Of a stretch of 64,000 bases of DNA, positions 1 through 64,000 are shown piece by piece; position 1 is the stretch's first letter; each line of letters opens with the position of its first letter. The stretch comes from a virus. The position numbers were made by a program, and so were the translations under genes. The stretch is taken from positions 1 to 64,000 of the IMG/VR virus record IMGVR_UViG_3300021180_000008; one strand, 5' to 3'. Under the pieces are notes generated by a model. The model was not told the DNA's origin. It saw nothing but the letters and a program-made list of their open reading frames with translations, and made no database searches.

Positions 1-913
1 GTTGTTTGAGACGATCTTGAGAAAGACCCCATGCATCAGCTTGTGCAATTTCTGCGGCAGTAAGAGCAAAGTCAGAGTTACCTGATTTCCTCGACCTAAT
101 TGTATTCGCTGAGGGGCGTGAAGAGCCGGAAACAGTTTGTTCTGGGGCTCGTGCTTGTGGTCTCGCAGGTTTTACGACAGGCGAATCACCTTCTGTCGAT
201 TCTCTACTCAATTCTACCTCATTTTCTGTATTAACACCAAACACTTCGGGAAATCTTTTTGACAAACGTTTGGTAAGCTCATCATAAAACTCGTCAGATT
301 CAGCATCCATTCCCTGCCTAAGCAACTGATTATTAATCGTAATTGCAGAATTGTGGAACAGTTCATCTGTATTAAACTCTGGGTGCTCTTCAATCCAGAC
401 CTGGGCAGCAGCTGGGATAGTCTGACGCTCTGCTTGTCTGGGTGATTCGGCCTGAACCGGAGCGGGCTTGGACACTTCTTGAGCAAGCTTTGAAAGCTGA
501 AGCTTAACATCAAACAATGCTTCTTGACATTGAACGACACGCTCAGCATCACCATTCTTGATAGCTTCCATCATTTCTCGGCTAAGTACTTGATATTGGT
601 TCTCTAGAGCTGATTTAAGAGTGGTCGTTTGAGCCTGATTGCCTTCTGCCAGCTTCTTACGCAAGTCTTCAATTTCCTTTTCCCTTGCTGCAAGTTGATC
701 AGCATAGGTATCACGTTGATTGACTAGCTGCTTTATACGATCCTTGGCTCGGTTCTTTCGCTTCTGTTCCCTAGCCACATCATCTGCGTTAGGCTGGGTA
801 TTTTGCAGCGTATCTCCATCTTGAAGTGCCAGATCGCTGTCTTCATGCCTAGTAGCCGGTTGTTCATCATCATCACCAAATACCGTTTTAATTTCTTTAT
901 ATTCGCCAGTCAT
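1..913 (-). CDS. Putative capsid scaffolding protein (partial, runs off window start)
   Basis: ATG at 913 overlaps the GroES stop; frame read by hand is open to the edge (MTGEYKEIK...coiled-coil...WIEEHPEFN...LTAAEIAQADAWG); position after portal/GroES. Confidence 0.7.
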   Translation of the reverse strand, partial: MTGEYKEIKTVFGDDDEQPATRHEDSDLALQDGDTLQNTQPNADDVAREQKRKNRAKDRIKQLVNQRDTYADQLAAREKEIEDLRKKLAEGNQAQTTTLKSALENQYQVLSREMMEAIKNGDAERVVQCQEALFDVKLQLSKLAQEVSKPAPVQAESPRQAERQTIPAAAQVWIEEHPEFNTDELFHNSAITINNQLLRQGMDAESDEFYDELTKRLSKRFPEVFGVNTENEVELSRESTEGDSPVVKPARPQARAPEQTVSGSSRPSANTIRSRKSGNSDFALTAAEIAQADAWGLSQDRLKQ

Positions 914-1410
914 TATTTAGTTTCCTTATAAATTGTATTGTACTTTTTGAGATCAGCCTCTGGGATAACCAAGTGGTAGCCGTGCTCTGGGTCTTCAAAG
1001 ACCTGAGGATCAGGGAGGCGTTCGTTAACTTCATCGTCATTCAGAAGAACGAATGAGACATCTTTAAACTTACGACGCGCGCCAGTATTCTTAGGATAAG
1101 AGACAAAGTCGCCTACCTTAACCCAATCAAATTGCTCACCTTCTTTATTGAAGTGCTCTTTACGGTTCCAGGCACAAGGGCCTACAGCTACGACACGACC
1201 TACGTTAGTAACGAAGTTCATGTGATCTACATCGCTCTCGGGTAGAATCAGCTTAGACTTAGAAGTATAGTCTACGGGATAAGGACGGATGAGTACATGC
1301 CAGCCAAGTGGAATTGGCAGATTAGGTGGATCTGGAATATCAGGAGAAGTAATCCAGGCATTTTGATCCATTTTACGGGTTGCCTGATAAGTAGAGTTTA
1401 GTCTGGACAT
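913..1410 (-). CDS. groES: Co-chaperonin GroES-like protein
   Basis: PLGWHVLIRP, LILPE, GRVVAVGP, VKVGDFV, LLNDDEV match the Cpn10 pattern. Confidence 0.85.
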   Translation of the reverse strand: MSRLNSTYQATRKMDQNAWITSPDIPDPPNLPIPLGWHVLIRPYPVDYTSKSKLILPESDVDHMNFVTNVGRVVAVGPCAWNRKEHFNKEGEQFDWVKVGDFVSYPKNTGARRKFKDVSFVLLNDDEVNERLPDPQVFEDPEHGYHLVIPEADLKKYNTIYKETK

Positions 1411-1420
1411 TGCGGTTTCC

Positions 1421-1618
1421 TTACCGTGGGAAGAACTTGGATAAGAGGTCCTTCATTTTCTCTTTGCACTCTCGCAGTGCGGCGATTTGTCCTAGGGTTC
1501 TGTGATATTCTTCCACTTCCAATGGATAAGTGGATATCTTTTCTTCTAGGACTTTCAGATCCCTGTCGAACTCATTAAAGATCTCAACAGAGAAAATCTC
1601 TTCAACTGATTTAATCAT
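1421..1618 (-). CDS. Small conserved head-cluster protein
   Basis: EYHRTLGQIAAL motif; small gene between portal and GroES. Confidence 0.55.
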   Translation of the reverse strand: MIKSVEEIFSVEIFNEFDRDLKVLEEKISTYPLEVEEYHRTLGQIAALRECKEKMKDLLSKFFPR

Positions 1619-1624
1619 GCTATA

Positions 1625-1653
1625 AGTCTAACAGACTTGTAACAAAATGTCAA
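1625..1653 (-). promoter_or_regulatory. Sigma70-like promoter TTGACA-17-TAGACT
   Basis: Perfect -35 overlapping the portal stop, 17-bp spacer. Confidence 0.6.
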
Positions 1654-4262
1654 TCAGTTTGTGACGGTGGCTCAGGAGGCGGTTCTAACGAGGCCTGATG
1701 TGCGGCATTTTGACGGTCAAGGACGGCTTGATGCTCATTATTTGCACGTTCAAGCTGGGCTTTTTGCATATTGTCGGACTGGTTTTGTCTTCCTTGGATA
1801 TGCTGCGAATTCTGTTGAATAAGAGCGTCAAGTCCTTTAGTAGCCACAATCTGGTCAAGTTTACTACTCCTGTCTTTATCTTTATTATGTTCATCCTTAG
1901 TGATCCTAAGATGGTCAAGGGCCAACTTACCAGCTTTGAGTTTAAGCTCACTGTCTTTATAGTGGTCTTCCTTAATCGCCTTATGAGCACGTATCTTAAC
2001 TTCATCTGCTCGGGCTTGAGCAGTAACTAGAGCTGCTTGGTCTCGGGCAGGCGAAACTGACGATTGCTGGGCGACCTGCTGTTGAAGATTCTTTTGGTTG
2101 AGTTGAGCAACCTGTTGCGCTGCTTGCGCCATTGCCTGATCTTGTTGAGCTTGTGCAGCTTGAGGGTCTGTGGGTCCACTTTGTTGCTGTTGTCCTTGCT
2201 GGGGTTGTTGTTGCTGTCCTGAGAGTTGTAGCTGAGCCATAACCTGTTCTTTAAATTGAAGAACCATATGCTCTTGAACATTCGCTTGTACTTGCATAGC
2301 CACCTTCTGCATCATAGGACTAGCACCTGAAGACGGGTCTTGCAAGAAGGCTTGTTTCAAAGCGATATGTGACTTATGATCCTGGCCTGGGAAAGCTTGA
2401 ATAGGCTTGCCTTGCTGAGCCATAAGGATATCAGACATAGGATCTTGAGGCTGGGCTTGTTGAGGGGGTGGCATGATCTTATCCACATTCTCAAAGTCCA
2501 TAGCTACATAGAATTGACGATAGATCTCTCTCATATCGTGCAGTTGAGGAGCTTGTTGTGCTGCTTGCATGATCGTCTGAGCTTTGGTCATACGATGTGC
2601 ATTAGAAGAGATATTAGGGTCTGATACTGGAATGATAGCTACAATCGGACCATAATCAGCACGAGAGATATTCATCGACTCGCCCTGAATATTGTATTCA
2701 ATATCATCACCTAAGGTTTCAGAGTTAATCTCTGCAATTTGACGGAGTTCGTGTTTTAGGGCAGCGTGAAGTCGCTTGTGTATAGCTGAGAAGAATTTCG
2801 TAGAGGCGTCGAGTAGTGCCATTGTAGTCCCAACAGGACCGTAATTAACACTGTCAGCAATAACAGACTCAGTGCTGTCTGCAAACTTTTGACCAGCTGC
2901 CTGAATAAATTGCAGCATTTCGAATAGAACATTAGAAGGTTCCTTAAATGGCAAAGGCATAATGGCCTTATTGACGTCTTGGACCATAGCTTCCAGTTCT
3001 TTAAATTGACCTGGGGAGATAGGTGATCCATCATCAACAATCCTAGTACCCTTTAGTTTGAACCCGCCTTGGAGGTTAGCAAATTGCCCAGCATCCACAA
3101 GAGACCGCATAGCAGAAGTAAGGGTAAGCTGAAGATTACCAAGAAGATGTAAGAAACCAAAGCCATAAAAACCAAAAGACGGGACAAGTTGGTAGTGAGA
3201 GAATGGGAGCCTTTTTTGACGAGCCGGATCATTCGGCTTCCAATTACGACGTAAACCGATAACGCTTTTAGTAGCATTATCCACTGTGACAATATAAGGC
3301 GATGCAAGAGCGTACTCTTCTTTTCCTTCACGTTCATCCAACCCCTCTATATGCAGCATAACATGTTGTTCTAAAAGAGTATAGACTTTGTCTCTCTCAT
3401 TCAGACCAGTCTTGGTACCCATAAGTTCTTGGGTCTTCTTTTGGACTGGTGTCTCACGAGGAGACTGAGCAATGCCCCAACCACGTTCAGGTTTCTTGTA
3501 GAAGCCAGAGGCAAAACATTCTTCAATCTCGTATTCAGTCTTGTAGAGAACGTGGGTATAACGATCAGCCCTAAATAGGTCAGGAGCTGAATTAGGAACA
3601 ACGAATTGGTCAGCCGGAATGAACTCTGAGCAAGGACGCTTAAGTTCTTTGTTGTAGTAAGTCTTCTTAAAACCAGAACCTACAAGCGCTACATAAAGCA
3701 GCATACGCTCAGCATCAGGGTAGAACTCAGTCATCTCTTCCAAGATCTGGTAGTTCATGTGAGCCTTAACCCGATTAGCTTGCTCTTCCTTCTCAATGGT
3801 AGCATCGCCCTTAACAAAGGTCTTTACTGGACCGTTGGCTGGAAGAAGTTCATTGGAAGCTTTAGATTGAAACTTGACAGCTGCTTCCATAAGCAGTGGG
3901 TGCTGAGCCGAGCAAGCCCCTTCAAAAGGAGTGGAGCGTTCTTCGAGCTTAACGCCGGTAAGGTTAAGACCAAGTTCCGTAGTACGCATCCAGTCTGATC
4001 TAGAGCGCTCATCTGATTCGAAAGCATCAGAAGTACGAAAGCCTAACTCATAGAGCTGGTCATCTTCAAGGTCATCTACCAGATTACGGTAGTGATCCTG
4101 TTCTTCATCAGAACCTACCTGCTCATCTGGTTCAGCATCAAATGCCAGCTCACCATCGTCGGAAATAGTGGTTCGTCTGGAATTACGTTTATTAATAACA
4201 TAGCTCTCCTTGTCAAGCGAGGCTAAACCACTAACAGAAGATTTTGATTTTTTACGTGCCAT
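1650..4262 (-). CDS. Portal protein with Gln-rich C-terminal extension
   Basis: PFEGAC..HPLLMEAAVKFQ, GSGFKKTYY, GFYGFG, LVDAGQFANLQGG; directly downstream of TerL. Confidence 0.9.
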   Translation of the reverse strand: MARKKSKSSVSGLASLDKESYVINKRNSRRTTISDDGELAFDAEPDEQVGSDEEQDHYRNLVDDLEDDQLYELGFRTSDAFESDERSRSDWMRTTELGLNLTGVKLEERSTPFEGACSAQHPLLMEAAVKFQSKASNELLPANGPVKTFVKGDATIEKEEQANRVKAHMNYQILEEMTEFYPDAERMLLYVALVGSGFKKTYYNKELKRPCSEFIPADQFVVPNSAPDLFRADRYTHVLYKTEYEIEECFASGFYKKPERGWGIAQSPRETPVQKKTQELMGTKTGLNERDKVYTLLEQHVMLHIEGLDEREGKEEYALASPYIVTVDNATKSVIGLRRNWKPNDPARQKRLPFSHYQLVPSFGFYGFGFLHLLGNLQLTLTSAMRSLVDAGQFANLQGGFKLKGTRIVDDGSPISPGQFKELEAMVQDVNKAIMPLPFKEPSNVLFEMLQFIQAAGQKFADSTESVIADSVNYGPVGTTMALLDASTKFFSAIHKRLHAALKHELRQIAEINSETLGDDIEYNIQGESMNISRADYGPIVAIIPVSDPNISSNAHRMTKAQTIMQAAQQAPQLHDMREIYRQFYVAMDFENVDKIMPPPQQAQPQDPMSDILMAQQGKPIQAFPGQDHKSHIALKQAFLQDPSSGASPMMQKVAMQVQANVQEHMVLQFKEQVMAQLQLSGQQQQPQQGQQQQSGPTDPQAAQAQQDQAMAQAAQQVAQLNQKNLQQQVAQQSSVSPARDQAALVTAQARADEVKIRAHKAIKEDHYKDSELKLKAGKLALDHLRITKDEHNKDKDRSSKLDQIVATKGLDALIQQNSQHIQGRQNQSDNMQKAQLERANNEHQAVLDRQNAAHQASLEPPPEPPSQTD

Positions 4263-4268
4263 TCTAAT

Positions 4269-4297
4269 ATGATACCATAGTTAATAGGAAGATGCAA
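4269..4297 (-). promoter_or_regulatory. Sigma70-like promoter TTGCAT-17-TATCAT (extended -10)
   Basis: Intergenic, upstream of portal. Confidence 0.45.
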
Positions 4298-5878
4298 CTA
4301 AATCTGTGCAGGCATAGCAGCAGCCCAATAAGTCTTAGGCCTACGGCTCTTGATGATGTCTTCATCCCAACGATTAGAATATCCATCATTATCAATCTTA
4401 AACTGGTCTCTCATCCAGAGTATTGCCTGAGAAACTGTGTCAGTGTAGTCATCTCGTTGGTTCTTAAGTCTAGGGTTAAAGGAACAGACCTCCTCCATGA
4501 CTTCTTCCGCCCAACGCTTTCCAGAAGGCACCCATATGCGGCTAGATTGAAAGTAAGGGGTAGTGGCCTGTAATCTAAAGGTTTTGTCATGCTCCGGCTT
4601 GTATGCTATGATTGGTAACGAACGCTTTCTAAGTTCAGGGATAAGCGATTGACCAGAAGCCTTATCTTCCACAATAAAGAACTCTGGGGTGTATTTGTTA
4701 TTAAGCTCTTGTGCTCTGGTACAAAGTTCAGCAAAGTCAAATCTACCTTTACCAGCACTGAGCATAATCAGACAATCCTGAGCAATATCAAGATTATCAA
4801 AGGTCTTCGTAATATGGGTAAATACCCCCCATACCGTAAAGGCTGTATAGTCTGATGTCTCTTTAGAAGAGAAGGCAGTATCCATGGAGACTACGATGTA
4901 CCTACACTTAGGAGGTTTAGGATCATCCCATATCTGCCAATGAGTTCGTTTAATTATCCCGCCTTCCTCAGAGACAGGGGACTGCATATAAAGGGCATTC
5001 CACTCAGAGGGAGGGGTTGTCTGCTTAATCTCCAGGAGTTTCTCAGTAGGCCATAGCTCAGGCCAGAATGAGGTATTCTCTTTGAACCTAGGGTCGGTAG
5101 CAGGTACTTCTTTCCTAAGCATCTCAGAAGCTTTGTGATCCAGAAGGGCTGGGAAGCTAACCACATCCCAGGGTCTAGGGGAGTTGATGTCTACGTTCAT
5201 CATAAAGCCAGATATATCTTCTACGAACCATCTGGTATTGATAATGATCTCAGCTCCTCTGGGCAGTAGACGAGTTCTTAACCCCTTACGATACCAGGAG
5301 TTAATCTTCTGACGGTCTGAGTCTGAGGTCTGCTCAGTGATAACATCATCCACGATAGAGATGTGAGCCCTACGACCCGCAATCCCTTGTCCTGCCCCCT
5401 TAGCCACGAACCTACCCTTCTTGGTGGTATCCCATCTACCAGCAGACTGAACATCCCTCTTAAGGACGGTATAAGGGAATATGGATTGGTATTGAGGAGA
5501 ATCGATAAGATCCTTAGTCGGTCTGCCAAAGTTGTCTACGGCAAACTCAAAGTCTGATCCTATGGCCAAGAAGCACCAGTTAGGATGTCTACCTAAGCAC
5601 CAGGCAGGGAACAGGTTACTAGCTACCTTAGACTTCATAGAGCCTGGGGGTAGGTGGATCTGCAGTCTCTTAGGTAGAAGGTCTGGATTCTCTACGCTAT
5701 GAACTACCTCTTGTAGCTTTCGACACATGATGGAGATATGGACACCATCTATGAAAGCTTCAGGCAGGACTGTAGGGGCCATTAATTGGACGAAGGTATA
5801 GAAATCAGTCCTAGCCTTAATGATTAGGGCTTGGAGTAGTTCTGTTTCTAGTTTATCTATTTCACTGGATAGGGTCAT
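4298..5878 (-). CDS. terL: Terminase large subunit
   Basis: LPPGSMKS Walker A variant, GIAGRRAHISIVDD Walker B, TRW, WNALYMQSP, nuclease motifs SMDTA, VEDKASG, DDYTD. Confidence 0.95.
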   Translation of the reverse strand: MTLSSEIDKLETELLQALIIKARTDFYTFVQLMAPTVLPEAFIDGVHISIMCRKLQEVVHSVENPDLLPKRLQIHLPPGSMKSKVASNLFPAWCLGRHPNWCFLAIGSDFEFAVDNFGRPTKDLIDSPQYQSIFPYTVLKRDVQSAGRWDTTKKGRFVAKGAGQGIAGRRAHISIVDDVITEQTSDSDRQKINSWYRKGLRTRLLPRGAEIIINTRWFVEDISGFMMNVDINSPRPWDVVSFPALLDHKASEMLRKEVPATDPRFKENTSFWPELWPTEKLLEIKQTTPPSEWNALYMQSPVSEEGGIIKRTHWQIWDDPKPPKCRYIVVSMDTAFSSKETSDYTAFTVWGVFTHITKTFDNLDIAQDCLIMLSAGKGRFDFAELCTRAQELNNKYTPEFFIVEDKASGQSLIPELRKRSLPIIAYKPEHDKTFRLQATTPYFQSSRIWVPSGKRWAEEVMEEVCSFNPRLKNQRDDYTDTVSQAILWMRDQFKIDNDGYSNRWDEDIIKSRRPKTYWAAAMPAQI

Positions 5879-5988
5879 ATAAGCTATTAGAGAGGTTTCT
5901 AGAGGGGTCTGGGTACTTGGTCGCTACTAGGGTAGCTCCCATTACTAGAATGCATATACGTTGATCTAATGGCTCTGTATAAAAGTTC

Positions 5989-6018
5989 TTGCAATCTAGG
6001 TAGCGAATCGGATATAAT
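5989..6018 (+). promoter_or_regulatory. Sigma70-like promoter TTGCAA-18-TATAAT, antisense to terS
   Basis: Near-consensus hexamers in the terL-terS intergenic region. Confidence 0.45.
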
Positions 6019-6105
6019 GGGGGTCGGGGGCATTTATACTAGTATATAAGAATTGTTAATAAGAAGTTTATAAACACTTAGCAAAGGTAATAATCTTACA
6101 ATAGT

Positions 6106-6621
6106 TTAAGTCTTATTGATATCTTTTAACATAGCTTGTAACTTAAGAATTCTCTCATCAGTCTTAGATCCTTCAGCATCTTCTTTAAAAGCATTAGCTA
6201 TATCCCTCTGACCTTCTAAAGCTTCTTTCTTATTCAGTCCTTTTACAGAGCTACCAAAGATACCGATGGTTGTACCCATTAGTTCTACAGCTTTATTAGC
6301 CTCAGACAGCTTATCTATATCCATTGCTTTCTCATAAATAGCCCTAAGCTTCTGGATTATCTCTACTTCATCTATACAAGCAATCTTAGCTTTCTCTTGC
6401 TGAAGCCATAAGATGTATTCTTTAGAACCAGCCATGTTCTCGGTCTGGTATCCCACACGATTAGCTGCTGAACCTTCAGATTCACTACCAGCCTTGATAG
6501 CTGCTGTACCTTGCTTATGACCATTGGCTCTGTATTCACAGTATTTCCTTTGGAAGGGGGTCATATTAGAGACTGTAGTCTCAAGATCAGGTGGCATAGT
6601 AGACATTATAGCCATAAACAC
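6106..6621 (-). CDS. terS: Terminase small subunit
   Basis: MTPFQRKYCEY..G..AAIKAG HTH-like N-terminus, KAVELMG; upstream of TerL; true start may be 6606. Confidence 0.75.
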   Translation of the reverse strand: MFMAIMSTMPPDLETTVSNMTPFQRKYCEYRANGHKQGTAAIKAGSESEGSAANRVGYQTENMAGSKEYILWLQQEKAKIACIDEVEIIQKLRAIYEKAMDIDKLSEANKAVELMGTTIGIFGSSVKGLNKKEALEGQRDIANAFKEDAEGSKTDERILKLQAMLKDINKT

Positions 6622-6877
6622 TCCAGCATAGGTAATAATATTACAAATATACCCTATTATAGCACAGATATGTACTCTACATGTACTGTTTATGTATCAA
6701 TTATGTATTATCAGGTACTCCGAATACATAATACATATAAAAAATATAATGAAAACAAGGTTAAAGTACTTTTCAAGAATACATAATACGCAATTATTTC
6801 CTAATTGCCCGAAAATATATTACATTTGGTGTAAGTGCTGATACTGATTTCTGAAGTTATGGAAATTCTCCCCTCCC

Positions 6878-7175
6878 CTTATGACAAATGTCGTATTCTG
6901 TAAATCCAATTCACGTAAGTAATAACCAGAATTCTCTTAGACATAACCGTTAACGAAAATTAACCTTTATTAATTTATTATTAAAACTAATATTATGACT
7001 AATGTATGATTAATATGTAAATGTATTATGACTTCTGGTACGATTGCCCATAATAAGTCTATGAAAGCATTATGGAATTGTATTATGACCGTGAATAGTT
7101 ATGTGAATAGTGTGTGAGTTATGTATAAGTGAGACCCTTATGACAACTATACGCCCAACCTACACTATGACAATA
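6878..7175 (+). repeat. Iterated short (T/C)TATGAC repeats in AT-rich divergent region; probable genome-end region
   Basis: cttatgacaa (~6878, ~7137), tattatgact (~6991, ~7024), tattatgacc (~7081), ctatgacaa (~7165) between divergent terS and early genes. Confidence 0.5.
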
Positions 7176-7343
7176 GGCTATGGAAAGCAGTTATGGAAGA
7201 ATACATAAGGGTGGTACTATAATACCACATACTAGAACGAATCGTGAACAGATAGAGAAAGAATCAGGAACTAATACAGAACGAATCAAGACCGACCATA
7301 ACATGGTTTATAACCCCTTGATAACAAAGAAGAAAACAGCCTA

Positions 7344-7371
7344 TTGCAATCTAATACCAGGGTGCTATCCT
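7344..7371 (+). promoter_or_regulatory. Early sigma70-like promoter TTGCAA-16-TATCCT (extended -10 TG)
   Basis: Immediately upstream of the first structured leader and early genes. Confidence 0.5.
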
Positions 7372-7395
7372 TAGATCATGGGACGAACAAACCAA

Positions 7396-7615
7396 TTGCC
7401 ATCGTCCCTTATGTCAAGGCTCAAGGCGAGTCAGGTATAGGCGTGTTATGTAAACTGGTTAAAGTCCGGTTTTACAGGATAGGATAGCTATGTATATAAC
7501 ATAACATCCTAGCTTCGAGGCTCCATGTAAATGGGGTGCGGAGTACCCATAACATGGCTAGATACTGACTCCATAATAGGCTGGAATGAGTCTTTGACAT
7601 AAGAGATGATGGCAA
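7396..7615 (+). ncRNA. Candidate structured RNA / early leader with ~28-bp closing stem
   Basis: 7396-7423 pairs with 7587-7615 (G-U tolerant); nested helices gagtcag/ctgactc, gtgttatg/cataacat, gtaaactgg/ccggttttac. Confidence 0.6.
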
Positions 7616-7657
7616 CATGGGAATTCCCATAACGCAATTAGTCATAATTGCCCAACA

Positions 7658-7957
7658 ATGGAGATTCGAATTATGGATAATCCCTTTAAACAGGCATTAT
7701 TTAACGTATATCATGAGGCTGACAAGGTTAAACGCCATGTCATAAAGCGTAAGACTAGCAAAAAACGCCGTATTATTGAAAATACGAATACTGAGCTTGC
7801 GAATCGTAAAGCCGCTATTATGGCCTCTTATGAAAAGTCTAAGCGTATGCAAGCCGATTATGCCAAGTTTCAAACAAGGCGTATTCATAATACGGTAAAT
7901 CGGATACTCCCTGAGAATAAAGCTTATGACAATGATGGAGTCCGTTATGTCAAGTAA
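7658..7957 (+). CDS. Early hypothetical protein (basic)
   Basis: ORF with GGAG SD before Met 7673. Confidence 0.55.
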   Translation: MEIRIMDNPFKQALFNVYHEADKVKRHVIKRKTSKKRRIIENTNTELANRKAAIMASYEKSKRMQADYAKFQTRRIHNTVNRILPENKAYDNDGVRYVK

Positions 7958-8315
7958 CAAAGGCGCGTTTATAGCTAATGCCGCGAGCTTAGAGGCTAAG
8001 TTATGGAAACGTAAAATGGGGTTAGTCCCAGATACTATGGTTAATGGTCAGAAAGCCAAGGCCGTATGGGAAACTAAGTTTTATGACAAGAATGGTATGG
8101 TGAAAACCCGTAACAAGCATACTAACCCTAGCGAAGCGCCATTTGCAGGCATTTCAACCAAAGGCATAGCCAATAACAAGAAGATATGGAAAGAGCCTAA
8201 AAAGGTATTCCAGAAACTTGTTAAGGTCAAGCCTGCTACTATGGCAAAGGGTGAACCTGAGCGTTACCGTAAAGTAGTCGATAATTACCATATTACTAAT
8301 AAGGATACACTATGA
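7926..8315 (+). CDS. Early hypothetical protein (Lys-rich)
   Basis: ORF overlapping the previous gene; GGAG SD before MSSNK. Confidence 0.55.
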   Translation: MTMMESVMSSNKGAFIANAASLEAKLWKRKMGLVPDTMVNGQKAKAVWETKFYDKNGMVKTRNKHTNPSEAPFAGISTKGIANNKKIWKEPKKVFQKLVKVKPATMAKGEPERYRKVVDNYHITNKDTL

Positions 8316-8396
8316 CAAGAATAATCAGGCATTTACATACTGCGTGGCTTGACATAAAATACCTATGCCGCAATCAGGTTATGATATGGAAGGAAT

Positions 8397-8642
8397 ATGA
8401 CAATGGCTTGCACGCTGATTGAAAGACAACCAATCAAGTTTAAACATAAAGCTATGGTAAAGGTTAAGCCTCGCTATGCTACAGGCTATAAGCGTCAATC
8501 GTTATCCACCTGTTATGTTTCTTCTTATAGCAAACATGGGCGTGGAATAATCTTACATCAATCTGACAAGTATTCAAAGGAATTGAAGGCTGAAATACGC
8601 CGACAATATGGCAAATCATCAGCCATTCATAATGATGATTAA
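8397..8642 (+). CDS. Early hypothetical protein
   Basis: ORF with GGAAGG SD. Confidence 0.45.
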   Translation: MTMACTLIERQPIKFKHKAMVKVKPRYATGYKRQSLSTCYVSSYSKHGRGIILHQSDKYSKELKAEIRRQYGKSSAIHNDD

Positions 8643-8692
8643 TCACGAACATGCTGTCAAAGGCTGTTCTAATATGAAAAGGACTAAACATT

Positions 8693-9337
8693 ATGGCTAA
8701 CACGAAAGCAACTACCGTTACCACGCCTGAACTGTCATTCTCACAATCTGACAACGTGACTTTGACTGAGCTTATGGTAAGGCTGCGCGATGAACGCAAA
8801 GAGCTTGTTAATCTGACAAGTGAAGTCGCATGGTTGGCACTGAAACATTACCATAACTCAAACAATCCGGAAAAGATTCAGCAGGTTTATGAAATTCTTG
8901 CTGAAGACAAACACTTTAACCGGAAAGCTGCGTTTGTTATGTGGGCAAAGGCATTTTCAAGGGTTAGCTTCTCTGACTCTGGAAAGAAATTTGCTTTCAT
9001 TCCCTTGTCACAAGAAACGGCAAAGAATCAAAACTACCGTGATAATCCGGAAATTGGTTCTGACTTGCTGGTACGTGCTAAGCAAACCCCTTGGCACCAG
9101 ATTGAGGGACTTGCCGAAGACAAGACAGAACCTACTGAGTTTGACAGAATCTATAATTTCTGCAAGACTCGTGTAGCGGCTATCCAAAAGAAGATTGCTA
9201 AAGGTGAAATGGTAGAGAATAAGGAAATTAAGGAATCAGTAGCTATGCTTACTGACCTTGAGGCGCTTGTAGCTCCATTGACAACCAAGCCTGAGACTGT
9301 CACTACAGACTCTAAGAAAGACTTGAAAGCCGCTTAA
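8693..9337 (+). CDS. Early hypothetical protein
   Basis: 214-aa ORF, AAGGA SD, followed by a terminator. Confidence 0.7.
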   Translation: MANTKATTVTTPELSFSQSDNVTLTELMVRLRDERKELVNLTSEVAWLALKHYHNSNNPEKIQQVYEILAEDKHFNRKAAFVMWAKAFSRVSFSDSGKKFAFIPLSQETAKNQNYRDNPEIGSDLLVRAKQTPWHQIEGLAEDKTEPTEFDRIYNFCKTRVAAIQKKIAKGEMVENKEIKESVAMLTDLEALVAPLTTKPETVTTDSKKDLKAA

Positions 9338-9361
9338 CATATAGCAGCTTACCATAATAAT

Positions 9362-9405
9362 AAACCCTAGGTGACTCTGTAAAAAGAGTTGTCTAGGGTT
9401 TTATT
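9362..9405 (+). terminator. Intrinsic terminator (possibly bidirectional)
   Basis: aaaccctag...ctagggttt stem followed by T-rich tail. Confidence 0.7.
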
Positions 9406-9628
9406 ATGTCTACTTCCCAGACAGGACTACTATCATCGTTACGTTGCGCTGCCCCCGTTGAGTATTGTAATGTAGACATAAGCCTGTTTAACAACATTAG
9501 AAGTGTCGTGTTGCTAAACCCTCAACTTATGTCTACTTTAGAGTCCTCACTAGCATTGATAAGGTTAAGCTAGTTCTATATCAATAGGGTATTTATCAAT
9601 GGGGTTATTCCTAATGGAGTAACATTCT

Positions 9629-9943
9629 ATGACTAGATACATCGCCTCTACACTATTCAAAGACAAAGATGGGCTTATTATGCCCTTCCTATTCAAATAT
9701 GACTCTGGTAAAGAGTGGCCGGAAGAATCATTCGAACGTGTTAAACGCTACATAGAAGATAAGAAAGATGTTATCTATTATGCGGGTAGGCCATACGCTT
9801 GCTATACCGATCCTTTCTATTCTAATGCATGGCCTAATATAGATGATGACTACTCATTCTTATTTAGATCAGACAAAAGAAAGGAAACTAACTATGTCAA
9901 CAACAGACCAACACAGCCAATCCACAATCACAGCACCAGATAA
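9629..9943 (+). CDS. Hypothetical protein
   Basis: ORF with GGAG SD. Confidence 0.5.
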   Translation: MTRYIASTLFKDKDGLIMPFLFKYDSGKEWPEESFERVKRYIEDKKDVIYYAGRPYACYTDPFYSNAWPNIDDDYSFLFRSDKRKETNYVNNRPTQPIHNHSTR

Positions 9944-10139
9944 GAAATCATCTTGTATTGATCATGCTGAATATGATACAGAAAATCGTGTATTAACAAT
10001 CAGATATAACTCTGGTTCTGTATATGATTATGCTAATGTACCTATGTCTATAGTTACTGACTTGTTAAATGCAGAGTCAAGAGGCAAGTTTGTACATGCT
10101 AAGATACAGGGTTTCTATGATTATACCAAAAGAGGTTAA
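9894..10139 (+). CDS. KTSC domain protein
   Basis: SSCIDHAEYD...LTIRYNSGSVYDYANVP...LLNAESRGKF is the KTSC signature; start MSTTD after AAGGA. Confidence 0.85.
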   Translation: MSTTDQHSQSTITAPDKKSSCIDHAEYDTENRVLTIRYNSGSVYDYANVPMSIVTDLLNAESRGKFVHAKIQGFYDYTKRG

Positions 10140-10166
10140 CAAGGTAATGTGAATTCATTATCTAAA

Positions 10167-10242
10167 GGACGAAACAATAAGGCATCTGAGTTATCAGTCT
10201 AAGTCCTTATCGTCGTATGGTTACGCCATACCTGATGAGTCC
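10167..10242 (+). ncRNA. Hammerhead ribozyme, type II
   Basis: GGAC-GAAA-C..stem III (ataagg/ccttat)..GUC-stem I (gtatgg/ccatac)-CUGAUGA-GUCC; full catalytic core; predicted cleavage after C10214. Confidence 0.9.
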
Positions 10243-10275
10243 AGCGGTCACTCAAGGGTTACTATCATCGTTGCG

Positions 10276-10674
10276 TTGCGTCATGGGGCTATAATGAAAC
10301 GTATCTTAATCAACAACACATTCGTACACGACCTAGGTCATAACTATGTAATGCTTAAATGTAAAACCCAACAGGGTAGGCGCTTATGCTACATATACCA
10401 AGGCAAGCTAGAGCTAGTGGAAGATCATGTACACTATACCACCCAATCAATCACCTCTCGTAAGAATGAATTGGTCAGATGGTTTGGTGCTGGTAATAGA
10501 CCGTACTTCCCTATCCTTATGCATGACTTAAAGAATGATGAGTCACCTGACCATCAACTCAATAGAAAAGAATACATGCGTATGCTTGCCAATGCACGTA
10601 AAGCTAGATACAGGGAACGTAAACGTAAACAAGCAGGGGAGACTAGGGATGCTGGATACAGAAGAGCAGCGTAG
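10276..10674 (+). CDS. Hypothetical protein
   Basis: ORF; likely start 10294 (MKRILI). Confidence 0.5.
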   Translation: MRHGAIMKRILINNTFVHDLGHNYVMLKCKTQQGRRLCYIYQGKLELVEDHVHYTTQSITSRKNELVRWFGAGNRPYFPILMHDLKNDESPDHQLNRKEYMRMLANARKARYRERKRKQAGETRDAGYRRAA

Positions 10675-11158
10675 ACTTGAAGCAGAGAGCGAATGTTTTC
10701 GCAGCGCACCGGAGCGTAGCGAGGAGCAAGAACAAGTATGCTTTAGGGAGATGAATAATGTTGAGCAAGTATCAGATGAATTGTTAATACGCAGAGCGAG
10801 GTTAAAACAAGATGGGGTATCTCAAAACTATAAAGATAGGTCTGATCAGGAAGCTGAAGGGACAGCCGAGGGAATACGTAGTAATGATGGGGAATGGCAA
10901 GAAGCTTCGGATGGTAGGGAACCGCCTAACCTGGATGAAGACCTCATTGTACTTCAAGAAGCAATCGTTAAAAAGGACATTGCTAAAGTTCGTGAACTTA
11001 CCCGTCTACATGGTTATGGTATATTGGTACAGCCTAATAGATTTGGTAACGCTGCTATGCGGCTTGCAATGGACCACTCAACCAAAGAGATACAGCAATA
11101 TATCTTTGAAGCAATCAGAGAGAACTCCCATTATAGGAACAAAGTCAGAGGACATTAG
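10649..11158 (+). CDS. Hypothetical protein with acidic N-terminus and ankyrin-like C-terminal repeat
   Basis: LQEAIVKKDIAKVRELTRLHG...NRFGNAAMRLA...EIQQYI resembles the ankyrin pattern; GGGGAG SD before 10649. Confidence 0.45.
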   Translation: MLDTEEQRRLEAESECFRSAPERSEEQEQVCFREMNNVEQVSDELLIRRARLKQDGVSQNYKDRSDQEAEGTAEGIRSNDGEWQEASDGREPPNLDEDLIVLQEAIVKKDIAKVRELTRLHGYGILVQPNRFGNAAMRLAMDHSTKEIQQYIFEAIRENSHYRNKVRGH

Positions 11159-11159
11159 T

Positions 11160-11405
11160 ATGCATAAGAATGCACCCTCATACAATCAATACATACAGGA
11201 TATGATTGATCAAGAGCTGGGCTATGATGCTATGTATACCCCTTATAGTCAAAGGGCTGGATATGAAGCACCTTGGCCTAGGTCTAATTCAGATAGGGCA
11301 TTCTTAGAAGACTTCTTAGATGATGAACCTAAAGCTACATTAGCGCCAGCTAAACCTGCACCTAAAGCACCAGTAAACGATCCTGACCTAAAGGATGTAT
11401 TGTAA
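11160..11405 (+). CDS. Hypothetical protein
   Basis: 3' part of track ORF 10812..11405; GAGGA SD before MHKNAP. Confidence 0.5.
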   Translation: MHKNAPSYNQYIQDMIDQELGYDAMYTPYSQRAGYEAPWPRSNSDRAFLEDFLDDEPKATLAPAKPAPKAPVNDPDLKDVL

Positions 11406-11517
11406 TAATATTATATCATAGAGGTTAATATGATAACTATATTATCTTGGCTAAAGCTTTATAATATCAATGATAAGGATGAGCATGAGTCCTTATACAT
11501 AGGAGGATGTTACTATC

Positions 11518-11850
11518 ATGAAGCGTTTTTCACGGTCACAAGAGTTTCACAACGTTGAGTCAGATGATATGGATATGCCTAAGATGGTTACACCTATCCC
11601 AATAGACCATAAGCGAGAAGCATTAGTATTAGAACAATTGACTAGTATGCTTATTCCTATACCACTAGGTAAATTTCCTAATCAATATGCTAATGCCTTA
11701 AAACGTCTAGCATACTTCTATGACTTAAGAACAATAGTAATACAGAACCTTAAAGATAATGGTAATGATGAAGAAGCTATTAATCTTAATGATACTGTTA
11801 TTAATATTAATATTCTTATTCAAGAGTACCATAAGAATACAGATATATAA
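11518..11850 (+). CDS. Hypothetical protein
   Basis: AGGAGG SD; 110-aa ORF. Confidence 0.55.
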   Translation: MKRFSRSQEFHNVESDDMDMPKMVTPIPIDHKREALVLEQLTSMLIPIPLGKFPNQYANALKRLAYFYDLRTIVIQNLKDNGNDEEAINLNDTVININILIQEYHKNTDI

Positions 11851-11945
11851 AGTTAAGGTAGCCTTAGAATCAAGCTTACGAATTGATATGTTAAGTTCTC
11901 TTGTTTAAGAAACTAAACTATATAAGTAATTCTTAATACTTATTA

Positions 11946-11974
11946 AGTATATCATAGATTCGAATCAAAGTCAA
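11946..11974 (-). promoter_or_regulatory. Antisense sigma70-like promoter TTGACT-17-TATACT (extended -10)
   Basis: Near-consensus hexamers on the minus strand, facing an AT-rich tract. Confidence 0.5.
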
Positions 11975-12091
11975 TAGGGTATAATGTATAAGAATATCAA
12001 TATCTTATATGTGATGCCCTTAGTTCTCTTCGCAGCTACGCTGCACCTAACCCCGTCGCGTTTCACCCCTTCCCTAATTACTGAGGTTTTG

Positions 12092-12436
12092 ATGAAGCTA
12101 TTCATTGATGATGTAAGACTACCGTCACAAGTAGGTTTTAATAATGAAGAGTGGGTAATAGCCAGAAACTATGATGAGGCCATAAAGATAATTGAAGAGC
12201 ATAAGCCACAGCGTATCGCATTTGATCATGATCTTGCTGAGTGTCACTACCAAGGCACCCAAGGAAATGAGAAGACGGGTTATGATATTGCTCTGTATCT
12301 AATAGAAAAAGATAATGAGACTGGTGATTATATAACAGCTGTATTTAACTATACAGTTCACAGTATGAATCCCGATGGAGCCCGTCGAATTAGGCAGGCC
12401 TTACATTCACATATGCGTAGGAAATTATTCCAATGA
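12092..12436 (+). CDS. Cyclic-phosphate-processing receiver-like domain protein
   Basis: MKLFIDDVR, WVIARNYDEA, IAFDHDL, KTGYD, HSMNP motifs; GAGG SD before 12092. Confidence 0.8.
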   Translation: MKLFIDDVRLPSQVGFNNEEWVIARNYDEAIKIIEEHKPQRIAFDHDLAECHYQGTQGNEKTGYDIALYLIEKDNETGDYITAVFNYTVHSMNPDGARRIRQALHSHMRRKLFQ

Positions 12437-12690
12437 ATCTTAAAGACCTAGATAGAGTAACACAACTTAGCAAGTCAATCAAAGGATTACAGAACTCTAT
12501 GGATATTATAACCAGAGGCAGTTCTGTCAGGGATATAATGATCACTGCTAATGTTATAACCAATAACAATCAACCACCTATGAAGCTAACAGTTCCTATT
12601 GATCTTACAGGGGCTGTGTTGCTTGAGAATATCAGTACTAGGGTTGAGGCTTTAAAGACTGAACTAAAGGAACTTGGCGTAGAGGTTTAG
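12433..12690 (+). CDS. Hypothetical protein
   Basis: ATGA-coupled ORF. Confidence 0.5.
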   Translation: MNLKDLDRVTQLSKSIKGLQNSMDIITRGSSVRDIMITANVITNNNQPPMKLTVPIDLTGAVLLENISTRVEALKTELKELGVEV

Positions 12691-12691
12691 T

Positions 12692-12928
12692 ATGTGTGAA
12701 AGATTAACAATACAACAACAAAGGGGTAATACAATGACTAATAACAAGAAGCTTGCTACACTGGCTATTATTGATGCTGCTGCAAAGAAACTGCCTCAGA
12801 TACACGTAAGCCATAAGCCTCTGACCGCAACCATCGGTGAGATACTATCATCGGGCAATGCGAAACAACGGCTGGCCGCTACTATTATGAAGATCAGGGC
12901 TGAAGATCCCAGACCAGAGGTGGCGTAA
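12692..12928 (+). CDS. Hypothetical protein
   Basis: ORF in early gene run. Confidence 0.4.
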   Translation: MCERLTIQQQRGNTMTNNKKLATLAIIDAAAKKLPQIHVSHKPLTATIGEILSSGNAKQRLAATIMKIRAEDPRPEVA

Positions 12929-12931
12929 CAC

Positions 12932-13114
12932 ATGTGGTTTTATGGTGGCATGGCTATACTTACTGTACTATGCTTAACGTTTGTACACCCGACCAAGTGT
13001 ACCAAAGAAATACCGTTTAGTGCGGGTAACTCTACGTTAGGTGTTGAGGGGACGTATTGTGCTCAAGAACAAGAACTTCCATCTAGGTGGGATAAGTGGG
13101 TAGGTAATAAATGA
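12932..13114 (+). CDS. Small membrane/secreted protein
   Basis: Hydrophobic N-terminus; GAGG SD. Confidence 0.45.
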   Translation: MWFYGGMAILTVLCLTFVHPTKCTKEIPFSAGNSTLGVEGTYCAQEQELPSRWDKWVGNK

Positions 13115-13317
13115 AGATAAAGGAAATCCATAAACCAACCAATCTTGAATTTTCTGAAATTCATATGGGTGATGTATTTCGCTATAAAGATGTACTTTAT
13201 ATGAAGATACCAGCAGTGGATAGTCGTAATTGTGTAACTTTAGATCGTGGTATACTGGCTAAGTTCAGCCCAGAAACATTTGTTGAACTGGTCAATGGCT
13301 CGTTTGTGGAGGAATAA
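13111..13317 (+). CDS. Hypothetical protein (paralog of 13759..13999)
   Basis: FSEIHMGDVF...YMKI...NCVTL pattern shared with the downstream ORF. Confidence 0.55.
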   Translation: MKIKEIHKPTNLEFSEIHMGDVFRYKDVLYMKIPAVDSRNCVTLDRGILAKFSPETFVELVNGSFVEE

Positions 13318-13321
13318 TACT

Positions 13322-13639
13322 ATGAAATATCAACTATTATCATTGGCTATATTACTGTGTCTAGCAGCCTGTGATCAACCACATAGACCAACACCTATGT
13401 TCTATAATGGTGAAAGAGTTATAACTAAAGTAGGTCACCTAGACGCTATGGTTATTAATTCTGATTGCTGGGATGGAGACGATGTCTGTAGCTATGATAT
13501 ACGCATGTATAAGAGTGAATCAGCTACTAATACACACATAACTTCTGATGATGGATACATAGCTGCTGATCAGTTTGCTATTGTACATGTCAGAGAATTT
13601 GAGATAGAGAAAGTTAAGATACTAGGAGTAAAACGATGA
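13322..13639 (+). CDS. Putative lipoprotein
   Basis: MKYQLLSLAILLCLAAC lipobox; GGAGG SD. Confidence 0.6.
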   Translation: MKYQLLSLAILLCLAACDQPHRPTPMFYNGERVITKVGHLDAMVINSDCWDGDDVCSYDIRMYKSESATNTHITSDDGYIAADQFAIVHVREFEIEKVKILGVKR

Positions 13640-13758
13640 AAGACTTCTTCTGTTTTATATTTGGATTGGCTTTTGCTATCTTCATATTAATCAGTATTAT
13701 ATTCTTGACTATAGATTTCTGGTCTTGGATTGGCTTACCTATTCCACATAGAGGTTAA

Positions 13759-13999
13759 TATGATCATACAATTTCCTAAGCACAACATAACAAGACCATT
13801 TAGTATGGTTGCGGTTGGAGATGTCTTTGAGGTCGATGGGGTTCACAACACCTTCTATCTGCGTATCCATGAGAAAGAATCCAGGGATGGTATACCTATG
13901 AATGCGGTAAATCTTTCACTAAACAAGACCTCTAATTTAAACAATGAAGCAGTATGTCGTGTATTAAAAGCCCGAGTAATAATTGGAGATGATGAATGA
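13759..13999 (+). CDS. Hypothetical protein (paralog of 13111..13317)
   Basis: FSMVAVGDVF...YLRI...NAVNL; GAGG SD. Confidence 0.55.
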
Positions 14000-14220
14000 C
14001 TATTAAACCAAAACCAGATGATAACTTCGGAGCTACAGCTACTCAAGCTATGAAAGAAGCTTTCTGTAAAGCTTGTAAGAAGGGTGTCCAAACACCACAC
14101 GCATGTCCTAACAATGGAGCTGCTGCGGATATCGTTAAGGCTGAGGACTTAGGTCCACGTCGTAAGGGCGAGAGCTGTAGGGATTGGTTGGAGCGTGTAT
14201 CTGAACCATTGGGTGCCTAG
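13996..14220 (+). CDS. Small Cys-rich hypothetical protein
   Basis: CKAC..H.C motif; ATGA coupling. Confidence 0.45.
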   Translation: MTIKPKPDDNFGATATQAMKEAFCKACKKGVQTPHACPNNGAAADIVKAEDLGPRRKGESCRDWLERVSEPLGA

Positions 14221-14281
14221 TATGATGTATAGTATCTGGAACTATAATAATATACCGTACGTAAAGAAAGTTACCAATAAC

Positions 14282-14509
14282 ATGAAGATTAAGACTTCCA
14301 CTAAGTTCATGGTCGCCGCCTTAACTGCTTGTGTATCTCCGTTTGTAACTTGGCGTATTTATCATTGGTATTACACTAGACTAGATGAACTAGGTAAAGC
14401 CATTGGCTGGAATGACAACGCTATAGGTTTAATGGAGTTTCTGACTTCCATTATAATTATCGCTTGTATAGTTATAGGTATATTACTGAAGGTTGTAGAC
14501 AATGACTAG
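14282..14509 (+). CDS. Small two-TM membrane protein
   Basis: Two hydrophobic segments in track ORF 14195..14509. Confidence 0.45.
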   Translation: MKIKTSTKFMVAALTACVSPFVTWRIYHWYYTRLDELGKAIGWNDNAIGLMEFLTSIIIIACIVIGILLKVVDND

Positions 14510-14927
14510 ACACTACACCTCATTAGGTGATCTATTAATGTTAGCAAAAGGGAGATCTACTATCATGCCGTTATCAGCCAAAGCTAAAGAAGTAGCTACT
14601 AAAAACAATATCATTAATACTATTGCCTATAATCTAGTAGAGATGATTGAAGATGGTGTTGTTAAGCTCGCAGATGTACAGAACGTCGTGGCTTTGTTTG
14701 AGTTTAAAACAGAGCTTCTTCTTAGAGTTAAAGAAGAGCTGACTGAAACTCAAATAGAGAACAGTATAGATCTTGAAGACGACGATGCTGACCTGCGTGA
14801 GCTTCCTGACGTAGAGGATGATCCTTTTGAATTGTCTGAAATCCAAGAGCATATCGAAGATACTGCAACTCAAGATCCATTCGATATACCACCTGCAAAT
14901 GCTATTGAGGATGATATCGGTGAATAA
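14502..14927 (+). CDS. Hypothetical protein with highly acidic C-terminus
   Basis: Asp/Glu-rich tail; likely start 14565 after GGGAG. Confidence 0.55.
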   Translation: MTRHYTSLGDLLMLAKGRSTIMPLSAKAKEVATKNNIINTIAYNLVEMIEDGVVKLADVQNVVALFEFKTELLLRVKEELTETQIENSIDLEDDDADLRELPDVEDDPFELSEIQEHIEDTATQDPFDIPPANAIEDDIGE

Positions 14928-14933
14928 TTCAGT

Positions 14934-15040
14934 TCAGTCTATGGTGTTAGTGCCACGAAGCACAAGTAGCTACTATGGTTAGTGTATCAGGCTTGTTCGA
15001 TTCAAGGCTTGAGGCTATGTTCGTTAGCACCATAGACTGA
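14934..15040 (+). ncRNA. Candidate stem-closed RNA containing a tRNA-like T-loop
   Basis: 14934-14952 pairs with 15022-15040; internal cttg-TTCGATT-caag hairpin and tact-ATGGTT-agtg D-loop-like hairpin. Confidence 0.55.
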
Positions 15041-15057
15041 TTCAATTAAGGAGCCAC

Positions 15058-15444
15058 ATGAAAGAAGAGACAGTAGAAGATCTAAAATCTCAGATATGTA
15101 CATTACAAAATAGACTGTATACAAAGCTAGATGCTGAAGCTGAACAGGAAGTACTAGCTAGTCTGGGTAAATTCTATTTAAAGCGCAAGCATGACGATTC
15201 TATAGACTATATCTATGTACACAAAGCTAGACATATAGCAACATCAAAGCTAATGATCGATTCTTTTACTGTTGTGCCTAGGCCTAGTCAATATCGTTTA
15301 GCTCTATGTTGCAATAGATGGGTTGAGGTTAGTGCTGACCGACTAGTTGGTTATACAGAATGCTCTAAAGAAATCTTTATAGATGCTTGGCAAGAAGCTA
15401 CAGCGGAAGAATATAATAGATACAGATTATACGGTACGACTTGA
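15058..15444 (+). CDS. Hypothetical protein
   Basis: TAAGGAG SD. Confidence 0.6.
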   Translation: MKEETVEDLKSQICTLQNRLYTKLDAEAEQEVLASLGKFYLKRKHDDSIDYIYVHKARHIATSKLMIDSFTVVPRPSQYRLALCCNRWVEVSADRLVGYTECSKEIFIDAWQEATAEEYNRYRLYGTT

Positions 15445-15877
15445 AGATGCTTAACTGATCGAGCCATTCCTCGACAATAGCATGGGTAGTCACATGTCAA
15501 TCCCTGTGTGAGTCGGAGTTCCTAGCCAGGAATAGTGCGAAGTCTTATTGCATTAAGCGCAGAATATCAGAAGATCCTCTTTAGGCCCCGTATCATACCC
15601 AGCCTAAATAAGTCCACGCGGTTGAAAGCCCGAGGCTGGGTAAGTCATTCAAAGAAAGGCTATACAATGGAAGATGAAGAAGTTCCGGTTAACCAAGATG
15701 ATCCTTGGGATAATGAACATGATCAGGCGGTGTCATGAGTGACAAAGACTTTCCATTAAGTCATTATCAAGAGACTAAGTGTAAAGCCTGTGACTCATGT
15801 TATAGATACAGACTAGACAATAAGTGTATCTATGGCGGTCCATTTCGTTTTGTAGATAGTGAAGGAAAGAAAATAGA

Positions 15878-16624
15878 ATGTCCTGTAAACTCTTAGACGG
15901 TAGATTTGAATCTAAAGTATGGGCTGGTGGTGAGGTTCATGTCAGAGTACTAGAGCACGAAGGCATTCAAGCTTTAGTAACAGCTATCTTACACAACTCT
16001 CAAGACATAATGGAAATGCTTCTGTTGTGTGACGCACTTAAAGCTTTAGGTAAAGAGATATGGCTAACCATTCCCTACCTTCCCTATGCTAGACAAGACA
16101 GGCGTTGTAAGATTGGTGAAGCTTTTAGCTTAAAGCTTATGGCTGATCTGATTAACTCCATTGAAGCTAACACTGTATCGCTCTACGATGTTCATTCTAT
16201 TGTAGCACAAGCATTGATTTATAACTGTAGTAATCATACAGCCCATGATCTTATAGGTGACTCAGATATCTATAAAGATAAACTACTAGTATGCCCCGAT
16301 GCTGGTGCAGAGAAGCGTGTACTAGAATTCCAGAAGCCCTATATCATGGCTACTAAGGTACGTGACCCCCTTACTGGTGACATCATCGACACCAGAGTTC
16401 AGACCACAGACCTAGCTGGTAAAGACTGCATAGTAATAGATGATATCTGCGATGGTGGTAGAACATTCATAGCCCTTGCTAAAGCCTTACAAGAAAAGAA
16501 CTGTGGTGAGCTTAGCCTATATGTTACACATGGTATCTTTAGTCAAGGCTCAGAGAACTTAAAGAAGTATTATAAACATATCTATTGTTACGATTATGAG
16601 AAAGGGACTATCCGATGTATGTAA
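15878..16624 (+). CDS. Ribose-phosphate pyrophosphokinase-like protein; probable NARP1 ADPR-PP synthetase
   Basis: GEVHVR, PYLPYARQDR, DVHS, CPDAGA, VIDDICDGGRTF, YVTHGIFS; paired with an NAMPT-like gene. Confidence 0.9.
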   Translation: MSCKLLDGRFESKVWAGGEVHVRVLEHEGIQALVTAILHNSQDIMEMLLLCDALKALGKEIWLTIPYLPYARQDRRCKIGEAFSLKLMADLINSIEANTVSLYDVHSIVAQALIYNCSNHTAHDLIGDSDIYKDKLLVCPDAGAEKRVLEFQKPYIMATKVRDPLTGDIIDTRVQTTDLAGKDCIVIDDICDGGRTFIALAKALQEKNCGELSLYVTHGIFSQGSENLKKYYKHIYCYDYEKGTIRCM

Positions 16625-18075
16625 ATCCACTCACCAGTATTGACTTCTACAAAGCCGATCACCGTAGGCAATACCCTAAAGGCACAAGTCTGGTGTATAG
16701 TAACTTTACACCTAGGTCTAATAAGCTTAGCAACTTACCAAATAACAATGATCATATTGTATTCTTTGGTTTGCAATACTTTATTAAGTATTTCCTTGAA
16801 GATTGTTTCGCACAAGGCTTCTTTTCTCAAGCTAAGAAGGATGTGGTCAAGGCCTACAAGCGTAGGATGGACAATGCCTTGGGTAAGGACGCTATTCCAG
16901 TAGATCATATCGAAGCTCTACATGACCTAGGCTACCTGCCTATTGAGATAAGGGCATTGCCTGAGGGCTCTAAGGTTGATATGCGAGTACCTTGTGTAAC
17001 AATCCATAACACTAAGCCAGAGTTCTATTGGTTGGTTAATTACCTAGAGACCATACTCTCAAGCTTCCTTTGGAAGTCATGTGTCTCTGCGACTACAGCA
17101 GCATGGTATAGGAATTTGTTTGATAAGTATTGTAAAGAGACTGGTGGGGATAATACCTTTGTCCCTTTCCAAGGCCATGACTTTTCATTCAGGGGTATGA
17201 GCGGGGTTCAGGATGCAGCACTGTCGGGAGCAGGGCATCTACTATCATTTGTTGGCACGGATACTGTACCAGCCATAGACTTTATGGAACAGTATTATAA
17301 TGCTAACTCTGACCAGATGCTGGTGGGATGTAGTGTTCCGGCAACTGAGCATAGTGTTATGTGTATGGGAAGTGAGAAAGGCGAATATGAAACATTTAAA
17401 AGGCTTGTTACTGAACTTTATCCAAAGGGAATCGTATCTATCGTATCTGATACTTGGGATTTCTGGAACGTACTTACTGATTACCTTCCTAAACTAAAAG
17501 AAGTAATCATGGCTAGGGAAGGTAAGGTAGTGATCAGACCTGACTCAGGCGATCCAGTTAAAATCATTTGTGGCGATCCTGATGCTATGAAAGATACCCC
17601 TACGTATCATGGAGCTGTAGAGACATTATGGAGGACATTCGGTGGGACTGTTAACGCTAAAGGATTTAAGCTACTTGATCCTCATATTGGTATCATTTAC
17701 GGGGATAGCATTACTCCTGAAAGAGCAGAGACGATCTTGGCCAAGCTCAAAGAGAAGGGTTTTGCTTCGACTAATATCGTGTTTGGGATTGGTTCTTTTA
17801 CTTATAATTTCGTTACTAGGGATACTTACGGATTTGCAGTAAAGGCTACGTATGGTGAAGTCAATGGTGTGGGTAGAGACATCTTCAAACAACCAAAGAC
17901 TGACGATGGAACGAAGAATTCGGCTAGAGGTATTCTAGCTGTAAGGAAAGGGAAACTATATGATAAACAAAACTCACTTGACGTTGAGTCAGACCTTAAA
18001 ACTGTGTTTGTTGATGGTGTTCTCAAAGTCGACGAGAATTTATCAACTATTAGAAAACGCTTAAAAGGGGAATGA
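16615..18075 (+). CDS. Nicotinamide phosphoribosyltransferase-like protein; probable NARP1 nicotinamide ADPR-transferase
   Basis: DFYKADH, HDFSFRG, SVPATEHSVM, SIVSDTWD, IRPDSGDP, IYGDSIT, FGIGSFTY. Confidence 0.92.
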   Translation: MYVNPLTSIDFYKADHRRQYPKGTSLVYSNFTPRSNKLSNLPNNNDHIVFFGLQYFIKYFLEDCFAQGFFSQAKKDVVKAYKRRMDNALGKDAIPVDHIEALHDLGYLPIEIRALPEGSKVDMRVPCVTIHNTKPEFYWLVNYLETILSSFLWKSCVSATTAAWYRNLFDKYCKETGGDNTFVPFQGHDFSFRGMSGVQDAALSGAGHLLSFVGTDTVPAIDFMEQYYNANSDQMLVGCSVPATEHSVMCMGSEKGEYETFKRLVTELYPKGIVSIVSDTWDFWNVLTDYLPKLKEVIMAREGKVVIRPDSGDPVKIICGDPDAMKDTPTYHGAVETLWRTFGGTVNAKGFKLLDPHIGIIYGDSITPERAETILAKLKEKGFASTNIVFGIGSFTYNFVTRDTYGFAVKATYGEVNGVGRDIFKQPKTDDGTKNSARGILAVRKGKLYDKQNSLDVESDLKTVFVDGVLKVDENLSTIRKRLKGE

Positions 18076-18076
18076 T

Positions 18077-18424
18077 ATGAGATTCGCAAATGAGAATGGC
18101 TATTATGAACTCAACGACTTCCCCGGCAACCACCAAATAGTTGTCTCTAATCATGCTCATATTCACCCACATTTAAGAGGTAAAGGGCTAGGGCAGATAG
18201 AGCATCTGCAGCGTTTGCATAAAATGCGTGATCTAGGATACGATTACACCATTTGTACTGTAGCTAAAGACAATGAAGTTCAATCGCACATCCTGAATAA
18301 GATGGATTGGCGGGAGTTAGCTTCGTTCTGGGTTCCGTATACAGGAGAAATACTTCTTTATGGCAGACCTTTACTTTCAATTCCGAAAACAATAGCTGAT
18401 GTTAAACCAAGGAGCAGAACATGA
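18077..18424 (+). CDS. GNAT-like acetyltransferase
   Basis: IHPHLRGKGLG acetyl-CoA motif; N..Q..IL.K..W. Confidence 0.65.
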   Translation: MRFANENGYYELNDFPGNHQIVVSNHAHIHPHLRGKGLGQIEHLQRLHKMRDLGYDYTICTVAKDNEVQSHILNKMDWRELASFWVPYTGEILLYGRPLLSIPKTIADVKPRSRT

Positions 18425-18651
18425 CCGAGAAATCATTAAGAACTGAAGCAGAAGAGCAGCGTAAAGATGCTCTAAAAGAAGAGAAGCTGAAAGCTTTAGC
18501 GAAGCTCTTGGATAGAGAAGCAGCTGAAGACAAGCACTTCCAAATCTCTATGTCAGCTTTGAGAATATGTATGACTAAGGTAGAAGAAGCTGATACATTA
18601 GAGGAAGTTAAGACTCAGACTTCTCTTGCATTAGGTGGGAGGTCGTTCTAA
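18421..18651 (+). CDS. Hypothetical protein
   Basis: AAGGAG SD, coupled ORF. Confidence 0.5.
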   Translation: MTEKSLRTEAEEQRKDALKEEKLKALAKLLDREAAEDKHFQISMSALRICMTKVEEADTLEEVKTQTSLALGGRSF

Positions 18652-18968
18652 TGCCACAGGTTATTATAGGCTATACCCTATACAACAGTGCTACGCGCTC
18701 ATGGAAGACACCTAGTAACTGGTGGTCTAACAAAGGGCGTCATAAAGCACGTATCTTCAAGACTGAAGAAGCAGCACGAAGAGCTGTAGGATCGACTATT
18801 ACACCAGAGTACCAAGCTTATAATACTATGGTTGAAAGCCTTAGGCAATCAGCCAGAGCTAATGGAACTCCGTTCTCGTATCCTGCTATGTTCGAGGGTG
18901 CTAGATATGCGCCTAATACAGAACATGCAGTTATAACACCTGTATATATAGAAGAGGGAAGTCAATGA
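18651..18968 (+). CDS. Hypothetical protein
   Basis: GGGAGG SD, TAATG coupling. Confidence 0.5.
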   Translation: MPQVIIGYTLYNSATRSWKTPSNWWSNKGRHKARIFKTEEAARRAVGSTITPEYQAYNTMVESLRQSARANGTPFSYPAMFEGARYAPNTEHAVITPVYIEEGSQ

Positions 18969-19423
18969 ATAATCCAATACTAGACGATCCTACTAATGAG
19001 TGCTATATCAATGAGGATTCTTGTCGTAAGGAGATCTTCGTATTCGGTTCTAATCTAGGTGGCTTTCATGGCTCAGGTTCAGCAGCCGCAGCTAATGCAG
19101 AACACGGAGCACCATATGGCCTAGGTGTCGGTCCTTGGGGTAACTCCTATGCTATCCCAACCAAAGATAGCAACATAGAAGTACTGCCTAGGAAAGTAGT
19201 ACAACTTTATTGTGAACAGTTTGTTCTTTATGCCCTTGAACATCCTGAGCTTACCTTTAACATTGTGGATATAGGGTGTGGTCTGGCAGGATTTAGACCT
19301 GAGCAGATCGCCCCTTACTTCATGGACGCACCACCTAACTGTAACTTCTTAGGCAAGTTTAAAGAAGTTATCGAGAAACGTAAAGCATTAAAATCAACAG
19401 AGGAGTTAAACGACAATGAGTAA
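18965..19423 (+). CDS. Macrodomain-like (ADP-ribose-processing) protein
   Basis: EIFVFGSNLGGFHGSGSA, SYAIPTK, IGCGLAG motifs. Confidence 0.75.
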   Translation: MNNPILDDPTNECYINEDSCRKEIFVFGSNLGGFHGSGSAAAANAEHGAPYGLGVGPWGNSYAIPTKDSNIEVLPRKVVQLYCEQFVLYALEHPELTFNIVDIGCGLAGFRPEQIAPYFMDAPPNCNFLGKFKEVIEKRKALKSTEELNDNE

Positions 19424-20015
19424 GAAGAATCATCCGGCACTGAAGGTACTTAAAGCCGAGCTTAAGAAGGCAGAAGCAGCCGAAGCAAAAGCTATTAAAC
19501 TTAGGGATAAGCTTGAGGCTGAGAAAGATAAGCTTCAAGAGCGCATAGATGATCTGGACTCTGAATGGTACGACGCAGATAATAAAGTTGACGAACTGAA
19601 TAATGAAGCAACCGAGATACAGGATAAGATTGATCAAGTTGAGAACTATGATCCTTCTAAAGCTGTACCTGAGAAAGGTGCTTTCACAGCTTATAAGAAA
19701 GTCTTTAATAAGACATACGGTCATCAGCTTATCGCTGTACTTGAGATTCCCGCTAAGGCTAAACGCGTAACGCCTCATACCGGTTACAATGATTATAAGA
19801 GCCGTGCCTCAGCTGCTAAGGTTGTAGCTTTTGAAATGATGGATGGCAGCCCACTTAAGATTAAAACTGCCCGTGGTATTTACCACAACTCAGACTTTGT
19901 CTATAAGCTCGGACAAGTTGCTAAGCCCGAAGCTAAGTTTGATCCATGCATGACTGATGCTTGCCGGTCAGGTATCCACTTCTTCATGGATCGTGACTCT
20001 GCTGTAAGGTATTAA
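19416..20015 (+). CDS. Coiled-coil plus DUF5758-like domain protein
   Basis: FTAYKK, LEIPAKAKR, KSRASAAKV, FD....C..GIHFF. Confidence 0.65.
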   Translation: MSKKNHPALKVLKAELKKAEAAEAKAIKLRDKLEAEKDKLQERIDDLDSEWYDADNKVDELNNEATEIQDKIDQVENYDPSKAVPEKGAFTAYKKVFNKTYGHQLIAVLEIPAKAKRVTPHTGYNDYKSRASAAKVVAFEMMDGSPLKIKTARGIYHNSDFVYKLGQVAKPEAKFDPCMTDACRSGIHFFMDRDSAVRY

Positions 20016-20360
20016 GCCATGAATTTGTGCCCAGTCCCACCCCATCACACTGATCCTGAAGTCAAGGCGGCCCCAGGTCAAGTTATCAATGAACTAGCTA
20101 ACGCCCTTAAAGAGATAGCTACGGCTGATGATAAGATGACTGCTGTTATGATGAGGGCTATAGCTAGGTCAATTCTAAGGAGACATAACAAGTGGTAGTC
20201 CAGTATATCGTTACAACATCCCTAAAGATCTTACTAGCCGTGTTAGTGGCTGGTTTAGTTGAGATAGGGTATTGGTCGATTACTATCATGGACTTGGAGG
20301 GGGTAAAGAAGTCAATTGAGACTTCAGCCTTAGGTCACTGTACTATTAAAGGAGCTGAAA

Positions 20361-20846
20361 ATGCCTTCGATGTCACTGTTATCGGTGCTACTGATACCCT
20401 ACACCACCCTAGCCTACGTCATTCACGCAGGAGACATATTACCGGGGACGAATAAACAGCTTAGGCTGGCTCTATGTGCTATACCATTTGGCTTGGCTAG
20501 CTACCTAGCGGGGGACATTAGTATTGCGCTAATAGCCTCTGTAATGGCTTATATAGGTACAAATATAGGCCCAGAGAACTTCTGGCTTATGGGCAACGGT
20601 ACACCAGAGTTTAGGAGTAATATTGTTACAAGAATAGTGGAAGCTTTGAAACTAAAGTTCCCTACCTTACCTTACTGTATAGCTGGTATGGCTATTAAGG
20701 GGTTTGTAACTAATCCTCTATTTGGATGGTTCTTATGTCCCTTGGCCTATTATATCAGTTCAAGGGCTCCAAAAGTATCATTTGATCTAGGTTCCTTAAT
20801 ACTGGGTGTATTCTATGGTGTAGCGCTTTATCTAGTAGCGAGGTAG
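20361..20846 (+). CDS. Integral membrane protein
   Basis: Several hydrophobic segments; AAGGAG SD. Confidence 0.6.
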   Translation: MPSMSLLSVLLIPYTTLAYVIHAGDILPGTNKQLRLALCAIPFGLASYLAGDISIALIASVMAYIGTNIGPENFWLMGNGTPEFRSNIVTRIVEALKLKFPTLPYCIAGMAIKGFVTNPLFGWFLCPLAYYISSRAPKVSFDLGSLILGVFYGVALYLVAR

Positions 20847-20850
20847 TATC

Positions 20851-21108
20851 ATGCTTAAAGCCATACAGTTCTTTACGATTATTTCGTTTATTGCCTGTAT
20901 AAGCAGTATTATTACGTTTAAGCTTATGTTGGTGGAATTTAAGACTGACCATGCCGTTGTTATCATACCACATACGGATGGTAATTTTGTACTTCATGAC
21001 TCTGACTTGGAAAGGGCTAAGCATGATAATGACAAAAGACGGCAAAGGACTATGCTTGGGAAAGCTAACCTTAGAGGGAAAAGCCAAGCTAAGGAAATAC
21101 AAGGTTAA
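20851..21108 (+). CDS. Membrane-anchored hypothetical protein
   Basis: N-terminal TM; GAGG SD. Confidence 0.4.
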   Translation: MLKAIQFFTIISFIACISSIITFKLMLVEFKTDHAVVIIPHTDGNFVLHDSDLERAKHDNDKRRQRTMLGKANLRGKSQAKEIQG

Positions 21109-21385
21109 CGATAATATAGTTAACCAAGATAGAGTTGAAGCTTTAAAGATTATCGAATATGTCAAGAAGAAATTCAATAGGGACTTATTGGGGGAGTATG
21201 TGGATACTGTATCCAGACATGCTTTTAAAAGAGTTAACCTATGGAATCTATCGCCTAAGCAACTAGCTAACTGGCGATGGTATAGTAAGTTTGAGTTGTC
21301 CCTTATTGAGAATATACGTAAGGATAAGCAGCTTGAGGTAAAAAGTAAAATAAAATTAATCAATGGAGGAGATAACTATGCCTAA
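21023..21385 (+). CDS. Hypothetical protein
   Basis: 3' part of track ORF 20951..21385. Confidence 0.45.
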   Translation: MIMTKDGKGLCLGKLTLEGKAKLRKYKVNDNIVNQDRVEALKIIEYVKKKFNRDLLGEYVDTVSRHAFKRVNLWNLSPKQLANWRWYSKFELSLIENIRKDKQLEVKSKIKLINGGDNYA

Positions 21386-21773
21386 TGCAATGTTCACAAC
21401 TGACGGAGCTCAACAACGCCAATACAATCACATTAACGGTTCACGCGAACTTAAGGTTGCCTTGACTTCGGGAAACAACCGTGGTAAATACTTTACTTCA
21501 CACACTCTTCGCGAAACTGTTAATGCTGGTGGTCAAAGCCTGTCTTCCAATTACGTTGCTGCACGCATGGCTAGTTTTTATAAGGATGGGTTAGTTAAAC
21601 GTAAACTTGTTCGCAGCCCTGTTAATAAAGGTCCTGCCAAGGTTTGGGCATTTGCTTGGAAGAAGAACGCGCCAGTTAGTGTTAAGTCCGCAATCTTCCG
21701 TGTCGGTACTAACCCCGCAGCCACATATGTAAGGGACAATAATGTCACTATTACACCTGACGCAACAAATTAA
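21378..21773 (+). CDS. Putative winged-helix DNA-binding protein
   Basis: GGAGGA SD; FTSHTLRE...SSNYVAARMASFYKDGLVKR helix-wing pattern. Confidence 0.5.
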   Translation: MPNAMFTTDGAQQRQYNHINGSRELKVALTSGNNRGKYFTSHTLRETVNAGGQSLSSNYVAARMASFYKDGLVKRKLVRSPVNKGPAKVWAFAWKKNAPVSVKSAIFRVGTNPAATYVRDNNVTITPDATN

Positions 21774-21789
21774 GAAAAGGATAATTAAA

Positions 21790-22677
21790 ATGGTAACACC
21801 ACAAGAGAATCCTGATCTTACTTATTCTAGAGGCCATGCTCTGAGTACAGGTGAATTTACAACATGGAACCCAGTGCGAAGCCTTCATGCTTTCTCTAAG
21901 ACAGATTTGGATACTGATCCTATCTTCTTGGGCATGGAGTGGGAAGTGACACATGAAGGTTCTAATTATAGAAATATGATTAAGAAAGCTGCCTCCTTAC
22001 CAATCTTCGATAAGATTAACTTCGGTAATGGTGGTGCTCCTATCGAGATGCGTACTTGCCCAGGGACTTATCGCTATCTGTCTAAGGTCATTTCTGAAGA
22101 GTTCTTTGGTAATAATCTGCAACAGGATATGTATATCACAACTTCAAATGGCATACATGTGCATATTGATAAGAAGACAGGCTTCCCATCTACTACATCC
22201 CTTAATAAGTTCTGTGTGTTTATTAATCTTCCTACGCATAAAAGTTTTATTCAGGAGATTAGTGGCAGGGCTATGACTAATTGGTGTGCTCCTAATGTAA
22301 TGGATGTTAAGTACTTCGTAGACCTGTCTAAGCTGCCTAAGAAAGCAGTAGCCATAGAGTCTCTGAATAGACTTACTCGTATTGTCGGGGGTGTTAATAA
22401 GAATGTTGAGGGCTCAGGTAAACACGTAGCCGTTAATATTTCTGGTCATGCTTCGACAGTGGAACTTCGTATCTTTGCTTCACAAGCACAAGAAGCTGCT
22501 GTCCTTAAGAACCTTGAGTTTGTAGATGCAGTGATTAGGTTTACCAGAACTCGTATGTATAACAAGTTGACTATTGAGAACTTTGTTAAATATGTTGAAG
22601 AACATCAGAATGACTATCCCAATCTCTATGCTCATTCAGCTATCGTTTCACGTATTAAAACACAGAAGATTGCTTAA
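21790..22677 (+). CDS. Amidoligase (COOH-NH2 ligase type 2-like), copy 1
   Basis: PIFLGMEWEV, IEMRTCP, GIHVHI, AVN, TVELRIFAS; track start 21742, likely start 21790. Confidence 0.8.
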   Translation: MVTPQENPDLTYSRGHALSTGEFTTWNPVRSLHAFSKTDLDTDPIFLGMEWEVTHEGSNYRNMIKKAASLPIFDKINFGNGGAPIEMRTCPGTYRYLSKVISEEFFGNNLQQDMYITTSNGIHVHIDKKTGFPSTTSLNKFCVFINLPTHKSFIQEISGRAMTNWCAPNVMDVKYFVDLSKLPKKAVAIESLNRLTRIVGGVNKNVEGSGKHVAVNISGHASTVELRIFASQAQEAAVLKNLEFVDAVIRFTRTRMYNKLTIENFVKYVEEHQNDYPNLYAHSAIVSRIKTQKIA

Positions 22678-22680
22678 GGG

Positions 22681-23315
22681 ACTACACCCTTAAGGAAGTA
22701 ACGTGGGTCGGATCGTCCTTAATCCTATCCGCATATATCAAAACTTTATTTAGCTTATCCAGACTAGCCATCGAGGTGGGTTTGCGACTGCGTCTTCCTC
22801 TCTTCGCAAGGAGAGATAGAGCGAAGCTCGTTTACCGGCTTATGACGTGTGCCGTATCTGGTGTAGCGGATAGAGTATTGCTGTAAACTAGACGAATCAG
22901 GTTGAAGGCCTACCAACGCGGCCCTGCTAAAGGGTTTCAAGTGTAGGACTATATATCTGTCTATCTAGTCGTAGGCTGGTAATCGCTGATGGTTTTCAAC
23001 GACCTGACGCAACCCAATCGCCACTAAGGGGTAGACTGAATAGGGGATTCTCTACTTGGTTATGCCTAATATAAAGTGACTAGTAGTTCAGCCTGATGTA
23101 AATAGTACCAGTTCCTGGTCTTTGGGTTTAGCGAAAGTCTGCAGATTGCCGTTCTTTACGGAGTGTAACAGTTTGTATAGCTTTATTCGAGATAATCTTA
23201 ATCAGTCATAATACTTAATAGGCTAAGGAGCTGTGAAGGAGTTAGACTAGTCCGTCGGACACTGACTTTGGACAGGATGTCACTCCCTCTTACGTTACTT
23301 CCTTAAGGGTGTAGT
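22681..23315 (+). ncRNA. Large (635-nt) candidate structured RNA closed by a perfect 24-bp inverted repeat
   Basis: actacacccttaaggaagtaacgt (22681-22704) / acgttacttccttaagggtgtagt (23292-23315); many nested helices; no ORF of 60 aa or more in the track. Confidence 0.75.
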
Positions 23316-23323
23316 AAACGCAC

Positions 23324-25732
23324 ATGAAATCAATAAAGAAAGCTGTCGAGATACACTTTAAGAATAATCAGGTTTTTGATATAGATTATAAGCCTGAGGA
23401 TATAAGACTAGATGTTATAGACTGTATCGAGCTTTATAATGTCCCAATGAACCTATTCTTTTCTCAGTTAGCTGAAGCGATGGTTGCTTTGAAGGCTAAA
23501 TATGTAGATTCAAGTAATCTGGTGTTTGGGCATTACGGAGAAAGACAGGGACTTGGGACTGAAAACCTATTTGTATTCGCCTACAAACTATACTCTGTAA
23601 AGGAAAAAAGGGAGATTGTAATGCTACCTAAGTACATGGCTTCATTGGTCACTGGACCTGCTCCAGATATTAAAGAACGGCAAGAGACTAGTATGCATCT
23701 CTTTGTTGATGTTCTTAAAGAAATGGCCAATGATGAGTCTGAGTTGTGCAAGAAGAACAACCGTTCTTGGCTTGCCAAGGATATGTTTGCTTCGCATCCT
23801 AAGGTACATAGGGGATACTATCATCATAAGCATGAGGGAGTTCTTTATGTTATTGATGCTGTATCAGGGGATAAGATACGCAAGGATGAGTCTTGCCTGA
23901 CCACTGAAGGTACGTTTATTCATAAGAGCCGTACCGAGCATTCCAACTTTCAGCAGATGTCACACTCTACCAGAAATAGACTAATAGCAGTAGGACGTGC
24001 ATCAGTACCTGTTAACGATCCTATACTGAGTAGTCTCTATTTCTATGAACCTGGTTCACATCTATATATCAAATATAAAGCAGAGCAGTGGAAGATTGCC
24101 CTTGCTATGCCCAGAGCTTTGAGAAGCATTTGTCAATTGTGGTCAGCCTACTGCGCTTATAGCGGCTCTCAGACCTTGCCTGAATCGGTTGATGATATCG
24201 TAGGAGCATGGACTGCTTTCCTTGGCTTTGCTGGCAGGAATAGAACTCAAGAAGAACAGCTTTACGAGTGTCTTCGTCTTACTTTGGAAGCTACTGGCAA
24301 CAACTTTTATATAGTACCAAAGGATTCCCCTCTATTCCCCGGTATGGTTCTGGAAGATGGTGATCGGCTGGGACAGATGATTGCTCAGAATCCTTATGGC
24401 TCACGTAAGCCAGTGATATGTCTTAATCAAGAGATGCGTGTATTCTGGGATGCAGGTAACCTAGGTCCCAATAGGGCTATTGTTCCTGTTAGCTTGGGAA
24501 CCTTTCCTTTTGACATCTGTGTTAATGTAACTGCTCAGCAAACCATCTCTTCGAGCACTAATCAACAGACCCGTAATAACTATGGAGAACTACTTCAACA
24601 CTCAGCCCGAGTTAATGAAGTTAAGGTCTGCTTTATGATGACCGATGCAGAGAAGAAAGTCTTTGACTATAAAGAGAACCAGCTTAAGGAGGCTTTGGCT
24701 ACACATAAGGCTAATCGCACTAAAGCTTTGGCTGAAGGTAAGCCGTTTATCGAGGCAGCTCCCAGACGTGCAACTGAAGATGAGCCTATCTTCCTTGGCA
24801 TGGAACTTGAAGTGCTACTTAAGTCAGCTTTACAGAACTCTGCCAGCATGAAATCTTTGATTAAGGAGATTGCTGACTCTAAAGTAGGTAATCACGTAAT
24901 CACTAAAGCAGATGGGTCTATTGGCTCGTATGGTATAGAGATTGTGACTATCCCAGCAACCTTGAAATATCATAAGGATATCCTAGATAAACATTTCTTC
25001 TCCCCTCCTAATGAGTTTAACCGTAGGTTGATGGCAGCAGATACATGTGGTATTCACGTCCATATCTCTAAGAAGTCATTGACTACACAGAAGCTTGGGC
25101 AGTTGATGGCTTTTATTAACAATAATAAGAACGGTTCATTCATTAATGCTTTGGCTGGTAGAGCCCCTAATAACTATTGTGTACGATCAGCAGTATTGGG
25201 CAACAATACCAAGGGTGTTGACGTATCCGCTAAGGTAGTTAAGAAGGCTTGTAAAGACGGGGATATCAAGAAGGGGCTTGCCTTCCGGCGTATTGAAGGG
25301 GCATCTCACTATGATGCTGTTAATATCCAGAACGCTAATACCGTAGAAATCCGTATCTTTAAATCTTCTACAGACAAACACCGTATCTTCCGTATACTTG
25401 AGTTCTGTGAATCTCTTGTCAAGTTTGTACGTTGTCATGGTATGCAGCAAATGACTGTGTATGACTATGTACAGTTCCTGCTTAGAAAAGAGAACCAAGA
25501 AGATTATCACCACATGATACTTTGGCTTGCTTCTAAGAATATGATTGGACACACAACTAAATACGCAAAAGATCCTAAGACGGGAGAGTTGCGTAAGAAG
25601 TTGATACACGTATATGGGGAAAACTTGATACCTTTCCCCAGCTCCTTGTTCCATGCTAATAAGGAAAATTACCCTGAGTATTACGCTAAGCTTAATAAGT
25701 CAACAACCAAAACCAAGGAAAAGGAAGCATAA
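23324..25732 (+). CDS. Amidoligase (COOH-NH2 ligase type 2-like), copy 2, with long N-terminal extension
   Basis: PIFLGMELEV, KADGS, IEIVTIP, CGIHVHIS, YDAVN, TVEIRIFKS in the C-terminal half. Confidence 0.85.
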   Translation: MKSIKKAVEIHFKNNQVFDIDYKPEDIRLDVIDCIELYNVPMNLFFSQLAEAMVALKAKYVDSSNLVFGHYGERQGLGTENLFVFAYKLYSVKEKREIVMLPKYMASLVTGPAPDIKERQETSMHLFVDVLKEMANDESELCKKNNRSWLAKDMFASHPKVHRGYYHHKHEGVLYVIDAVSGDKIRKDESCLTTEGTFIHKSRTEHSNFQQMSHSTRNRLIAVGRASVPVNDPILSSLYFYEPGSHLYIKYKAEQWKIALAMPRALRSICQLWSAYCAYSGSQTLPESVDDIVGAWTAFLGFAGRNRTQEEQLYECLRLTLEATGNNFYIVPKDSPLFPGMVLEDGDRLGQMIAQNPYGSRKPVICLNQEMRVFWDAGNLGPNRAIVPVSLGTFPFDICVNVTAQQTISSSTNQQTRNNYGELLQHSARVNEVKVCFMMTDAEKKVFDYKENQLKEALATHKANRTKALAEGKPFIEAAPRRATEDEPIFLGMELEVLLKSALQNSASMKSLIKEIADSKVGNHVITKADGSIGSYGIEIVTIPATLKYHKDILDKHFFSPPNEFNRRLMAADTCGIHVHISKKSLTTQKLGQLMAFINNNKNGSFINALAGRAPNNYCVRSAVLGNNTKGVDVSAKVVKKACKDGDIKKGLAFRRIEGASHYDAVNIQNANTVEIRIFKSSTDKHRIFRILEFCESLVKFVRCHGMQQMTVYDYVQFLLRKENQEDYHHMILWLASKNMIGHTTKYAKDPKTGELRKKLIHVYGENLIPFPSSLFHANKENYPEYYAKLNKSTTKTKEKEA

Positions 25733-25733
25733 G

Positions 25734-27221
25734 ATGTGTGTCATTATTTGTAAACCAGCAGGTAAAGAGTTGGCTGAGACAGATGTAAGGGGAGCACACC
25801 GTGCAAATCCTGATGGTTTTGGTCTGATGTATTATGACGAAGAGAAGAAAGACATCTTTGCCCGTAAAGAAGTCTTTAAAGAGCCTGATAAGATTATTAA
25901 GGCAGTAAAGGCTTTGAAGGATGTAGACGCTTGCTTCCACTTCCGCATACGTACCCATGGCCCTATTGCCTATCAAACATGCCATCCATTCCGTGTAACT
26001 AACAAAGAGAAGCACGGCATGACCATTTATCTTATGCATAATGGTATTATTCATGGTATGAAAGAGAAGCAAGATGAATCGGATACTCAAGCTTTTGTAA
26101 ACTCATATCTTCATGAGTTGCTTAAGCGTGATCCATCTATGATTGAGTCTGAAGCTTTCCGTGACCTGATTGAGAACAAGATCGGAGCCAATAACAAGCT
26201 ATGCTTTATGTATGGTGAAGGCAAGATCATCCGCTTTAACGAGCGTTCTTGGATGAAGCATGAAGATATGGATGTATCTAACCGTAACTTTGTTAGTTAT
26301 GGAGGATATAATAACTACGACTACACTTCTGGACGAAGAAAGAAGTCATGGGAAAAGGATGAAGACAGCACTAAAAGCAGCGCTGGGACCTCCAGCCCCA
26401 CAGTCATTCCGGTATCGGCCCCCAAGATGGGAGATAAAGGAAAAGTTGCTAGTCTGTGCGGTACTCCTGTCGCTGTGGGGAGTTCTGTCTTTATCACTCA
26501 TCGGCAAGAGCCTGACTGGTATGCTGAAGGGAAGATTACCGATATCAATAGCTCTTTTAGCGTCGCTGTTACTTTTACTGACAGGTTCAACAAACCAGTT
26601 AGCTTCGCTTTTTTCACATCAACCGGAGTATCAACCTACGCCTCAGCAGATGTGGGCTATCAGTGTATACCCATGAACCGCAAGTCGCCAGATATGGATA
26701 AGACTATCAGGACATTGACAGCGTCTACCACCGATCCTCTGCCTAAATCAGATGATGTATGTTTGCTTGAAGATAAGAGTGATAAAAAAAAAGAGGAGCA
26801 GACTCAGTCCGTGACCAAAGAAGCGCACACTTTGAACGTATCACACGGTACTTTGACTGTGGATGCTAACTCTCGTTGGGGTGGCGAGCTTCTTAATAAC
26901 GAGAATGGGAAGGTCTATGACATTACCTATGAAACAGGTACTAGCTTCGTAGACATCTTTCTTATGAGCCCTCAAGATCGTTTCAACTTCTATATGAACA
27001 ACGTTCAAGAGTCCTTTAATATGTGGCAAGACTTGGTCGAGAAAGTGATCTCTGATCAAGTTGACGAGGGTACTCTAGCTTATGAGAATGGTATTCTTAT
27101 GGAGCTAGTACCGCCTGACACTGAAGATGACGATGAAGAAGAGAGCATGTCTAAAGAAGAGATGGAAGCAATGCATGATGCTCAAGATGTCATGATGATT
27201 GCTGCAGGAATGAAAGCTTAG
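25734..27221 (+). CDS. Class II (Ntn) glutamine amidotransferase with C-terminal extension
   Basis: True start MCVII gives the N-terminal nucleophile Cys; NPDGFG, HFRIRTHG, CHPF, MHNG, ESDT. Confidence 0.9.
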   Translation: MCVIICKPAGKELAETDVRGAHRANPDGFGLMYYDEEKKDIFARKEVFKEPDKIIKAVKALKDVDACFHFRIRTHGPIAYQTCHPFRVTNKEKHGMTIYLMHNGIIHGMKEKQDESDTQAFVNSYLHELLKRDPSMIESEAFRDLIENKIGANNKLCFMYGEGKIIRFNERSWMKHEDMDVSNRNFVSYGGYNNYDYTSGRRKKSWEKDEDSTKSSAGTSSPTVIPVSAPKMGDKGKVASLCGTPVAVGSSVFITHRQEPDWYAEGKITDINSSFSVAVTFTDRFNKPVSFAFFTSTGVSTYASADVGYQCIPMNRKSPDMDKTIRTLTASTTDPLPKSDDVCLLEDKSDKKKEEQTQSVTKEAHTLNVSHGTLTVDANSRWGGELLNNENGKVYDITYETGTSFVDIFLMSPQDRFNFYMNNVQESFNMWQDLVEKVISDQVDEGTLAYENGILMELVPPDTEDDDEEESMSKEEMEAMHDAQDVMMIAAGMKA

Positions 27222-27235
27222 GAGTTATAATACAA

Positions 27236-27955
27236 ATGCATGAATACAAATGGGAAATTATCTATCTTGATAGAGACCCTAGGGAATGTGCGAGACAGCT
27301 ATGTGATGAGGACCTTAAGAATCAGGTAATGGACTTACCTATAATGATGTCTTATTGTGCCAGATGTTCTGGCAGAAATGAGTCACAGACATACGCTTCT
27401 TATAACGTTCCTATCAACAACAGATCTTCGATGTTAGCTGATTGGGCTGTAAATCGAGAAGCTAATTGGAAATATCTTTGGATACATTGGACTGAGTGTT
27501 TGAAAGAGCATAAGCACCGTTTTGGTATAGATGCTAAGTCAATAGAGCTAGTAGGGATACTAGAAGCTTACCCAGGCCGCAGACGTTATCGTATGCTTAG
27601 TGGGGCTCCAGCTGCAGATAGATTGGTAGCACCACCTTATCTAGGTCCTTCTGAGTTCACTATAGACAATAATATGACCAATGAGCGCAGCACTTCTACA
27701 CTTAACTCTTATCGTAATATGTATAAGAAACGAGCAGGGATGGAGTTTACTAAGAGGACTGCTCCTCTATGGCTTACTGGACAGCCAGCACCACCTCGTA
27801 TACGTACGCCTAGAGACGAAGAACGTGTAAGTTCAAGACCGACGCGGGCGACCGCTGCTAGACATAGAAACGCAGCGCGAGAAACCTTAAATGATCTCCT
27901 TCGTAGTTATGAAGAGAGAGAAGAAAGGTCAGCCAATGCCTTCAACCCTAGATGA
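27236..27955 (+). CDS. Pyrimidine-dimer DNA glycosylase-like protein (divergent)
   Basis: IIYLDRDPRECARQLCD, W....NW.YL...C.E...RFG, SYRNMY, TKRTAPLW pattern. Confidence 0.55.
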   Translation: MHEYKWEIIYLDRDPRECARQLCDEDLKNQVMDLPIMMSYCARCSGRNESQTYASYNVPINNRSSMLADWAVNREANWKYLWIHWTECLKEHKHRFGIDAKSIELVGILEAYPGRRRYRMLSGAPAADRLVAPPYLGPSEFTIDNNMTNERSTSTLNSYRNMYKKRAGMEFTKRTAPLWLTGQPAPPRIRTPRDEERVSSRPTRATAARHRNAARETLNDLLRSYEEREERSANAFNPR

Positions 27956-28166
27956 ATTACAAGAGTTTAAAGCTGGGACTAAGCTAGTCAGGCAACAAGC
28001 TAGGCAATCTGTATCCCTAAACACTTGGTCTCAATATCTTGCCCCTTTGTTTGATGCTTTAGAAATTGAGCTGGAACAGCAGATAGAGAACGTAGCAAAT
28101 GAAACCGTAGAAGTTGATTACGGTCATGATGAGGAGTTAGAATTTGATGATTCGGAAAAGGAGTAA
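27936..28166 (+). CDS. Hypothetical acidic protein
   Basis: AAGG SD before MPSTL. Confidence 0.45.
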   Translation: MPSTLDELQEFKAGTKLVRQQARQSVSLNTWSQYLAPLFDALEIELEQQIENVANETVEVDYGHDEELEFDDSEKE

Positions 28167-28911
28167 AGGTCAAATGGAGATCGTAGCAGAAGAGAATTTG
28201 AAAGAAGACCCAAGTAAGAAACTATTGTTTACTGTGGGTAACATTAATGGTAACTTTCAACTATTAATTAAAATGATTGAAGAGATTGAGAATTGTGGTA
28301 TCTTCTGTAAAGGGGATAAGGTTGTATTCCTAGGTAACTTCATCGGGGGTAAGGGTGAAGATCGTGAGATTATTGATACTCTCAGGGACTATGAACTAGC
28401 CAGACCTAATCAATGTGTGATTATCCGTGGCGCTAATGAGCAACGTATGCTCACTTCCAAGAAGAACTTCTTTGAATCAGAACTGGGTAAAGGTGTATTG
28501 AAATCGTATCGTCAATCTCCTCCTATCTACCAGACTTCTGTTGTTAACGATCTGGATATACAACAGTTTGTAGACGACAGCATCTGGCTTAGTACACTAC
28601 CTTCTTGGTATAAGTCTAACAAATACTTCTTTGTTCATGCAGGGGTTAATCCTAAGCGCGATCTGGAAGATCAGAATGTTGGCGGCTTTATGTTTATCAA
28701 TGATGAGTTTTATTCCAGTGGTAAGGTATTCAGCCATCGTATCGTGCATACTCATACTGGTCAGAAGCTGGTCTATGCTAAGAACCGTTTCGGTATTGGC
28801 AGGGAAGAAGCAGGAACATTGCGTTGTTTTGTGATGAATGATAAGAAAATTTCAGACACTGAATTCGGTCCTTCAGTTGAAGAGGTTATTCGTGTTAAGG
28901 CTTCAGCCTAG
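28144..28911 (+). CDS. Ser/Thr phosphatase-like metallophosphoesterase with degenerate metal ligands
   Basis: GNING, LGNFIG, RGANE, FVHAG correspond to GDIHG, GDYID, GNHE, FVHAG. Confidence 0.75.
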   Translation: MMIRKRSKGQMEIVAEENLKEDPSKKLLFTVGNINGNFQLLIKMIEEIENCGIFCKGDKVVFLGNFIGGKGEDREIIDTLRDYELARPNQCVIIRGANEQRMLTSKKNFFESELGKGVLKSYRQSPPIYQTSVVNDLDIQQFVDDSIWLSTLPSWYKSNKYFFVHAGVNPKRDLEDQNVGGFMFINDEFYSSGKVFSHRIVHTHTGQKLVYAKNRFGIGREEAGTLRCFVMNDKKISDTEFGPSVEEVIRVKASA

Positions 28912-28937
28912 ACAAATCCTAAACTTTATGGTATAAT
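28909..28937 (+). promoter_or_regulatory. Sigma70-like promoter TAGACA-17-TATAAT (extended -10)
   Basis: Directly upstream of primase; ATG 4 nt after -10 suggests a leaderless mRNA. Confidence 0.6.
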
Positions 28938-28941
28938 AATA

Positions 28942-30603
28942 ATGAAGAATCACAAGCTTCCATGTTGGAATGGATGTGGAACTTCCTGTGCATCTATATT
29001 CCTTGATCCAGGTGATCCTCATGTATATTGTTTTAAATGCGAGAGACGCTCCCCAACAATGAGCGAAGAGGAAGTACAAGCCTACTATTTGGAGAATAAT
29101 TATTTGACACAGCCATCAAACGTAACTAAATTACCACCTGTATTCGAGCGTGGTGTTATCACTGCTCTTGAACATAGGGCTATTGGTAAGTCTGCTGCTG
29201 AGAAGTATAAGGTAGAGACTCTATTCAATGGTTCTGAGAAGACTGGTGTAGCCTTCAACTATTTCAATAGCGAAGGTATCTATGCCCAGAAGATCAAGCA
29301 TCTGAATGACAAAGATCATATGACGTGGAATGGTAATCATTCTGCCATAGGGTTGTTTGGACAAGAGCTGTTCCCCGAAGGTGGGAAATACATAACAATT
29401 ACAGAAGGTGAAGAAGATGCACTTGCAACATACGAGATGCTTAAAGCTTCGAATCCAGCATTTGAACCTGTGGTTGTATCGGTACCAGACGGCGCTGGCT
29501 CAGCCGAAAAAGCCTGTAAAAGATCTTGGGAGTTTGTTAACTCATTTGAGAATATCATACTTGCGTTTGATGGTGATGATGTGGGCCGTCGTGCTGCCGA
29601 AAGAGTTGTTAAACTGTTTGACTACAAGCCAAAGGTCTTACTCTTTCCTGCCGGAACGGATAAAGAAGGTAAGAGTTATCTTAAGGACGCCAACGACTAT
29701 AAACGTGCGGGCAGGGATAAGGAATTTGTAAATTTATGGTGGAGAGCTGAGAGACATACACCAGAAGGTGTTCTATCCTTTAAGTCTCTCTGGGATGCTA
29801 TGACCGCTGATGATAAAGAAGACAGGGTCGATTGGCCTTGGATGGGTCTAAACCACATGACAGGGGGCTGGCACACGGGAGACTTCGTAATCATCAAGGC
29901 CAAGCCCAAGATCGGTAAGACGCAGCTTCTTAGGGAATTGGCTTATAACAACTTGGTTAAGAGTAAGTTTAATACGGGTCTGATATTCCTTGAAGACACT
30001 AAGAAATCTATTGGCCTAGGCATGTGCTCCCTTCACATGAAGAAACCTATCCAGTTTGGTAATATCCCTTATACTTTAGAAGAGCTGCAGAAGGCTCACG
30101 AATTCATGTCTGTTGACGACAGACTGACACTGTTTGATCCAGAAGATGATCGCACATCAGAGAACATCTATAATAAAATCAAGTATTTTGTAAAAGCTCA
30201 TGATTGTCGCTTCATTATTCTGGATCACCTTTCTATGCTGACTTATCAGTCTGAGGACAATGATGAGCGGCGTTTCCTTGATAAGCTCTGTGCTGATCTT
30301 AAGGAGATGACAACTTCTCTTAATATCGGCATAGCTGCTGTTATACACGTTAACGACGATGGAAAGACTAGAGGTTCCCGTGCTCCTGTACAGTTATGCA
30401 ATATCCTTATCAATCTTGAGCGCGATAAGCTTAATCCTGATAAGACCGTGGCGAACACTACCGAAGTCATCGTTGAAGAGAATCGTCGCACTGGAGATAG
30501 TGGTCTTGCTTGTAAGCTATTCTTTAATAGAGAGACTGGTCGTATGGAAGAACTAGACGATCTGAACCTTAATTCTGAACGTGAGGTTAAGTTCGATGAG
30601 TGA
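28942..30603 (+). CDS. T7-like DNA primase-helicase
   Basis: Zn finger, TOPRIM (ITEGEEDA, FDGDDVG, KDAND), SF4 helicase (AKPKIGKT, FLED, ILDHL, RGS). Confidence 0.95.
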   Translation: MKNHKLPCWNGCGTSCASIFLDPGDPHVYCFKCERRSPTMSEEEVQAYYLENNYLTQPSNVTKLPPVFERGVITALEHRAIGKSAAEKYKVETLFNGSEKTGVAFNYFNSEGIYAQKIKHLNDKDHMTWNGNHSAIGLFGQELFPEGGKYITITEGEEDALATYEMLKASNPAFEPVVVSVPDGAGSAEKACKRSWEFVNSFENIILAFDGDDVGRRAAERVVKLFDYKPKVLLFPAGTDKEGKSYLKDANDYKRAGRDKEFVNLWWRAERHTPEGVLSFKSLWDAMTADDKEDRVDWPWMGLNHMTGGWHTGDFVIIKAKPKIGKTQLLRELAYNNLVKSKFNTGLIFLEDTKKSIGLGMCSLHMKKPIQFGNIPYTLEELQKAHEFMSVDDRLTLFDPEDDRTSENIYNKIKYFVKAHDCRFIILDHLSMLTYQSEDNDERRFLDKLCADLKEMTTSLNIGIAAVIHVNDDGKTRGSRAPVQLCNILINLERDKLNPDKTVANTTEVIVEENRRTGDSGLACKLFFNRETGRMEELDDLNLNSEREVKFDE

Positions 30604-31156
30604 ACATCATTGGAATTATAATGTTTATAATACCACCAAGTGTACGGTATGTGGTCTTAGCAAAAGCTATTATGATTGGCGACAAGAACTAGGACTTATT
30701 ACAGATTGTTTAGATTTAAGGGAAAGGGAACCAACTATGACAACACCAAACTTTGATATTGCTTTCGATGATGAAGAGGTTCCATTGGTAGGAGGCTTCT
30801 TCCCGGTTCGTAGAACTAGGTTGCGTCGAGAACCTAGAGCAGAAATAACTAATCCCCTTAGTAAGGAAGTTGCGGAGACGCTTAAAACAAAGCCAGTAGT
30901 AGAGGAAGAGACTATGAAAGAACATAGACGGGAAGAGATCACTAAGCTTAAGAAGCAAGTAATCGCTCAGACTAAGGTCTTGAATGAACTGCTGCCTAAC
31001 ATTCGTCGTATTGATGACATCTTTAAACAAGCCTTGCATGATATGGATCGCAATGGCTTTGACGATGTGTATAGCATTGGTATGATGGCCAAGGAACTTG
31101 GTGAGATTAAGAAGTCAGTAGAAAAGAATATTCCTAAGGAAGCTATTGAAATTTGA
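30596..31156 (+). CDS. Hypothetical protein
   Basis: ORF between helicase and polymerase; start uncertain. Confidence 0.5.
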   Translation: MSEHHWNYNVYNTTKCTVCGLSKSYYDWRQELGLITDCLDLREREPTMTTPNFDIAFDDEEVPLVGGFFPVRRTRLRREPRAEITNPLSKEVAETLKTKPVVEEETMKEHRREEITKLKKQVIAQTKVLNELLPNIRRIDDIFKQALHDMDRNGFDDVYSIGMMAKELGEIKKSVEKNIPKEAIEI

Positions 31157-33294
31157 GAGAGAATGTCTACATAGATATAGAGGCAAACAAACTCGTACAT
31201 CCTACTAAAATATGGTGTATCGTTTGCACGGATCTTGACACAGGGGAAGAGTTCAAGTTCAGACCCAATTCACCCCTCGCAGGTCATGATGACTTCAAAG
31301 ACGAGTTTATTGCTTTTGCTAAAACCGTTAAAAGATGGTACGGTCATAACATAATTGGCTATGACATGCCTAATATCAATCGGCTGTTGGGTACAAAGAT
31401 CACCGTAGACGAGGTAGAAGATACCTTGGTGTTGTCTAGACTGTTTCGACCTGTACCTGCTCAGCATGAGCCTAAGGGCTTCTATAATCGTCAGTGGGGA
31501 CACTCTTTAGAAGCTTGGGGTAGATACCTGAGATTTCCTAAAGGTGATTGGTCAGACTGGTCTAAGTTCTCTGAGCCTCAGCTAGAGTACTGTGTACAGG
31601 ACAATAGGCTGGGTGTTAAGATACTTAAAGAGCTTAACAAGGAGCGCGAAGGCTTCTCAGAGCAGTCTATTAGGTTAGAGCATTACGTTGCTTATATGTT
31701 ATGGCAACAAGTAGAAAATGGTTTTTATTTAGATAAGATTAAAGCTGAACAGCTTAAGGCAGATACAGCTTATCTTCTGGAGGAAATGAATGCGAAGCTC
31801 ACCCGTCTCTTCCCCCCTCTTCCTAGATTGGTTCGTAACCTGGTTGTTAAGACTAACAAGGATGGTACGGTGGCTAAAGTGCCAGCACGAATCTTGGAAA
31901 CGTATCAGAGAACTCCAGGCTATTCGGCCATACTTAAGGAAGACGGCTCCTATGATCTTATGGTGGAAGAAACGTTCAACCCTCAGAGTGGTGACCAGAT
32001 CGCTGAAAGGCTACTGGGTCTTGGATGGACGCCTAGGCATTTTACGGATAAAGGGCGCGTCAAGACCGATAAGACCACGTTATCAGAAGCAATTTACGAG
32101 CTACTCACAAAATATCCGGAAAAGACAGAGCTTAGATGCTTAGCAGATTATAGCATCGTAGCCAATAGACACGATAAAGCCAACACATGGTTGAAGTTAA
32201 GCCAGTTAGAGGAGTGGTGTTATGATGGCAGAGTTCATGGTCAGATTAACCCTATCGGAGCTGGAACGCATCGCTGTTCTCACTACAACGATAATATGGC
32301 TAATATCGCTCGTGTTGTTACGAAGAAAATTAAAAAAGATGGATTGGTACTTTCTGGTCTTAATCGCTTTGACTTGGTGTCTGGGAATGATCTTGTCTAT
32401 TTAAAAGAGGTATCTGACAATGAAATTGAAGTGGCGGTTCGTGGTATTAGAGGGGCTTATGGATGGGATTCAAGAGATTGCTGGTCGGTTCCTGGCAACC
32501 ATATTCTGGTTGGAGCTGACGCTGCTGGCATTCAATTGCGGGCCCTTGCTCACTATATGGATGATCAAGAATATATTAAAACACTGATTAGTGGTGACAT
32601 TCATGAGTTCAATAGAAAGGCTGCTGAGATTGAAACAAGGTCAAAGGCAAAGACTTGGGTCTATTCCCTCATTATGGGGGCAGGTGACGAGAAGCTGGGA
32701 ACGGTTCTTATTACGAAGCCATCCGAGTTTGATAGCCTATTCGCTTGGGCTAAAGATCAGGAGCTTCCATATAAGTTTAAGAAAAGATTTGAAAAAGCTA
32801 AGAACTATGTTGAGTACCTTATCCTGAAGCTGCAAGCTGAGAAGCGTAAAGCTAGGCCCGAGACGGTAGCTACTATCATCAAGGGCATGAAATCTAGGGC
32901 GTTGTTTATGAAGAACGTTCCTTCATTCGCTAACTTTAAGAATAAGATTATCCCTGCCGCAGCCGAAGAAGGCTTTATGATTGGACTTGATGGTCGTAAA
33001 GTCTGGTTACCAAATGCTCACTTAGCTATGTCTATATACTTACAGAACTTTGAAGCAGTTATTATGAAACAAGCTATGAAGTTTTATCATGATGACTTAA
33101 AGAAGCAAAGAGTATTCTTTAAGCAATGTTCTTATACACACGACGAATACCAAACGGAGACTTATAATGAGTATGGAGATGTGGTCGGTCAGAGCATGGT
33201 CAAAGGTATTGTAGACGCAGGCTTATTGTTTAACACTTCATGTCCCCTTGACGGGGAGTATAGGATAGGACACTCATGGGCTCAGACACATTGA
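31153..33294 (+). CDS. polA: T7-like family A DNA polymerase with 3'-5' exonuclease
   Basis: DIEAN, HNIIGYD, YCVQD exonuclease motifs; GADAAGIQLR, RSKAKTWVY, HDEYQ polymerase motifs; TTG start. Confidence 0.95.
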   Translation: MRENVYIDIEANKLVHPTKIWCIVCTDLDTGEEFKFRPNSPLAGHDDFKDEFIAFAKTVKRWYGHNIIGYDMPNINRLLGTKITVDEVEDTLVLSRLFRPVPAQHEPKGFYNRQWGHSLEAWGRYLRFPKGDWSDWSKFSEPQLEYCVQDNRLGVKILKELNKEREGFSEQSIRLEHYVAYMLWQQVENGFYLDKIKAEQLKADTAYLLEEMNAKLTRLFPPLPRLVRNLVVKTNKDGTVAKVPARILETYQRTPGYSAILKEDGSYDLMVEETFNPQSGDQIAERLLGLGWTPRHFTDKGRVKTDKTTLSEAIYELLTKYPEKTELRCLADYSIVANRHDKANTWLKLSQLEEWCYDGRVHGQINPIGAGTHRCSHYNDNMANIARVVTKKIKKDGLVLSGLNRFDLVSGNDLVYLKEVSDNEIEVAVRGIRGAYGWDSRDCWSVPGNHILVGADAAGIQLRALAHYMDDQEYIKTLISGDIHEFNRKAAEIETRSKAKTWVYSLIMGAGDEKLGTVLITKPSEFDSLFAWAKDQELPYKFKKRFEKAKNYVEYLILKLQAEKRKARPETVATIIKGMKSRALFMKNVPSFANFKNKIIPAAAEEGFMIGLDGRKVWLPNAHLAMSIYLQNFEAVIMKQAMKFYHDDLKKQRVFFKQCSYTHDEYQTETYNEYGDVVGQSMVKGIVDAGLLFNTSCPLDGEYRIGHSWAQTH

Positions 33295-33440
33295 AGGTTA
33301 ATGGCCCTTGCCCACATTGTAAATATGGCATTCTTATGTATATACCTGCGAACTTTCCTTACCATTTAGAGCATCTGCAATGTGAAAGATGCAATTCAAC
33401 CTATAACATGGATAATCCAATATATGAGAAGACAAGATGA
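33291..33440 (+). CDS. Small Zn-ribbon protein (not in ORF track)
   Basis: TTG start; CPHC...CERC, 49 aa. Confidence 0.45.
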   Translation: MKVNGPCPHCKYGILMYIPANFPYHLEHLQCERCNSTYNMDNPIYEKTR

Positions 33441-33732
33441 AGACGATAGGGAATATGAAAATAGTTCTTGTGGACCGGTTACAAATACCCACACTATAGA
33501 AATAGTCTTAGTTAATAAAGCTAAATGCCTAGCTTGTGGAGTAACCTTAGAGTCTAAGTCACGTCATGACTTCAGGTCTTGTGGTTGTTCTAATGAGATG
33601 TTTGTGGATGGCGGTAAGGATTATGTTAGACGAGGGGCCATGGACTTCACTAAGGTAGAAGAACTGTCCGAGTACGGTACTAAAGAAGTACCTTGTAAGA
33701 AGCCTGAGAGATGTTATTTGTGTAAGGATTAA
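33424..33732 (+). CDS. Conserved phage Zn-binding protein
   Basis: NKAKCLACG..LES..RHDF..C.C....VDGG..Y.RR. Confidence 0.65.
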   Translation: MRRQDEDDREYENSSCGPVTNTHTIEIVLVNKAKCLACGVTLESKSRHDFRSCGCSNEMFVDGGKDYVRRGAMDFTKVEELSEYGTKEVPCKKPERCYLCKD

Positions 33733-33735
33733 GTT

Positions 33736-34020
33736 ATGCTATTCAAACTAGAAAAGTTAAGCCTTGATGAAGATAAAGACTCTATGGTTCCATCTGGTTA
33801 TAGTGTTACAGGTAACATACTTTATCTTTATGACTATAAAACGGACGAGAAGGAAGTTATAAGAGGTATAGAAGGTGTCAAGACTGGTTGGCAGGTAGTC
33901 CTGGCAGGTCTTAGAGATCACATTAGAACCTCTCCTATTAAAGAGATTATCTATAGAACACCCACATGGGTAAAGTTTAGAACACAGACTTCAGTATATT
34001 TATTAACAAAGGTAGAATAA
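33736..34020 (+). CDS. Hypothetical protein
   Basis: RTSPI...FRTQTSVY motif; AAGGA SD. Confidence 0.55.
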   Translation: MLFKLEKLSLDEDKDSMVPSGYSVTGNILYLYDYKTDEKEVIRGIEGVKTGWQVVLAGLRDHIRTSPIKEIIYRTPTWVKFRTQTSVYLLTKVE

Positions 34021-34021
34021 T

Positions 34022-34582
34022 TTGTCCCGCACATGGTTTTGGGGTGACTTGCATATGGGTCATGCAGGTATCATCAAGTTTAAAGATAAGCATGGTCAGA
34101 GAATACGCCCTTTCGAATCTATCGAGGAACATGACCAAACCATCATAGATAACCATAACAAGGTTGTCAAGCCTGAGGATAGAGTATATTTCTTAGGAGA
34201 TATAGCTATTAATCGTAAGGCTATACCATTAATTAGTAAGTTCAATGGACGTAAGAAACTTATAAAGGGCAATCATGATATATTTAAATTACCTGATTAC
34301 ACGGAGATTTTTGAGGACATACTCGCCTACCGTATTTATCCTAAACATGGTTTGGTTGTTTCTCATATCCCTATACATCCTTCACAACTTGAGTTCAGGT
34401 TTAAATATAACATGCATGGTCACAGCCACAGCAATCATGTCTGTCGTCGCAACCTATTTTATAGAATGGTGCCGGACCGTAGATTTATAAACATATGTCC
34501 TGAGATCGTAGGCTTTAGGCCTATTGAGTTTGAGGAAATACAGGAGTGGATGAAAAATGGAACAGCCCCTATACGAGTGTAA
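34022..34582 (+). CDS. Calcineurin-like metallophosphoesterase
   Basis: GDLHMGH, FLGD, KGNHD, SHIP, HGHSH. Confidence 0.9.
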   Translation: MSRTWFWGDLHMGHAGIIKFKDKHGQRIRPFESIEEHDQTIIDNHNKVVKPEDRVYFLGDIAINRKAIPLISKFNGRKKLIKGNHDIFKLPDYTEIFEDILAYRIYPKHGLVVSHIPIHPSQLEFRFKYNMHGHSHSNHVCRRNLFYRMVPDRRFINICPEIVGFRPIEFEEIQEWMKNGTAPIRV

Positions 34583-34767
34583 ACGTTGTGAATATGAGTT
34601 TACCTTACCTAAGCCACAAGCTACTAGCTGTCCAGTCTGTCTGTGTCAGACAGTTATATGGAAGAATTTTAAAAGTATGTTCTTAAAAGATGTAGTTATT
34701 ACAGCTACTAAGGAGTAATTCGAGTTACGCAGTAACGAGAGCGTACCGCAACGAAGTGAGGAACAAG

Positions 34768-35946
34768 ATGGATAAAGCACATAAGGCTAAGATTAAAGCA
34801 GCCCTTGAGCTATGTGAAGAACGATTCGATGACTATATCAAGTATGTTAATGATCATTGTGAAACGGCAGACGTAAAGCATCTTAAGAACTTCTTATTGG
34901 ACAATACGGTATTTGCAGGTGGGGTATTCAGATCTATATTTACGGATATGCCAGTTAACGATGTAGATATGTTCTTTACCTCGCACGATGCAGCTAATGA
35001 GTTTAAGCATATGATGCTGATGAATCCATACTCGCATCTACACGCTTCTGAGAATTCGATAACAGAATTCCTAACATTCATTCACCGTTCTAAGCATAAG
35101 AGATTTCCTCATCTTTCTATTATTACTCGTTGGGCAGACGCTCCAGATAAGCTAATTGAATCCTTCGACTTTAGTTTTAACCAACACTACTTTAAGCTAT
35201 CTGACTTTAGCATGAAGTTTGATGTCGATACATTTAAGAAGGTTGGATACTTTAACGTATCGTGTAGATTCCATCATCACACCCCAATGCATGTACACAG
35301 CCGAGCTATGAGGTTTATGAACTCTGGCTTTAGAATTACATCAGATTCTATGTCACATCTTGCTAGTCGTTTGGCTAAGAGGGCTATCTTAACAGGTGTA
35401 TCAGACGAGCCCAGTATTTCAGGAGGTTCAGTCAGAAGCCAAGAACCAGCTCTGAATCTATCTCTGGATAGCTATACACATAAGGATTATTTTGGTTCTG
35501 AATTCTCTAGACTGCAAGATGAGCATATGGCTACGCAAGCAGTTCCTACTAGGTTAAGTAATGCGACTACTTTGTCCGCGATTGATCCTGCTACTGCTGA
35601 TGGCTCAGTTCAAATTAGGCACAATCCATCTTCTGGTCAATGGGAAGTTTATAATAGGTATGGTAGGAATATATCAGCTGAGCACCTTGAAGGCGCAGCC
35701 CAGCAATTACAAGGTGTTACTTTAAACTCTAGATCCCATCCTACTAGAGAACAGCAAGCAGCTCGTCTATTTGCTGGCGATTCTAGCCATTACGTGCATG
35801 AATCGATAGCTGTGGGGTATGGTATTTCTAGACAGGCAGTAGAGGACAATCTATATCCTAGACCCCGAGGTGATGAGGTCTCTGCTGATTTGAGCGAAGA
35901 AGCCTTAGAAACCACTATTAGGACGGTACTTGACGACAACTTCTAA
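34768..35946 (+). CDS. Pol-beta-superfamily nucleotidyltransferase-like protein with C-terminal extension
   Basis: VFAGGVFRS...VNDVDMFF, FDFS; GAGGA SD before 34768. Confidence 0.75.
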   Translation: MDKAHKAKIKAALELCEERFDDYIKYVNDHCETADVKHLKNFLLDNTVFAGGVFRSIFTDMPVNDVDMFFTSHDAANEFKHMMLMNPYSHLHASENSITEFLTFIHRSKHKRFPHLSIITRWADAPDKLIESFDFSFNQHYFKLSDFSMKFDVDTFKKVGYFNVSCRFHHHTPMHVHSRAMRFMNSGFRITSDSMSHLASRLAKRAILTGVSDEPSISGGSVRSQEPALNLSLDSYTHKDYFGSEFSRLQDEHMATQAVPTRLSNATTLSAIDPATADGSVQIRHNPSSGQWEVYNRYGRNISAEHLEGAAQQLQGVTLNSRSHPTREQQAARLFAGDSSHYVHESIAVGYGISRQAVEDNLYPRPRGDEVSADLSEEALETTIRTVLDDNF

Positions 35947-35958
35947 CTATGCTATACT
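35930..35958 (+). promoter_or_regulatory. Sigma70-like promoter TTGACG-17-TATACT (extended -10)
   Basis: Upstream of the SSB-like gene. Confidence 0.6.
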
Positions 35959-36022
35959 TATGGTATAGAAACTGAGAATAATATCTCAAAACACAAACGT
36001 GCGAAGGAGCACAATATAATAC

Positions 36023-36535
36023 ATGTCTTTTACTGAAAAAGAATTTAATAAGTTTACTGAAGATGAACGTATGAACCGCGTACTTAGGGGTATTGCTTAT
36101 TTCCCGTTTATTCAACGTCATAAGCACTCTGACAAGTACGGTACCGATGAGTACAGCGTTAACTTGGTAGTTACTGGTGAAGAGCTTAAGAAAGCTAAGT
36201 CTTGGGGTTTGGAGATTATGCCAGCCACAGACAAGATCCCTGGTGAACACGTAGTTATTAAGCGTGCTGTACGTTATAATAAAGATCAAACACCTGAGAG
36301 CGTGAAGCCGCTTCTGGTAGATGACTCTAACCAAGAGATTACTACAGACCAACATATTGGTAATGGCTCTGAGCTTATTATCAAGTTCGGTACCTATTTC
36401 TTCAATAAGGTCAGAACTACTATGTTTAAGGTTAAGCTGGTTAAGCTTGTTCCTTATGCCCGCAAGGACGACATGCCTACTGATGGCACTGGGTATAAGG
36501 TAGCTGTAGGCGACAACGTAGCCTTCGATAACTAA
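36023..36535 (+). CDS. Putative ssDNA-binding protein (T7 gp2.5-like)
   Basis: KP.LVD....I...IGNGS...V..LV.Y pattern; position in the replication module. Confidence 0.6.
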   Translation: MSFTEKEFNKFTEDERMNRVLRGIAYFPFIQRHKHSDKYGTDEYSVNLVVTGEELKKAKSWGLEIMPATDKIPGEHVVIKRAVRYNKDQTPESVKPLLVDDSNQEITTDQHIGNGSELIIKFGTYFFNKVRTTMFKVKLVKLVPYARKDDMPTDGTGYKVAVGDNVAFDN

Positions 36536-36619
36536 ATAATCCCCCGCAGATATGATCCTCCGTTGGTTTAGTGTGCACCAATTCTGCAAAAGCACACTCC
36601 TCCTTGGGAGTCCTAGACT

Positions 36620-37501
36620 ATTAAAGAATTAAAGTCCCTGCCTGAGGATATTGACAGGCTCTTCTTTGAAGGCAAGGTTCCTTCTGAAGATAATCTAAAT
36701 TTGTTTCTACAGAACATTGGATCCTTGCTGAAGGAGCGCCTAACTCCTCGTAAGGATGGTGGCCCTACCATACGCATGTCTAAGCTGGGAACCCCAGATA
36801 GGAAGCTGTGGTATGAGCATCATTCTACGCAGAAAGAGAATACACAAGCTAAGAATGCTTTAAAGTTTGTCTATGGGGATATCATTGAACAGCTGATCAT
36901 CTTCCTTGCTAAGGAATGTGGTCATACAGTTGAAGATGAACAGAAAGAATGGGATATAGATGGTATCATCGGACACCAAGATGCAAAAATTGATGGAATT
37001 GTGGTGGACGTCAAATCTGCTTCTTCCTATGCCTTTAGGAAATTCTCTGAGCGATCTCTATTTAAAGATGATCCTTTCGGATACATTGCTCAACTCTCTG
37101 CCTACGCCCATGCTAATGGGGCTGATACAGCGAGCTTCATTGGAGTTAACAAAGAGACTGGAGAACTGTGTCTCCTCCCCTTATCTGAAGTAGATACGAT
37201 AAACCCTATAAAACGAATTGAACAGGTTAAGAAACTGGCTGCGCCTGATGCGCCTAAACCTGAAAAGAAATGCTACGAGCCTATTCCCCATAATAAGTCG
37301 GGGAATATGCAACTGCATAAGAATTGTACTTATTGCCCCTTTGCTAAAGATTGCTGGAAAGATGCAAACAATGGAAAGGGCATTAGGTACTTTAACTATT
37401 CTAATGGCCTTGTCCCGTTGGTCAAGGTGTTAGAAGAGCCGAAAGTGGAAGAGGTTATTAAACAAGCCGACAGTATGAAGAATACTTCGGATAATTGTTG
37501 A
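36620..37501 (+). CDS. PD-(D/E)XK Cas4-like exonuclease; probable ATT start
   Basis: RMSKLG..RKLWY, GHQD..IDG.VVDVKSAS, GYIAQLSAY, C.YC.F...CW; frame extends upstream of the track start to ATT 36620 with GGGAG SD. Confidence 0.85.
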   Translation: MKELKSLPEDIDRLFFEGKVPSEDNLNLFLQNIGSLLKERLTPRKDGGPTIRMSKLGTPDRKLWYEHHSTQKENTQAKNALKFVYGDIIEQLIIFLAKECGHTVEDEQKEWDIDGIIGHQDAKIDGIVVDVKSASSYAFRKFSERSLFKDDPFGYIAQLSAYAHANGADTASFIGVNKETGELCLLPLSEVDTINPIKRIEQVKKLAAPDAPKPEKKCYEPIPHNKSGNMQLHKNCTYCPFAKDCWKDANNGKGIRYFNYSNGLVPLVKVLEEPKVEEVIKQADSMKNTSDNC

Positions 37502-37575
37502 GACTTTGGCTGGAGGCGATCAATAGCGGGTCGGTATGGTACTGTCCCGTGTCTATCATTATAGGAGAACTAAAA

Positions 37576-37800
37576 ATGGCTAACTTTATCACACTTACCC
37601 GCGTCTTTAAAAACAAGGGTAAAAACGGTCTCGTAGAACAGACGGTTTCCATCCGCGCAGATGCTATCGACATGGTTCGTGCATCTAACCGTCTTGGCTA
37701 CCCCGCCCACCGTTCCACGATCACCCTGCGCAGCGGTGCTACCGTTGAGCTGGCAGACAAGGCTTCGGCAGTAAACGCAGCACTGGCTCGCCTTCGCTAA
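37576..37800 (+). CDS. Small basic protein with GC-rich codon usage
   Basis: AGGAG SD before MANFIT. Confidence 0.6.
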   Translation: MANFITLTRVFKNKGKNGLVEQTVSIRADAIDMVRASNRLGYPAHRSTITLRSGATVELADKASAVNAALARLR

Positions 37801-37809
37801 AAACTTGTT

Positions 37810-38076
37810 TCACCTTATAGTACTCATAAGATAAGGTGATCTTGTAAATCTGTATCCATCTTCGATACCTCACCAGAGGACTGTAGAAGAGTACCGATAA
37901 AGTGCTACTCAGACGTCATGTCCATGTTGGCTACTCGTACAGATACAGATGATGCGTAAAAATACGTTAGGAACTTGTTGGTGAAGAAGAGAGTATTAAC
38001 AGATTGGATAGGGGTTCCGAAAGACTTCATCCCCGTGGGATCAAGTAGGAGTTCGTTTATTCAGTTGTTAATACTC
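37810..38076 (+). ncRNA. Cluster of stem-closed structures upstream of GIY-YIG gene
   Basis: tcaccttat/ataaggtga; atctgtatc/gatacagat enclosing several hairpins; 37991-38010 pairs with 38058-38076. Confidence 0.45.
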
Positions 38077-38090
38077 GATTCTATTCAATT

Positions 38091-38564
38091 ATGAAATCAG
38101 GTTTATATTCTATAACCAATACCATTACGCGATGTGTCTACATCGGTAGTTCAGTTAATGTGCCTAAACGATTAACTCGTCATAGGTGGGAACTAAATAA
38201 TAAAAGACATAAGAATCAAAAGCTACAAAGGGCTTGGGATAAGCACGGGGAAGCAGTTTTCGTTTTTGAAAAAATTCTGACCTGCCCAGTAGAACTGATC
38301 AGATGTTTTGAACAACTGTTTGTAAATGCGTATGATTCTGTAGCAACTGGCTACAACATTCTTCCTGATGTAAATTGTTCTAAAGGTTATAAATTAAGTC
38401 AGGAAGCAAAAGATAAGATCTCCCAGCTGCATAAAGGGCGAGTGCTTAGTGAAGAGCATCGTGCTAAGTTAAGGGCTGCTAAGATTGGTACAAAATTTTC
38501 GGATACTCATAGACAGAATATGTCTAAAGCTAGGAAAAGGTATTGTCAAGCAAGAAAAGCATAA
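38091..38564 (+). CDS. GIY-YIG homing endonuclease with NUMOD3 repeats
   Basis: SGLYSITN....YIGSS...RL..H, GYN, HKGRVLSEEHRAKL. Confidence 0.9.
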   Translation: MKSGLYSITNTITRCVYIGSSVNVPKRLTRHRWELNNKRHKNQKLQRAWDKHGEAVFVFEKILTCPVELIRCFEQLFVNAYDSVATGYNILPDVNCSKGYKLSQEAKDKISQLHKGRVLSEEHRAKLRAAKIGTKFSDTHRQNMSKARKRYCQARKA

Positions 38565-38953
38565 CACCTTGGCAAGGCATTCCTAAAGATTTTAGTCCAG
38601 AAGGACTAGAGGGTTTCGTGTATCTAATTGTTAATACTCTTTCTCTTAAGAAGTATATAGGAAAGAAGTTCTTTTGGTCTAAACGCCGTAAGAAGGTTAA
38701 GGGGAAGAAACGACGCAAGCTGGAGGTAACTGAAAGTGACTGGAGATATTACGAAAGCTCTTCCGAAGCGCTTAAAGCAGACATCCGAAAGTTTGGCAAA
38801 GATAAGTTTACATTTGAGATTCTATCAAAACATACTACGCGAGGGAAGACTAATTACGCTGAAACTAGAGAATTATTCAGAAGAGATGTTTTGGTTTCCG
38901 AAGACTACTACAACGACTGCATAATTAATAGGTATTATAGGGGGAGGATATGA
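38543..38953 (+). CDS. GIY-YIG family nuclease
   Basis: GFVYLIVN...KYIGKK, ESDW..Y.SS, F.FEIL, YYN..I. Confidence 0.8.
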   Translation: MSSKKSITPWQGIPKDFSPEGLEGFVYLIVNTLSLKKYIGKKFFWSKRRKKVKGKKRRKLEVTESDWRYYESSSEALKADIRKFGKDKFTFEILSKHTTRGKTNYAETRELFRRDVLVSEDYYNDCIINRYYRGRI

Positions 38954-39183
38954 GAACGTTTACAGTATTCAGGCCTTCTATACCTGAAGGTACTCATGAT
39001 GTCAATCAAGCTAATCCACCTGATAAACCACAATTTGAAGGTGTTATATTTACAGATGGTACTTGCGCTATCCGATGGCTTACGGCCAAGGGCTCGACCT
39101 CTGTCTGGAGTTGCCTAGAAGATTTAATGGCAATTCATGGGCACCCTGAGTACGGAACGTATTTTGTATGGGGAGATGAATAA
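38950..39183 (+). CDS. Conserved phage hypothetical protein
   Basis: EGVIFTDG...RW....STSVW......IHGH motif. Confidence 0.6.
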   Translation: MRTFTVFRPSIPEGTHDVNQANPPDKPQFEGVIFTDGTCAIRWLTAKGSTSVWSCLEDLMAIHGHPEYGTYFVWGDE

Positions 39184-39410
39184 TGCAAGTAACAATGCCA
39201 CAGAGACGTCATAAATTCTACCACGTCAATGGCACTCTGATTTATAGACGTTTAAAGATCGAGTTTCCTAACATTCCTATATTGAAGTATCTATTTCAAG
39301 TATTAGCTATACGCCATACAAACAGCAGATACATCTATACGACTACAAGTGATTTAATACAAGATACAGGTTACACTGGCTGTATAAAAGAGTGGTACAG
39401 GTCCCGTTGA
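39183..39410 (+). CDS. Hypothetical protein
   Basis: TAATG coupling. Confidence 0.4.
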   Translation: MQVTMPQRRHKFYHVNGTLIYRRLKIEFPNIPILKYLFQVLAIRHTNSRYIYTTTSDLIQDTGYTGCIKEWYRSR

Positions 39411-39435
39411 CACAATCCTTCGACTGTAGTATAAT
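39407..39435 (+). promoter_or_regulatory. Consensus sigma70 promoter TTGACA-17-TATAAT
   Basis: Perfect hexamers and spacing. Confidence 0.8.
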
Positions 39436-39495
39436 TAGCAATGAGACCTCGCTTCCTCACATATTAAACGAGGCGAATAGAAGAGCGAAGCTCGC

Positions 39496-39657
39496 ATGCA
39501 AATAATGGTTGACATAGAGCTATCCCTAACCAAAGAAGAGTTAGCAGATTTAAAACAAGCTGCTGAGTATCTAGAGATGTCGATAGGTGAAGCTGCACGT
39601 TATTTTATTGCTAAAGAAACTAAGAATGTTATACGATGCTACAGCCTGAGCTCTTAG
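39496..39657 (+). CDS. Small ribbon-helix-helix-like protein (not in ORF track)
   Basis: IELSLTKEELADLKQAAEYLEMSIGEAARYFI pattern. Confidence 0.4.
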   Translation: MQIMVDIELSLTKEELADLKQAAEYLEMSIGEAARYFIAKETKNVIRCYSLSS

Positions 39658-39998
39658 AAGAATTGAAAGGGAAGATGTCTCTTACTAGACTGGCTAAAAC
39701 TGGTCTATTCCAAAAGCTCGACCCTAATACTAACGACGACGAACTAAGAAAAGAACTTAAACTACACAGAACAGTTTTAGATAAAGCCTTGATTGATTCG
39801 TTCTCTATCAACGATAGAATACGCATACCAGTTGAGCAATGGTTAAAGATAGATAATGAAGAATTCATAGATGCATGTGACAGGGCTGCTTTAAATCCAG
39901 GCCAGGTCTATCAAGTTTTTATGGCAGTTAAAGCAATATTAAAAGGACATAAAGCCAGATTTAGAAAGTTTGGCGCAAGTAAAGAATGGGAAATGTAA
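39636..39998 (+). CDS. Hypothetical protein
   Basis: L.R.VLDKAL.D...W......F...C..A pattern seen in phage proteins. Confidence 0.55.
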   Translation: MLQPELLEELKGKMSLTRLAKTGLFQKLDPNTNDDELRKELKLHRTVLDKALIDSFSINDRIRIPVEQWLKIDNEEFIDACDRAALNPGQVYQVFMAVKAILKGHKARFRKFGASKEWEM

Positions 39999-40194
39999 TA
40001 ATGCTCAGAGCCTCTAGCGCAGATTATACTGCTAATAGAGATGATGCCCAAGCAATGGCCAACCAGATTATGAAGAAGTATCATAAGGATGGTCACACTT
40101 GGGTTAGGGTTTGGCTAGAGCCAATGCAATTGGAATCTGGTCGTAAGTTTTATGCTATACGTAGCAACATAGTTTTCAAGGTACCTCAATACAT

Positions 40195-40773
40195 ATGAAG
40201 ATAGGACTAATAGGAGCCCCTCAGTCTGGTAAGACTACGTTGGGTGCAATGCTCTATGCAGAGTTTTTAAGAGAAGGTTTTGAAGGTGCATACCTCATAC
40301 CAGAATACGCTAAGTACTGGATTGCCTCAGGCCATACCATAAGAGATTGTGGTGAGCAAGAACATGTCGGACATAGTCAGATGTGTCAAGAGACTGCGAT
40401 TATGCAGACCACATTTAGCCCAATCATCTGTGATTCAGTATTGTTCTTGGGTAAGATCTACGCTAAGCACGCTGGATACTGTACTAATGCAGAGTTCTCC
40501 TCCTATATCAAGGAAGTAGAGAAGTTCAAGTATGATGTGATTATTCACACCCCCTTAGTCTTTGCGTCTAATGAGAAGTGTGAATTCAGAATTCATGATG
40601 CTAGGGAGTCCTTGCATATAGCTTCTCTTATAGAAGAAGAACTTAAACAACATAAGAATGTCATACGTGCCCCTAACGTATTCGAAGATAGGGATAACTT
40701 TGTTAAGAAGTTTGTAAAAGATTATAGGAAGGATTATTTAAATGGCAGCGCCAATCAATCTAAGATCGGTTAA
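40195..40773 (+). CDS. NadR/AAA_28-like P-loop kinase/ATPase
   Basis: KIGLIGAPQSGKTT, PEYAK, IICDS. Confidence 0.75.
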   Translation: MKIGLIGAPQSGKTTLGAMLYAEFLREGFEGAYLIPEYAKYWIASGHTIRDCGEQEHVGHSQMCQETAIMQTTFSPIICDSVLFLGKIYAKHAGYCTNAEFSSYIKEVEKFKYDVIIHTPLVFASNEKCEFRIHDARESLHIASLIEEELKQHKNVIRAPNVFEDRDNFVKKFVKDYRKDYLNGSANQSKIG

Positions 40774-41005
40774 GGCGATAAAGGAATTTATGGAAACAGC
40801 TAATGAACAGATACTATCATTGGAAGATGCTTGCTATCGTATTATGGTAGCTAAAGACCTTCGTGAAGCTAAGCTTATTGCTGCTGAGGCAGTACATGAA
40901 GACTTGGATATTTATCTTGAAGAAGATACAATGGCTGAAGAGCTTGACTTTGATAATGATGATAATCTTCCTTGGGATGATATTGATGTCAGCCACCAAG
41001 ATTAA
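40742..41005 (+). CDS. Hypothetical acidic protein
   Basis: GGAAGGA SD. Confidence 0.5.
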   Translation: MAAPINLRSVKAIKEFMETANEQILSLEDACYRIMVAKDLREAKLIAAEAVHEDLDIYLEEDTMAEELDFDNDDNLPWDDIDVSHQD

Positions 41006-41534
41006 GTCTACCCTAGGCCAGATGAAGAACCAAGGGTTTGATGATTTCCAGACCCCTAGGTGGCCTGTAGCCACTCTTATGAATATCCTAGAGAGTAATA
41101 AACACTCTAGAGATCTATTTACAGATGAGACTAATATCTGGGAGTGTGCTTGTGGTAAAGGCCGCATAGTAGATAGTCTTACGGCCATGAATTATAATGT
41201 AGTTTCTAGTGATATAAAGTATGGTGTTGATTTCTTAACCACCGATAAAGTACAAGGTGAGGTTATTATCACTAATCCACCATTCTCGAAGAAGACAGAT
41301 TTTCTAAAACGCTGCTATGATCTAGGCAGACCATTTGCATTACTCTTACCGTTAACAGCAATGGCTGGTAAGAAGCGGATTAAAATGTATCAAGAACATG
41401 GGGCGCAATTCATAATTATGAAAGAACGGATTGACTTTGAGTATCCGGATGGAACCTTTAAAGGAAAGCCTTGGTTCAATGGTATGTGGGTCACACATGG
41501 TTTTAGCTTACCTAAGGATATACAATGGATTTAA
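40986..41534 (+). CDS. DNA N6-adenine methyltransferase
   Basis: DFQTP, IWECACGKG (motif I), ITNPPFS (motif IV). Confidence 0.85.
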   Translation: MSATKIKSTLGQMKNQGFDDFQTPRWPVATLMNILESNKHSRDLFTDETNIWECACGKGRIVDSLTAMNYNVVSSDIKYGVDFLTTDKVQGEVIITNPPFSKKTDFLKRCYDLGRPFALLLPLTAMAGKKRIKMYQEHGAQFIIMKERIDFEYPDGTFKGKPWFNGMWVTHGFSLPKDIQWI

Positions 41535-41791
41535 TTCATGAATACCTCGTACACAGCTATCTATACTACTGCTTGGCAGATACGCTTATCTCTGACTATG
41601 AGTTTGATGACCTATGCAAGACTATCAACAAGAACTGGGAAACGCTCGATAGCGAATACAAGCAATTTCTATTAGATAATAATGAAACTCCTGGACTGAT
41701 TAAGGGGCTTGAATTGTTCCAATCAGACTATCCAGTTGATGTTCTAGAAGACGCACAATTAAGACTAGCTAAAAGAGACTGTAATGGATAA
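41525..41791 (+). CDS. Stand-alone NAD-dependent ligase domain Ia-like protein
   Basis: HSYLYY....ISDYEFDDL. Confidence 0.7.
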   Translation: MDLIHEYLVHSYLYYCLADTLISDYEFDDLCKTINKNWETLDSEYKQFLLDNNETPGLIKGLELFQSDYPVDVLEDAQLRLAKRDCNG

Positions 41792-41999
41792 GAACTATAC
41801 CAACATGCCTTCAGATGAATGGGCTAAATGGTTTAAACAATTTGAACGCACGTCCTTTGAAGAGGATGGTAAAGTGCATATATACGCCAATCAAATGGAA
41901 GAGATCTTCCAGATGTTTAAGGCCCGAATGAAATGGGAAGAGGAGAATAATAGTGCCGATGAACCAGCTATCGTCCACAAACTTGTCACCAAGTTCTAA
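41784..41999 (+). CDS. Hypothetical protein
   Basis: Coupled ORF. Confidence 0.4.
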   Translation: MDKNYTNMPSDEWAKWFKQFERTSFEEDGKVHIYANQMEEIFQMFKARMKWEEENNSADEPAIVHKLVTKF

Positions 42000-42330
42000 A
42001 GAAATAGAAGCAGAGGGGAAGAAGTTTGATGAAAATAAAACACGTCTTGACCTTATTCCGCCAGAAGCTATTTGGGCCCTCGGCTCAGCCCTTAGTTATG
42101 GAGCCAATAAGTACGGTGAATACAACTGGGCTAAAGGAATGCAGTGGTCAAGAATCTTTGCCGCCACCCTCCGACACCTCTATAAATGGTGGGCAGGAGA
42201 AGAGTGTGACGCCGAATCAGGGATACCCCATCTTCACCATGCACTCACCAATATTGCCTTCGCATGTGCGTACTCTCAACGAGGAATTGGGAAAGACGAT
42301 AGGCCCAAGAAGACCGGCCCTACCAGATAA
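41953..42330 (+). CDS. dATP/dGTP diphosphohydrolase (DUF5664-like)
   Basis: GKKFDENKTRLDLIP, YGANKY..NW.KG, RHL, D.ESG..HL.HA. Confidence 0.85.
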   Translation: MPMNQLSSTNLSPSSKEIEAEGKKFDENKTRLDLIPPEAIWALGSALSYGANKYGEYNWAKGMQWSRIFAATLRHLYKWWAGEECDAESGIPHLHHALTNIAFACAYSQRGIGKDDRPKKTGPTR

Positions 42331-42653
42331 CTGGGAAATAGGCGATACTGTGTTCACAGTGGCTGTTAGAGATCCTCTAGGTACTATATGCAATGACTTT
42401 GCTGAGGTATTGGATAAACATGAGGATAGATGCTTGATACAATTCCTACAATCTAAAACATACTTAGTCGTAATAGCGAATCAGTTATGGAAGGCAGGTA
42501 AGGCGTGAAGAATAAGGAAAAACAAGTAGTTAATCCCGATAGAGAGAATCTAGAGTACTTCTTATCAAAGTCTAAACACAGTATGGAGAAGATGCGAATC
42601 ACTTCATCAATCATTAAAACTTTAAAATATACAAAGAAAAGGGTCAAAGGCCA

Positions 42654-42683
42654 TTGCTAAGTCACCTCAAATTAGTGTATAAT
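42654..42683 (+). promoter_or_regulatory. Sigma70-like promoter TTGCTA-18-TATAAT
   Basis: Directly upstream of phoH; near-leaderless. Confidence 0.5.
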
Positions 42684-42690
42684 AGTACCT

Positions 42691-43368
42691 ATGGCTCCTA
42701 AGAAGACGCACGTTACTGCCCCAAAGCCTTTGACCGCTAAGCAAGCTCAATTGGCTAGATCCATAAGTGAAAAGGAAATGACCATTGTCACAGGACCGGC
42801 AGGTACGGGTAAAACATTCATGCCAGCTGCATTGGCGGCATACTATTATTCTAAAGGTCTGGTTGAGACGATCATCATTACGCGTCCGACGGTTCCTTGC
42901 GGTAAAGGCCTAGGCTTCTTGCCAGGGACTATAGATGAGAAGATAGAGCCTTGGGTAGCGCCTATAATTCAGGTCTTAATAGACTTCTTATCCAAGGGTG
43001 AAGTAGAATGTATGGTAAAGAATGGCAAACTTAAGATCATTCCATTCGACACAATTAGAGGTCATACGTTTAACAGTGCTTTTGTTATCCTGGATGAAGC
43101 GCAGAACACAACGATCCCTGAGATCAAAGCGTTTGTTACAAGGACCGGTAAGGATAGCAGGACCGTTATTAACGGTGATATCTCGCAATCGGATTTAAAG
43201 AACAACGAGAAATCTGGTTTAGCTTATCTAACTTATCTATTAGAAGATGTTAATAACGAAAACTTATCGAATAAGGTTGGGCAAGTACATTTTGAGATTG
43301 AAGATTGTGTACGTTCGGCTATATGTAAAGCGTGGATAAAGGCATTCGATGACGACAATAGCGTATAA
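42691..43368 (+). CDS. phoH: PhoH-like ATPase
   Basis: GPAGTGKT, ITRP, LGFLPG, RGHTF, LDEAQN, GDISQSD. Confidence 0.95.
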   Translation: MAPKKTHVTAPKPLTAKQAQLARSISEKEMTIVTGPAGTGKTFMPAALAAYYYSKGLVETIIITRPTVPCGKGLGFLPGTIDEKIEPWVAPIIQVLIDFLSKGEVECMVKNGKLKIIPFDTIRGHTFNSAFVILDEAQNTTIPEIKAFVTRTGKDSRTVINGDISQSDLKNNEKSGLAYLTYLLEDVNNENLSNKVGQVHFEIEDCVRSAICKAWIKAFDDDNSV

Positions 43369-43831
43369 AGGCGGAGTTATCGCTATGGATAGCATGGTTA
43401 CCTCTGACGATGGTCGGTATGGTCGTGTATCCAAAGGCAAGATAACTAAAGAATACTTAATAGCTGCTGCTGGTTCTGCACAGGATGTTATGGCTTTTAT
43501 AGATTGGGCAGAAGATGGCTATAAGCTAACAGAAGCTAATCTTAAGAAGTACGGCTTATATGACAGAGATGTCGAGGTAGAAGGTATTATCGTAGATAGG
43601 AAACACAGAGTGCTAGTCTTTGAAAGTAGACTATACCCAATGCCTATCGAGAGCCCCTTCCATGCCCTAGGCTCTGGTTGGAAGTTTGCTTTTGGTGCTA
43701 TGGCGTTAGGAGCATCGCCGTACACGGCTGTAAAGATTGCTTCGGAATATGATGTCAACACAGGAGGCAATATTAAGCTATTAGCCTTCAGAAAACAGAA
43801 GGTTAAGAGAGTTGCCAAAACAGATACATAG
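43349..43831 (+). CDS. Ntn (HslV/proteasome-beta-like) peptidase
   Basis: MTTIAY....AMDS, ALGSG..FA.GAM..GA...AV..A...D..TGG. Confidence 0.8.
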   Translation: MTTIAYKGGVIAMDSMVTSDDGRYGRVSKGKITKEYLIAAAGSAQDVMAFIDWAEDGYKLTEANLKKYGLYDRDVEVEGIIVDRKHRVLVFESRLYPMPIESPFHALGSGWKFAFGAMALGASPYTAVKIASEYDVNTGGNIKLLAFRKQKVKRVAKTDT

Positions 43832-44618
43832 TTCGGTACTTCCAGCAGATCATTTAATTATACCTGACCAACACACGTCCAAAGGCGACAATCTTAGGCG
43901 TTTTGAGGCTTTGGGTAATTATATCGTAACACACAAACCACAAGTAATAGTGAACCTAGGGGACATGGTAGACATGGCTTCCCTTTCATCTTATGATGTG
44001 GGTAAAAAGGAGTTTGTATTTCAGAATGTACAAGAAGATATTGAATCCCTCCATGCGGCAGAAGAAGTCCTCTATGCTCCCTTACACGCTTACAACAAGC
44101 GACAAGTCAGTCTCAAGAAAGCCAGATATGAGCCAATCATTGTTAAGCTCATCGGCAATCACGAGTATCGGCTCAAAAAACTGCTTGAGTACGAACCTCG
44201 CTGGGCGTCCAACACCATTAATATGCAGGCCTTCAATACGCGCCAGCCGATCAATGAAACCGTTATACCATTTATGGATTGGGCAGAAGTAGATGGGATT
44301 AACTATTCTCACTATTGGGCTTCCGGAGTTCTAGGTCGGCCCGTGCCGAATGCAAAGGCTATCCTCGCTAAGAAGGGGGTCTCGGCCACACAGGGCCATG
44401 CTCATACCCTGGACGTTGCTACTCTTACTAAGCCTAATGGTACTCGTATTCGTGGTCTTATTGCTGGATGCTTCCTTGATCCCGAGTACCAGTCATTTGC
44501 TGGGCCTCAAGTAGATCAACTGTACTGGTCTGGTATCCTGCATAAGAGAAATGTTAAGGATGGTGATTATGATCTAGAAGAGATTAGTATAGAGAGATTA
44601 CTCAAAGAGTACACTTGA
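43812..44618 (+). CDS. Metallophosphoesterase
   Basis: IIPDQH, LGDMVD, GNHE, YSHY, GHAH. Confidence 0.85.
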   Translation: MPKQIHSSVLPADHLIIPDQHTSKGDNLRRFEALGNYIVTHKPQVIVNLGDMVDMASLSSYDVGKKEFVFQNVQEDIESLHAAEEVLYAPLHAYNKRQVSLKKARYEPIIVKLIGNHEYRLKKLLEYEPRWASNTINMQAFNTRQPINETVIPFMDWAEVDGINYSHYWASGVLGRPVPNAKAILAKKGVSATQGHAHTLDVATLTKPNGTRIRGLIAGCFLDPEYQSFAGPQVDQLYWSGILHKRNVKDGDYDLEEISIERLLKEYT

Positions 44619-44643
44619 CAAGATCAATCTATAGGAGTATAAT
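44615..44643 (+). promoter_or_regulatory. Consensus sigma70 promoter TTGACA-17-TATAAT
   Basis: Perfect hexamers; -35 overlaps the upstream stop codon. Confidence 0.8.
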
Positions 44644-44649
44644 AATACA

Positions 44650-44919
44650 ATGACAGACACAATTAAACGCTTTCACTCAGAACGTTACAACGGCAGTAGT
44701 TATGTTTACGCCTCGCATGAAACAGTAGAAAAAGCTAAATCAGTTATTGGTAACTGTGAAGCATGGCGTATTAGAGATGACGACAAAACAATCCTTGAAG
44801 AGCACAATGGCGAAGTGCTGGAAGCATTTGATAAGAGAATGCGGGAAGTAGCTGAATGGCGAGCAAAAGATACCGCTAAAAAACAACAACATGAAACCGA
44901 ATTGAAAGCAGTACAATGA
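44650..44919 (+). CDS. Hypothetical protein
   Basis: ORF starting 6 nt after -10 (leaderless). Confidence 0.5.
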   Translation: MTDTIKRFHSERYNGSSYVYASHETVEKAKSVIGNCEAWRIRDDDKTILEEHNGEVLEAFDKRMREVAEWRAKDTAKKQQHETELKAVQ

Positions 44920-45191
44920 CAAAAGAAACACTCAACGACCAAATCGACCAGAAAAACGTAGACCCTCATGCTACACCTACGCTTAAGTCAGCTAAGAACA
45001 TGGCTGGTTATGCAGAAGATAAACAGATTGACCCTAAGCTTCTTAAGGTAGGCGAACTGGTACGTGAAGCTCAAGAAGAAGATGCTGAACCCGATTATTG
45101 CTGCACTGATGATGAACTCATGGAGTGTCAGGATAAGAAGAAAGAAGCGCTTGAAGCTCAGCGTATGACAACCCCAGGTTCTAATAAGTAA
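44916..45191 (+). CDS. Hypothetical acidic protein
   Basis: ATGA coupling. Confidence 0.5.
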   Translation: MTKETLNDQIDQKNVDPHATPTLKSAKNMAGYAEDKQIDPKLLKVGELVREAQEEDAEPDYCCTDDELMECQDKKKEALEAQRMTTPGSNK

Positions 45192-45200
45192 GGTTTAAAC

Positions 45201-45704
45201 TTGCCTAGTCTTTACTATACCCCTTCTGAACGAACTATAAGAGCCTGTACCTATTGCGGAGCTGAGTTTATAGGTTATAAAAAGAATCAAACGAAATGCA
45301 GTAAACGATGCATGGATCGTGATTATTGGCATAGACGTGGAAGTTCCCTAAGAACTCTTGAAAGAGTCTACGAAAGAAACAGTGGTAAGTTCGACATCTA
45401 CTTTAATGAATTGAGACAACGACCAAATAGAAAACATTTAACAGTTGAGGATCTATTTGAAATATATAATAGGCAGAATGGAAAATGTGCTTTAACAGGT
45501 GTCAAATTAACTTGCCATCGATCAGTAGAGTATCACAATCCTACAAATGCTTCTTTAGATAGAATTAAAGCCGGTGGAGAATATAGTAAAGATAATTTAC
45601 AATTAGTTTGTTCTGCGGTCAATAAGTTTAGACACAATCTAACAATTAAAGAATTTATAGAATGGTGTAGAAAAGTAGTAGAGTACAATGACAAAAAAAC
45701 GTAA
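45201..45704 (+). CDS. HNH-like homing endonuclease
   Basis: CTYCG..F.....CSKRC; QNGKCALTG, ASLDRI...GEY..DN.QLVC..VN. Confidence 0.8.
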   Translation: MPSLYYTPSERTIRACTYCGAEFIGYKKNQTKCSKRCMDRDYWHRRGSSLRTLERVYERNSGKFDIYFNELRQRPNRKHLTVEDLFEIYNRQNGKCALTGVKLTCHRSVEYHNPTNASLDRIKAGGEYSKDNLQLVCSAVNKFRHNLTIKEFIEWCRKVVEYNDKKT

Positions 45705-45939
45705 CTATCAAAAAGAGTATAAAAATTATCAAGGCAAGCCAGAACAGATTGCTAATCGCTCGAAGCGCAATGCTGCCAGGGCTAAACTTGAGAAAGAAGG
45801 CCGTGTCCGTAAGGGAGATGGTAAAGATGTAGACCACAAACGTGGTGTAGGTGGTGGTAACGGGGATGGTAATCTTCGTGTACAATCGAAACATAAGAAC
45901 CGCTCTTACCCACGTGATAAGAATGCCCACAAGAAGTAG
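45688..45939 (+). CDS. Small HNH-type protein
   Basis: RNYQKEY, RNAAR, DGKDVDHK....GN...NLRV....NRS. Confidence 0.7.
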   Translation: MTKKRNYQKEYKNYQGKPEQIANRSKRNAARAKLEKEGRVRKGDGKDVDHKRGVGGGNGDGNLRVQSKHKNRSYPRDKNAHKK

Positions 45940-46212
45940 GGGCGAGGACTATACTAGTGTTGCGGAGGTGCTATTAGAAATGGCAAAAGCTCCTGACACT
46001 ATTAGAGATCTAGAAGAAATTATCATAGTAGATAAAGATCTTAAAACAATCGGCGTCTGTAGAATAGAGTATTCTAGTGCCTTCGACCCAAGTCAATATA
46101 ATTTTACTAAGGAATACTAAATGTCTCGCGGAGAACAAAAGAAAGAATCCAAAGGCAAGAAGCCTAAAGATAAACAAGAACAACAACCAATGAAGAAAGT
46201 ATCACACTAATA

Positions 46213-46575
46213 ATGTCGAACACTAATCGTAACTGGGCACTAAAGAACAAGACAACTGGTCAACTTCACTCTAGAATGACTTTCCCTACACGTGAAGCAG
46301 CTCGTAAGGTCGCTCAAAGTCGTCCCTACAATGGTAACTACATGGTAGTCCGTTTGGGAGATGGCAGTATTCCCTCCAAGCATCAGCCTAAGTACCCTAA
46401 GCCCACTAAGCCTAAGAAGGCAGAAACCAAGGAAGCAGTGACAAGCGCAGCTATGCCCACATGTACTAAAACAAAGACTACGCAGTCGAATGGTCGTCCC
46501 CTTAATAAGGCACCCCAACTGCGCCCTTCTACTCATACTGGCATTGGCTTTGCAGTAAGTAAACGGTTCCTGTAA
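46213..46575 (+). CDS. Basic hypothetical protein
   Basis: FPTREAAR motif; 120 aa. Confidence 0.5.
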   Translation: MSNTNRNWALKNKTTGQLHSRMTFPTREAARKVAQSRPYNGNYMVVRLGDGSIPSKHQPKYPKPTKPKKAETKEAVTSAAMPTCTKTKTTQSNGRPLNKAPQLRPSTHTGIGFAVSKRFL

Positions 46576-46579
46576 TCCT

Positions 46580-46768
46580 ATGCCTATCCGTAAAGTAAAA
46601 GGCGGGTATAAATGGGGTGGTCACGGTCACGTTTATCCAACCAGAGAAGGTGCGGAGAAACAGGCTGCTGCTGCCCATGCAAATGGTTTTACTGGTAAAC
46701 GAAAAGGAGGTAAAGTCGATGAAAAAGAAAAGTCGAAAAAGAAGCCTCCGTCACGCACTAAGAAATAG
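46580..46768 (+). CDS. Small basic conserved phage protein
   Basis: MPIRKVKGGYKWG..G..Y.T...AEKQ..A..A.G. Confidence 0.6.
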   Translation: MPIRKVKGGYKWGGHGHVYPTREGAEKQAAAAHANGFTGKRKGGKVDEKEKSKKKPPSRTKK

Positions 46769-46842
46769 TATTGCTAAGGACCTTCGTACTCCTAAATACC
46801 GGCTACGAGTGAAGCCCAATAAAAGAAAGAAACAAATACTAA

Positions 46843-47145
46843 ATGACTATCAAAACACAAGAGGAAGGATCACAGAAGACTGATAATGTCTCTGCCTTCG
46901 TACCCAAGAAAGGGACTAAAGGCGTGAAAGAACCTACCTCGGAAGAACTAAAACAGAAAGGTCTTGAGACATTCCTTGAGATCGTAAACAATAAATCTGT
47001 AGGCTTCTTTGCCATCGTATTTGATGAGAACAATGACCCTAAGATTATCTGGGCAGGAGATATTGAATTGATCAATGCTCTTGGTTCTCTGGAAATGGCT
47101 AAGAACGAACTCTATTCGAATGTCTTTTTAGGAGACATCATCTAA
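46843..47145 (+). CDS. Hypothetical protein
   Basis: ORF upstream of endolysin. Confidence 0.5.
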   Translation: MTIKTQEEGSQKTDNVSAFVPKKGTKGVKEPTSEELKQKGLETFLEIVNNKSVGFFAIVFDENNDPKIIWAGDIELINALGSLEMAKNELYSNVFLGDII

Positions 47146-47690
47146 TGACCGATGCTTGTACTATTGACTGGGATTTCATACAGTCTTTAGAAGGCTTTAG
47201 GATTGAAGGCTATGTCCCTTCAGATACTAGTGGTGTTACCATTGGTACTGGATTTGATATAGGCCAGCACTCTAAAGCTGCATTACAAGCATTTGGATTT
47301 ACTGAGAGTACTCTGACTAAGCTACTTCCCTTTTCCGGCTTAGTCGGTGATGACGCTAGGGGGGCTCTTAACCGGGCTCCTCTAGTTCTAAATACCCAAG
47401 AAGCTCAAGAGCTTGATGCATGTGTTCATAAGAGCTATGTATCTCAGATCGAATCAGAGTATAATCAAAACTCTGACTTTGTATTTAGCTTCTTAGACTC
47501 GGCTAAACAGACAGTGATTATGTCGGTAGGGTTCCAATACGGTTCTCTTAAGACACGCTGCCCTAACTTCTTCAGTGCTATCACACAGGGATTGTGGCAG
47601 AAGGCAGTGGATGAACTTAGTAACTTTGGCGATGCATATCCCACACGCCGCAAGAAAGAAGCTGTTCTATTAGCTTCATCATTACAATAA
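47145..47690 (+). CDS. Endolysin, pesticin-C-terminal-like muramidase
   Basis: IDWDFI..LEG...GYVP...SGVTIGTGFDIG, QTVIMSV.FQYG, YPTRRKKEA. Confidence 0.85.
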   Translation: MTDACTIDWDFIQSLEGFRIEGYVPSDTSGVTIGTGFDIGQHSKAALQAFGFTESTLTKLLPFSGLVGDDARGALNRAPLVLNTQEAQELDACVHKSYVSQIESEYNQNSDFVFSFLDSAKQTVIMSVGFQYGSLKTRCPNFFSAITQGLWQKAVDELSNFGDAYPTRRKKEAVLLASSLQ

Positions 47691-47700
47691 GGAATAATAA

Positions 47701-47994
47701 ATGCTTCATCTATTAAAAATCCATGCTAAACAGATTGTCAAAGCCATTGCACAGATTACTAACGTTGTTGCTGTGGCTGTTGGTGGTCTGCAAGCTTCAG
47801 GTGTACTGACTTTGCTTGATGCTAAACTGAACGTAGAGATTACGCTTGGTATCATCTTGCTTAACATGCTGGCCCACTACCTGAAGCCTTACGAAGAGCC
47901 CACTACAGCGCTCCCTACTGCTGCGGTCTCTACTGCCCCTCCTGTAGTCGCCGCCCCAGCAAATGCGAACTCATCCGCAACCCCTTCAGCCTAA
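47701..47994 (+). CDS. Holin-like membrane protein
   Basis: Two TM segments; directly after endolysin; TAAGGA SD. Confidence 0.55.
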   Translation: MLHLLKIHAKQIVKAIAQITNVVAVAVGGLQASGVLTLLDAKLNVEITLGIILLNMLAHYLKPYEEPTTALPTAAVSTAPPVVAAPANANSSATPSA

Positions 47995-47995
47995 C

Positions 47996-48268
47996 ATGAA
48001 TTGGATCAGTCTCATAACTGGTCCTCTTCTACCGCTAATCAAAAGCCTAGGAAGTTTTGTGTCAACACAGCTTCTTAGGCTTTCTGCTATTAGGCAAGGT
48101 AAAGAGGACCAGCGTTTAACAGATCTCAACAACGAGGAACACAGTGAAGAAGAAGCTGCTCAAATTAATGCGCGTGTTAACGGCTTGTCTAATGACGAGC
48201 TGGCTAGTCTCTTGCGCGGGGGATTACCAGAAGGCGTCCATCCCAGTAACAAAAAGCCAAGGGATTGA
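47996..48268 (+). CDS. Putative inner-membrane spanin
   Basis: Hydrophobic N-terminus plus coiled region; overlaps a lipoprotein ORF. Confidence 0.5.
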   Translation: MNWISLITGPLLPLIKSLGSFVSTQLLRLSAIRQGKEDQRLTDLNNEEHSEEEAAQINARVNGLSNDELASLLRGGLPEGVHPSNKKPRD

Positions 48269-48389
48269 TCTCTGTCATGCAGGTATTATGCCCTTTAGTC
48301 TAGAACCAGATGAGCATGTGGATAGAGACAACCTTAAGAAGATGGTTGCTATTAATATGCTACTGGCGGAGAGATGTGGTATTAAGTAA
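48168..48389 (+). CDS. Putative outer-membrane spanin lipoprotein
   Basis: MRVLTACLMTSWLVSC lipobox, C-terminal Cys; overlapping arrangement. Confidence 0.55.
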   Translation: MRVLTACLMTSWLVSCAGDYQKASIPVTKSQGIDLCHAGIMPFSLEPDEHVDRDNLKKMVAINMLLAERCGIK

Positions 48390-48676
48390 TGAAAGTCACA
48401 CAGAAGATATGTGATTACTGGAGATATAAAGAAGGATGGCTTTTAAAGCCTTCAGATAAAGTCAGCTACTATAGGCTATTTGGGTATAATATAACTGTAA
48501 CCAGAATATCAAATCGTAAATTTGAATTCTCTAAATCCTGGCTTACTACCTACTGCCATAAAACCCATAATTGCTATCCATGGTATGTATTGAGATTTCT
48601 AGGGTATTACTTACAGATATCTAAATCTTATACCTGCTTACAGCTATTACTAGAGAGATACTCTAATCCCGCTTAG
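48389..48676 (+). CDS. Hypothetical protein (last plus-strand gene)
   Basis: TAATG coupling; internal repeat R.FG/LGY.I. Confidence 0.4.
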   Translation: MKVTQKICDYWRYKEGWLLKPSDKVSYYRLFGYNITVTRISNRKFEFSKSWLTTYCHKTHNCYPWYVLRFLGYYLQISKSYTCLQLLLERYSNPA

Positions 48677-48851
48677 CAGGGACAGGTCTATACTCTTTGC
48701 AAATGCCATCAAGACAATAGCCATTAGCCCGAATACCTTCTCTAATCTCTTTGGTATGCTTCTTTATCTCTTGACCTAATCTCTGTAGCTCTTTAGGAGC
48801 TGCTAGAATTTCTTTAATCATCTTACTCTCCCCTGTGATTGATACGCTCAT
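48663..48851 (-). CDS. Hypothetical protein
   Basis: Short ORF at the convergence point. Confidence 0.4.
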   Translation of the reverse strand: MSVSITGESKMIKEILAAPKELQRLGQEIKKHTKEIREGIRANGYCLDGICKEYRPVPAKRD

Positions 48852-49032
48852 TTAAGAGACGTACAGTTACTTCTAAGTCCTTTAGTACTTCTTGAAAGTT
48901 AAATATGCCTTTAAGAAGATACCATATTAAGGCAGCTTCAAAGAAAGCCATCACTGACAATGCTGCTATAGCAATATTATTATTGTTAATCAGGTTGTAG
49001 ATGCCTGACGATGCTGAGTTAATAGGGTCCAT
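48823..49032 (-). CDS. Small membrane protein
   Basis: Single TM plus coiled-coil; start MDPINS just after the large virion gene. Confidence 0.5.
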   Translation of the reverse strand: MDPINSASSGIYNLINNNNIAIAALSVMAFFEAALIWYLLKGIFNFQEVLKDLEVTVRLLNERINHRGE

Positions 49033-49033
49033 G

Positions 49034-52000
49034 CTATCTACCTTGTTCCTGATTGTATTGTTGCCAGAATTGGTTAACTCCAAACGTACCCCTGTATAGC
49101 CCCTGTTTACCACCTAGATTAGCTCTGGTTGGTGCCAGGGGTTCTTCGCGTTGTACCATCTGTTGTCTTAATTCATTCATCTTAGAAGCCATATCCAAAG
49201 GCAGGTGATTGTCTTGACAGAACTTGGCATATTCCATAGCAGCCTGTTTCAGATCTTCTTGTGCAGCTTGTACACCTTGGCTATCGCCATTCTTAGCGGC
49301 ATCCATAGCAGTCATCTGTGCATAGGCCATACGTTGCTGGAACCTTGCATCAGCAGTCTGGGTTTCTTTAGATTGCATCTTAGTCTCATGGATTTGCTCA
49401 TTCGCAGAAGCTATCTGGTCTGAAGTAAGGCCTAAAGCCCTAGCCATAACACTCCATGTTGATACTTGATCTGGAGGCAGGGCCCTATAAGGAGCAACAC
49501 CACCCATGCCTGACATAGCCCCTCTGGTAGACAGAAGGTAAGCTTTCTCCATGTTAGAGGCTGCTGTGGGCATAATAGCTTGTGCTATAGAGGCAAACCC
49601 AGGTTGCCCATTCCTATAAGCATTCCATGCACTGGCTGCATTGTTAATCATATTCCCCTCAACCCCAAGAGTGTCAAGGCTATGCCCTTGTTGACCCATA
49701 AGGTTCATAAGCACATCCTCGCCTGGGATGGGTAGTCCTATCCGTTCGGATATCTCTATATTACCAAAAGCCCTTAAAGCTCCGTTAGTAACCAGAACCC
49801 CAGCCTTAGCAGAACCAGTGTCATCAGCTATCTGTTTCTTGATCAGATACTCCCAATCGTAGTCAGTTCCGTTAATCGAGTTATAAGCGGCCTGGGACGT
49901 GTTTAGAAGCAGTTTCATACCAGGTAGGCCCTGTACACCAGAGAATAGTGCAAACGCTCCTAGCATCACCCCAAGGGCTCTACGGCCATCTGTACCACGG
50001 TTGTACATCTTAACCATACTCTCTAGGACGTTATGGTCAAACGACATGAAAGGAATAAGAATTGCCCCACCAGCACCCTGAAGGTATGGAGAGCGATCTA
50101 CCTTGCCTGGAGTACCATTCTCCTCATCACAAGCATACAAAGCCGCACAAAGGGCAGGAGACCAATCCGGATTACGCTGCCTCATGTCCTTATAGATCTC
50201 ATTCGTTTGGTAAAGCTTATCTAGGAAACCCGGTACTTGAGTTTCTTTGGCTCGCATAGTATTAAAGTTAGCCATAAACGAGGTAGTACGGATCATACGC
50301 TCTACCATAGCCAAGGGCTTAGAGAGCCATAGAGCAGCCTGACTAGCCTTGTTAGCGAACTGACCTTGAGCTGTCTCGGTACCGTAGGTATCGCCAGTAG
50401 CGTAGGTTCTGGTGTTTGATTCGGCTAGACGGTTAGTGTCAAGGGCAATCTTAATTGCCTTAGCTTCATCTTGATCTATATCCTTATTGGCGAGCATCTT
50501 ATTGATGATGTCTTCACTATGGACAGCCCCAAACTTATAGTTTAGTTCCTTAGTGTACTTAAGGCTCTTTGCCATGTACTTGCCAATCATAGCCATATTG
50601 TTTAATGGATTCGGATTGATCTGGTTAAGATTACCTAATGTGGCAGTAGGCAGCTTCATTGTCTCTACCAATAGGGATGACATGTTACCACCCATACACC
50701 ATAAGTAGTTAGCCATCCTGAGCATTGAGTAGTCACCACCAGCAGAATTCAGATAGCCTCTTTGTTCCGTACCATTACCATCCATACCACCTATATGCTG
50801 AGCGATCTTGGTTTTAAGATTAGCATCTAACAGTTGAGCGTACTGTCGACGGAAGTAAGGAAGTTTCCTGGCAATGTCCATATGAGACATATAATGAGCA
50901 TCAGTAGTCATCCAAGAGTGTAATACCCTATCCCAATCTCTGGAATAGCCATCAATGTTTCTAGACTTCTTAAACATCTTGGAGAATTCATCAGAAGACA
51001 TCTTAGACGATAGCATATCACGTATATCGTTATATTTATCTGGATCTACATCGCGACTGTTAAGAACACCCATCATAGTCTCAAGGTTATCAAGATTGAT
51101 GCCGTGCAGTCTCATGTTGTCATGAGTTAAGGCAAAGGGCAGACCTATGTCGCGCTTTTGAACCCCGTTCTTATCATGGAGTTGACCATCCATACTATCA
51201 TGGATAACGAAGTCAGAGCCAGAGTATTTCGCCAATTCAGATTTAGCGCGTTCCATAGACCTAGGATCAAACGCTTTATTAAATGTACCGGACTCAACAG
51301 TTATAAGGGCTTTCAAGTCCCCTTTGGCCCAGCGACCTTGAGGATCGTTATTACGGTAGTGTACTGAATAAGCATACTTACCGTAACGTACAGAAGGCAT
51401 GTACTCAGATGATTTTAATTTTGCAAGAGCATCTAGCTCTTCTCCTACAGTTTGTAGGCGGTTTGCCGCAGCTTTGAAGTCGTCTGAGTTACGTGCTTCA
51501 GGTGTAGCATATTTATCATTAAGCTTGGCTGTCTCATCAGCTAAGTCCTGCTTACCGAAGTCCGGCTTAACACCCAACTCTTGAGCTATACTCTTACGCC
51601 ATTCAGTTTCTTTAGCACCTAAAGCCATGCGTCCAGCATCCTGTAAGGCCTTAAGACCCTTTACCAAACCTGGGTTAGTTACGCTAATCTCTTGACCTTC
51701 TTTAAGACTGCCATGATTGACTGCTACATCCTGCATATGATCTTTGTGGTAGTCAAAGCTGACCTTAGTCCCGTCTTGATTAAAGCGTAACAGCTTCTGA
51801 GACTTGTTAACCGCTTTCATAATATCGCAGCATTGAGCTCTGTCAGCCTTATTCAGATCAGCAAAACCACCTTGTAAGGACTTGGCAAACGCTTGTAGGT
51901 ATTGACCTCTCTTCAGAGAAGCATTGTCGTATAGGTTCTTTACTGGGGCAAGGAAAGACTTCCTATCGCACAGATTACGGAATGATTCAATCCACATACC

Positions 52001-55000
52001 CATCCAACCCATCTTCTGAGGATTGGTCTGGAACTTACCGTTCTCGTCTTTAACACCTAACCTAACTTTAGCGTTATCGTCGTAAATGGTATTACAAGCA
52101 TCTTCGTGATCCTTTGCGTACTTCTTATGGAAGTCTGTCGCAATCGCTTGGGCACGTGCGTATTGAATTTGATGCATAGCGTCATTGATATGATCCTTTG
52201 CAAGTTTACCATCTAATGCGGATTTCATAATACTGTCGAATGATTGGAAGCCAAGGCCTCGCATCATATTACGGGACTTATCCATAAAGTCTAGAACTTG
52301 CTTAATACTCTGACGCAGTACGAAGGGGATGCCTTTCATAGCCGTAGGATCTTGGCTAAAGCGTTTGTAGCCTTCTTTACCGGCAGCATTAGCCCAAAGT
52401 TCTTCTAGACCACGCTTAGAACCTAGGTAAGCATCAAAGTTCTGATCCTTTAAGAAACCATCTTGCTGGAAGTAGTCTTTAAGCTTAGCAGCGTTCTCAT
52501 GAACAATCTGCTTCATTTCAGGTGTCATAGCAAACTTCCATAAGAAGTGAGCACCTTCATGGTAGCCAGCTTCAATACGGTCTGCTTCAGTATAGCCATT
52601 ACCAAATGAAACATAGATGTGATTAAGCAGTTGAGCACCTAAGACCGGATCGTGATGGATATTGTCTATAAGCTTCTCTACTGCATGGAACTGAGTTCTA
52701 TTACCAGTCACCTCCCCTACGATACGTTTGATTTGATCAATGCTCTTAGAAAGAAACTTCTTCTGCTCATCACCCATAGGGATTTTAGATAAGGCGTCGT
52801 TTACTCTCTTAGGCTGTAGAATGTCATTAGAGACCGTACCATAAGTTGGTATGTTTTCAACTCTATGCTGGAATTCAGTATTGTCAAACTTAGGTTCTAA
52901 GTTCTCACTAAGGTTCTTAACCGATAGTCCATGAATAATATCTTGAGGTGTCGTGGTCTCTGTAATAGGAATACCATTGGCCTTAGCTTCCTTAATCAAA
53001 GTAGGTGTAAGGGTATCAGGCATCTTACCATTAAGAGCTTTGATAAGGCGCTTACGACCAGCGTCAGTTAAGTTCTTCTCTTGGAACGACATAATAGCAT
53101 CGGGATTATCAAGACCCTGAACATAGTTATTAATTACATCACGGGCTTTAGCCACATCATGTGTAGTAAATAAGCTTGAGGGATGTATTAGCCAGGATGG
53201 TCTGTTAGCCAGCATCTCAGGTGTCTGAGCTCTAACCATAGGACCCAGACCATCCTTGGTAGGAATGTAGCCTCTGGCTTGTGCTTGCCCCTTTAACGCA
53301 TCTGGATTAGCTTTAGGCAGACCAAACAACTCTGGGTGTGAAGTCGCTAGTTGATTAGCCATATCGGTGTAAACACGCATACGATCTTCAGGATCAGTAA
53401 GGCCATGTAGCACTTTAGTCATATCTTCAACAGTAATACCAGCACGTTTAAAACGACTGATATAGTCCTCAGGCATATCTTGAGGATAGAGTAGAGAGGG
53501 ATCTAGAGAAGGTGATTCTACTTTAGGAGCTTCTTTCTCTGTAAACAGATTACCTTGGCTTAATGGCTGAGGCTGTGTCAGATCACTTGGCTTACCTTCT
53601 TCTTGGTTCCAGCCTAGCTTCTGTCCTATCTTCTCTAAAGAAGGTTCCGGTGTAGGAGCATGTACAGCACCAGCCACAGCACCAAACATACCACCACCAA
53701 TAGCATTATTTAGACCAGAGTCAACTATTCTGGAGAAGTTCTGAGCAGAGAACACATCAGGATTAGAACCAAGTATAGCTTCACCCAGTACACCAATGCT
53801 TTCTGCACCCATACCAGCAGCGCCCATCTTAGCACCTTGAGTTAAAGCTTCTCGGGCAGCAAGTTTCATCATTCCTGATTGATCAGTGACAGGAAGCAGT
53901 TTATCTAGGATACTGTGTGTTGTGGCTTCAGCAGCAGTTTTCTTATTACCGAATATAGAATTCCACATGCTCATTTCAGGCAGCATGTATACACCAGTCT
54001 CGAGTCCCCCGATAAGAGCGGCCCCCATTGGGTCATCGTGACCTTGCTGCATAAGACTAGCATATTCCCCAGCAATCTGTTGAGGAGCCATAGCACCAGT
54101 AACAGCTAAGGCAGCGCCCTTAGCAGCTATTTCATTTTGAGCTTTCTGAGTAGCGAGGTCTTGTGTCATTCCCTCAGCCATGTACTTAGAAGCCGCTTCT
54201 TCTGCAGTATCAGCAAGAACCTTAGATGCTATCTTACTACCAAGATAACCTTCTCCAGCAATAGGAATGACACCAGCTAGGTTCTCACCTACTTGCCCCT
54301 TAAGATAAGGAATGACATCACCAGGTCCCTTGATGTCGTGAATAGAGCCTACTTGTGCTCCATATTGCTTTTGTATGTCAGCCGACTTATTAGCATAGTC
54401 AATCATATCTTGTTTGTTATCGAAGCTGGTACCAAACAGTTCATTAGCAGCGCTCTTACCAAAAGCTGGTAAAGCATTCTCCATAAGGTTAGCTGTATCG
54501 GCAATAGAGCGATGTACGCCCTTCATTACCTCACCCATATCTGGATTAGCTTCTCTACGTGCTATCTCAGCATTGATATCGTCTATAGAATAAGGTGACG
54601 CATCAGATTGCACTTGCTGAGGATTGGTAGTTGTAGGTTGTTGGTTCTGAGCGTAGTAGCCTTGAGGAATTACCTTAGCTTGATAAGCACTAGGATCTTT
54701 AGTTACAAAGCCACCATAAGCTGCTACAGCCGCAGGGACATCGCCATTGTGCTGGGATATAAGATGTTGGTAGTATCGCCCTGCTGCATCAATAGACTGG
54801 TAAGGATCAGTAGGATCAATACCCATCTGTTTAGCAGTGCTAGGCATGAATTGCATAAGACCTGTCGCGCCTGAATCTGGATTTACTGCACTAGGGTTGA
54901 AGCTACTTTCAGCTCCCGCAGTATTAGCCAGCAGGCCCGCAGGCAGTCCATACTTCTGCTCTGTCTGAGCTATGGTAGGAGCAAGGGCTTGGTAATTAGG

Positions 55001-55099
55001 ATTAGCAGAGAAGTCCTGTCCGTTCATAGGAGCAGTAGACTGTCGTCTTGCTATCTCAGCATTAATGTCATCTATTGAGAATTGTGAAGGGTCGGTCAT
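49034..55099 (-). CDS. Large internal virion/ejection protein with N-terminal lytic transglycosylase domain
   Basis: AESSFNPSAVN..SGATGLMQFMPSTA SLT motif; HEGAH (HExxH) motif centrally; 2021 aa. Confidence 0.85.
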   Translation of the reverse strand: MTDPSQFSIDDINAEIARRQSTAPMNGQDFSANPNYQALAPTIAQTEQKYGLPAGLLANTAGAESSFNPSAVNPDSGATGLMQFMPSTAKQMGIDPTDPYQSIDAAGRYYQHLISQHNGDVPAAVAAYGGFVTKDPSAYQAKVIPQGYYAQNQQPTTTNPQQVQSDASPYSIDDINAEIARREANPDMGEVMKGVHRSIADTANLMENALPAFGKSAANELFGTSFDNKQDMIDYANKSADIQKQYGAQVGSIHDIKGPGDVIPYLKGQVGENLAGVIPIAGEGYLGSKIASKVLADTAEEAASKYMAEGMTQDLATQKAQNEIAAKGAALAVTGAMAPQQIAGEYASLMQQGHDDPMGAALIGGLETGVYMLPEMSMWNSIFGNKKTAAEATTHSILDKLLPVTDQSGMMKLAAREALTQGAKMGAAGMGAESIGVLGEAILGSNPDVFSAQNFSRIVDSGLNNAIGGGMFGAVAGAVHAPTPEPSLEKIGQKLGWNQEEGKPSDLTQPQPLSQGNLFTEKEAPKVESPSLDPSLLYPQDMPEDYISRFKRAGITVEDMTKVLHGLTDPEDRMRVYTDMANQLATSHPELFGLPKANPDALKGQAQARGYIPTKDGLGPMVRAQTPEMLANRPSWLIHPSSLFTTHDVAKARDVINNYVQGLDNPDAIMSFQEKNLTDAGRKRLIKALNGKMPDTLTPTLIKEAKANGIPITETTTPQDIIHGLSVKNLSENLEPKFDNTEFQHRVENIPTYGTVSNDILQPKRVNDALSKIPMGDEQKKFLSKSIDQIKRIVGEVTGNRTQFHAVEKLIDNIHHDPVLGAQLLNHIYVSFGNGYTEADRIEAGYHEGAHFLWKFAMTPEMKQIVHENAAKLKDYFQQDGFLKDQNFDAYLGSKRGLEELWANAAGKEGYKRFSQDPTAMKGIPFVLRQSIKQVLDFMDKSRNMMRGLGFQSFDSIMKSALDGKLAKDHINDAMHQIQYARAQAIATDFHKKYAKDHEDACNTIYDDNAKVRLGVKDENGKFQTNPQKMGWMGMWIESFRNLCDRKSFLAPVKNLYDNASLKRGQYLQAFAKSLQGGFADLNKADRAQCCDIMKAVNKSQKLLRFNQDGTKVSFDYHKDHMQDVAVNHGSLKEGQEISVTNPGLVKGLKALQDAGRMALGAKETEWRKSIAQELGVKPDFGKQDLADETAKLNDKYATPEARNSDDFKAAANRLQTVGEELDALAKLKSSEYMPSVRYGKYAYSVHYRNNDPQGRWAKGDLKALITVESGTFNKAFDPRSMERAKSELAKYSGSDFVIHDSMDGQLHDKNGVQKRDIGLPFALTHDNMRLHGINLDNLETMMGVLNSRDVDPDKYNDIRDMLSSKMSSDEFSKMFKKSRNIDGYSRDWDRVLHSWMTTDAHYMSHMDIARKLPYFRRQYAQLLDANLKTKIAQHIGGMDGNGTEQRGYLNSAGGDYSMLRMANYLWCMGGNMSSLLVETMKLPTATLGNLNQINPNPLNNMAMIGKYMAKSLKYTKELNYKFGAVHSEDIINKMLANKDIDQDEAKAIKIALDTNRLAESNTRTYATGDTYGTETAQGQFANKASQAALWLSKPLAMVERMIRTTSFMANFNTMRAKETQVPGFLDKLYQTNEIYKDMRQRNPDWSPALCAALYACDEENGTPGKVDRSPYLQGAGGAILIPFMSFDHNVLESMVKMYNRGTDGRRALGVMLGAFALFSGVQGLPGMKLLLNTSQAAYNSINGTDYDWEYLIKKQIADDTGSAKAGVLVTNGALRAFGNIEISERIGLPIPGEDVLMNLMGQQGHSLDTLGVEGNMINNAASAWNAYRNGQPGFASIAQAIMPTAASNMEKAYLLSTRGAMSGMGGVAPYRALPPDQVSTWSVMARALGLTSDQIASANEQIHETKMQSKETQTADARFQQRMAYAQMTAMDAAKNGDSQGVQAAQEDLKQAAMEYAKFCQDNHLPLDMASKMNELRQQMVQREEPLAPTRANLGGKQGLYRGTFGVNQFWQQYNQEQGR

Positions 55100-55108
55100 G
55101 GGGTATCA

Positions 55109-57937
55109 TCACTGCCCGTATTGGGATTTCAGAGCCTTTAATTGATCTAGTGTCATTCCCCCTAAGCCCGGCATCGAGCCCATACCACTACCTTGTTGTT
55201 GTTGTTGTGGCTGTCCTACCATCTGATTGAACTTCATCATCTGGGCTATCTGCTGTTCCGGTGTCATAGACAGCAATGCAGGTTCCAGCGGAGCCATTGC
55301 CTTAGCCCAGTTTTGAGCTTGTTCAGCAGGTGTACCACCCATAGCTCTAGTACGTTCAGCAGCAGCTTGAGCTTGTTGCAGTTGGATTTTGTATTGAAGA
55401 TCTTGACCTTGGTAACCAGCCCTTTGTACATCAGCTCCTGCTCGTTGTTGAGCAGCACTAGCCATAGCTTGTCTGTATCCAGCCATTGCGTCAATTTGGC
55501 GTTGTTGCATAGCCTGATTAACAATACCCCCACCGTAACCAGCCATATCAGCAGCAAAGTTACCATGACCAGCATAAGGAGACATCATAGCAGCAGTGCC
55601 AGCCATTGATTGAAGTGATTGAGGCATACCTAAAGCATTATCGTATTGTGGTTGAGCGTTTACTGTTTGTGACGGTTGACCATTAGCAAGGTCTTGTATA
55701 TTCTGAGCGTACGCGATATCGTCCTTAGTAATACCAGCTTGCTTAGCTGCAGCACTTTGTTGAAGAGCCTGAGCTTTCATATTAGCAATCTTATTCTGAA
55801 CAGCAGCAGGTTGTTCAGGGGCAGGAGCTGAAGGATTAGACATAGCATTCATGGCAGCAAGGGAACCTACGCCAGCCAAGGATGTAGCTACTCCAGGGTA
55901 TGCAGCAGCTAATGATCCAGCCCCAGCAATAGCAGGAGCGGCCTCAGGACCCATAGCTCCAGCAGCAAGGGCGGCAGGTATAATAGCAGCACCTACAGCA
56001 GCAGGACCTAAGATTGGGTGTTGACTAAGAGTGTTCTCAAGATTTGGAGAAGCTTGGTTTAAGTAGTAGTGTTCAGCAGTACCAAAGTCTTGCATAGCAG
56101 GGTAGATGTAGTCGCTCCACAAAGAGCCCTGACCATTGGTAGGAACTCCACCATTGTCATAACCTACTACACCACCACGAGCATAGCCAGCAGGTAAAGC
56201 TTCAGGATTGGTACCCAGCATTTGATTCACGAAGTTTTGAGCTCTAGCATCATCAATAAGATTGCCTACGTTATAGAGACTACCAGGAGTTGTCATAGTC
56301 TGAGGTACAGTAGCTATAGAACCACCATTATCGTAACCTACTAATCCACCATGCGAATAGCATCCACCAGCACTAGCACCAAAGTTTTGATGTTCTTTAA
56401 CCATACCACCATGGGCGTAACCATTAATAGAATGGGGTACTTGACCACCGATCATTAAGCCAATTTGAGGTTGTGCAGCACCTGGAGCAACCATACCCGG
56501 CATAGAGGGGTTAGCAAGGCCTTGTGAGGGGGTTGAGCCCATAGGACCTGGTTGCTGCCCGAACTGTTGAGCAAGTGCCTGTAGGCCTTGTAATGCCTCA
56601 GGAGAGGCTGTTTTAGTCTTGGCTATATGGGTCTTGGAAGGCTTGTGTAATAGACCAGCAGTTCTTTGACCATGGGAGAGGTGAGCAGGATTGACTAGAC
56701 CACCCTTCTTATAGCCCTTAAGACCTTCTCTATTGTAGCCAAGATGAGGTAAGTCTCTTGACATATCGTGCCAGTAACTAGGAGCTCCAGGAGCATTGTG
56801 AGAGTTTACAGCACCACCTTGACGATAGTTCATAAATTCAGTACTGGTGCTAGAATCATAAGTTGGTGCAATCAGAGCCTGATCAGCAGATAGATAATTA
56901 CCCGCAGTATCTTGTGTGACACCAGCTTGGTTCAAGGCACCTTGTTGAGTAAAGGGCTGAGATAGCATATTACTAAGATTTAGACCGGATAGACTTTGAC
57001 CCAAAGCAAGACCTTGTGTCATAGCAGAAGGCTGTTGAAGCGTTTGTGTAGAAGAGTTAATACCATAAGCACTAGCAGCCGGAGCCATAACCGATTGAAG
57101 GTTCGTAAGTTGCTGCCAAGGATACTGTGCTTGTTGTAGAGCGTTCTGTTGACCCGCTGTAAGCTGTTGTTGAGCCAGTTGTTGTTGTGTTTGACCGGAA
57201 GCTTGAAGAGCCTGAAGTCCCTGAAGACCGGTAGTTTGCTGACCAGTAGCGAGATTACCTAATTGAGCAGAACCTGCCAGACCTTGGTTGATGCCAGTCT
57301 GATAGCCTTGCATAGCAGTATTAAAGCCTTGGTTTAGAATACCAGCTTGTTGAGCACCAAGGTTCATCATGAAGTTAGAAGCCAGTTGACCTTGAGCTAA
57401 GCCAGTTCTAGAGTTACCAAAAGCACCTGACCCAGCAGCTTGTTCATTAAGCTGGTTCTGAGCAATACCGTAATTCTGATAAGCTTGTTGATTTGAGGTA
57501 TTGAGTACATTCTGGATGTACGGGTTCATATAGGACTGGAATTGAGAGTTATTCAGTCCTTGGGTAGCTTGATTCGCTAATTGACCAGTATTGCCAATAG
57601 CCTGATTATAAGGAGCTTGGTACTGACCTTGTATATCACTAATGCCTTGAAAGGCTTGAGTTTGTTGAGGATTGAAGCCAGCAACCTGGTAGTTCATCGC
57701 CGGATTATAGGGCGTCTGAGCTAAGGATGTTGCTTGAGATACGTTATTCTGATAAGGATTAGCAAGCCAAGAAGGAAGGCTATTTACCGAGGTCCCTGTA
57801 GCAGGAGCGCCTTGAGAAGGGTTACCACCACCCAAAGACCCACCTATTGCTGAGCCAGCTAAGGCACCTAGTTGTGGCTGACCTATAAAAGAACCGGCTA
57901 TACCGCCAACCAAGCCACCAATTGATCCACCAGACAT
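55109..57937 (-). CDS. DNA ejection/pilot protein
   Basis: Gly/Gln/Ala-rich; YMNPYIQNV, AAGSGAFGNSR; repeated GY..GG.V motifs. Confidence 0.75.
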   Translation of the reverse strand: MSGGSIGGLVGGIAGSFIGQPQLGALAGSAIGGSLGGGNPSQGAPATGTSVNSLPSWLANPYQNNVSQATSLAQTPYNPAMNYQVAGFNPQQTQAFQGISDIQGQYQAPYNQAIGNTGQLANQATQGLNNSQFQSYMNPYIQNVLNTSNQQAYQNYGIAQNQLNEQAAGSGAFGNSRTGLAQGQLASNFMMNLGAQQAGILNQGFNTAMQGYQTGINQGLAGSAQLGNLATGQQTTGLQGLQALQASGQTQQQLAQQQLTAGQQNALQQAQYPWQQLTNLQSVMAPAASAYGINSSTQTLQQPSAMTQGLALGQSLSGLNLSNMLSQPFTQQGALNQAGVTQDTAGNYLSADQALIAPTYDSSTSTEFMNYRQGGAVNSHNAPGAPSYWHDMSRDLPHLGYNREGLKGYKKGGLVNPAHLSHGQRTAGLLHKPSKTHIAKTKTASPEALQGLQALAQQFGQQPGPMGSTPSQGLANPSMPGMVAPGAAQPQIGLMIGGQVPHSINGYAHGGMVKEHQNFGASAGGCYSHGGLVGYDNGGSIATVPQTMTTPGSLYNVGNLIDDARAQNFVNQMLGTNPEALPAGYARGGVVGYDNGGVPTNGQGSLWSDYIYPAMQDFGTAEHYYLNQASPNLENTLSQHPILGPAAVGAAIIPAALAAGAMGPEAAPAIAGAGSLAAAYPGVATSLAGVGSLAAMNAMSNPSAPAPEQPAAVQNKIANMKAQALQQSAAAKQAGITKDDIAYAQNIQDLANGQPSQTVNAQPQYDNALGMPQSLQSMAGTAAMMSPYAGHGNFAADMAGYGGGIVNQAMQQRQIDAMAGYRQAMASAAQQRAGADVQRAGYQGQDLQYKIQLQQAQAAAERTRAMGGTPAEQAQNWAKAMAPLEPALLSMTPEQQIAQMMKFNQMVGQPQQQQQGSGMGSMPGLGGMTLDQLKALKSQYGQ

Positions 57938-57939
57938 GC

Positions 57940-58440
57940 CTAATCCTCTTTCCCTATATCAATCCTGGCTGGAGGAGAGAAGACGTATAAAGAACCGACT
58001 TCAGTAAAGCCAAGATACGTTAAAAGCTTTTTCTTCTTCTCGGCGTCTACTTGATTGAAGAGGTCAAGTACGATGGGTTGTCTAACTATTATACCATATT
58101 CTTTAGCTGAGTTCAAAAGTTTTCTTGCCAGAGAAAAGGACCTAAATGCAGGTTTTATATAGAACATCAACCCATATACTATTGAATCTAAAGAATACTC
58201 AGGGACACTGTGTCTTAAAAGCAGGAAGCCATCTATCAGCTTAGGGTTAACTTTATTACGTCTGACAAAGCAAACCTCATTCAAGACAGCATTGTCAATA
58301 ACCGAACAAAGCTTTTCAAAACAAGGGGTTATGGGTATACCAGAAGTACGAATACTGTCGTAAGACATAGCGACAATCTGGGGAGCATCGTCAGGTAGGG
58401 CGGCTGTTATCTCATTCTCTTTAAGCTTTAATTTAGTCAC
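57940..58440 (-). CDS. GNAT-fold-like virion-cluster protein
   Basis: FYIKPAFRS...A.KLL..A, LGF..VG. Confidence 0.55.
   Translation of the reverse strand: MTKLKLKENEITAALPDDAPQIVAMSYDSIRTSGIPITPCFEKLCSVIDNAVLNEVCFVRRNKVNPKLIDGFLLLRHSVPEYSLDSIVYGLMFYIKPAFRSFSLARKLLNSAKEYGIIVRQPIVLDLFNQVDAEKKKKLLTYLGFTEVGSLYVFSPPARIDIGKED
58088..58116 (-). promoter_or_regulatory. Internal sigma70-like promoter TTGAAC-17-TATAAT (extended -10)
   Basis: Within the GNAT-like gene, facing the ejection genes. Confidence 0.4.
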
Positions 58441-58700
58441 TTTGGTGTTGGATATCCTTGTGCTTTCAAGTACTTATGACCGATACCCTTTAGCTTATCA
58501 TGAAGCTTCTTAATCGTATCAAGGCCTTTTTCGTAGTCACCATGTCCAGCCCCAATAATAGCTTCAACTGAGAAGACGAATTCCCCAGATTTAACAGCTA
58601 TAGGGCCCTTAGGGTTACCAGCCTGATCTGTGACTACAGCCTTCAGGTCGTCTCCGCCTTTAGCTAGTTTAGCTCCGAGTGGTTTCTTGGGTGTTGTCAT
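58437..58700 (-). CDS. Small virion-cluster protein
   Basis: GEFVFS...I...G.GD...G... Confidence 0.6.
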   Translation of the reverse strand: MTTPKKPLGAKLAKGGDDLKAVVTDQAGNPKGPIAVKSGEFVFSVEAIIGAGHGDYEKGLDTIKKLHDKLKGIGHKYLKAQGYPTPK

Positions 58701-58713
58701 GGTCTTCCTCTAT

Positions 58714-58742
58714 ATTATACAATAATTTCAATATTACGTCAA
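58714..58742 (-). promoter_or_regulatory. Sigma70-like promoter TTGACG-17-TATAAT
   Basis: Intergenic; followed by GAGGA SD. Confidence 0.7.
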
Positions 58743-58744
58743 GT

Positions 58745-59104
58745 CTAGTAGATAAATATCACATAGCTAAAGGTTCGACCAGCAGTAGCACTGTTGGTGT
58801 GATTAATCACTATAGAGCCAGCAGCCACTGTGTAGTAAAGGTTACCAGAGGCTACCTCAGCAGCAGCATTAGCTGTAGTAGGCATCATGAAAATGAGGCT
58901 ATTGGCTTTTATGAAAGTATTGGCTATAGTTGTCGAGGCTACGTTAGTGGTCAGTGTAACCGTGCCTGTTAACGTACTCTTGTTAAGCTGATTATTAAGA
59001 GAATTGAAGTTCTTCTCATTAATACGATTAACCTCATTAAAGTAGTCTCTAGTAGCCTTATCCTTTAAGCCATCTGCTTGAGGTATGCGAAGTAAAGCTG
59101 TCAT
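58745..59104 (-). CDS. Tail-associated structural protein
   Basis: Thr/Asn-rich beta protein directly after the tail stabilisation gene. Confidence 0.55.
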   Translation of the reverse strand: MTALLRIPQADGLKDKATRDYFNEVNRINEKNFNSLNNQLNKSTLTGTVTLTTNVASTTIANTFIKANSLIFMMPTTANAAAEVASGNLYYTVAAGSIVINHTNSATAGRTFSYVIFIY

Positions 59105-61074
59105 ACACGTTCTCCATCAGCTTGGTAAGCAATACGCATCTTACCTAATTCAAATGTGGCACCGTTGGTGTTGCAGCTAAACTGAACTGCCATTTGTCTA
59201 CCCCTTCCCCTAACTGATATCTTATCATTAGCATCTGAGAAGTTGAATGGACCCTTAATAGTTATATCTGCATCAGGGTGAGGATATGTCTTAAACAGCA
59301 AAGTAACCTGTACTTGTCCGCCATTAGGCAAGAGTAAGTCAGGAACAAACTTGTTTATGAACAAGACATTGTCGCCATCGTCTATATCGAAATAGGCTGT
59401 CGTAATAAAAGCATCCATAGGTTGGCCATCAGCATCTGTACCAATCTCATGCGAATATAGACGACCATTGGGGTCCATAGCGTAAGGCTTAGGGAATATG
59501 GACTTGTCTACCCAAGCGGTTCTGGGGATAGCGCCATAGTCCATAACATTCTCTAACCAGTTGTATTTAATATAGTGACCGTTTTCAATCTCTGTTGATA
59601 CCGGATAGAACCACCATACTTCATTAAACTGAGCATTCATCCCACAATAACATTTTTCTTTCTGGCTAAGATTAGCCAAGCCAGCTCCAAACTGCGAGAA
59701 TACATATTTATCCAAAGTAGTAGGTAGAACTTGAACTATACCGTTATACATGTAGAAGTTGTCTACTCCCATCCAATACACAACCCCATTCACGTCAATT
59801 ACACTGTGAGGCCCCATAATAGAGATATTAGTGGCGAGTGGGACGAATTGGAATATATCATTGAGACCGTTGTCATTACCTACGTAAATCATGGCATAGA
59901 CAGAACTATTGGTGAAGACAAGTATTTCACCTTTAGTTTGAACGGCACATACTATAAAGTCACCAGTAGGAATACGGAAACTACCGGCTTGGTTTGTCTC
60001 AGTGGGCGTCCAGTCCGTATTATCCTCAGCATCGCTCCATCTGATTAATAGAGGGTCATAAACCCCAGTATTGATATCTTGAGTACCAAATAGGACAACC
60101 TGTCTAGAGGGCTGAGCCACAAGCATAAAATTATTCTCAGTAGGGGCATTCATAATAGGTGTTAATTGAGTGGTGAATGTTTTATCAATTACCCACTCGT
60201 AAAGCTGACCACCTGAGAGTTGAGCCATGAGATCTTCACCCCAAACATCAAGTGACCATTGTCGTAGCTCAACCGTAGTGCCGCTAGGAAGTCTGGGTAC
60301 GCCCCAACCTAATCCACCTTGACCAGCTGTACCATAAGTGCTACCACCCCAACCTATATTGGACTGGTTATCCGCCAGACCATTTGGAAGCAGTAGTTGG
60401 ATCTGTATCGTTCCACCACTAGAACTTACAGTTGCAGAAGCAGCTTGTTGAGCACTAATAGTAAAATTGTTCGGGTCAATAACGGTAATAACTTGGTAGT
60501 TACCATACAGAACAATACCGCCAACAGGAATAGAATTAGCTTGATTAACGTGGATAAAGTCCCCTACTGTTCTATTATGAGAGGGGGCATTGATTTGAAC
60601 ACTAAATGAATTAATGGTCGTGGAGATTACATTTACCAAGTTTAACGTAGCTACGACTGGTGTAATATCGTAGATGGTGTTTTGATAGAGTAATTCAACT
60701 TTCTCATTAGAAGCAGAGGCTAAGTAAGCAGCTCCACTCAAATCCTGCCAGGCCTTCATAGCCCTTGTTACACCAGTGAAAGTGTTAAGATTTTGACCAA
60801 CGTTAAAACCAGATGAGAAGCCTGAAGAGAAACCACCGGTTGTAGCTCTATTAGGTACTGTGGAGAAGCCGTTACTGAAGCCGGAAGAGAAACCTCCAGT
60901 GGCGGCGTATGAGTTCTTTATGGTCTCTCTAACCCAACCACCGATCTTCTCAGCCCTTGCTGCCCTAAAGCGTATGCAGTTACCATCTACGAAACCACCT
61001 TCGGCTTCATATTTAGTAAGGTTCCCGATGATACCGGGCTTCATCACAAACGCTTTTAAGATGGCGTCAGACAT
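59101..61074 (-). CDS. Tail tubular/packaged-DNA stabilisation protein (P22 gp10/T7 gp12-like)
   Basis: RFR..RAEKIGGW, WSLDVWGEDL, IRWSD.E...W.P..TNQAG, FNEVWWFYP, RGRGRQ. Confidence 0.8.
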   Translation of the reverse strand: MSDAILKAFVMKPGIIGNLTKYEAEGGFVDGNCIRFRAARAEKIGGWVRETIKNSYAATGGFSSGFSNGFSTVPNRATTGGFSSGFSSGFNVGQNLNTFTGVTRAMKAWQDLSGAAYLASASNEKVELLYQNTIYDITPVVATLNLVNVISTTINSFSVQINAPSHNRTVGDFIHVNQANSIPVGGIVLYGNYQVITVIDPNNFTISAQQAASATVSSSGGTIQIQLLLPNGLADNQSNIGWGGSTYGTAGQGGLGWGVPRLPSGTTVELRQWSLDVWGEDLMAQLSGGQLYEWVIDKTFTTQLTPIMNAPTENNFMLVAQPSRQVVLFGTQDINTGVYDPLLIRWSDAEDNTDWTPTETNQAGSFRIPTGDFIVCAVQTKGEILVFTNSSVYAMIYVGNDNGLNDIFQFVPLATNISIMGPHSVIDVNGVVYWMGVDNFYMYNGIVQVLPTTLDKYVFSQFGAGLANLSQKEKCYCGMNAQFNEVWWFYPVSTEIENGHYIKYNWLENVMDYGAIPRTAWVDKSIFPKPYAMDPNGRLYSHEIGTDADGQPMDAFITTAYFDIDDGDNVLFINKFVPDLLLPNGGQVQVTLLFKTYPHPDADITIKGPFNFSDANDKISVRGRGRQMAVQFSCNTNGATFELGKMRIAYQADGERV

Positions 61075-61077
61075 TTA

Positions 61078-62094
61078 TTAGGTTCCTATAACAACAACAC
61101 TGACTATACCGGGGTCTAAGAAGCCAGATGGATTCCAGACTGATATGCCAAATGTATTAGTAGTTCTCGCCACACCTGAGTCTTCGCAACATGCCGAAAC
61201 AGTAGGACTGCTATTAGATGTCGCTGTCACTGCGTAGTGTGTGTCAGCAAGAGCGCTAGTCATAACAACGGTATAATGCCCAGTTGAATTTCTTGTTACA
61301 CTAGTGATATTAGAAGACCCATTTATAGTACCGTTAGAACCATTAAAGTTAACCCAAGCAGCTACGGGGTTCAATGAAGCAGGTATCTGACCAGAACCAT
61401 TCAACTGTACTAGATTGTTAGCACTAGTACCTGGATTTAGAGTTGCTGCGCCACCAAGACCAGAGATATCAGTATTGGATAGGACAACAGCTCCTGTTCT
61501 ACCTGCAACTGAAGTAACCGCACTAAGACCAGTAACACCCGAGATTGAACCGCCAGTGATATTAACGTTATTAGCATTCTGAGTACCCATCGTACCTATA
61601 CCAAGATTAGTAAGGGCCGTTGAAATACTCGTAAGATCGGATAGATTATTAGAAGCCAGTAGCGCACCAATAGGAGTAGATGTAGCCACTTCCGCAATGG
61701 TCGTCCCACTAATATAGACTACCACCTTCTGACCAGTATTCAACACTACAGTACTAGAGCCACCAATAGCCTTCATAGTTACCGTATAAGCACCGGACCA
61801 CAAACAGTCGACAATATAAATTTTCGGTACAGCAGGGACAATTAGCTGTATGTTGGCACCAAGAGTTCCTACAAGCTGAAGAACCATGTTACGCGCAGTA
61901 TCAGGAGCCCCATTCTCAGTAGTTGCGGATATATCAATATTACTAGTACCAGTTATGGTTATAGGTGCCACACCACACACACCAGCTTCAATAAGCTCGA
62001 TAACTTGATCGTTAGTAACATCACCCCACGTATTGGGATTATCTCCATCCCCTTGAAGGGTAAGCCTGAGGCTAGGTGTATATGTAGCAGTCAT
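61078..62094 (-). CDS. Tail fibre protein
   Basis: G.NPNTWG..TN, NNLSDL, VTSVAGRTGAVVL, AWVNFNG C-terminal domain. Confidence 0.7.
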   Translation of the reverse strand: MTATYTPSLRLTLQGDGDNPNTWGDVTNDQVIELIEAGVCGVAPITITGTSNIDISATTENGAPDTARNMVLQLVGTLGANIQLIVPAVPKIYIVDCLWSGAYTVTMKAIGGSSTVVLNTGQKVVVYISGTTIAEVATSTPIGALLASNNLSDLTSISTALTNLGIGTMGTQNANNVNITGGSISGVTGLSAVTSVAGRTGAVVLSNTDISGLGGAATLNPGTSANNLVQLNGSGQIPASLNPVAAWVNFNGSNGTINGSSNITSVTRNSTGHYTVVMTSALADTHYAVTATSNSSPTVSACCEDSGVARTTNTFGISVWNPSGFLDPGIVSVVVIGT

Positions 62095-62097
62095 TTA

Positions 62098-62772
62098 TTA
62101 AGCTCCACTCTTAGGTGCATTTTCAACAGTGTTAATCGGCTGATCTGGGTTATGTTGTACTTCCCCATCATCTTTACGGTTTCTAGCCATAGTAATATTC
62201 CAGCCAGTTTTTAATACGTCATAAGCTTGTTCATAGATAGGTACCTGAGACCAGGCTTTCATAAATAATGTCATTTCAACCATAGAAGCAGCAAAGAGAA
62301 TATCTGCGCATCTCGTAGTAAAGTAGTTAGTCTGGTTTGTAGTGCCTAGTCTAGTGGGCTCAGCAGTATACTTCATCCTATACTGGTAAGAAACATCAGG
62401 TATGGGGGCCAATTGAAAGTTCGTAACTGACTGGTCGGCATAGTATTTAGGTGCTGCTGTTTGTGTTGGGTCAGGCCAATAGTCATTCAGGTAGTCTTCT
62501 CTACGCTTCTTAAGAACTTGGACCTTACCATTTACGATAATGTGAAAGTAATTAGCGTACCTATACCCAGTTGGCTTAGGTAGGGTATTGATAGCGGCAG
62601 TTAAAGTCCCTGTTACCGGTATCTCCAAATCAGGTAAATCCAATTCCCTATTTAATCTCTGCTCAGCCAACGATACAGCGTATGGTATATAGGCAACAAA
62701 CTCATCGCCATTATCTTCTGCAATAGCCTGGATAGTGTTGACTAGATCAGTGTAGGATTGAATATCAGCCAT
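62098..62772 (-). CDS. Head-tail adaptor / tail tubular protein A
   Basis: Y..LV..IQ, I..AE.RL.REL, P.YY, LAP.PD..Y, L.....TNY. Confidence 0.75.
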   Translation of the reverse strand: MADIQSYTDLVNTIQAIAEDNGDEFVAYIPYAVSLAEQRLNRELDLPDLEIPVTGTLTAAINTLPKPTGYRYANYFHIIVNGKVQVLKKRREDYLNDYWPDPTQTAAPKYYADQSVTNFQLAPIPDVSYQYRMKYTAEPTRLGTTNQTNYFTTRCADILFAASMVEMTLFMKAWSQVPIYEQAYDVLKTGWNITMARNRKDDGEVQHNPDQPINTVENAPKSGA

Positions 62773-62782
62773 TGTCTAATCC

Positions 62783-63874
62783 TTATAAAACCAAAAAGAA
62801 GCTGTTTGCAGCAGCAGTTATCGGGGCCTTAAATTCCATTATCTCGTAGCCTACTGTATCCGTAATACTAGCTGAAATAGTACCCCTTTGCGCCTTTACG
62901 GTTGTGGCATTAGTCATTGTTAGAGCAGCTAATGAGTCACCAAAGTCTAAAGCCGCATTTGTGCCACACGTAAAAGCTAAGAAGTTAGGAATAGTATAAG
63001 TTTGGTTAACTGAAGTAATTGTAGCAGTGTTACTTGTCTGGGCCGAAGACATGGCGATACTGCCACGATTCATAGTGTTACAAGCCCCAGATTTAAACTC
63101 TACCACAGTAAAATAAAATGTAGTCGTTCCACTGGAAGAAGCATTTTTTGTAGCTGTAACAGTAGTTGTATTGGTTAAGGTTAACCAAGCATTGCTAGAA
63201 AATCCGCCATCTGAGTTAACTGTATCGTTGTATCCACCATAGAAGAGCATCGTGTTAGCAGTTGTAACAGCAGTTATTGTCGCAGTTAGGGAAGCCCCAG
63301 TGCCTGAACAGGTAGATTGTTGAGTGCTACTATTCAAGAAACCTGAATTGAACTCTATAACAGTAAATCCGACAACAACGGTTCCTTCATTTCTACCTAT
63401 AGTAGCCGTTACAGTAGTGGCGTTTGTCAACTGTACATTTGCATTATCATCAGCAAAGTTATCACCTGCACCTGCTACCCAAGCTGTAATAAACCCATTA
63501 TAGATAACTGCCGCGTTAGTAGTCGTAACAGATGAGATCGTAGCTGTGTTAGATGTGCCACTAGCAATACTAATAGTACCAGTCTGCATACTCTTAATAG
63601 CGCCAGCAGTCCAAGTGACTACCGTAGCGTAGACAGTCGTAGCATTGGAGGCATCAGCAGTGTTTCTAGTGGCAGTAACAGTAGTCGCATTGGTTAGAGC
63701 TACACGTACAAAGTTAGTGTTAGCTGTATTAGTGTTGACTGGGTAGGTATTTCCATTAAAGAAGATACAGGATAAAGAGGTATTAACAGACGTAATAGAG
63801 GCGGTGCCGCTAGTAGCATTAGCAGCAATAGTAATTGTTACCTGTTGTACGTTGGTTACAGGACCGCCAGCCAT
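62783..63874 (-). CDS. Thr-rich repetitive virion structural protein
   Basis: Four repeats containing TA.ITSV and LTNATTVTA. Confidence 0.6.
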   Translation of the reverse strand: MAGGPVTNVQQVTITIAANATSGTASITSVNTSLSCIFFNGNTYPVNTNTANTNFVRVALTNATTVTATRNTADASNATTVYATVVTWTAGAIKSMQTGTISIASGTSNTATISSVTTTNAAVIYNGFITAWVAGAGDNFADDNANVQLTNATTVTATIGRNEGTVVVGFTVIEFNSGFLNSSTQQSTCSGTGASLTATITAVTTANTMLFYGGYNDTVNSDGGFSSNAWLTLTNTTTVTATKNASSSGTTTFYFTVVEFKSGACNTMNRGSIAMSSAQTSNTATITSVNQTYTIPNFLAFTCGTNAALDFGDSLAALTMTNATTVKAQRGTISASITDTVGYEIMEFKAPITAAANSFFLVL

Positions 63875-63878
63875 TTAC

Positions 63879-64000
63879 TTAACCTCCAGTTGTAGGCGTA
63901 GGTGTTGGAGCAGGGGGATCAATTAGAACTAGGTTAGTAGTGTCTACCATCTTACCAATAGTCTCAGTCCATTCAGGAAGAGTTAATTGGTTGGGGTGAT
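63879..64000 (-). CDS. Partial CDS (3' end) of an upstream structural gene
   Basis: Open frame from the window edge to TAA at 63879 (...DPPAPTPTPTTGG). Confidence 0.45.
   Translation of the reverse strand, partial: HPNQLTLPEWTETIGKMVDTTNLVLIDPPAPTPTPTTGG

What the first reader, a model, noticed from the sequence alone, without database searches (positions are those of the whole stretch)
22681..23315. 635-nt ORF-free, multi-branched RNA-like element sealed by a perfect 24-bp inverted repeat, between two amidoligase genes
Seen: in a tightly packed genome this gap has no ORF of 60 aa or more. Its ends are exact reverse complements (22681-22704 / 23292-23315), extendable inward by G-U and G-C pairs. 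It nests further helices: tcctta/taagga, ctatccgc/gcggatag, agtattg/taatact, gctgtaaact/agttt..tatagc, tcaggttgaaggcc/ggttttcaacgacctga, aacccaa/ttgggtt, gacta/tagtc, accag/ctggt and ggagt/actcc. Frequent G-U pairs favour RNA over DNA structure. Known: giant phage-associated RNAs (ROOL, GOLLD) are in this size class. Inference: a large ncRNA cut out of the operon transcript at its closing stem (RNase III-like) and possibly functionally linked to the amidoligase/GATase enzymes. I know of no large RNA described in that context.
Basis: partly seen in the sequence, partly recalled or inferred. Interest (0 to 1): 0.9.

Follow-up and report, generated by a model that had tools for sequence, protein, structure and literature searches.

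The report
Abundant stem-excised large phage RNA
An uncultured soil phage makes a discrete, abundant RNA of about 583 bases that codes for no protein, is cut out of a longer transcript at a long end-pairing stem, and matches no catalogued RNA family; what it does is unknown.

Summary
The gap 22678-23323 has no ORF of 60 aa or more, and its ends are an exact 24-bp inverted repeat.

Main result: three soil metatranscriptome runs each gave one contig covering 22707-23284/23287/23289. That is the interior, starting 2 nt inside each arm. K-mer depths were 58.5, 16.1 and 32.5, against 2-3.6 or nothing for flanking genes. One contig runs into a sequencing adapter after 23289.

One distant relative (L020, neighbouring proteins 39-64% identical) has a 506-nt ORF-free element at the same place, just upstream of the large amidoligase gene. 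It is sealed by a 25-nt repeat of unrelated sequence and shares a ~170-nt core. In that core, 24 predicted pairs hold in both sequences and 7 change on both sides.

There is no Rfam match, no conserved ORF and no second copy.

Caveats: only two members were found, the interior folds no better than shuffles, and strand, processing enzyme and function are inferred.

Verdict: a new family of large processed phage ncRNA. The scan has noted other stem-framed large phage RNAs on other DNA.

The parts
22681..22704 (+). 5' arm of the closing (processing) stem; absent from the abundant RNA
   Evidence: 24/24 complementary to 23292-23315. All three RNA contigs start at 22707.
23292..23315 (+). 3' arm of the closing stem; absent from the abundant RNA
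   Evidence: A DNA-run contig (X3, 23055-23323) runs across it, so the assembler can cross this arm.
22707..23289 (+). Mature RNA of about 583 nt. The ends are observed; the strand is inferred.
   Evidence: Contigs 22707-23287 (X4, depth 58.5), 22707-23289 followed by 22 adapter letters (X5, depth 16.1) and 22707-23284 (X6, depth 32.5), each with 0 other letters. G22707 and C23289 would pair with each other directly above two G-U pairs.
22885..23060 (+). Conserved core shared with L020:5425-5575; a predicted three-way junction
   Evidence: Shared blocks TAGACGA, TTGAAGG, ACTATATA, ACCCAATCGC, AGGGGT and GGGATT lie in the same order. RNAalifold gave 24 pairs, all standard in both sequences, 7 changed on both sides.
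22900..23019 (+). Helix A: 22900-22904 (GGUUG) with 23015-23019 (CAAUC); it closes the junction
   Evidence: 5 pairs, one G-U/A-U change against L020 5434-5438/5536-5540.
22906..22950 (+). Helix B hairpin: 22906-22913 with 22943-22950
   Evidence: 7 pairs, 3 changed on both sides against L020 5440-5447/5475-5482. An unpaired G/A is kept in both.
22968..23003 (+). Helix C hairpin: 22968-22975 with 22996-23003
   Evidence: 7 pairs, 3 changed on both sides against L020 5490-5497/5518-5525. Loop lengths are 20 vs 19 nt. The alignment here is less certain.
22725..22873 (+). Window-specific 5' domain of about 150 nt with no counterpart in L020
   Evidence: The stretch between the 5' arm and the core is 184 nt in the window and 41 nt in L020. 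The fold is predicted only.
22670..22697 (+). Alternative local hairpin. It holds the upstream stop codon (22675-22677) and could cap the 3' end of the upstream mRNA after cleavage.
   Evidence: Arms 22670-22680 and 22687-22697 are 91% complementary with a 6-nt loop. The role is inferred.
22675..22680 (+). UAAGGG, a Shine-Dalgarno-like sequence. The closed stem would bring it to 8 nt before the ATG at 23324.
   Evidence: This phage uses AAGGGA/AAGGAG 5-9 nt before many starts. In the linear sequence the nearest GGG lies 14 nt before the ATG. The arrangement is not conserved in L020.
21742..22677 (+). Upstream gene: a 311-aa amidoligase paralogue
23324..25732 (+). Downstream gene: 802-aa protein with a C-terminal amidoligase (glutamine-synthetase-like) domain and an unassigned N-terminal ~470 aa
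   Evidence: Pfam. AlphaFold model with pLDDT 78. Foldseek matches to YbdK and glutamine synthetases. The Atlas search gave nothing usable for residues 1-470.
25653..27221 (+). Class-II glutamine amidotransferase gene (522 aa)
   Evidence: Pfam GATase_4, 27.6 bits against a cut-off of 23.

Best explanation
The stretch encodes a stable, non-coding, plus-strand RNA of about 583 nt (22707-23289). It is transcribed as part of the plus-strand operon. The 24 perfect pairs plus two G-U pairs formed by its flanks act as a processing stem, as in ribosomal RNA precursors and T7 intergenic RNase III sites. A double-strand-specific cut at the top of this stem, with trimming of a short overhang, releases the RNA. 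Its first and last bases (G22707, C23289) pair with each other. The released RNA outlasts the neighbouring mRNA and accumulates. It is built around a conserved three-way-junction core with variable outer domains and most likely acts in trans through its fold, like other large phage RNAs (ROOL, GOLLD). The cut also separates the upstream and downstream mRNAs. In the uncut transcript, the closed stem places UAAGGG 8 nt before the amidoligase start codon. Shown: the ends, the abundance in RNA libraries, the lack of coding capacity, and conservation of place, stem and core in one relative. Inferred: the strand, precursor processing, the enzyme and a trans-acting function.
For: 1; 3 of 3 RNA runs laid gave one contig each, all starting at 22707 and ending at 23287, 23289 and 23284. 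Contig depths were 58.5, 16.1 and 32.5. In X4 three other phage contigs in 23416-25000 had depth 2-3.6. X5 and X6 had no flanking contig.
2; the DNA run X3 covers the element and its flanks alike at depth 1-4.
3; the X5 contig continues after 23289 into 22 letters that I recognise from memory as an Illumina adapter, so molecules end there.
4; the RNA runs held 0.21-0.34 of the words of a 2,001-base query, of which the RNA makes up 0.29.
5. L020 has a 25-nt repeat (23/25 complementary) around 456 nt at the same genomic place. Its sequence is unrelated to the window's arms, so complementarity is kept and sequence is not.
6; the core blocks are collinear. The alignment scored 188, against 154.5 +/- 8.9 (maximum 178) in 100 shuffles.
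7; all 24 pairs are standard in both sequences (48 of 48 cells) and 7 have changed on both sides. Sliding the partner by 1-3 columns gives 31-46% paired and 0-3 such pairs.
8; each plus frame has 13-17 stops (window) and 8-15 (L020). The only tblastx match is 7 aa at E 3.8.
9; no promoter-like site lies before 22707 on the plus strand and no terminator-like site at 23289.
10. Strand: all neighbouring genes are on the plus strand. The G-U pairs work only on the plus strand. One end is sharp (22707 in 3 of 3 runs) and the other ragged. The adapter type fits a stranded library (recalled knowledge).
Against: 1. Only two members were found, so the covariation rests on one pairwise comparison, and the structure was predicted from the same alignment.
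2. The interior is no more stable than shuffled sequence or coding controls.
3. Contigs cannot show strand, true ends or expression level with certainty. The tool itself rates coinciding contig ends as a weak hint.
4. The three RNA runs carry different study codes, but all are soil samples of 2018 and may come from one campaign.
5. No read joins or precursor contigs were seen, so a precursor-product relation is inferred.
6. At nucleotide level the RNA is not detectably conserved by blastn, whereas parts of the neighbouring genes are.
7. The RBS-bridging arrangement is not kept in L020, where the arms overlap the upstream stop codon and an in-frame ATG.
Confidence: 0.68

Rival explanations
1. 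A cis-acting processing module with a stable by-product. The long stem is an intergenic RNase III-type site that separates and stabilises the two mRNAs and tunes amidoligase translation. The 583-nt loop merely survives because it is folded and has no trans function.
For: The local hairpin 22670-22697 could cap the upstream mRNA. The closed stem rebuilds a canonical RBS spacing. Split RBSs bridged by a hairpin are known in T4 genes 38 and 25 (passages of PMC3014915). The interior fold is not above chance.
Against: A processing site needs no 450-580-nt insert. A ~170-nt core with ordered identical blocks and compensated helices is kept between phages whose neighbouring proteins are only 39-64% identical. 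The RBS bridging is absent in L020.
Confidence: 0.17
2. A self-splicing intron or other ribozyme-bounded element that is excised, with the flanks re-joined.
For: It is a discrete excised RNA of intron-like size lying between a stop codon and a start codon. Flank depth was too low to see joins.
Against: No group I, group II or small-ribozyme model matched, even at E up to 10. No reading frame crosses the element (stop at 22675-22677, ATG at 23324). No joint was reported in any of the four runs. The ends GUCGG... and ...CCCUC do not fit the group I or II end rules as I recall them.
Confidence: 0.05
3. The arms are two inverted copies of a promoter. Convergent transcripts starting 3 nt beyond each arm anneal, and the 583-bp double-stranded overlap survives.
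For: 22707 and 23289 lie symmetrically, each 3 nt beyond its arm. Contigs cannot tell strands apart.
Against: The arm sequence occurs nowhere else in the window or in L020 and differs completely between the two phages. There is no sigma-70-like match before 22707. No phage RNA polymerase was seen among the 36 window ORFs I scanned; not all ORFs were scanned. Only one adapter type was assembled at 23289 (interpretation recalled).
Confidence: 0.04
4. A DNA-level mobile element (a MITE-like insertion with terminal inverted repeats), or a retron-like template RNA.
For: Perfect 24-bp terminal repeats. Deleting exactly 22681-23315 would leave a canonical RBS.
Against: It is single-copy in the 73,567-base record and has no target-site duplication. 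Between the two homologues the interior core is kept while the terminal repeats are unrelated, the reverse of what transposase-bound ends show. In L020 the arms overlap coding sequence. There is no transposase or reverse-transcriptase domain in the flanking proteins. DNA depth is uniform.
Confidence: 0.03

Closest known systems
ROOL and GOLLD RNAs (large ornate RNAs of bacteria, prophages and phages)
   Same: A large, protein-free RNA associated with a phage and of unknown function. ROOL averages 581 nt (abstract and ROOL section of PMC5737381), close to the 583 nt seen here.
   Different: No match to any Rfam model, ROOL and GOLLD included, even at E up to 10. No tRNA genes nearby. It lies inside a protein-coding operon and is framed by a 24-26-bp end-pairing stem. 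Oligomeric cages, as reported for ROOL and GOLLD (abstract of 10.1101/2024.12.08.627333, listing), were not tested.
Processing stems of bacterial rRNA precursors and T7 intergenic RNase III sites (textbook knowledge, recalled)
   Same: The 5' and 3' flanks pair in a long helix, and the mature RNA begins and ends at its top. It lies in a polycistronic transcript of a phage with a T7-like replication module.
   Different: The product is neither rRNA nor mRNA. The enzyme is unidentified. The observed ends would be blunt (G22707-C23289), so a 2-nt overhang from RNase III would have to be trimmed afterwards.
Split ribosome-binding sites of T4 genes 38 and 25
   Same: An intervening RNA structure can bring a distant Shine-Dalgarno sequence to working distance from the AUG (passages of PMC3014915). 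Here UAAGGG would come to 8 nt before the ATG.
   Different: The looped-out part is 635 nt, against 22 to 27 nt in T4. It is itself released as an abundant RNA. The arrangement is not conserved in L020.
Other stem-framed large phage RNAs noted earlier by this scan (e1-5884509 and others)
   Same: Uncatalogued phage RNAs of 0.5-1.5 kb, one of them with a 28-bp end-pairing helix.
   Different: Different genomes. No sequence likeness was recorded. Those notes were not checked here.

Membership tests
ROOL (Rfam) | Match to the family covariance model at its gathering score | tested here: not met
   0 matches in the window at gathering thresholds. No ROOL row at E up to 10 on 22500-23500 or on L020 5250-5950.
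ROOL (Rfam) | Length near 581 nt | tested here: met
   RNA contigs span 578-583 nt. The ROOL average comes from PMC5737381.
ROOL / GOLLD | Often next to tRNA genes or in prophages | tested here: not met
   No tRNA gene in 64 kb. The setting is the replication/auxiliary operon of a phage with no integrase seen among the ORFs scanned.
GOLLD (Rfam) | Match to the family covariance model | tested here: not met
Group I / group II introns | Ribozyme core recognised by the Rfam models | tested here: not met
   No such row at E up to 10.
Group I / group II introns | Interrupts a gene, so that exon joining restores a frame | tested here: not met
   Stop codon at 22675-22677 before the element and ATG at 23324 after it. 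No joint in 4 runs, though flank depth was low.
MITE / insertion sequence | Several copies with the same terminal repeats, and a target-site duplication | tested here: not met
   Single copy. The 24-mer is absent from the viral collection. No duplication at the ends. The homologue has unrelated ends.
Retron ncRNA | Adjacent reverse transcriptase gene | tested here: not met
   No RT family in the 311-, 802- or 522-aa proteins, even at E up to 5. The fold of the 802-aa protein matches glutamine-synthetase-like ligases only.
RNase III-processed precursor (rRNA-like) | 5' and 3' flanks form a helix of about two turns or more around the mature RNA | tested here: met
   24 Watson-Crick pairs plus 2 G-U pairs in the window; 23 of 25 in L020. 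The RNA ends lie at the top of the helix.
RNase III-processed precursor (rRNA-like) | Cleavage by RNase III leaving 2-nt 3' overhangs | not testable with these tools
   Contig ends give 22707 and 23284-23289. An end at 23291 was not seen but could have been trimmed.
Split RBS (T4 gene 38/25 type) | A structure between the SD and the AUG restores working spacing, and is conserved | tested here: inconclusive
   The spacing would be 8 nt with the stem closed, against 14 nt in the linear sequence. Not conserved in L020.

The most novel reading that the evidence does not exclude
The RNA is a working partner of the enzymes it always precedes. It would be a scaffold, carrier or substrate that the 802-aa amidoligase binds through its unassigned N-terminal ~470 residues and that the glutamine amidotransferase acts on, giving a phage RNA-enzyme machine for RNA-tethered amide-bond chemistry. 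A second bold reading is that it self-assembles into an RNA-only cage like ROOL or GOLLD.
Probability: 0.1. Interest if true: 0.9.

Novelty: new variant of a known kind. Interest (0 to 1): 0.72.

Why it matters
Large structured RNAs of phages (GOLLD, ROOL) are few, and their function is still open. This one has three useful features.
- There is direct evidence from natural soil communities that it is made, has defined ends and outlasts its neighbouring mRNAs.
- Its layout is unusual: it lies inside a protein-coding operon and is released by an rRNA-style end-pairing stem.
- It has a fixed neighbour, a large amidoligase with an unexplained N-terminal half, which gives a concrete hypothesis to test.

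A second stem-closed, very stable element in the same phage (7390-7620) suggests that this phage uses the same layout more than once. The defined ends and small conserved core make the RNA easy to transcribe in vitro for cleavage, structure and binding studies.

Tried and rejected
Searches for more members; none was found.
- blastn of the window element and of the L020 element against 50,697 phage records: no match.
- The 24-mer arm in the viral collection: 0 matches.
- Protein-guided locus searches with the 802-aa protein, a 2-sequence alignment and a 19-sequence alignment. In the viral collection these gave only L027. Its 527-nt gap holds a 69-aa ORF and promoter-like repeats and has no flanking long repeat. 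The core model does not match it.
- Primase/helicase-guided search: 16 loci at 31-36% identity. A weak nhmmer hit in 2 of them (E 0.0028) lies inside a 106-aa ORF and was rejected. No core-model match in any of the 16.
- Motif scans: viral collection, 1 locus (L021, inside a 1,440-aa ORF), 1 locus (L022, coding) and 31 loci (none matched the core model at the pattern site; 4 weak matches elsewhere at E 0.23-0.96). Genome collection, 2 loci (L025, L026; GC-rich coding; only the 20-nt motif aligned).
- The single metagenome scan gave L020 only.
- The core model found no second copy in the phage's own record.

Structure work that led nowhere.
- MAFFT of the whole elements.
- Anchored piecewise alignment with RNAalifold: poor alignment, not used.
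- mafft-qinsi is not installed, so the script failed.
- MFE helices and pair probabilities of single sequences were not comparable between the two RNAs outside the core.

Function.
- The N-terminal half of the 802-aa protein has no Pfam or PHROG family. Foldseek of the whole model matched only the ligase domain. The Atlas search of residues 1-470 gave nothing usable, with all TM scores under 0.3.

Literature.
- The search 'amidoligase + phage + glutamine amidotransferase + RNA' returned 13 papers, 12 of them listed. Judged from titles and abstract starts only, none concerns an RNA at such loci.
- I did not search further, so 'not in print' rests and the Rfam scans. Supplementary files were not consulted.

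Other points.
- No inference is drawn from parts of the stretch that lack cover.

Full report
THE OBSERVATION.

The window is part of a 73,567-base virus record, estimated 79% complete. Genes are tightly packed. Between the stop codon of a 311-aa gene (21742-22677) and the ATG of an 802-aa gene (23324-25732) lies a gap with no ORF of 60 aa or more.

Its ends, 22681-22704 and 23292-23315, are exact reverse complements. The 24-mer occurs nowhere else in the window at up to 3 mismatches, and never in 100 shuffles. In my own test, the best 24-nt antiparallel window scored 24 matches, against at most 20 in 100 shuffles. Two G-U pairs and a G-C pair extend the helix inward.

The downstream protein carries an Amidoligase_2 domain just above Pfam's cut-off, followed by a class-II glutamine amidotransferase. 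The upstream protein is a diverged amidoligase paralogue.

Without the arms, the interior folds at z = -0.68 (plus strand) and -1.36 (minus strand). Three coding controls gave -0.39 to -1.22. The z of -4.5 for the whole element is therefore due to the closing stem.

WHAT IT IS NOT.

- No Rfam family reaches its threshold anywhere in the window.
- At E up to 10 only two chance rows appear around the element, a Streptococcus sRNA and a snoRNA.
- There is no tRNA gene in the window.
- The element is single-copy in the phage record.

IT IS MADE AS A DISCRETE RNA.

Eleven public runs hold part of a 2-kb stretch around the element. Seven are soil metatranscriptomes, and five of these hold 0.21-0.34 of its words. 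The RNA described below makes up 0.29 of that stretch.

I laid one DNA run and three RNA runs on 21000-25000.
- Each RNA run gave a single contig over the element: 22707-23287 (depth 58.5), 22707-23289 (depth 16.1) and 22707-23284 (depth 32.5), all identical to the window.
- In X4, three other phage contigs downstream had depth 2-3.6.
- The DNA run covered the element and its flanks alike at depth 1-4, and one of its contigs crosses the right arm. The stop is therefore not an assembly effect of the repeat, which at 24 nt is also shorter than the 31-letter words.
- The X5 contig runs on after 23289 into 22 letters that I recognise, from memory, as the Illumina adapter seen at the end of read 2. 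Molecules therefore end there.

The abundant species is thus the interior without the arms. Its first base, G22707, and last base, C23289, would pair with each other on top of the stem.

Limits:
- Contigs give one depth per contig and no strand.
- The tool itself rates coinciding ends as a weak hint.
- The three runs carry different study codes, but all are soil samples of 2018 and may belong to one campaign.

STRAND.

I infer the plus strand, for four reasons.
- All neighbouring genes are on the plus strand.
- No promoter-like site precedes 22707.
- The G-U pairs of the stem extension and of the comparative core work only on the plus strand.
- One end is sharp in 3 of 3 runs and the other ragged. 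Only one adapter type was assembled at the ragged end, as expected for a stranded library (recalled knowledge).

One of the two mismatches in L020's stem would be a G-U pair on the other strand, so this evidence is not unanimous.

A RELATIVE.

The phage is isolated.
- The closest primase/helicases in the viral collection and among cultured phages are 31-36% identical.
- A word-index search found one other 802-aa-like protein, at 44% identity.
- A full HMMER search shows that about 30 full-length homologues exist in public data.

One metagenome contig (L020) was retrievable. It is syntenic: amidoligase (39% identity), amidotransferase (43%), a DNA-binding protein, a 255-aa protein (45%) and primase/helicase (46-65%).

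Directly upstream of its amidoligase gene lies a 506-nt ORF-free stretch sealed by a 25-nt inverted repeat with 23 of 25 complementary bases (5363-5387 and 5844-5868). The arm sequence is unrelated to the window's.

Inside, a collinear set of identical blocks marks a shared core of about 170 nt (TAGACGA, TTGAAGG, ACTATATA, ACCCAATCGC, AGGGGT, GGGATT). The alignment of the region scores 188, against 154.5 +/- 8.9 for shuffles. Neither element has a conserved reading frame, and L020's has no Rfam match either.

On the core alignment RNAalifold predicts a three-way junction:
- Helix A: GGUUG/CAAUC in the window, GAUUG/CAAUC in L020.
- Hairpin B: 7 pairs, 3 changed on both sides, with one unpaired G/A kept in both.
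- Hairpin C: 7 pairs, 3 changed on both sides, with loops of 20 and 19 nt.

All 48 cells pair, and 7 of 24 pairs changed on both sides. With the partner slid by 1-3 columns, 31-46% pair and 0-3 change. This is one pairwise comparison, and the structure was derived from the same alignment, so I treat it as suggestive only.

The window carries about 140 extra nucleotides in its 5' domain.

NO FURTHER MEMBERS.

Four motif scans returned 35 loci in all. Every one was a chance match inside coding sequence or failed the core covariance model. Three other phage loci with an amidoligase-amidotransferase pair have no such gap or repeat: L023, L024 and L027. The RNA is therefore a feature of this small clade, not of the enzyme pair in general.

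HOW IT MOST LIKELY WORKS.

Keeping a helix of about two and a half turns while its sequence turns over completely points to a structural signal at the RNA level. The same holds for RNA ends lying exactly at the top of that helix. A protein-bound DNA end or a promoter would not behave this way.

The nearest models are the processing stems of rRNA precursors and the RNase III sites between T7 early genes (textbook knowledge, recalled). A staggered double-strand cut after 22706 and after 23291 would have RNase III geometry. Removing the two-base overhang would then give the observed 23289.

After the cut:
- The upstream mRNA could end in the local hairpin 22670-22697.
- The released, folded RNA would outlast the mRNAs.

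In the uncut transcript the closed stem puts UAAGGG 8 nt before the amidoligase ATG. This is the spacing and motif the phage uses elsewhere. It recalls the hairpin-bridged ribosome-binding sites of T4 genes 38 and 25 (passages of PMC3014915). L020 does not share it, so I treat it as a lineage-specific accommodation.

What the free RNA does is unknown. By analogy with ROOL and GOLLD, and given the conserved junction with conserved unpaired stretches, I favour a trans-acting structural role.

RIVALS.

- A purely cis-acting processing module whose loop merely survives is the main rival. It does not explain the conserved core.
- An intron is unlikely. No ribozyme model matches, no frame crosses the element and no joint was seen, although flank depth was low.
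- Inverted promoters yielding double-stranded RNA would explain the symmetric ends. But the arms are unique in each phage, differ between the phages, and no phage RNA polymerase was seen among the 36 ORFs I scanned.
- A MITE or a retron is rejected. The element is single-copy, has no target duplication, keeps its interior while its ends are unrelated between homologues, and has no transposase or reverse transcriptase nearby.

COMPARISON AND NOVELTY.

ROOL averages 581 nt (PMC5737381) and this RNA is 583 nt, but it fails the ROOL and GOLLD models and lacks their tRNA or prophage setting.

It is best described as a new family within the known kind 'large phage ncRNA'. The twist is that it sits inside a protein-coding operon and is released by an rRNA-like stem.

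This scan has noted other uncatalogued large phage RNAs on other DNA, one of them with a 28-bp end-pairing helix. I did not check those notes, and they share no sequence with this one.

My literature check was limited to two searches, read as listings, and to passages of two papers. Supplements were closed.

VERDICT.

The enzyme link and the function remain open.

Noticed in passing
window 7390-7620 (+): A second stem-closed, ORF-free element. A 22-nt inverted repeat (7396-7417 and 7594-7615, 91% complementary) encloses 176 nt. The RNA fold is -99.8 kcal/mol against -59.0 +/- 4.7 for shuffles (z = -8.69, 0 of 200 as good). It lies between a 64-aa ORF ending at 7374 and a 42-aa ORF whose ATG (7617) follows the stem directly, the same layout as the main element. 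No Rfam match.
   Followed up: partly
window 15878-18075 (+): Adjacent genes for a ribose-phosphate pyrophosphokinase-like protein (248 aa) and a nicotinamide phosphoribosyltransferase (486 aa, PHROG E 1e-197). Together they form a phage NAD-salvage pair.
   Followed up: partly
L020 5259-5366 (+): A 35-codon ORF with two Cys pairs (zinc-ribbon-like by eye) ends with its stop codon inside the 5' arm of L020's closing stem. An in-frame ATG of the amidoligase ORF (5851) lies inside the 3' arm.
   Followed up: no
window 23208-23237 (-): The best sigma-70-like match of the region (TTCACA-18-TATTAT, 10 of 12) lies on the minus strand inside the RNA. The count of such sites in the region (9) is no higher than in shuffles (10.9).
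   Followed up: no
window 22673-22680 and 23302-23309: CTTAAGGG occurs directly before the 5' arm and again inside the 3' arm, and both arms contain the palindrome CCTTAAGG. This allows alternative local hairpins at both cut ends. It may be a trace of how the stem arose.
   Followed up: partly
L027 1402-1717: In an unrelated phage, the non-coding stretch upstream of the large amidoligase gene carries two copies of GTTGGACTCC within promoter-like sequence. It is not homologous to the RNA studied here.
   Followed up: no
window 36701-37501, 42691-43368 (+): A Cas4-domain exonuclease and a PhoH-like protein lie among the plus-strand genes. The 2,021-aa minus-strand ORF (49034-55099) is an internal virion protein with an N-terminal transglycosylase domain, not an RNA polymerase.
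   Followed up: no
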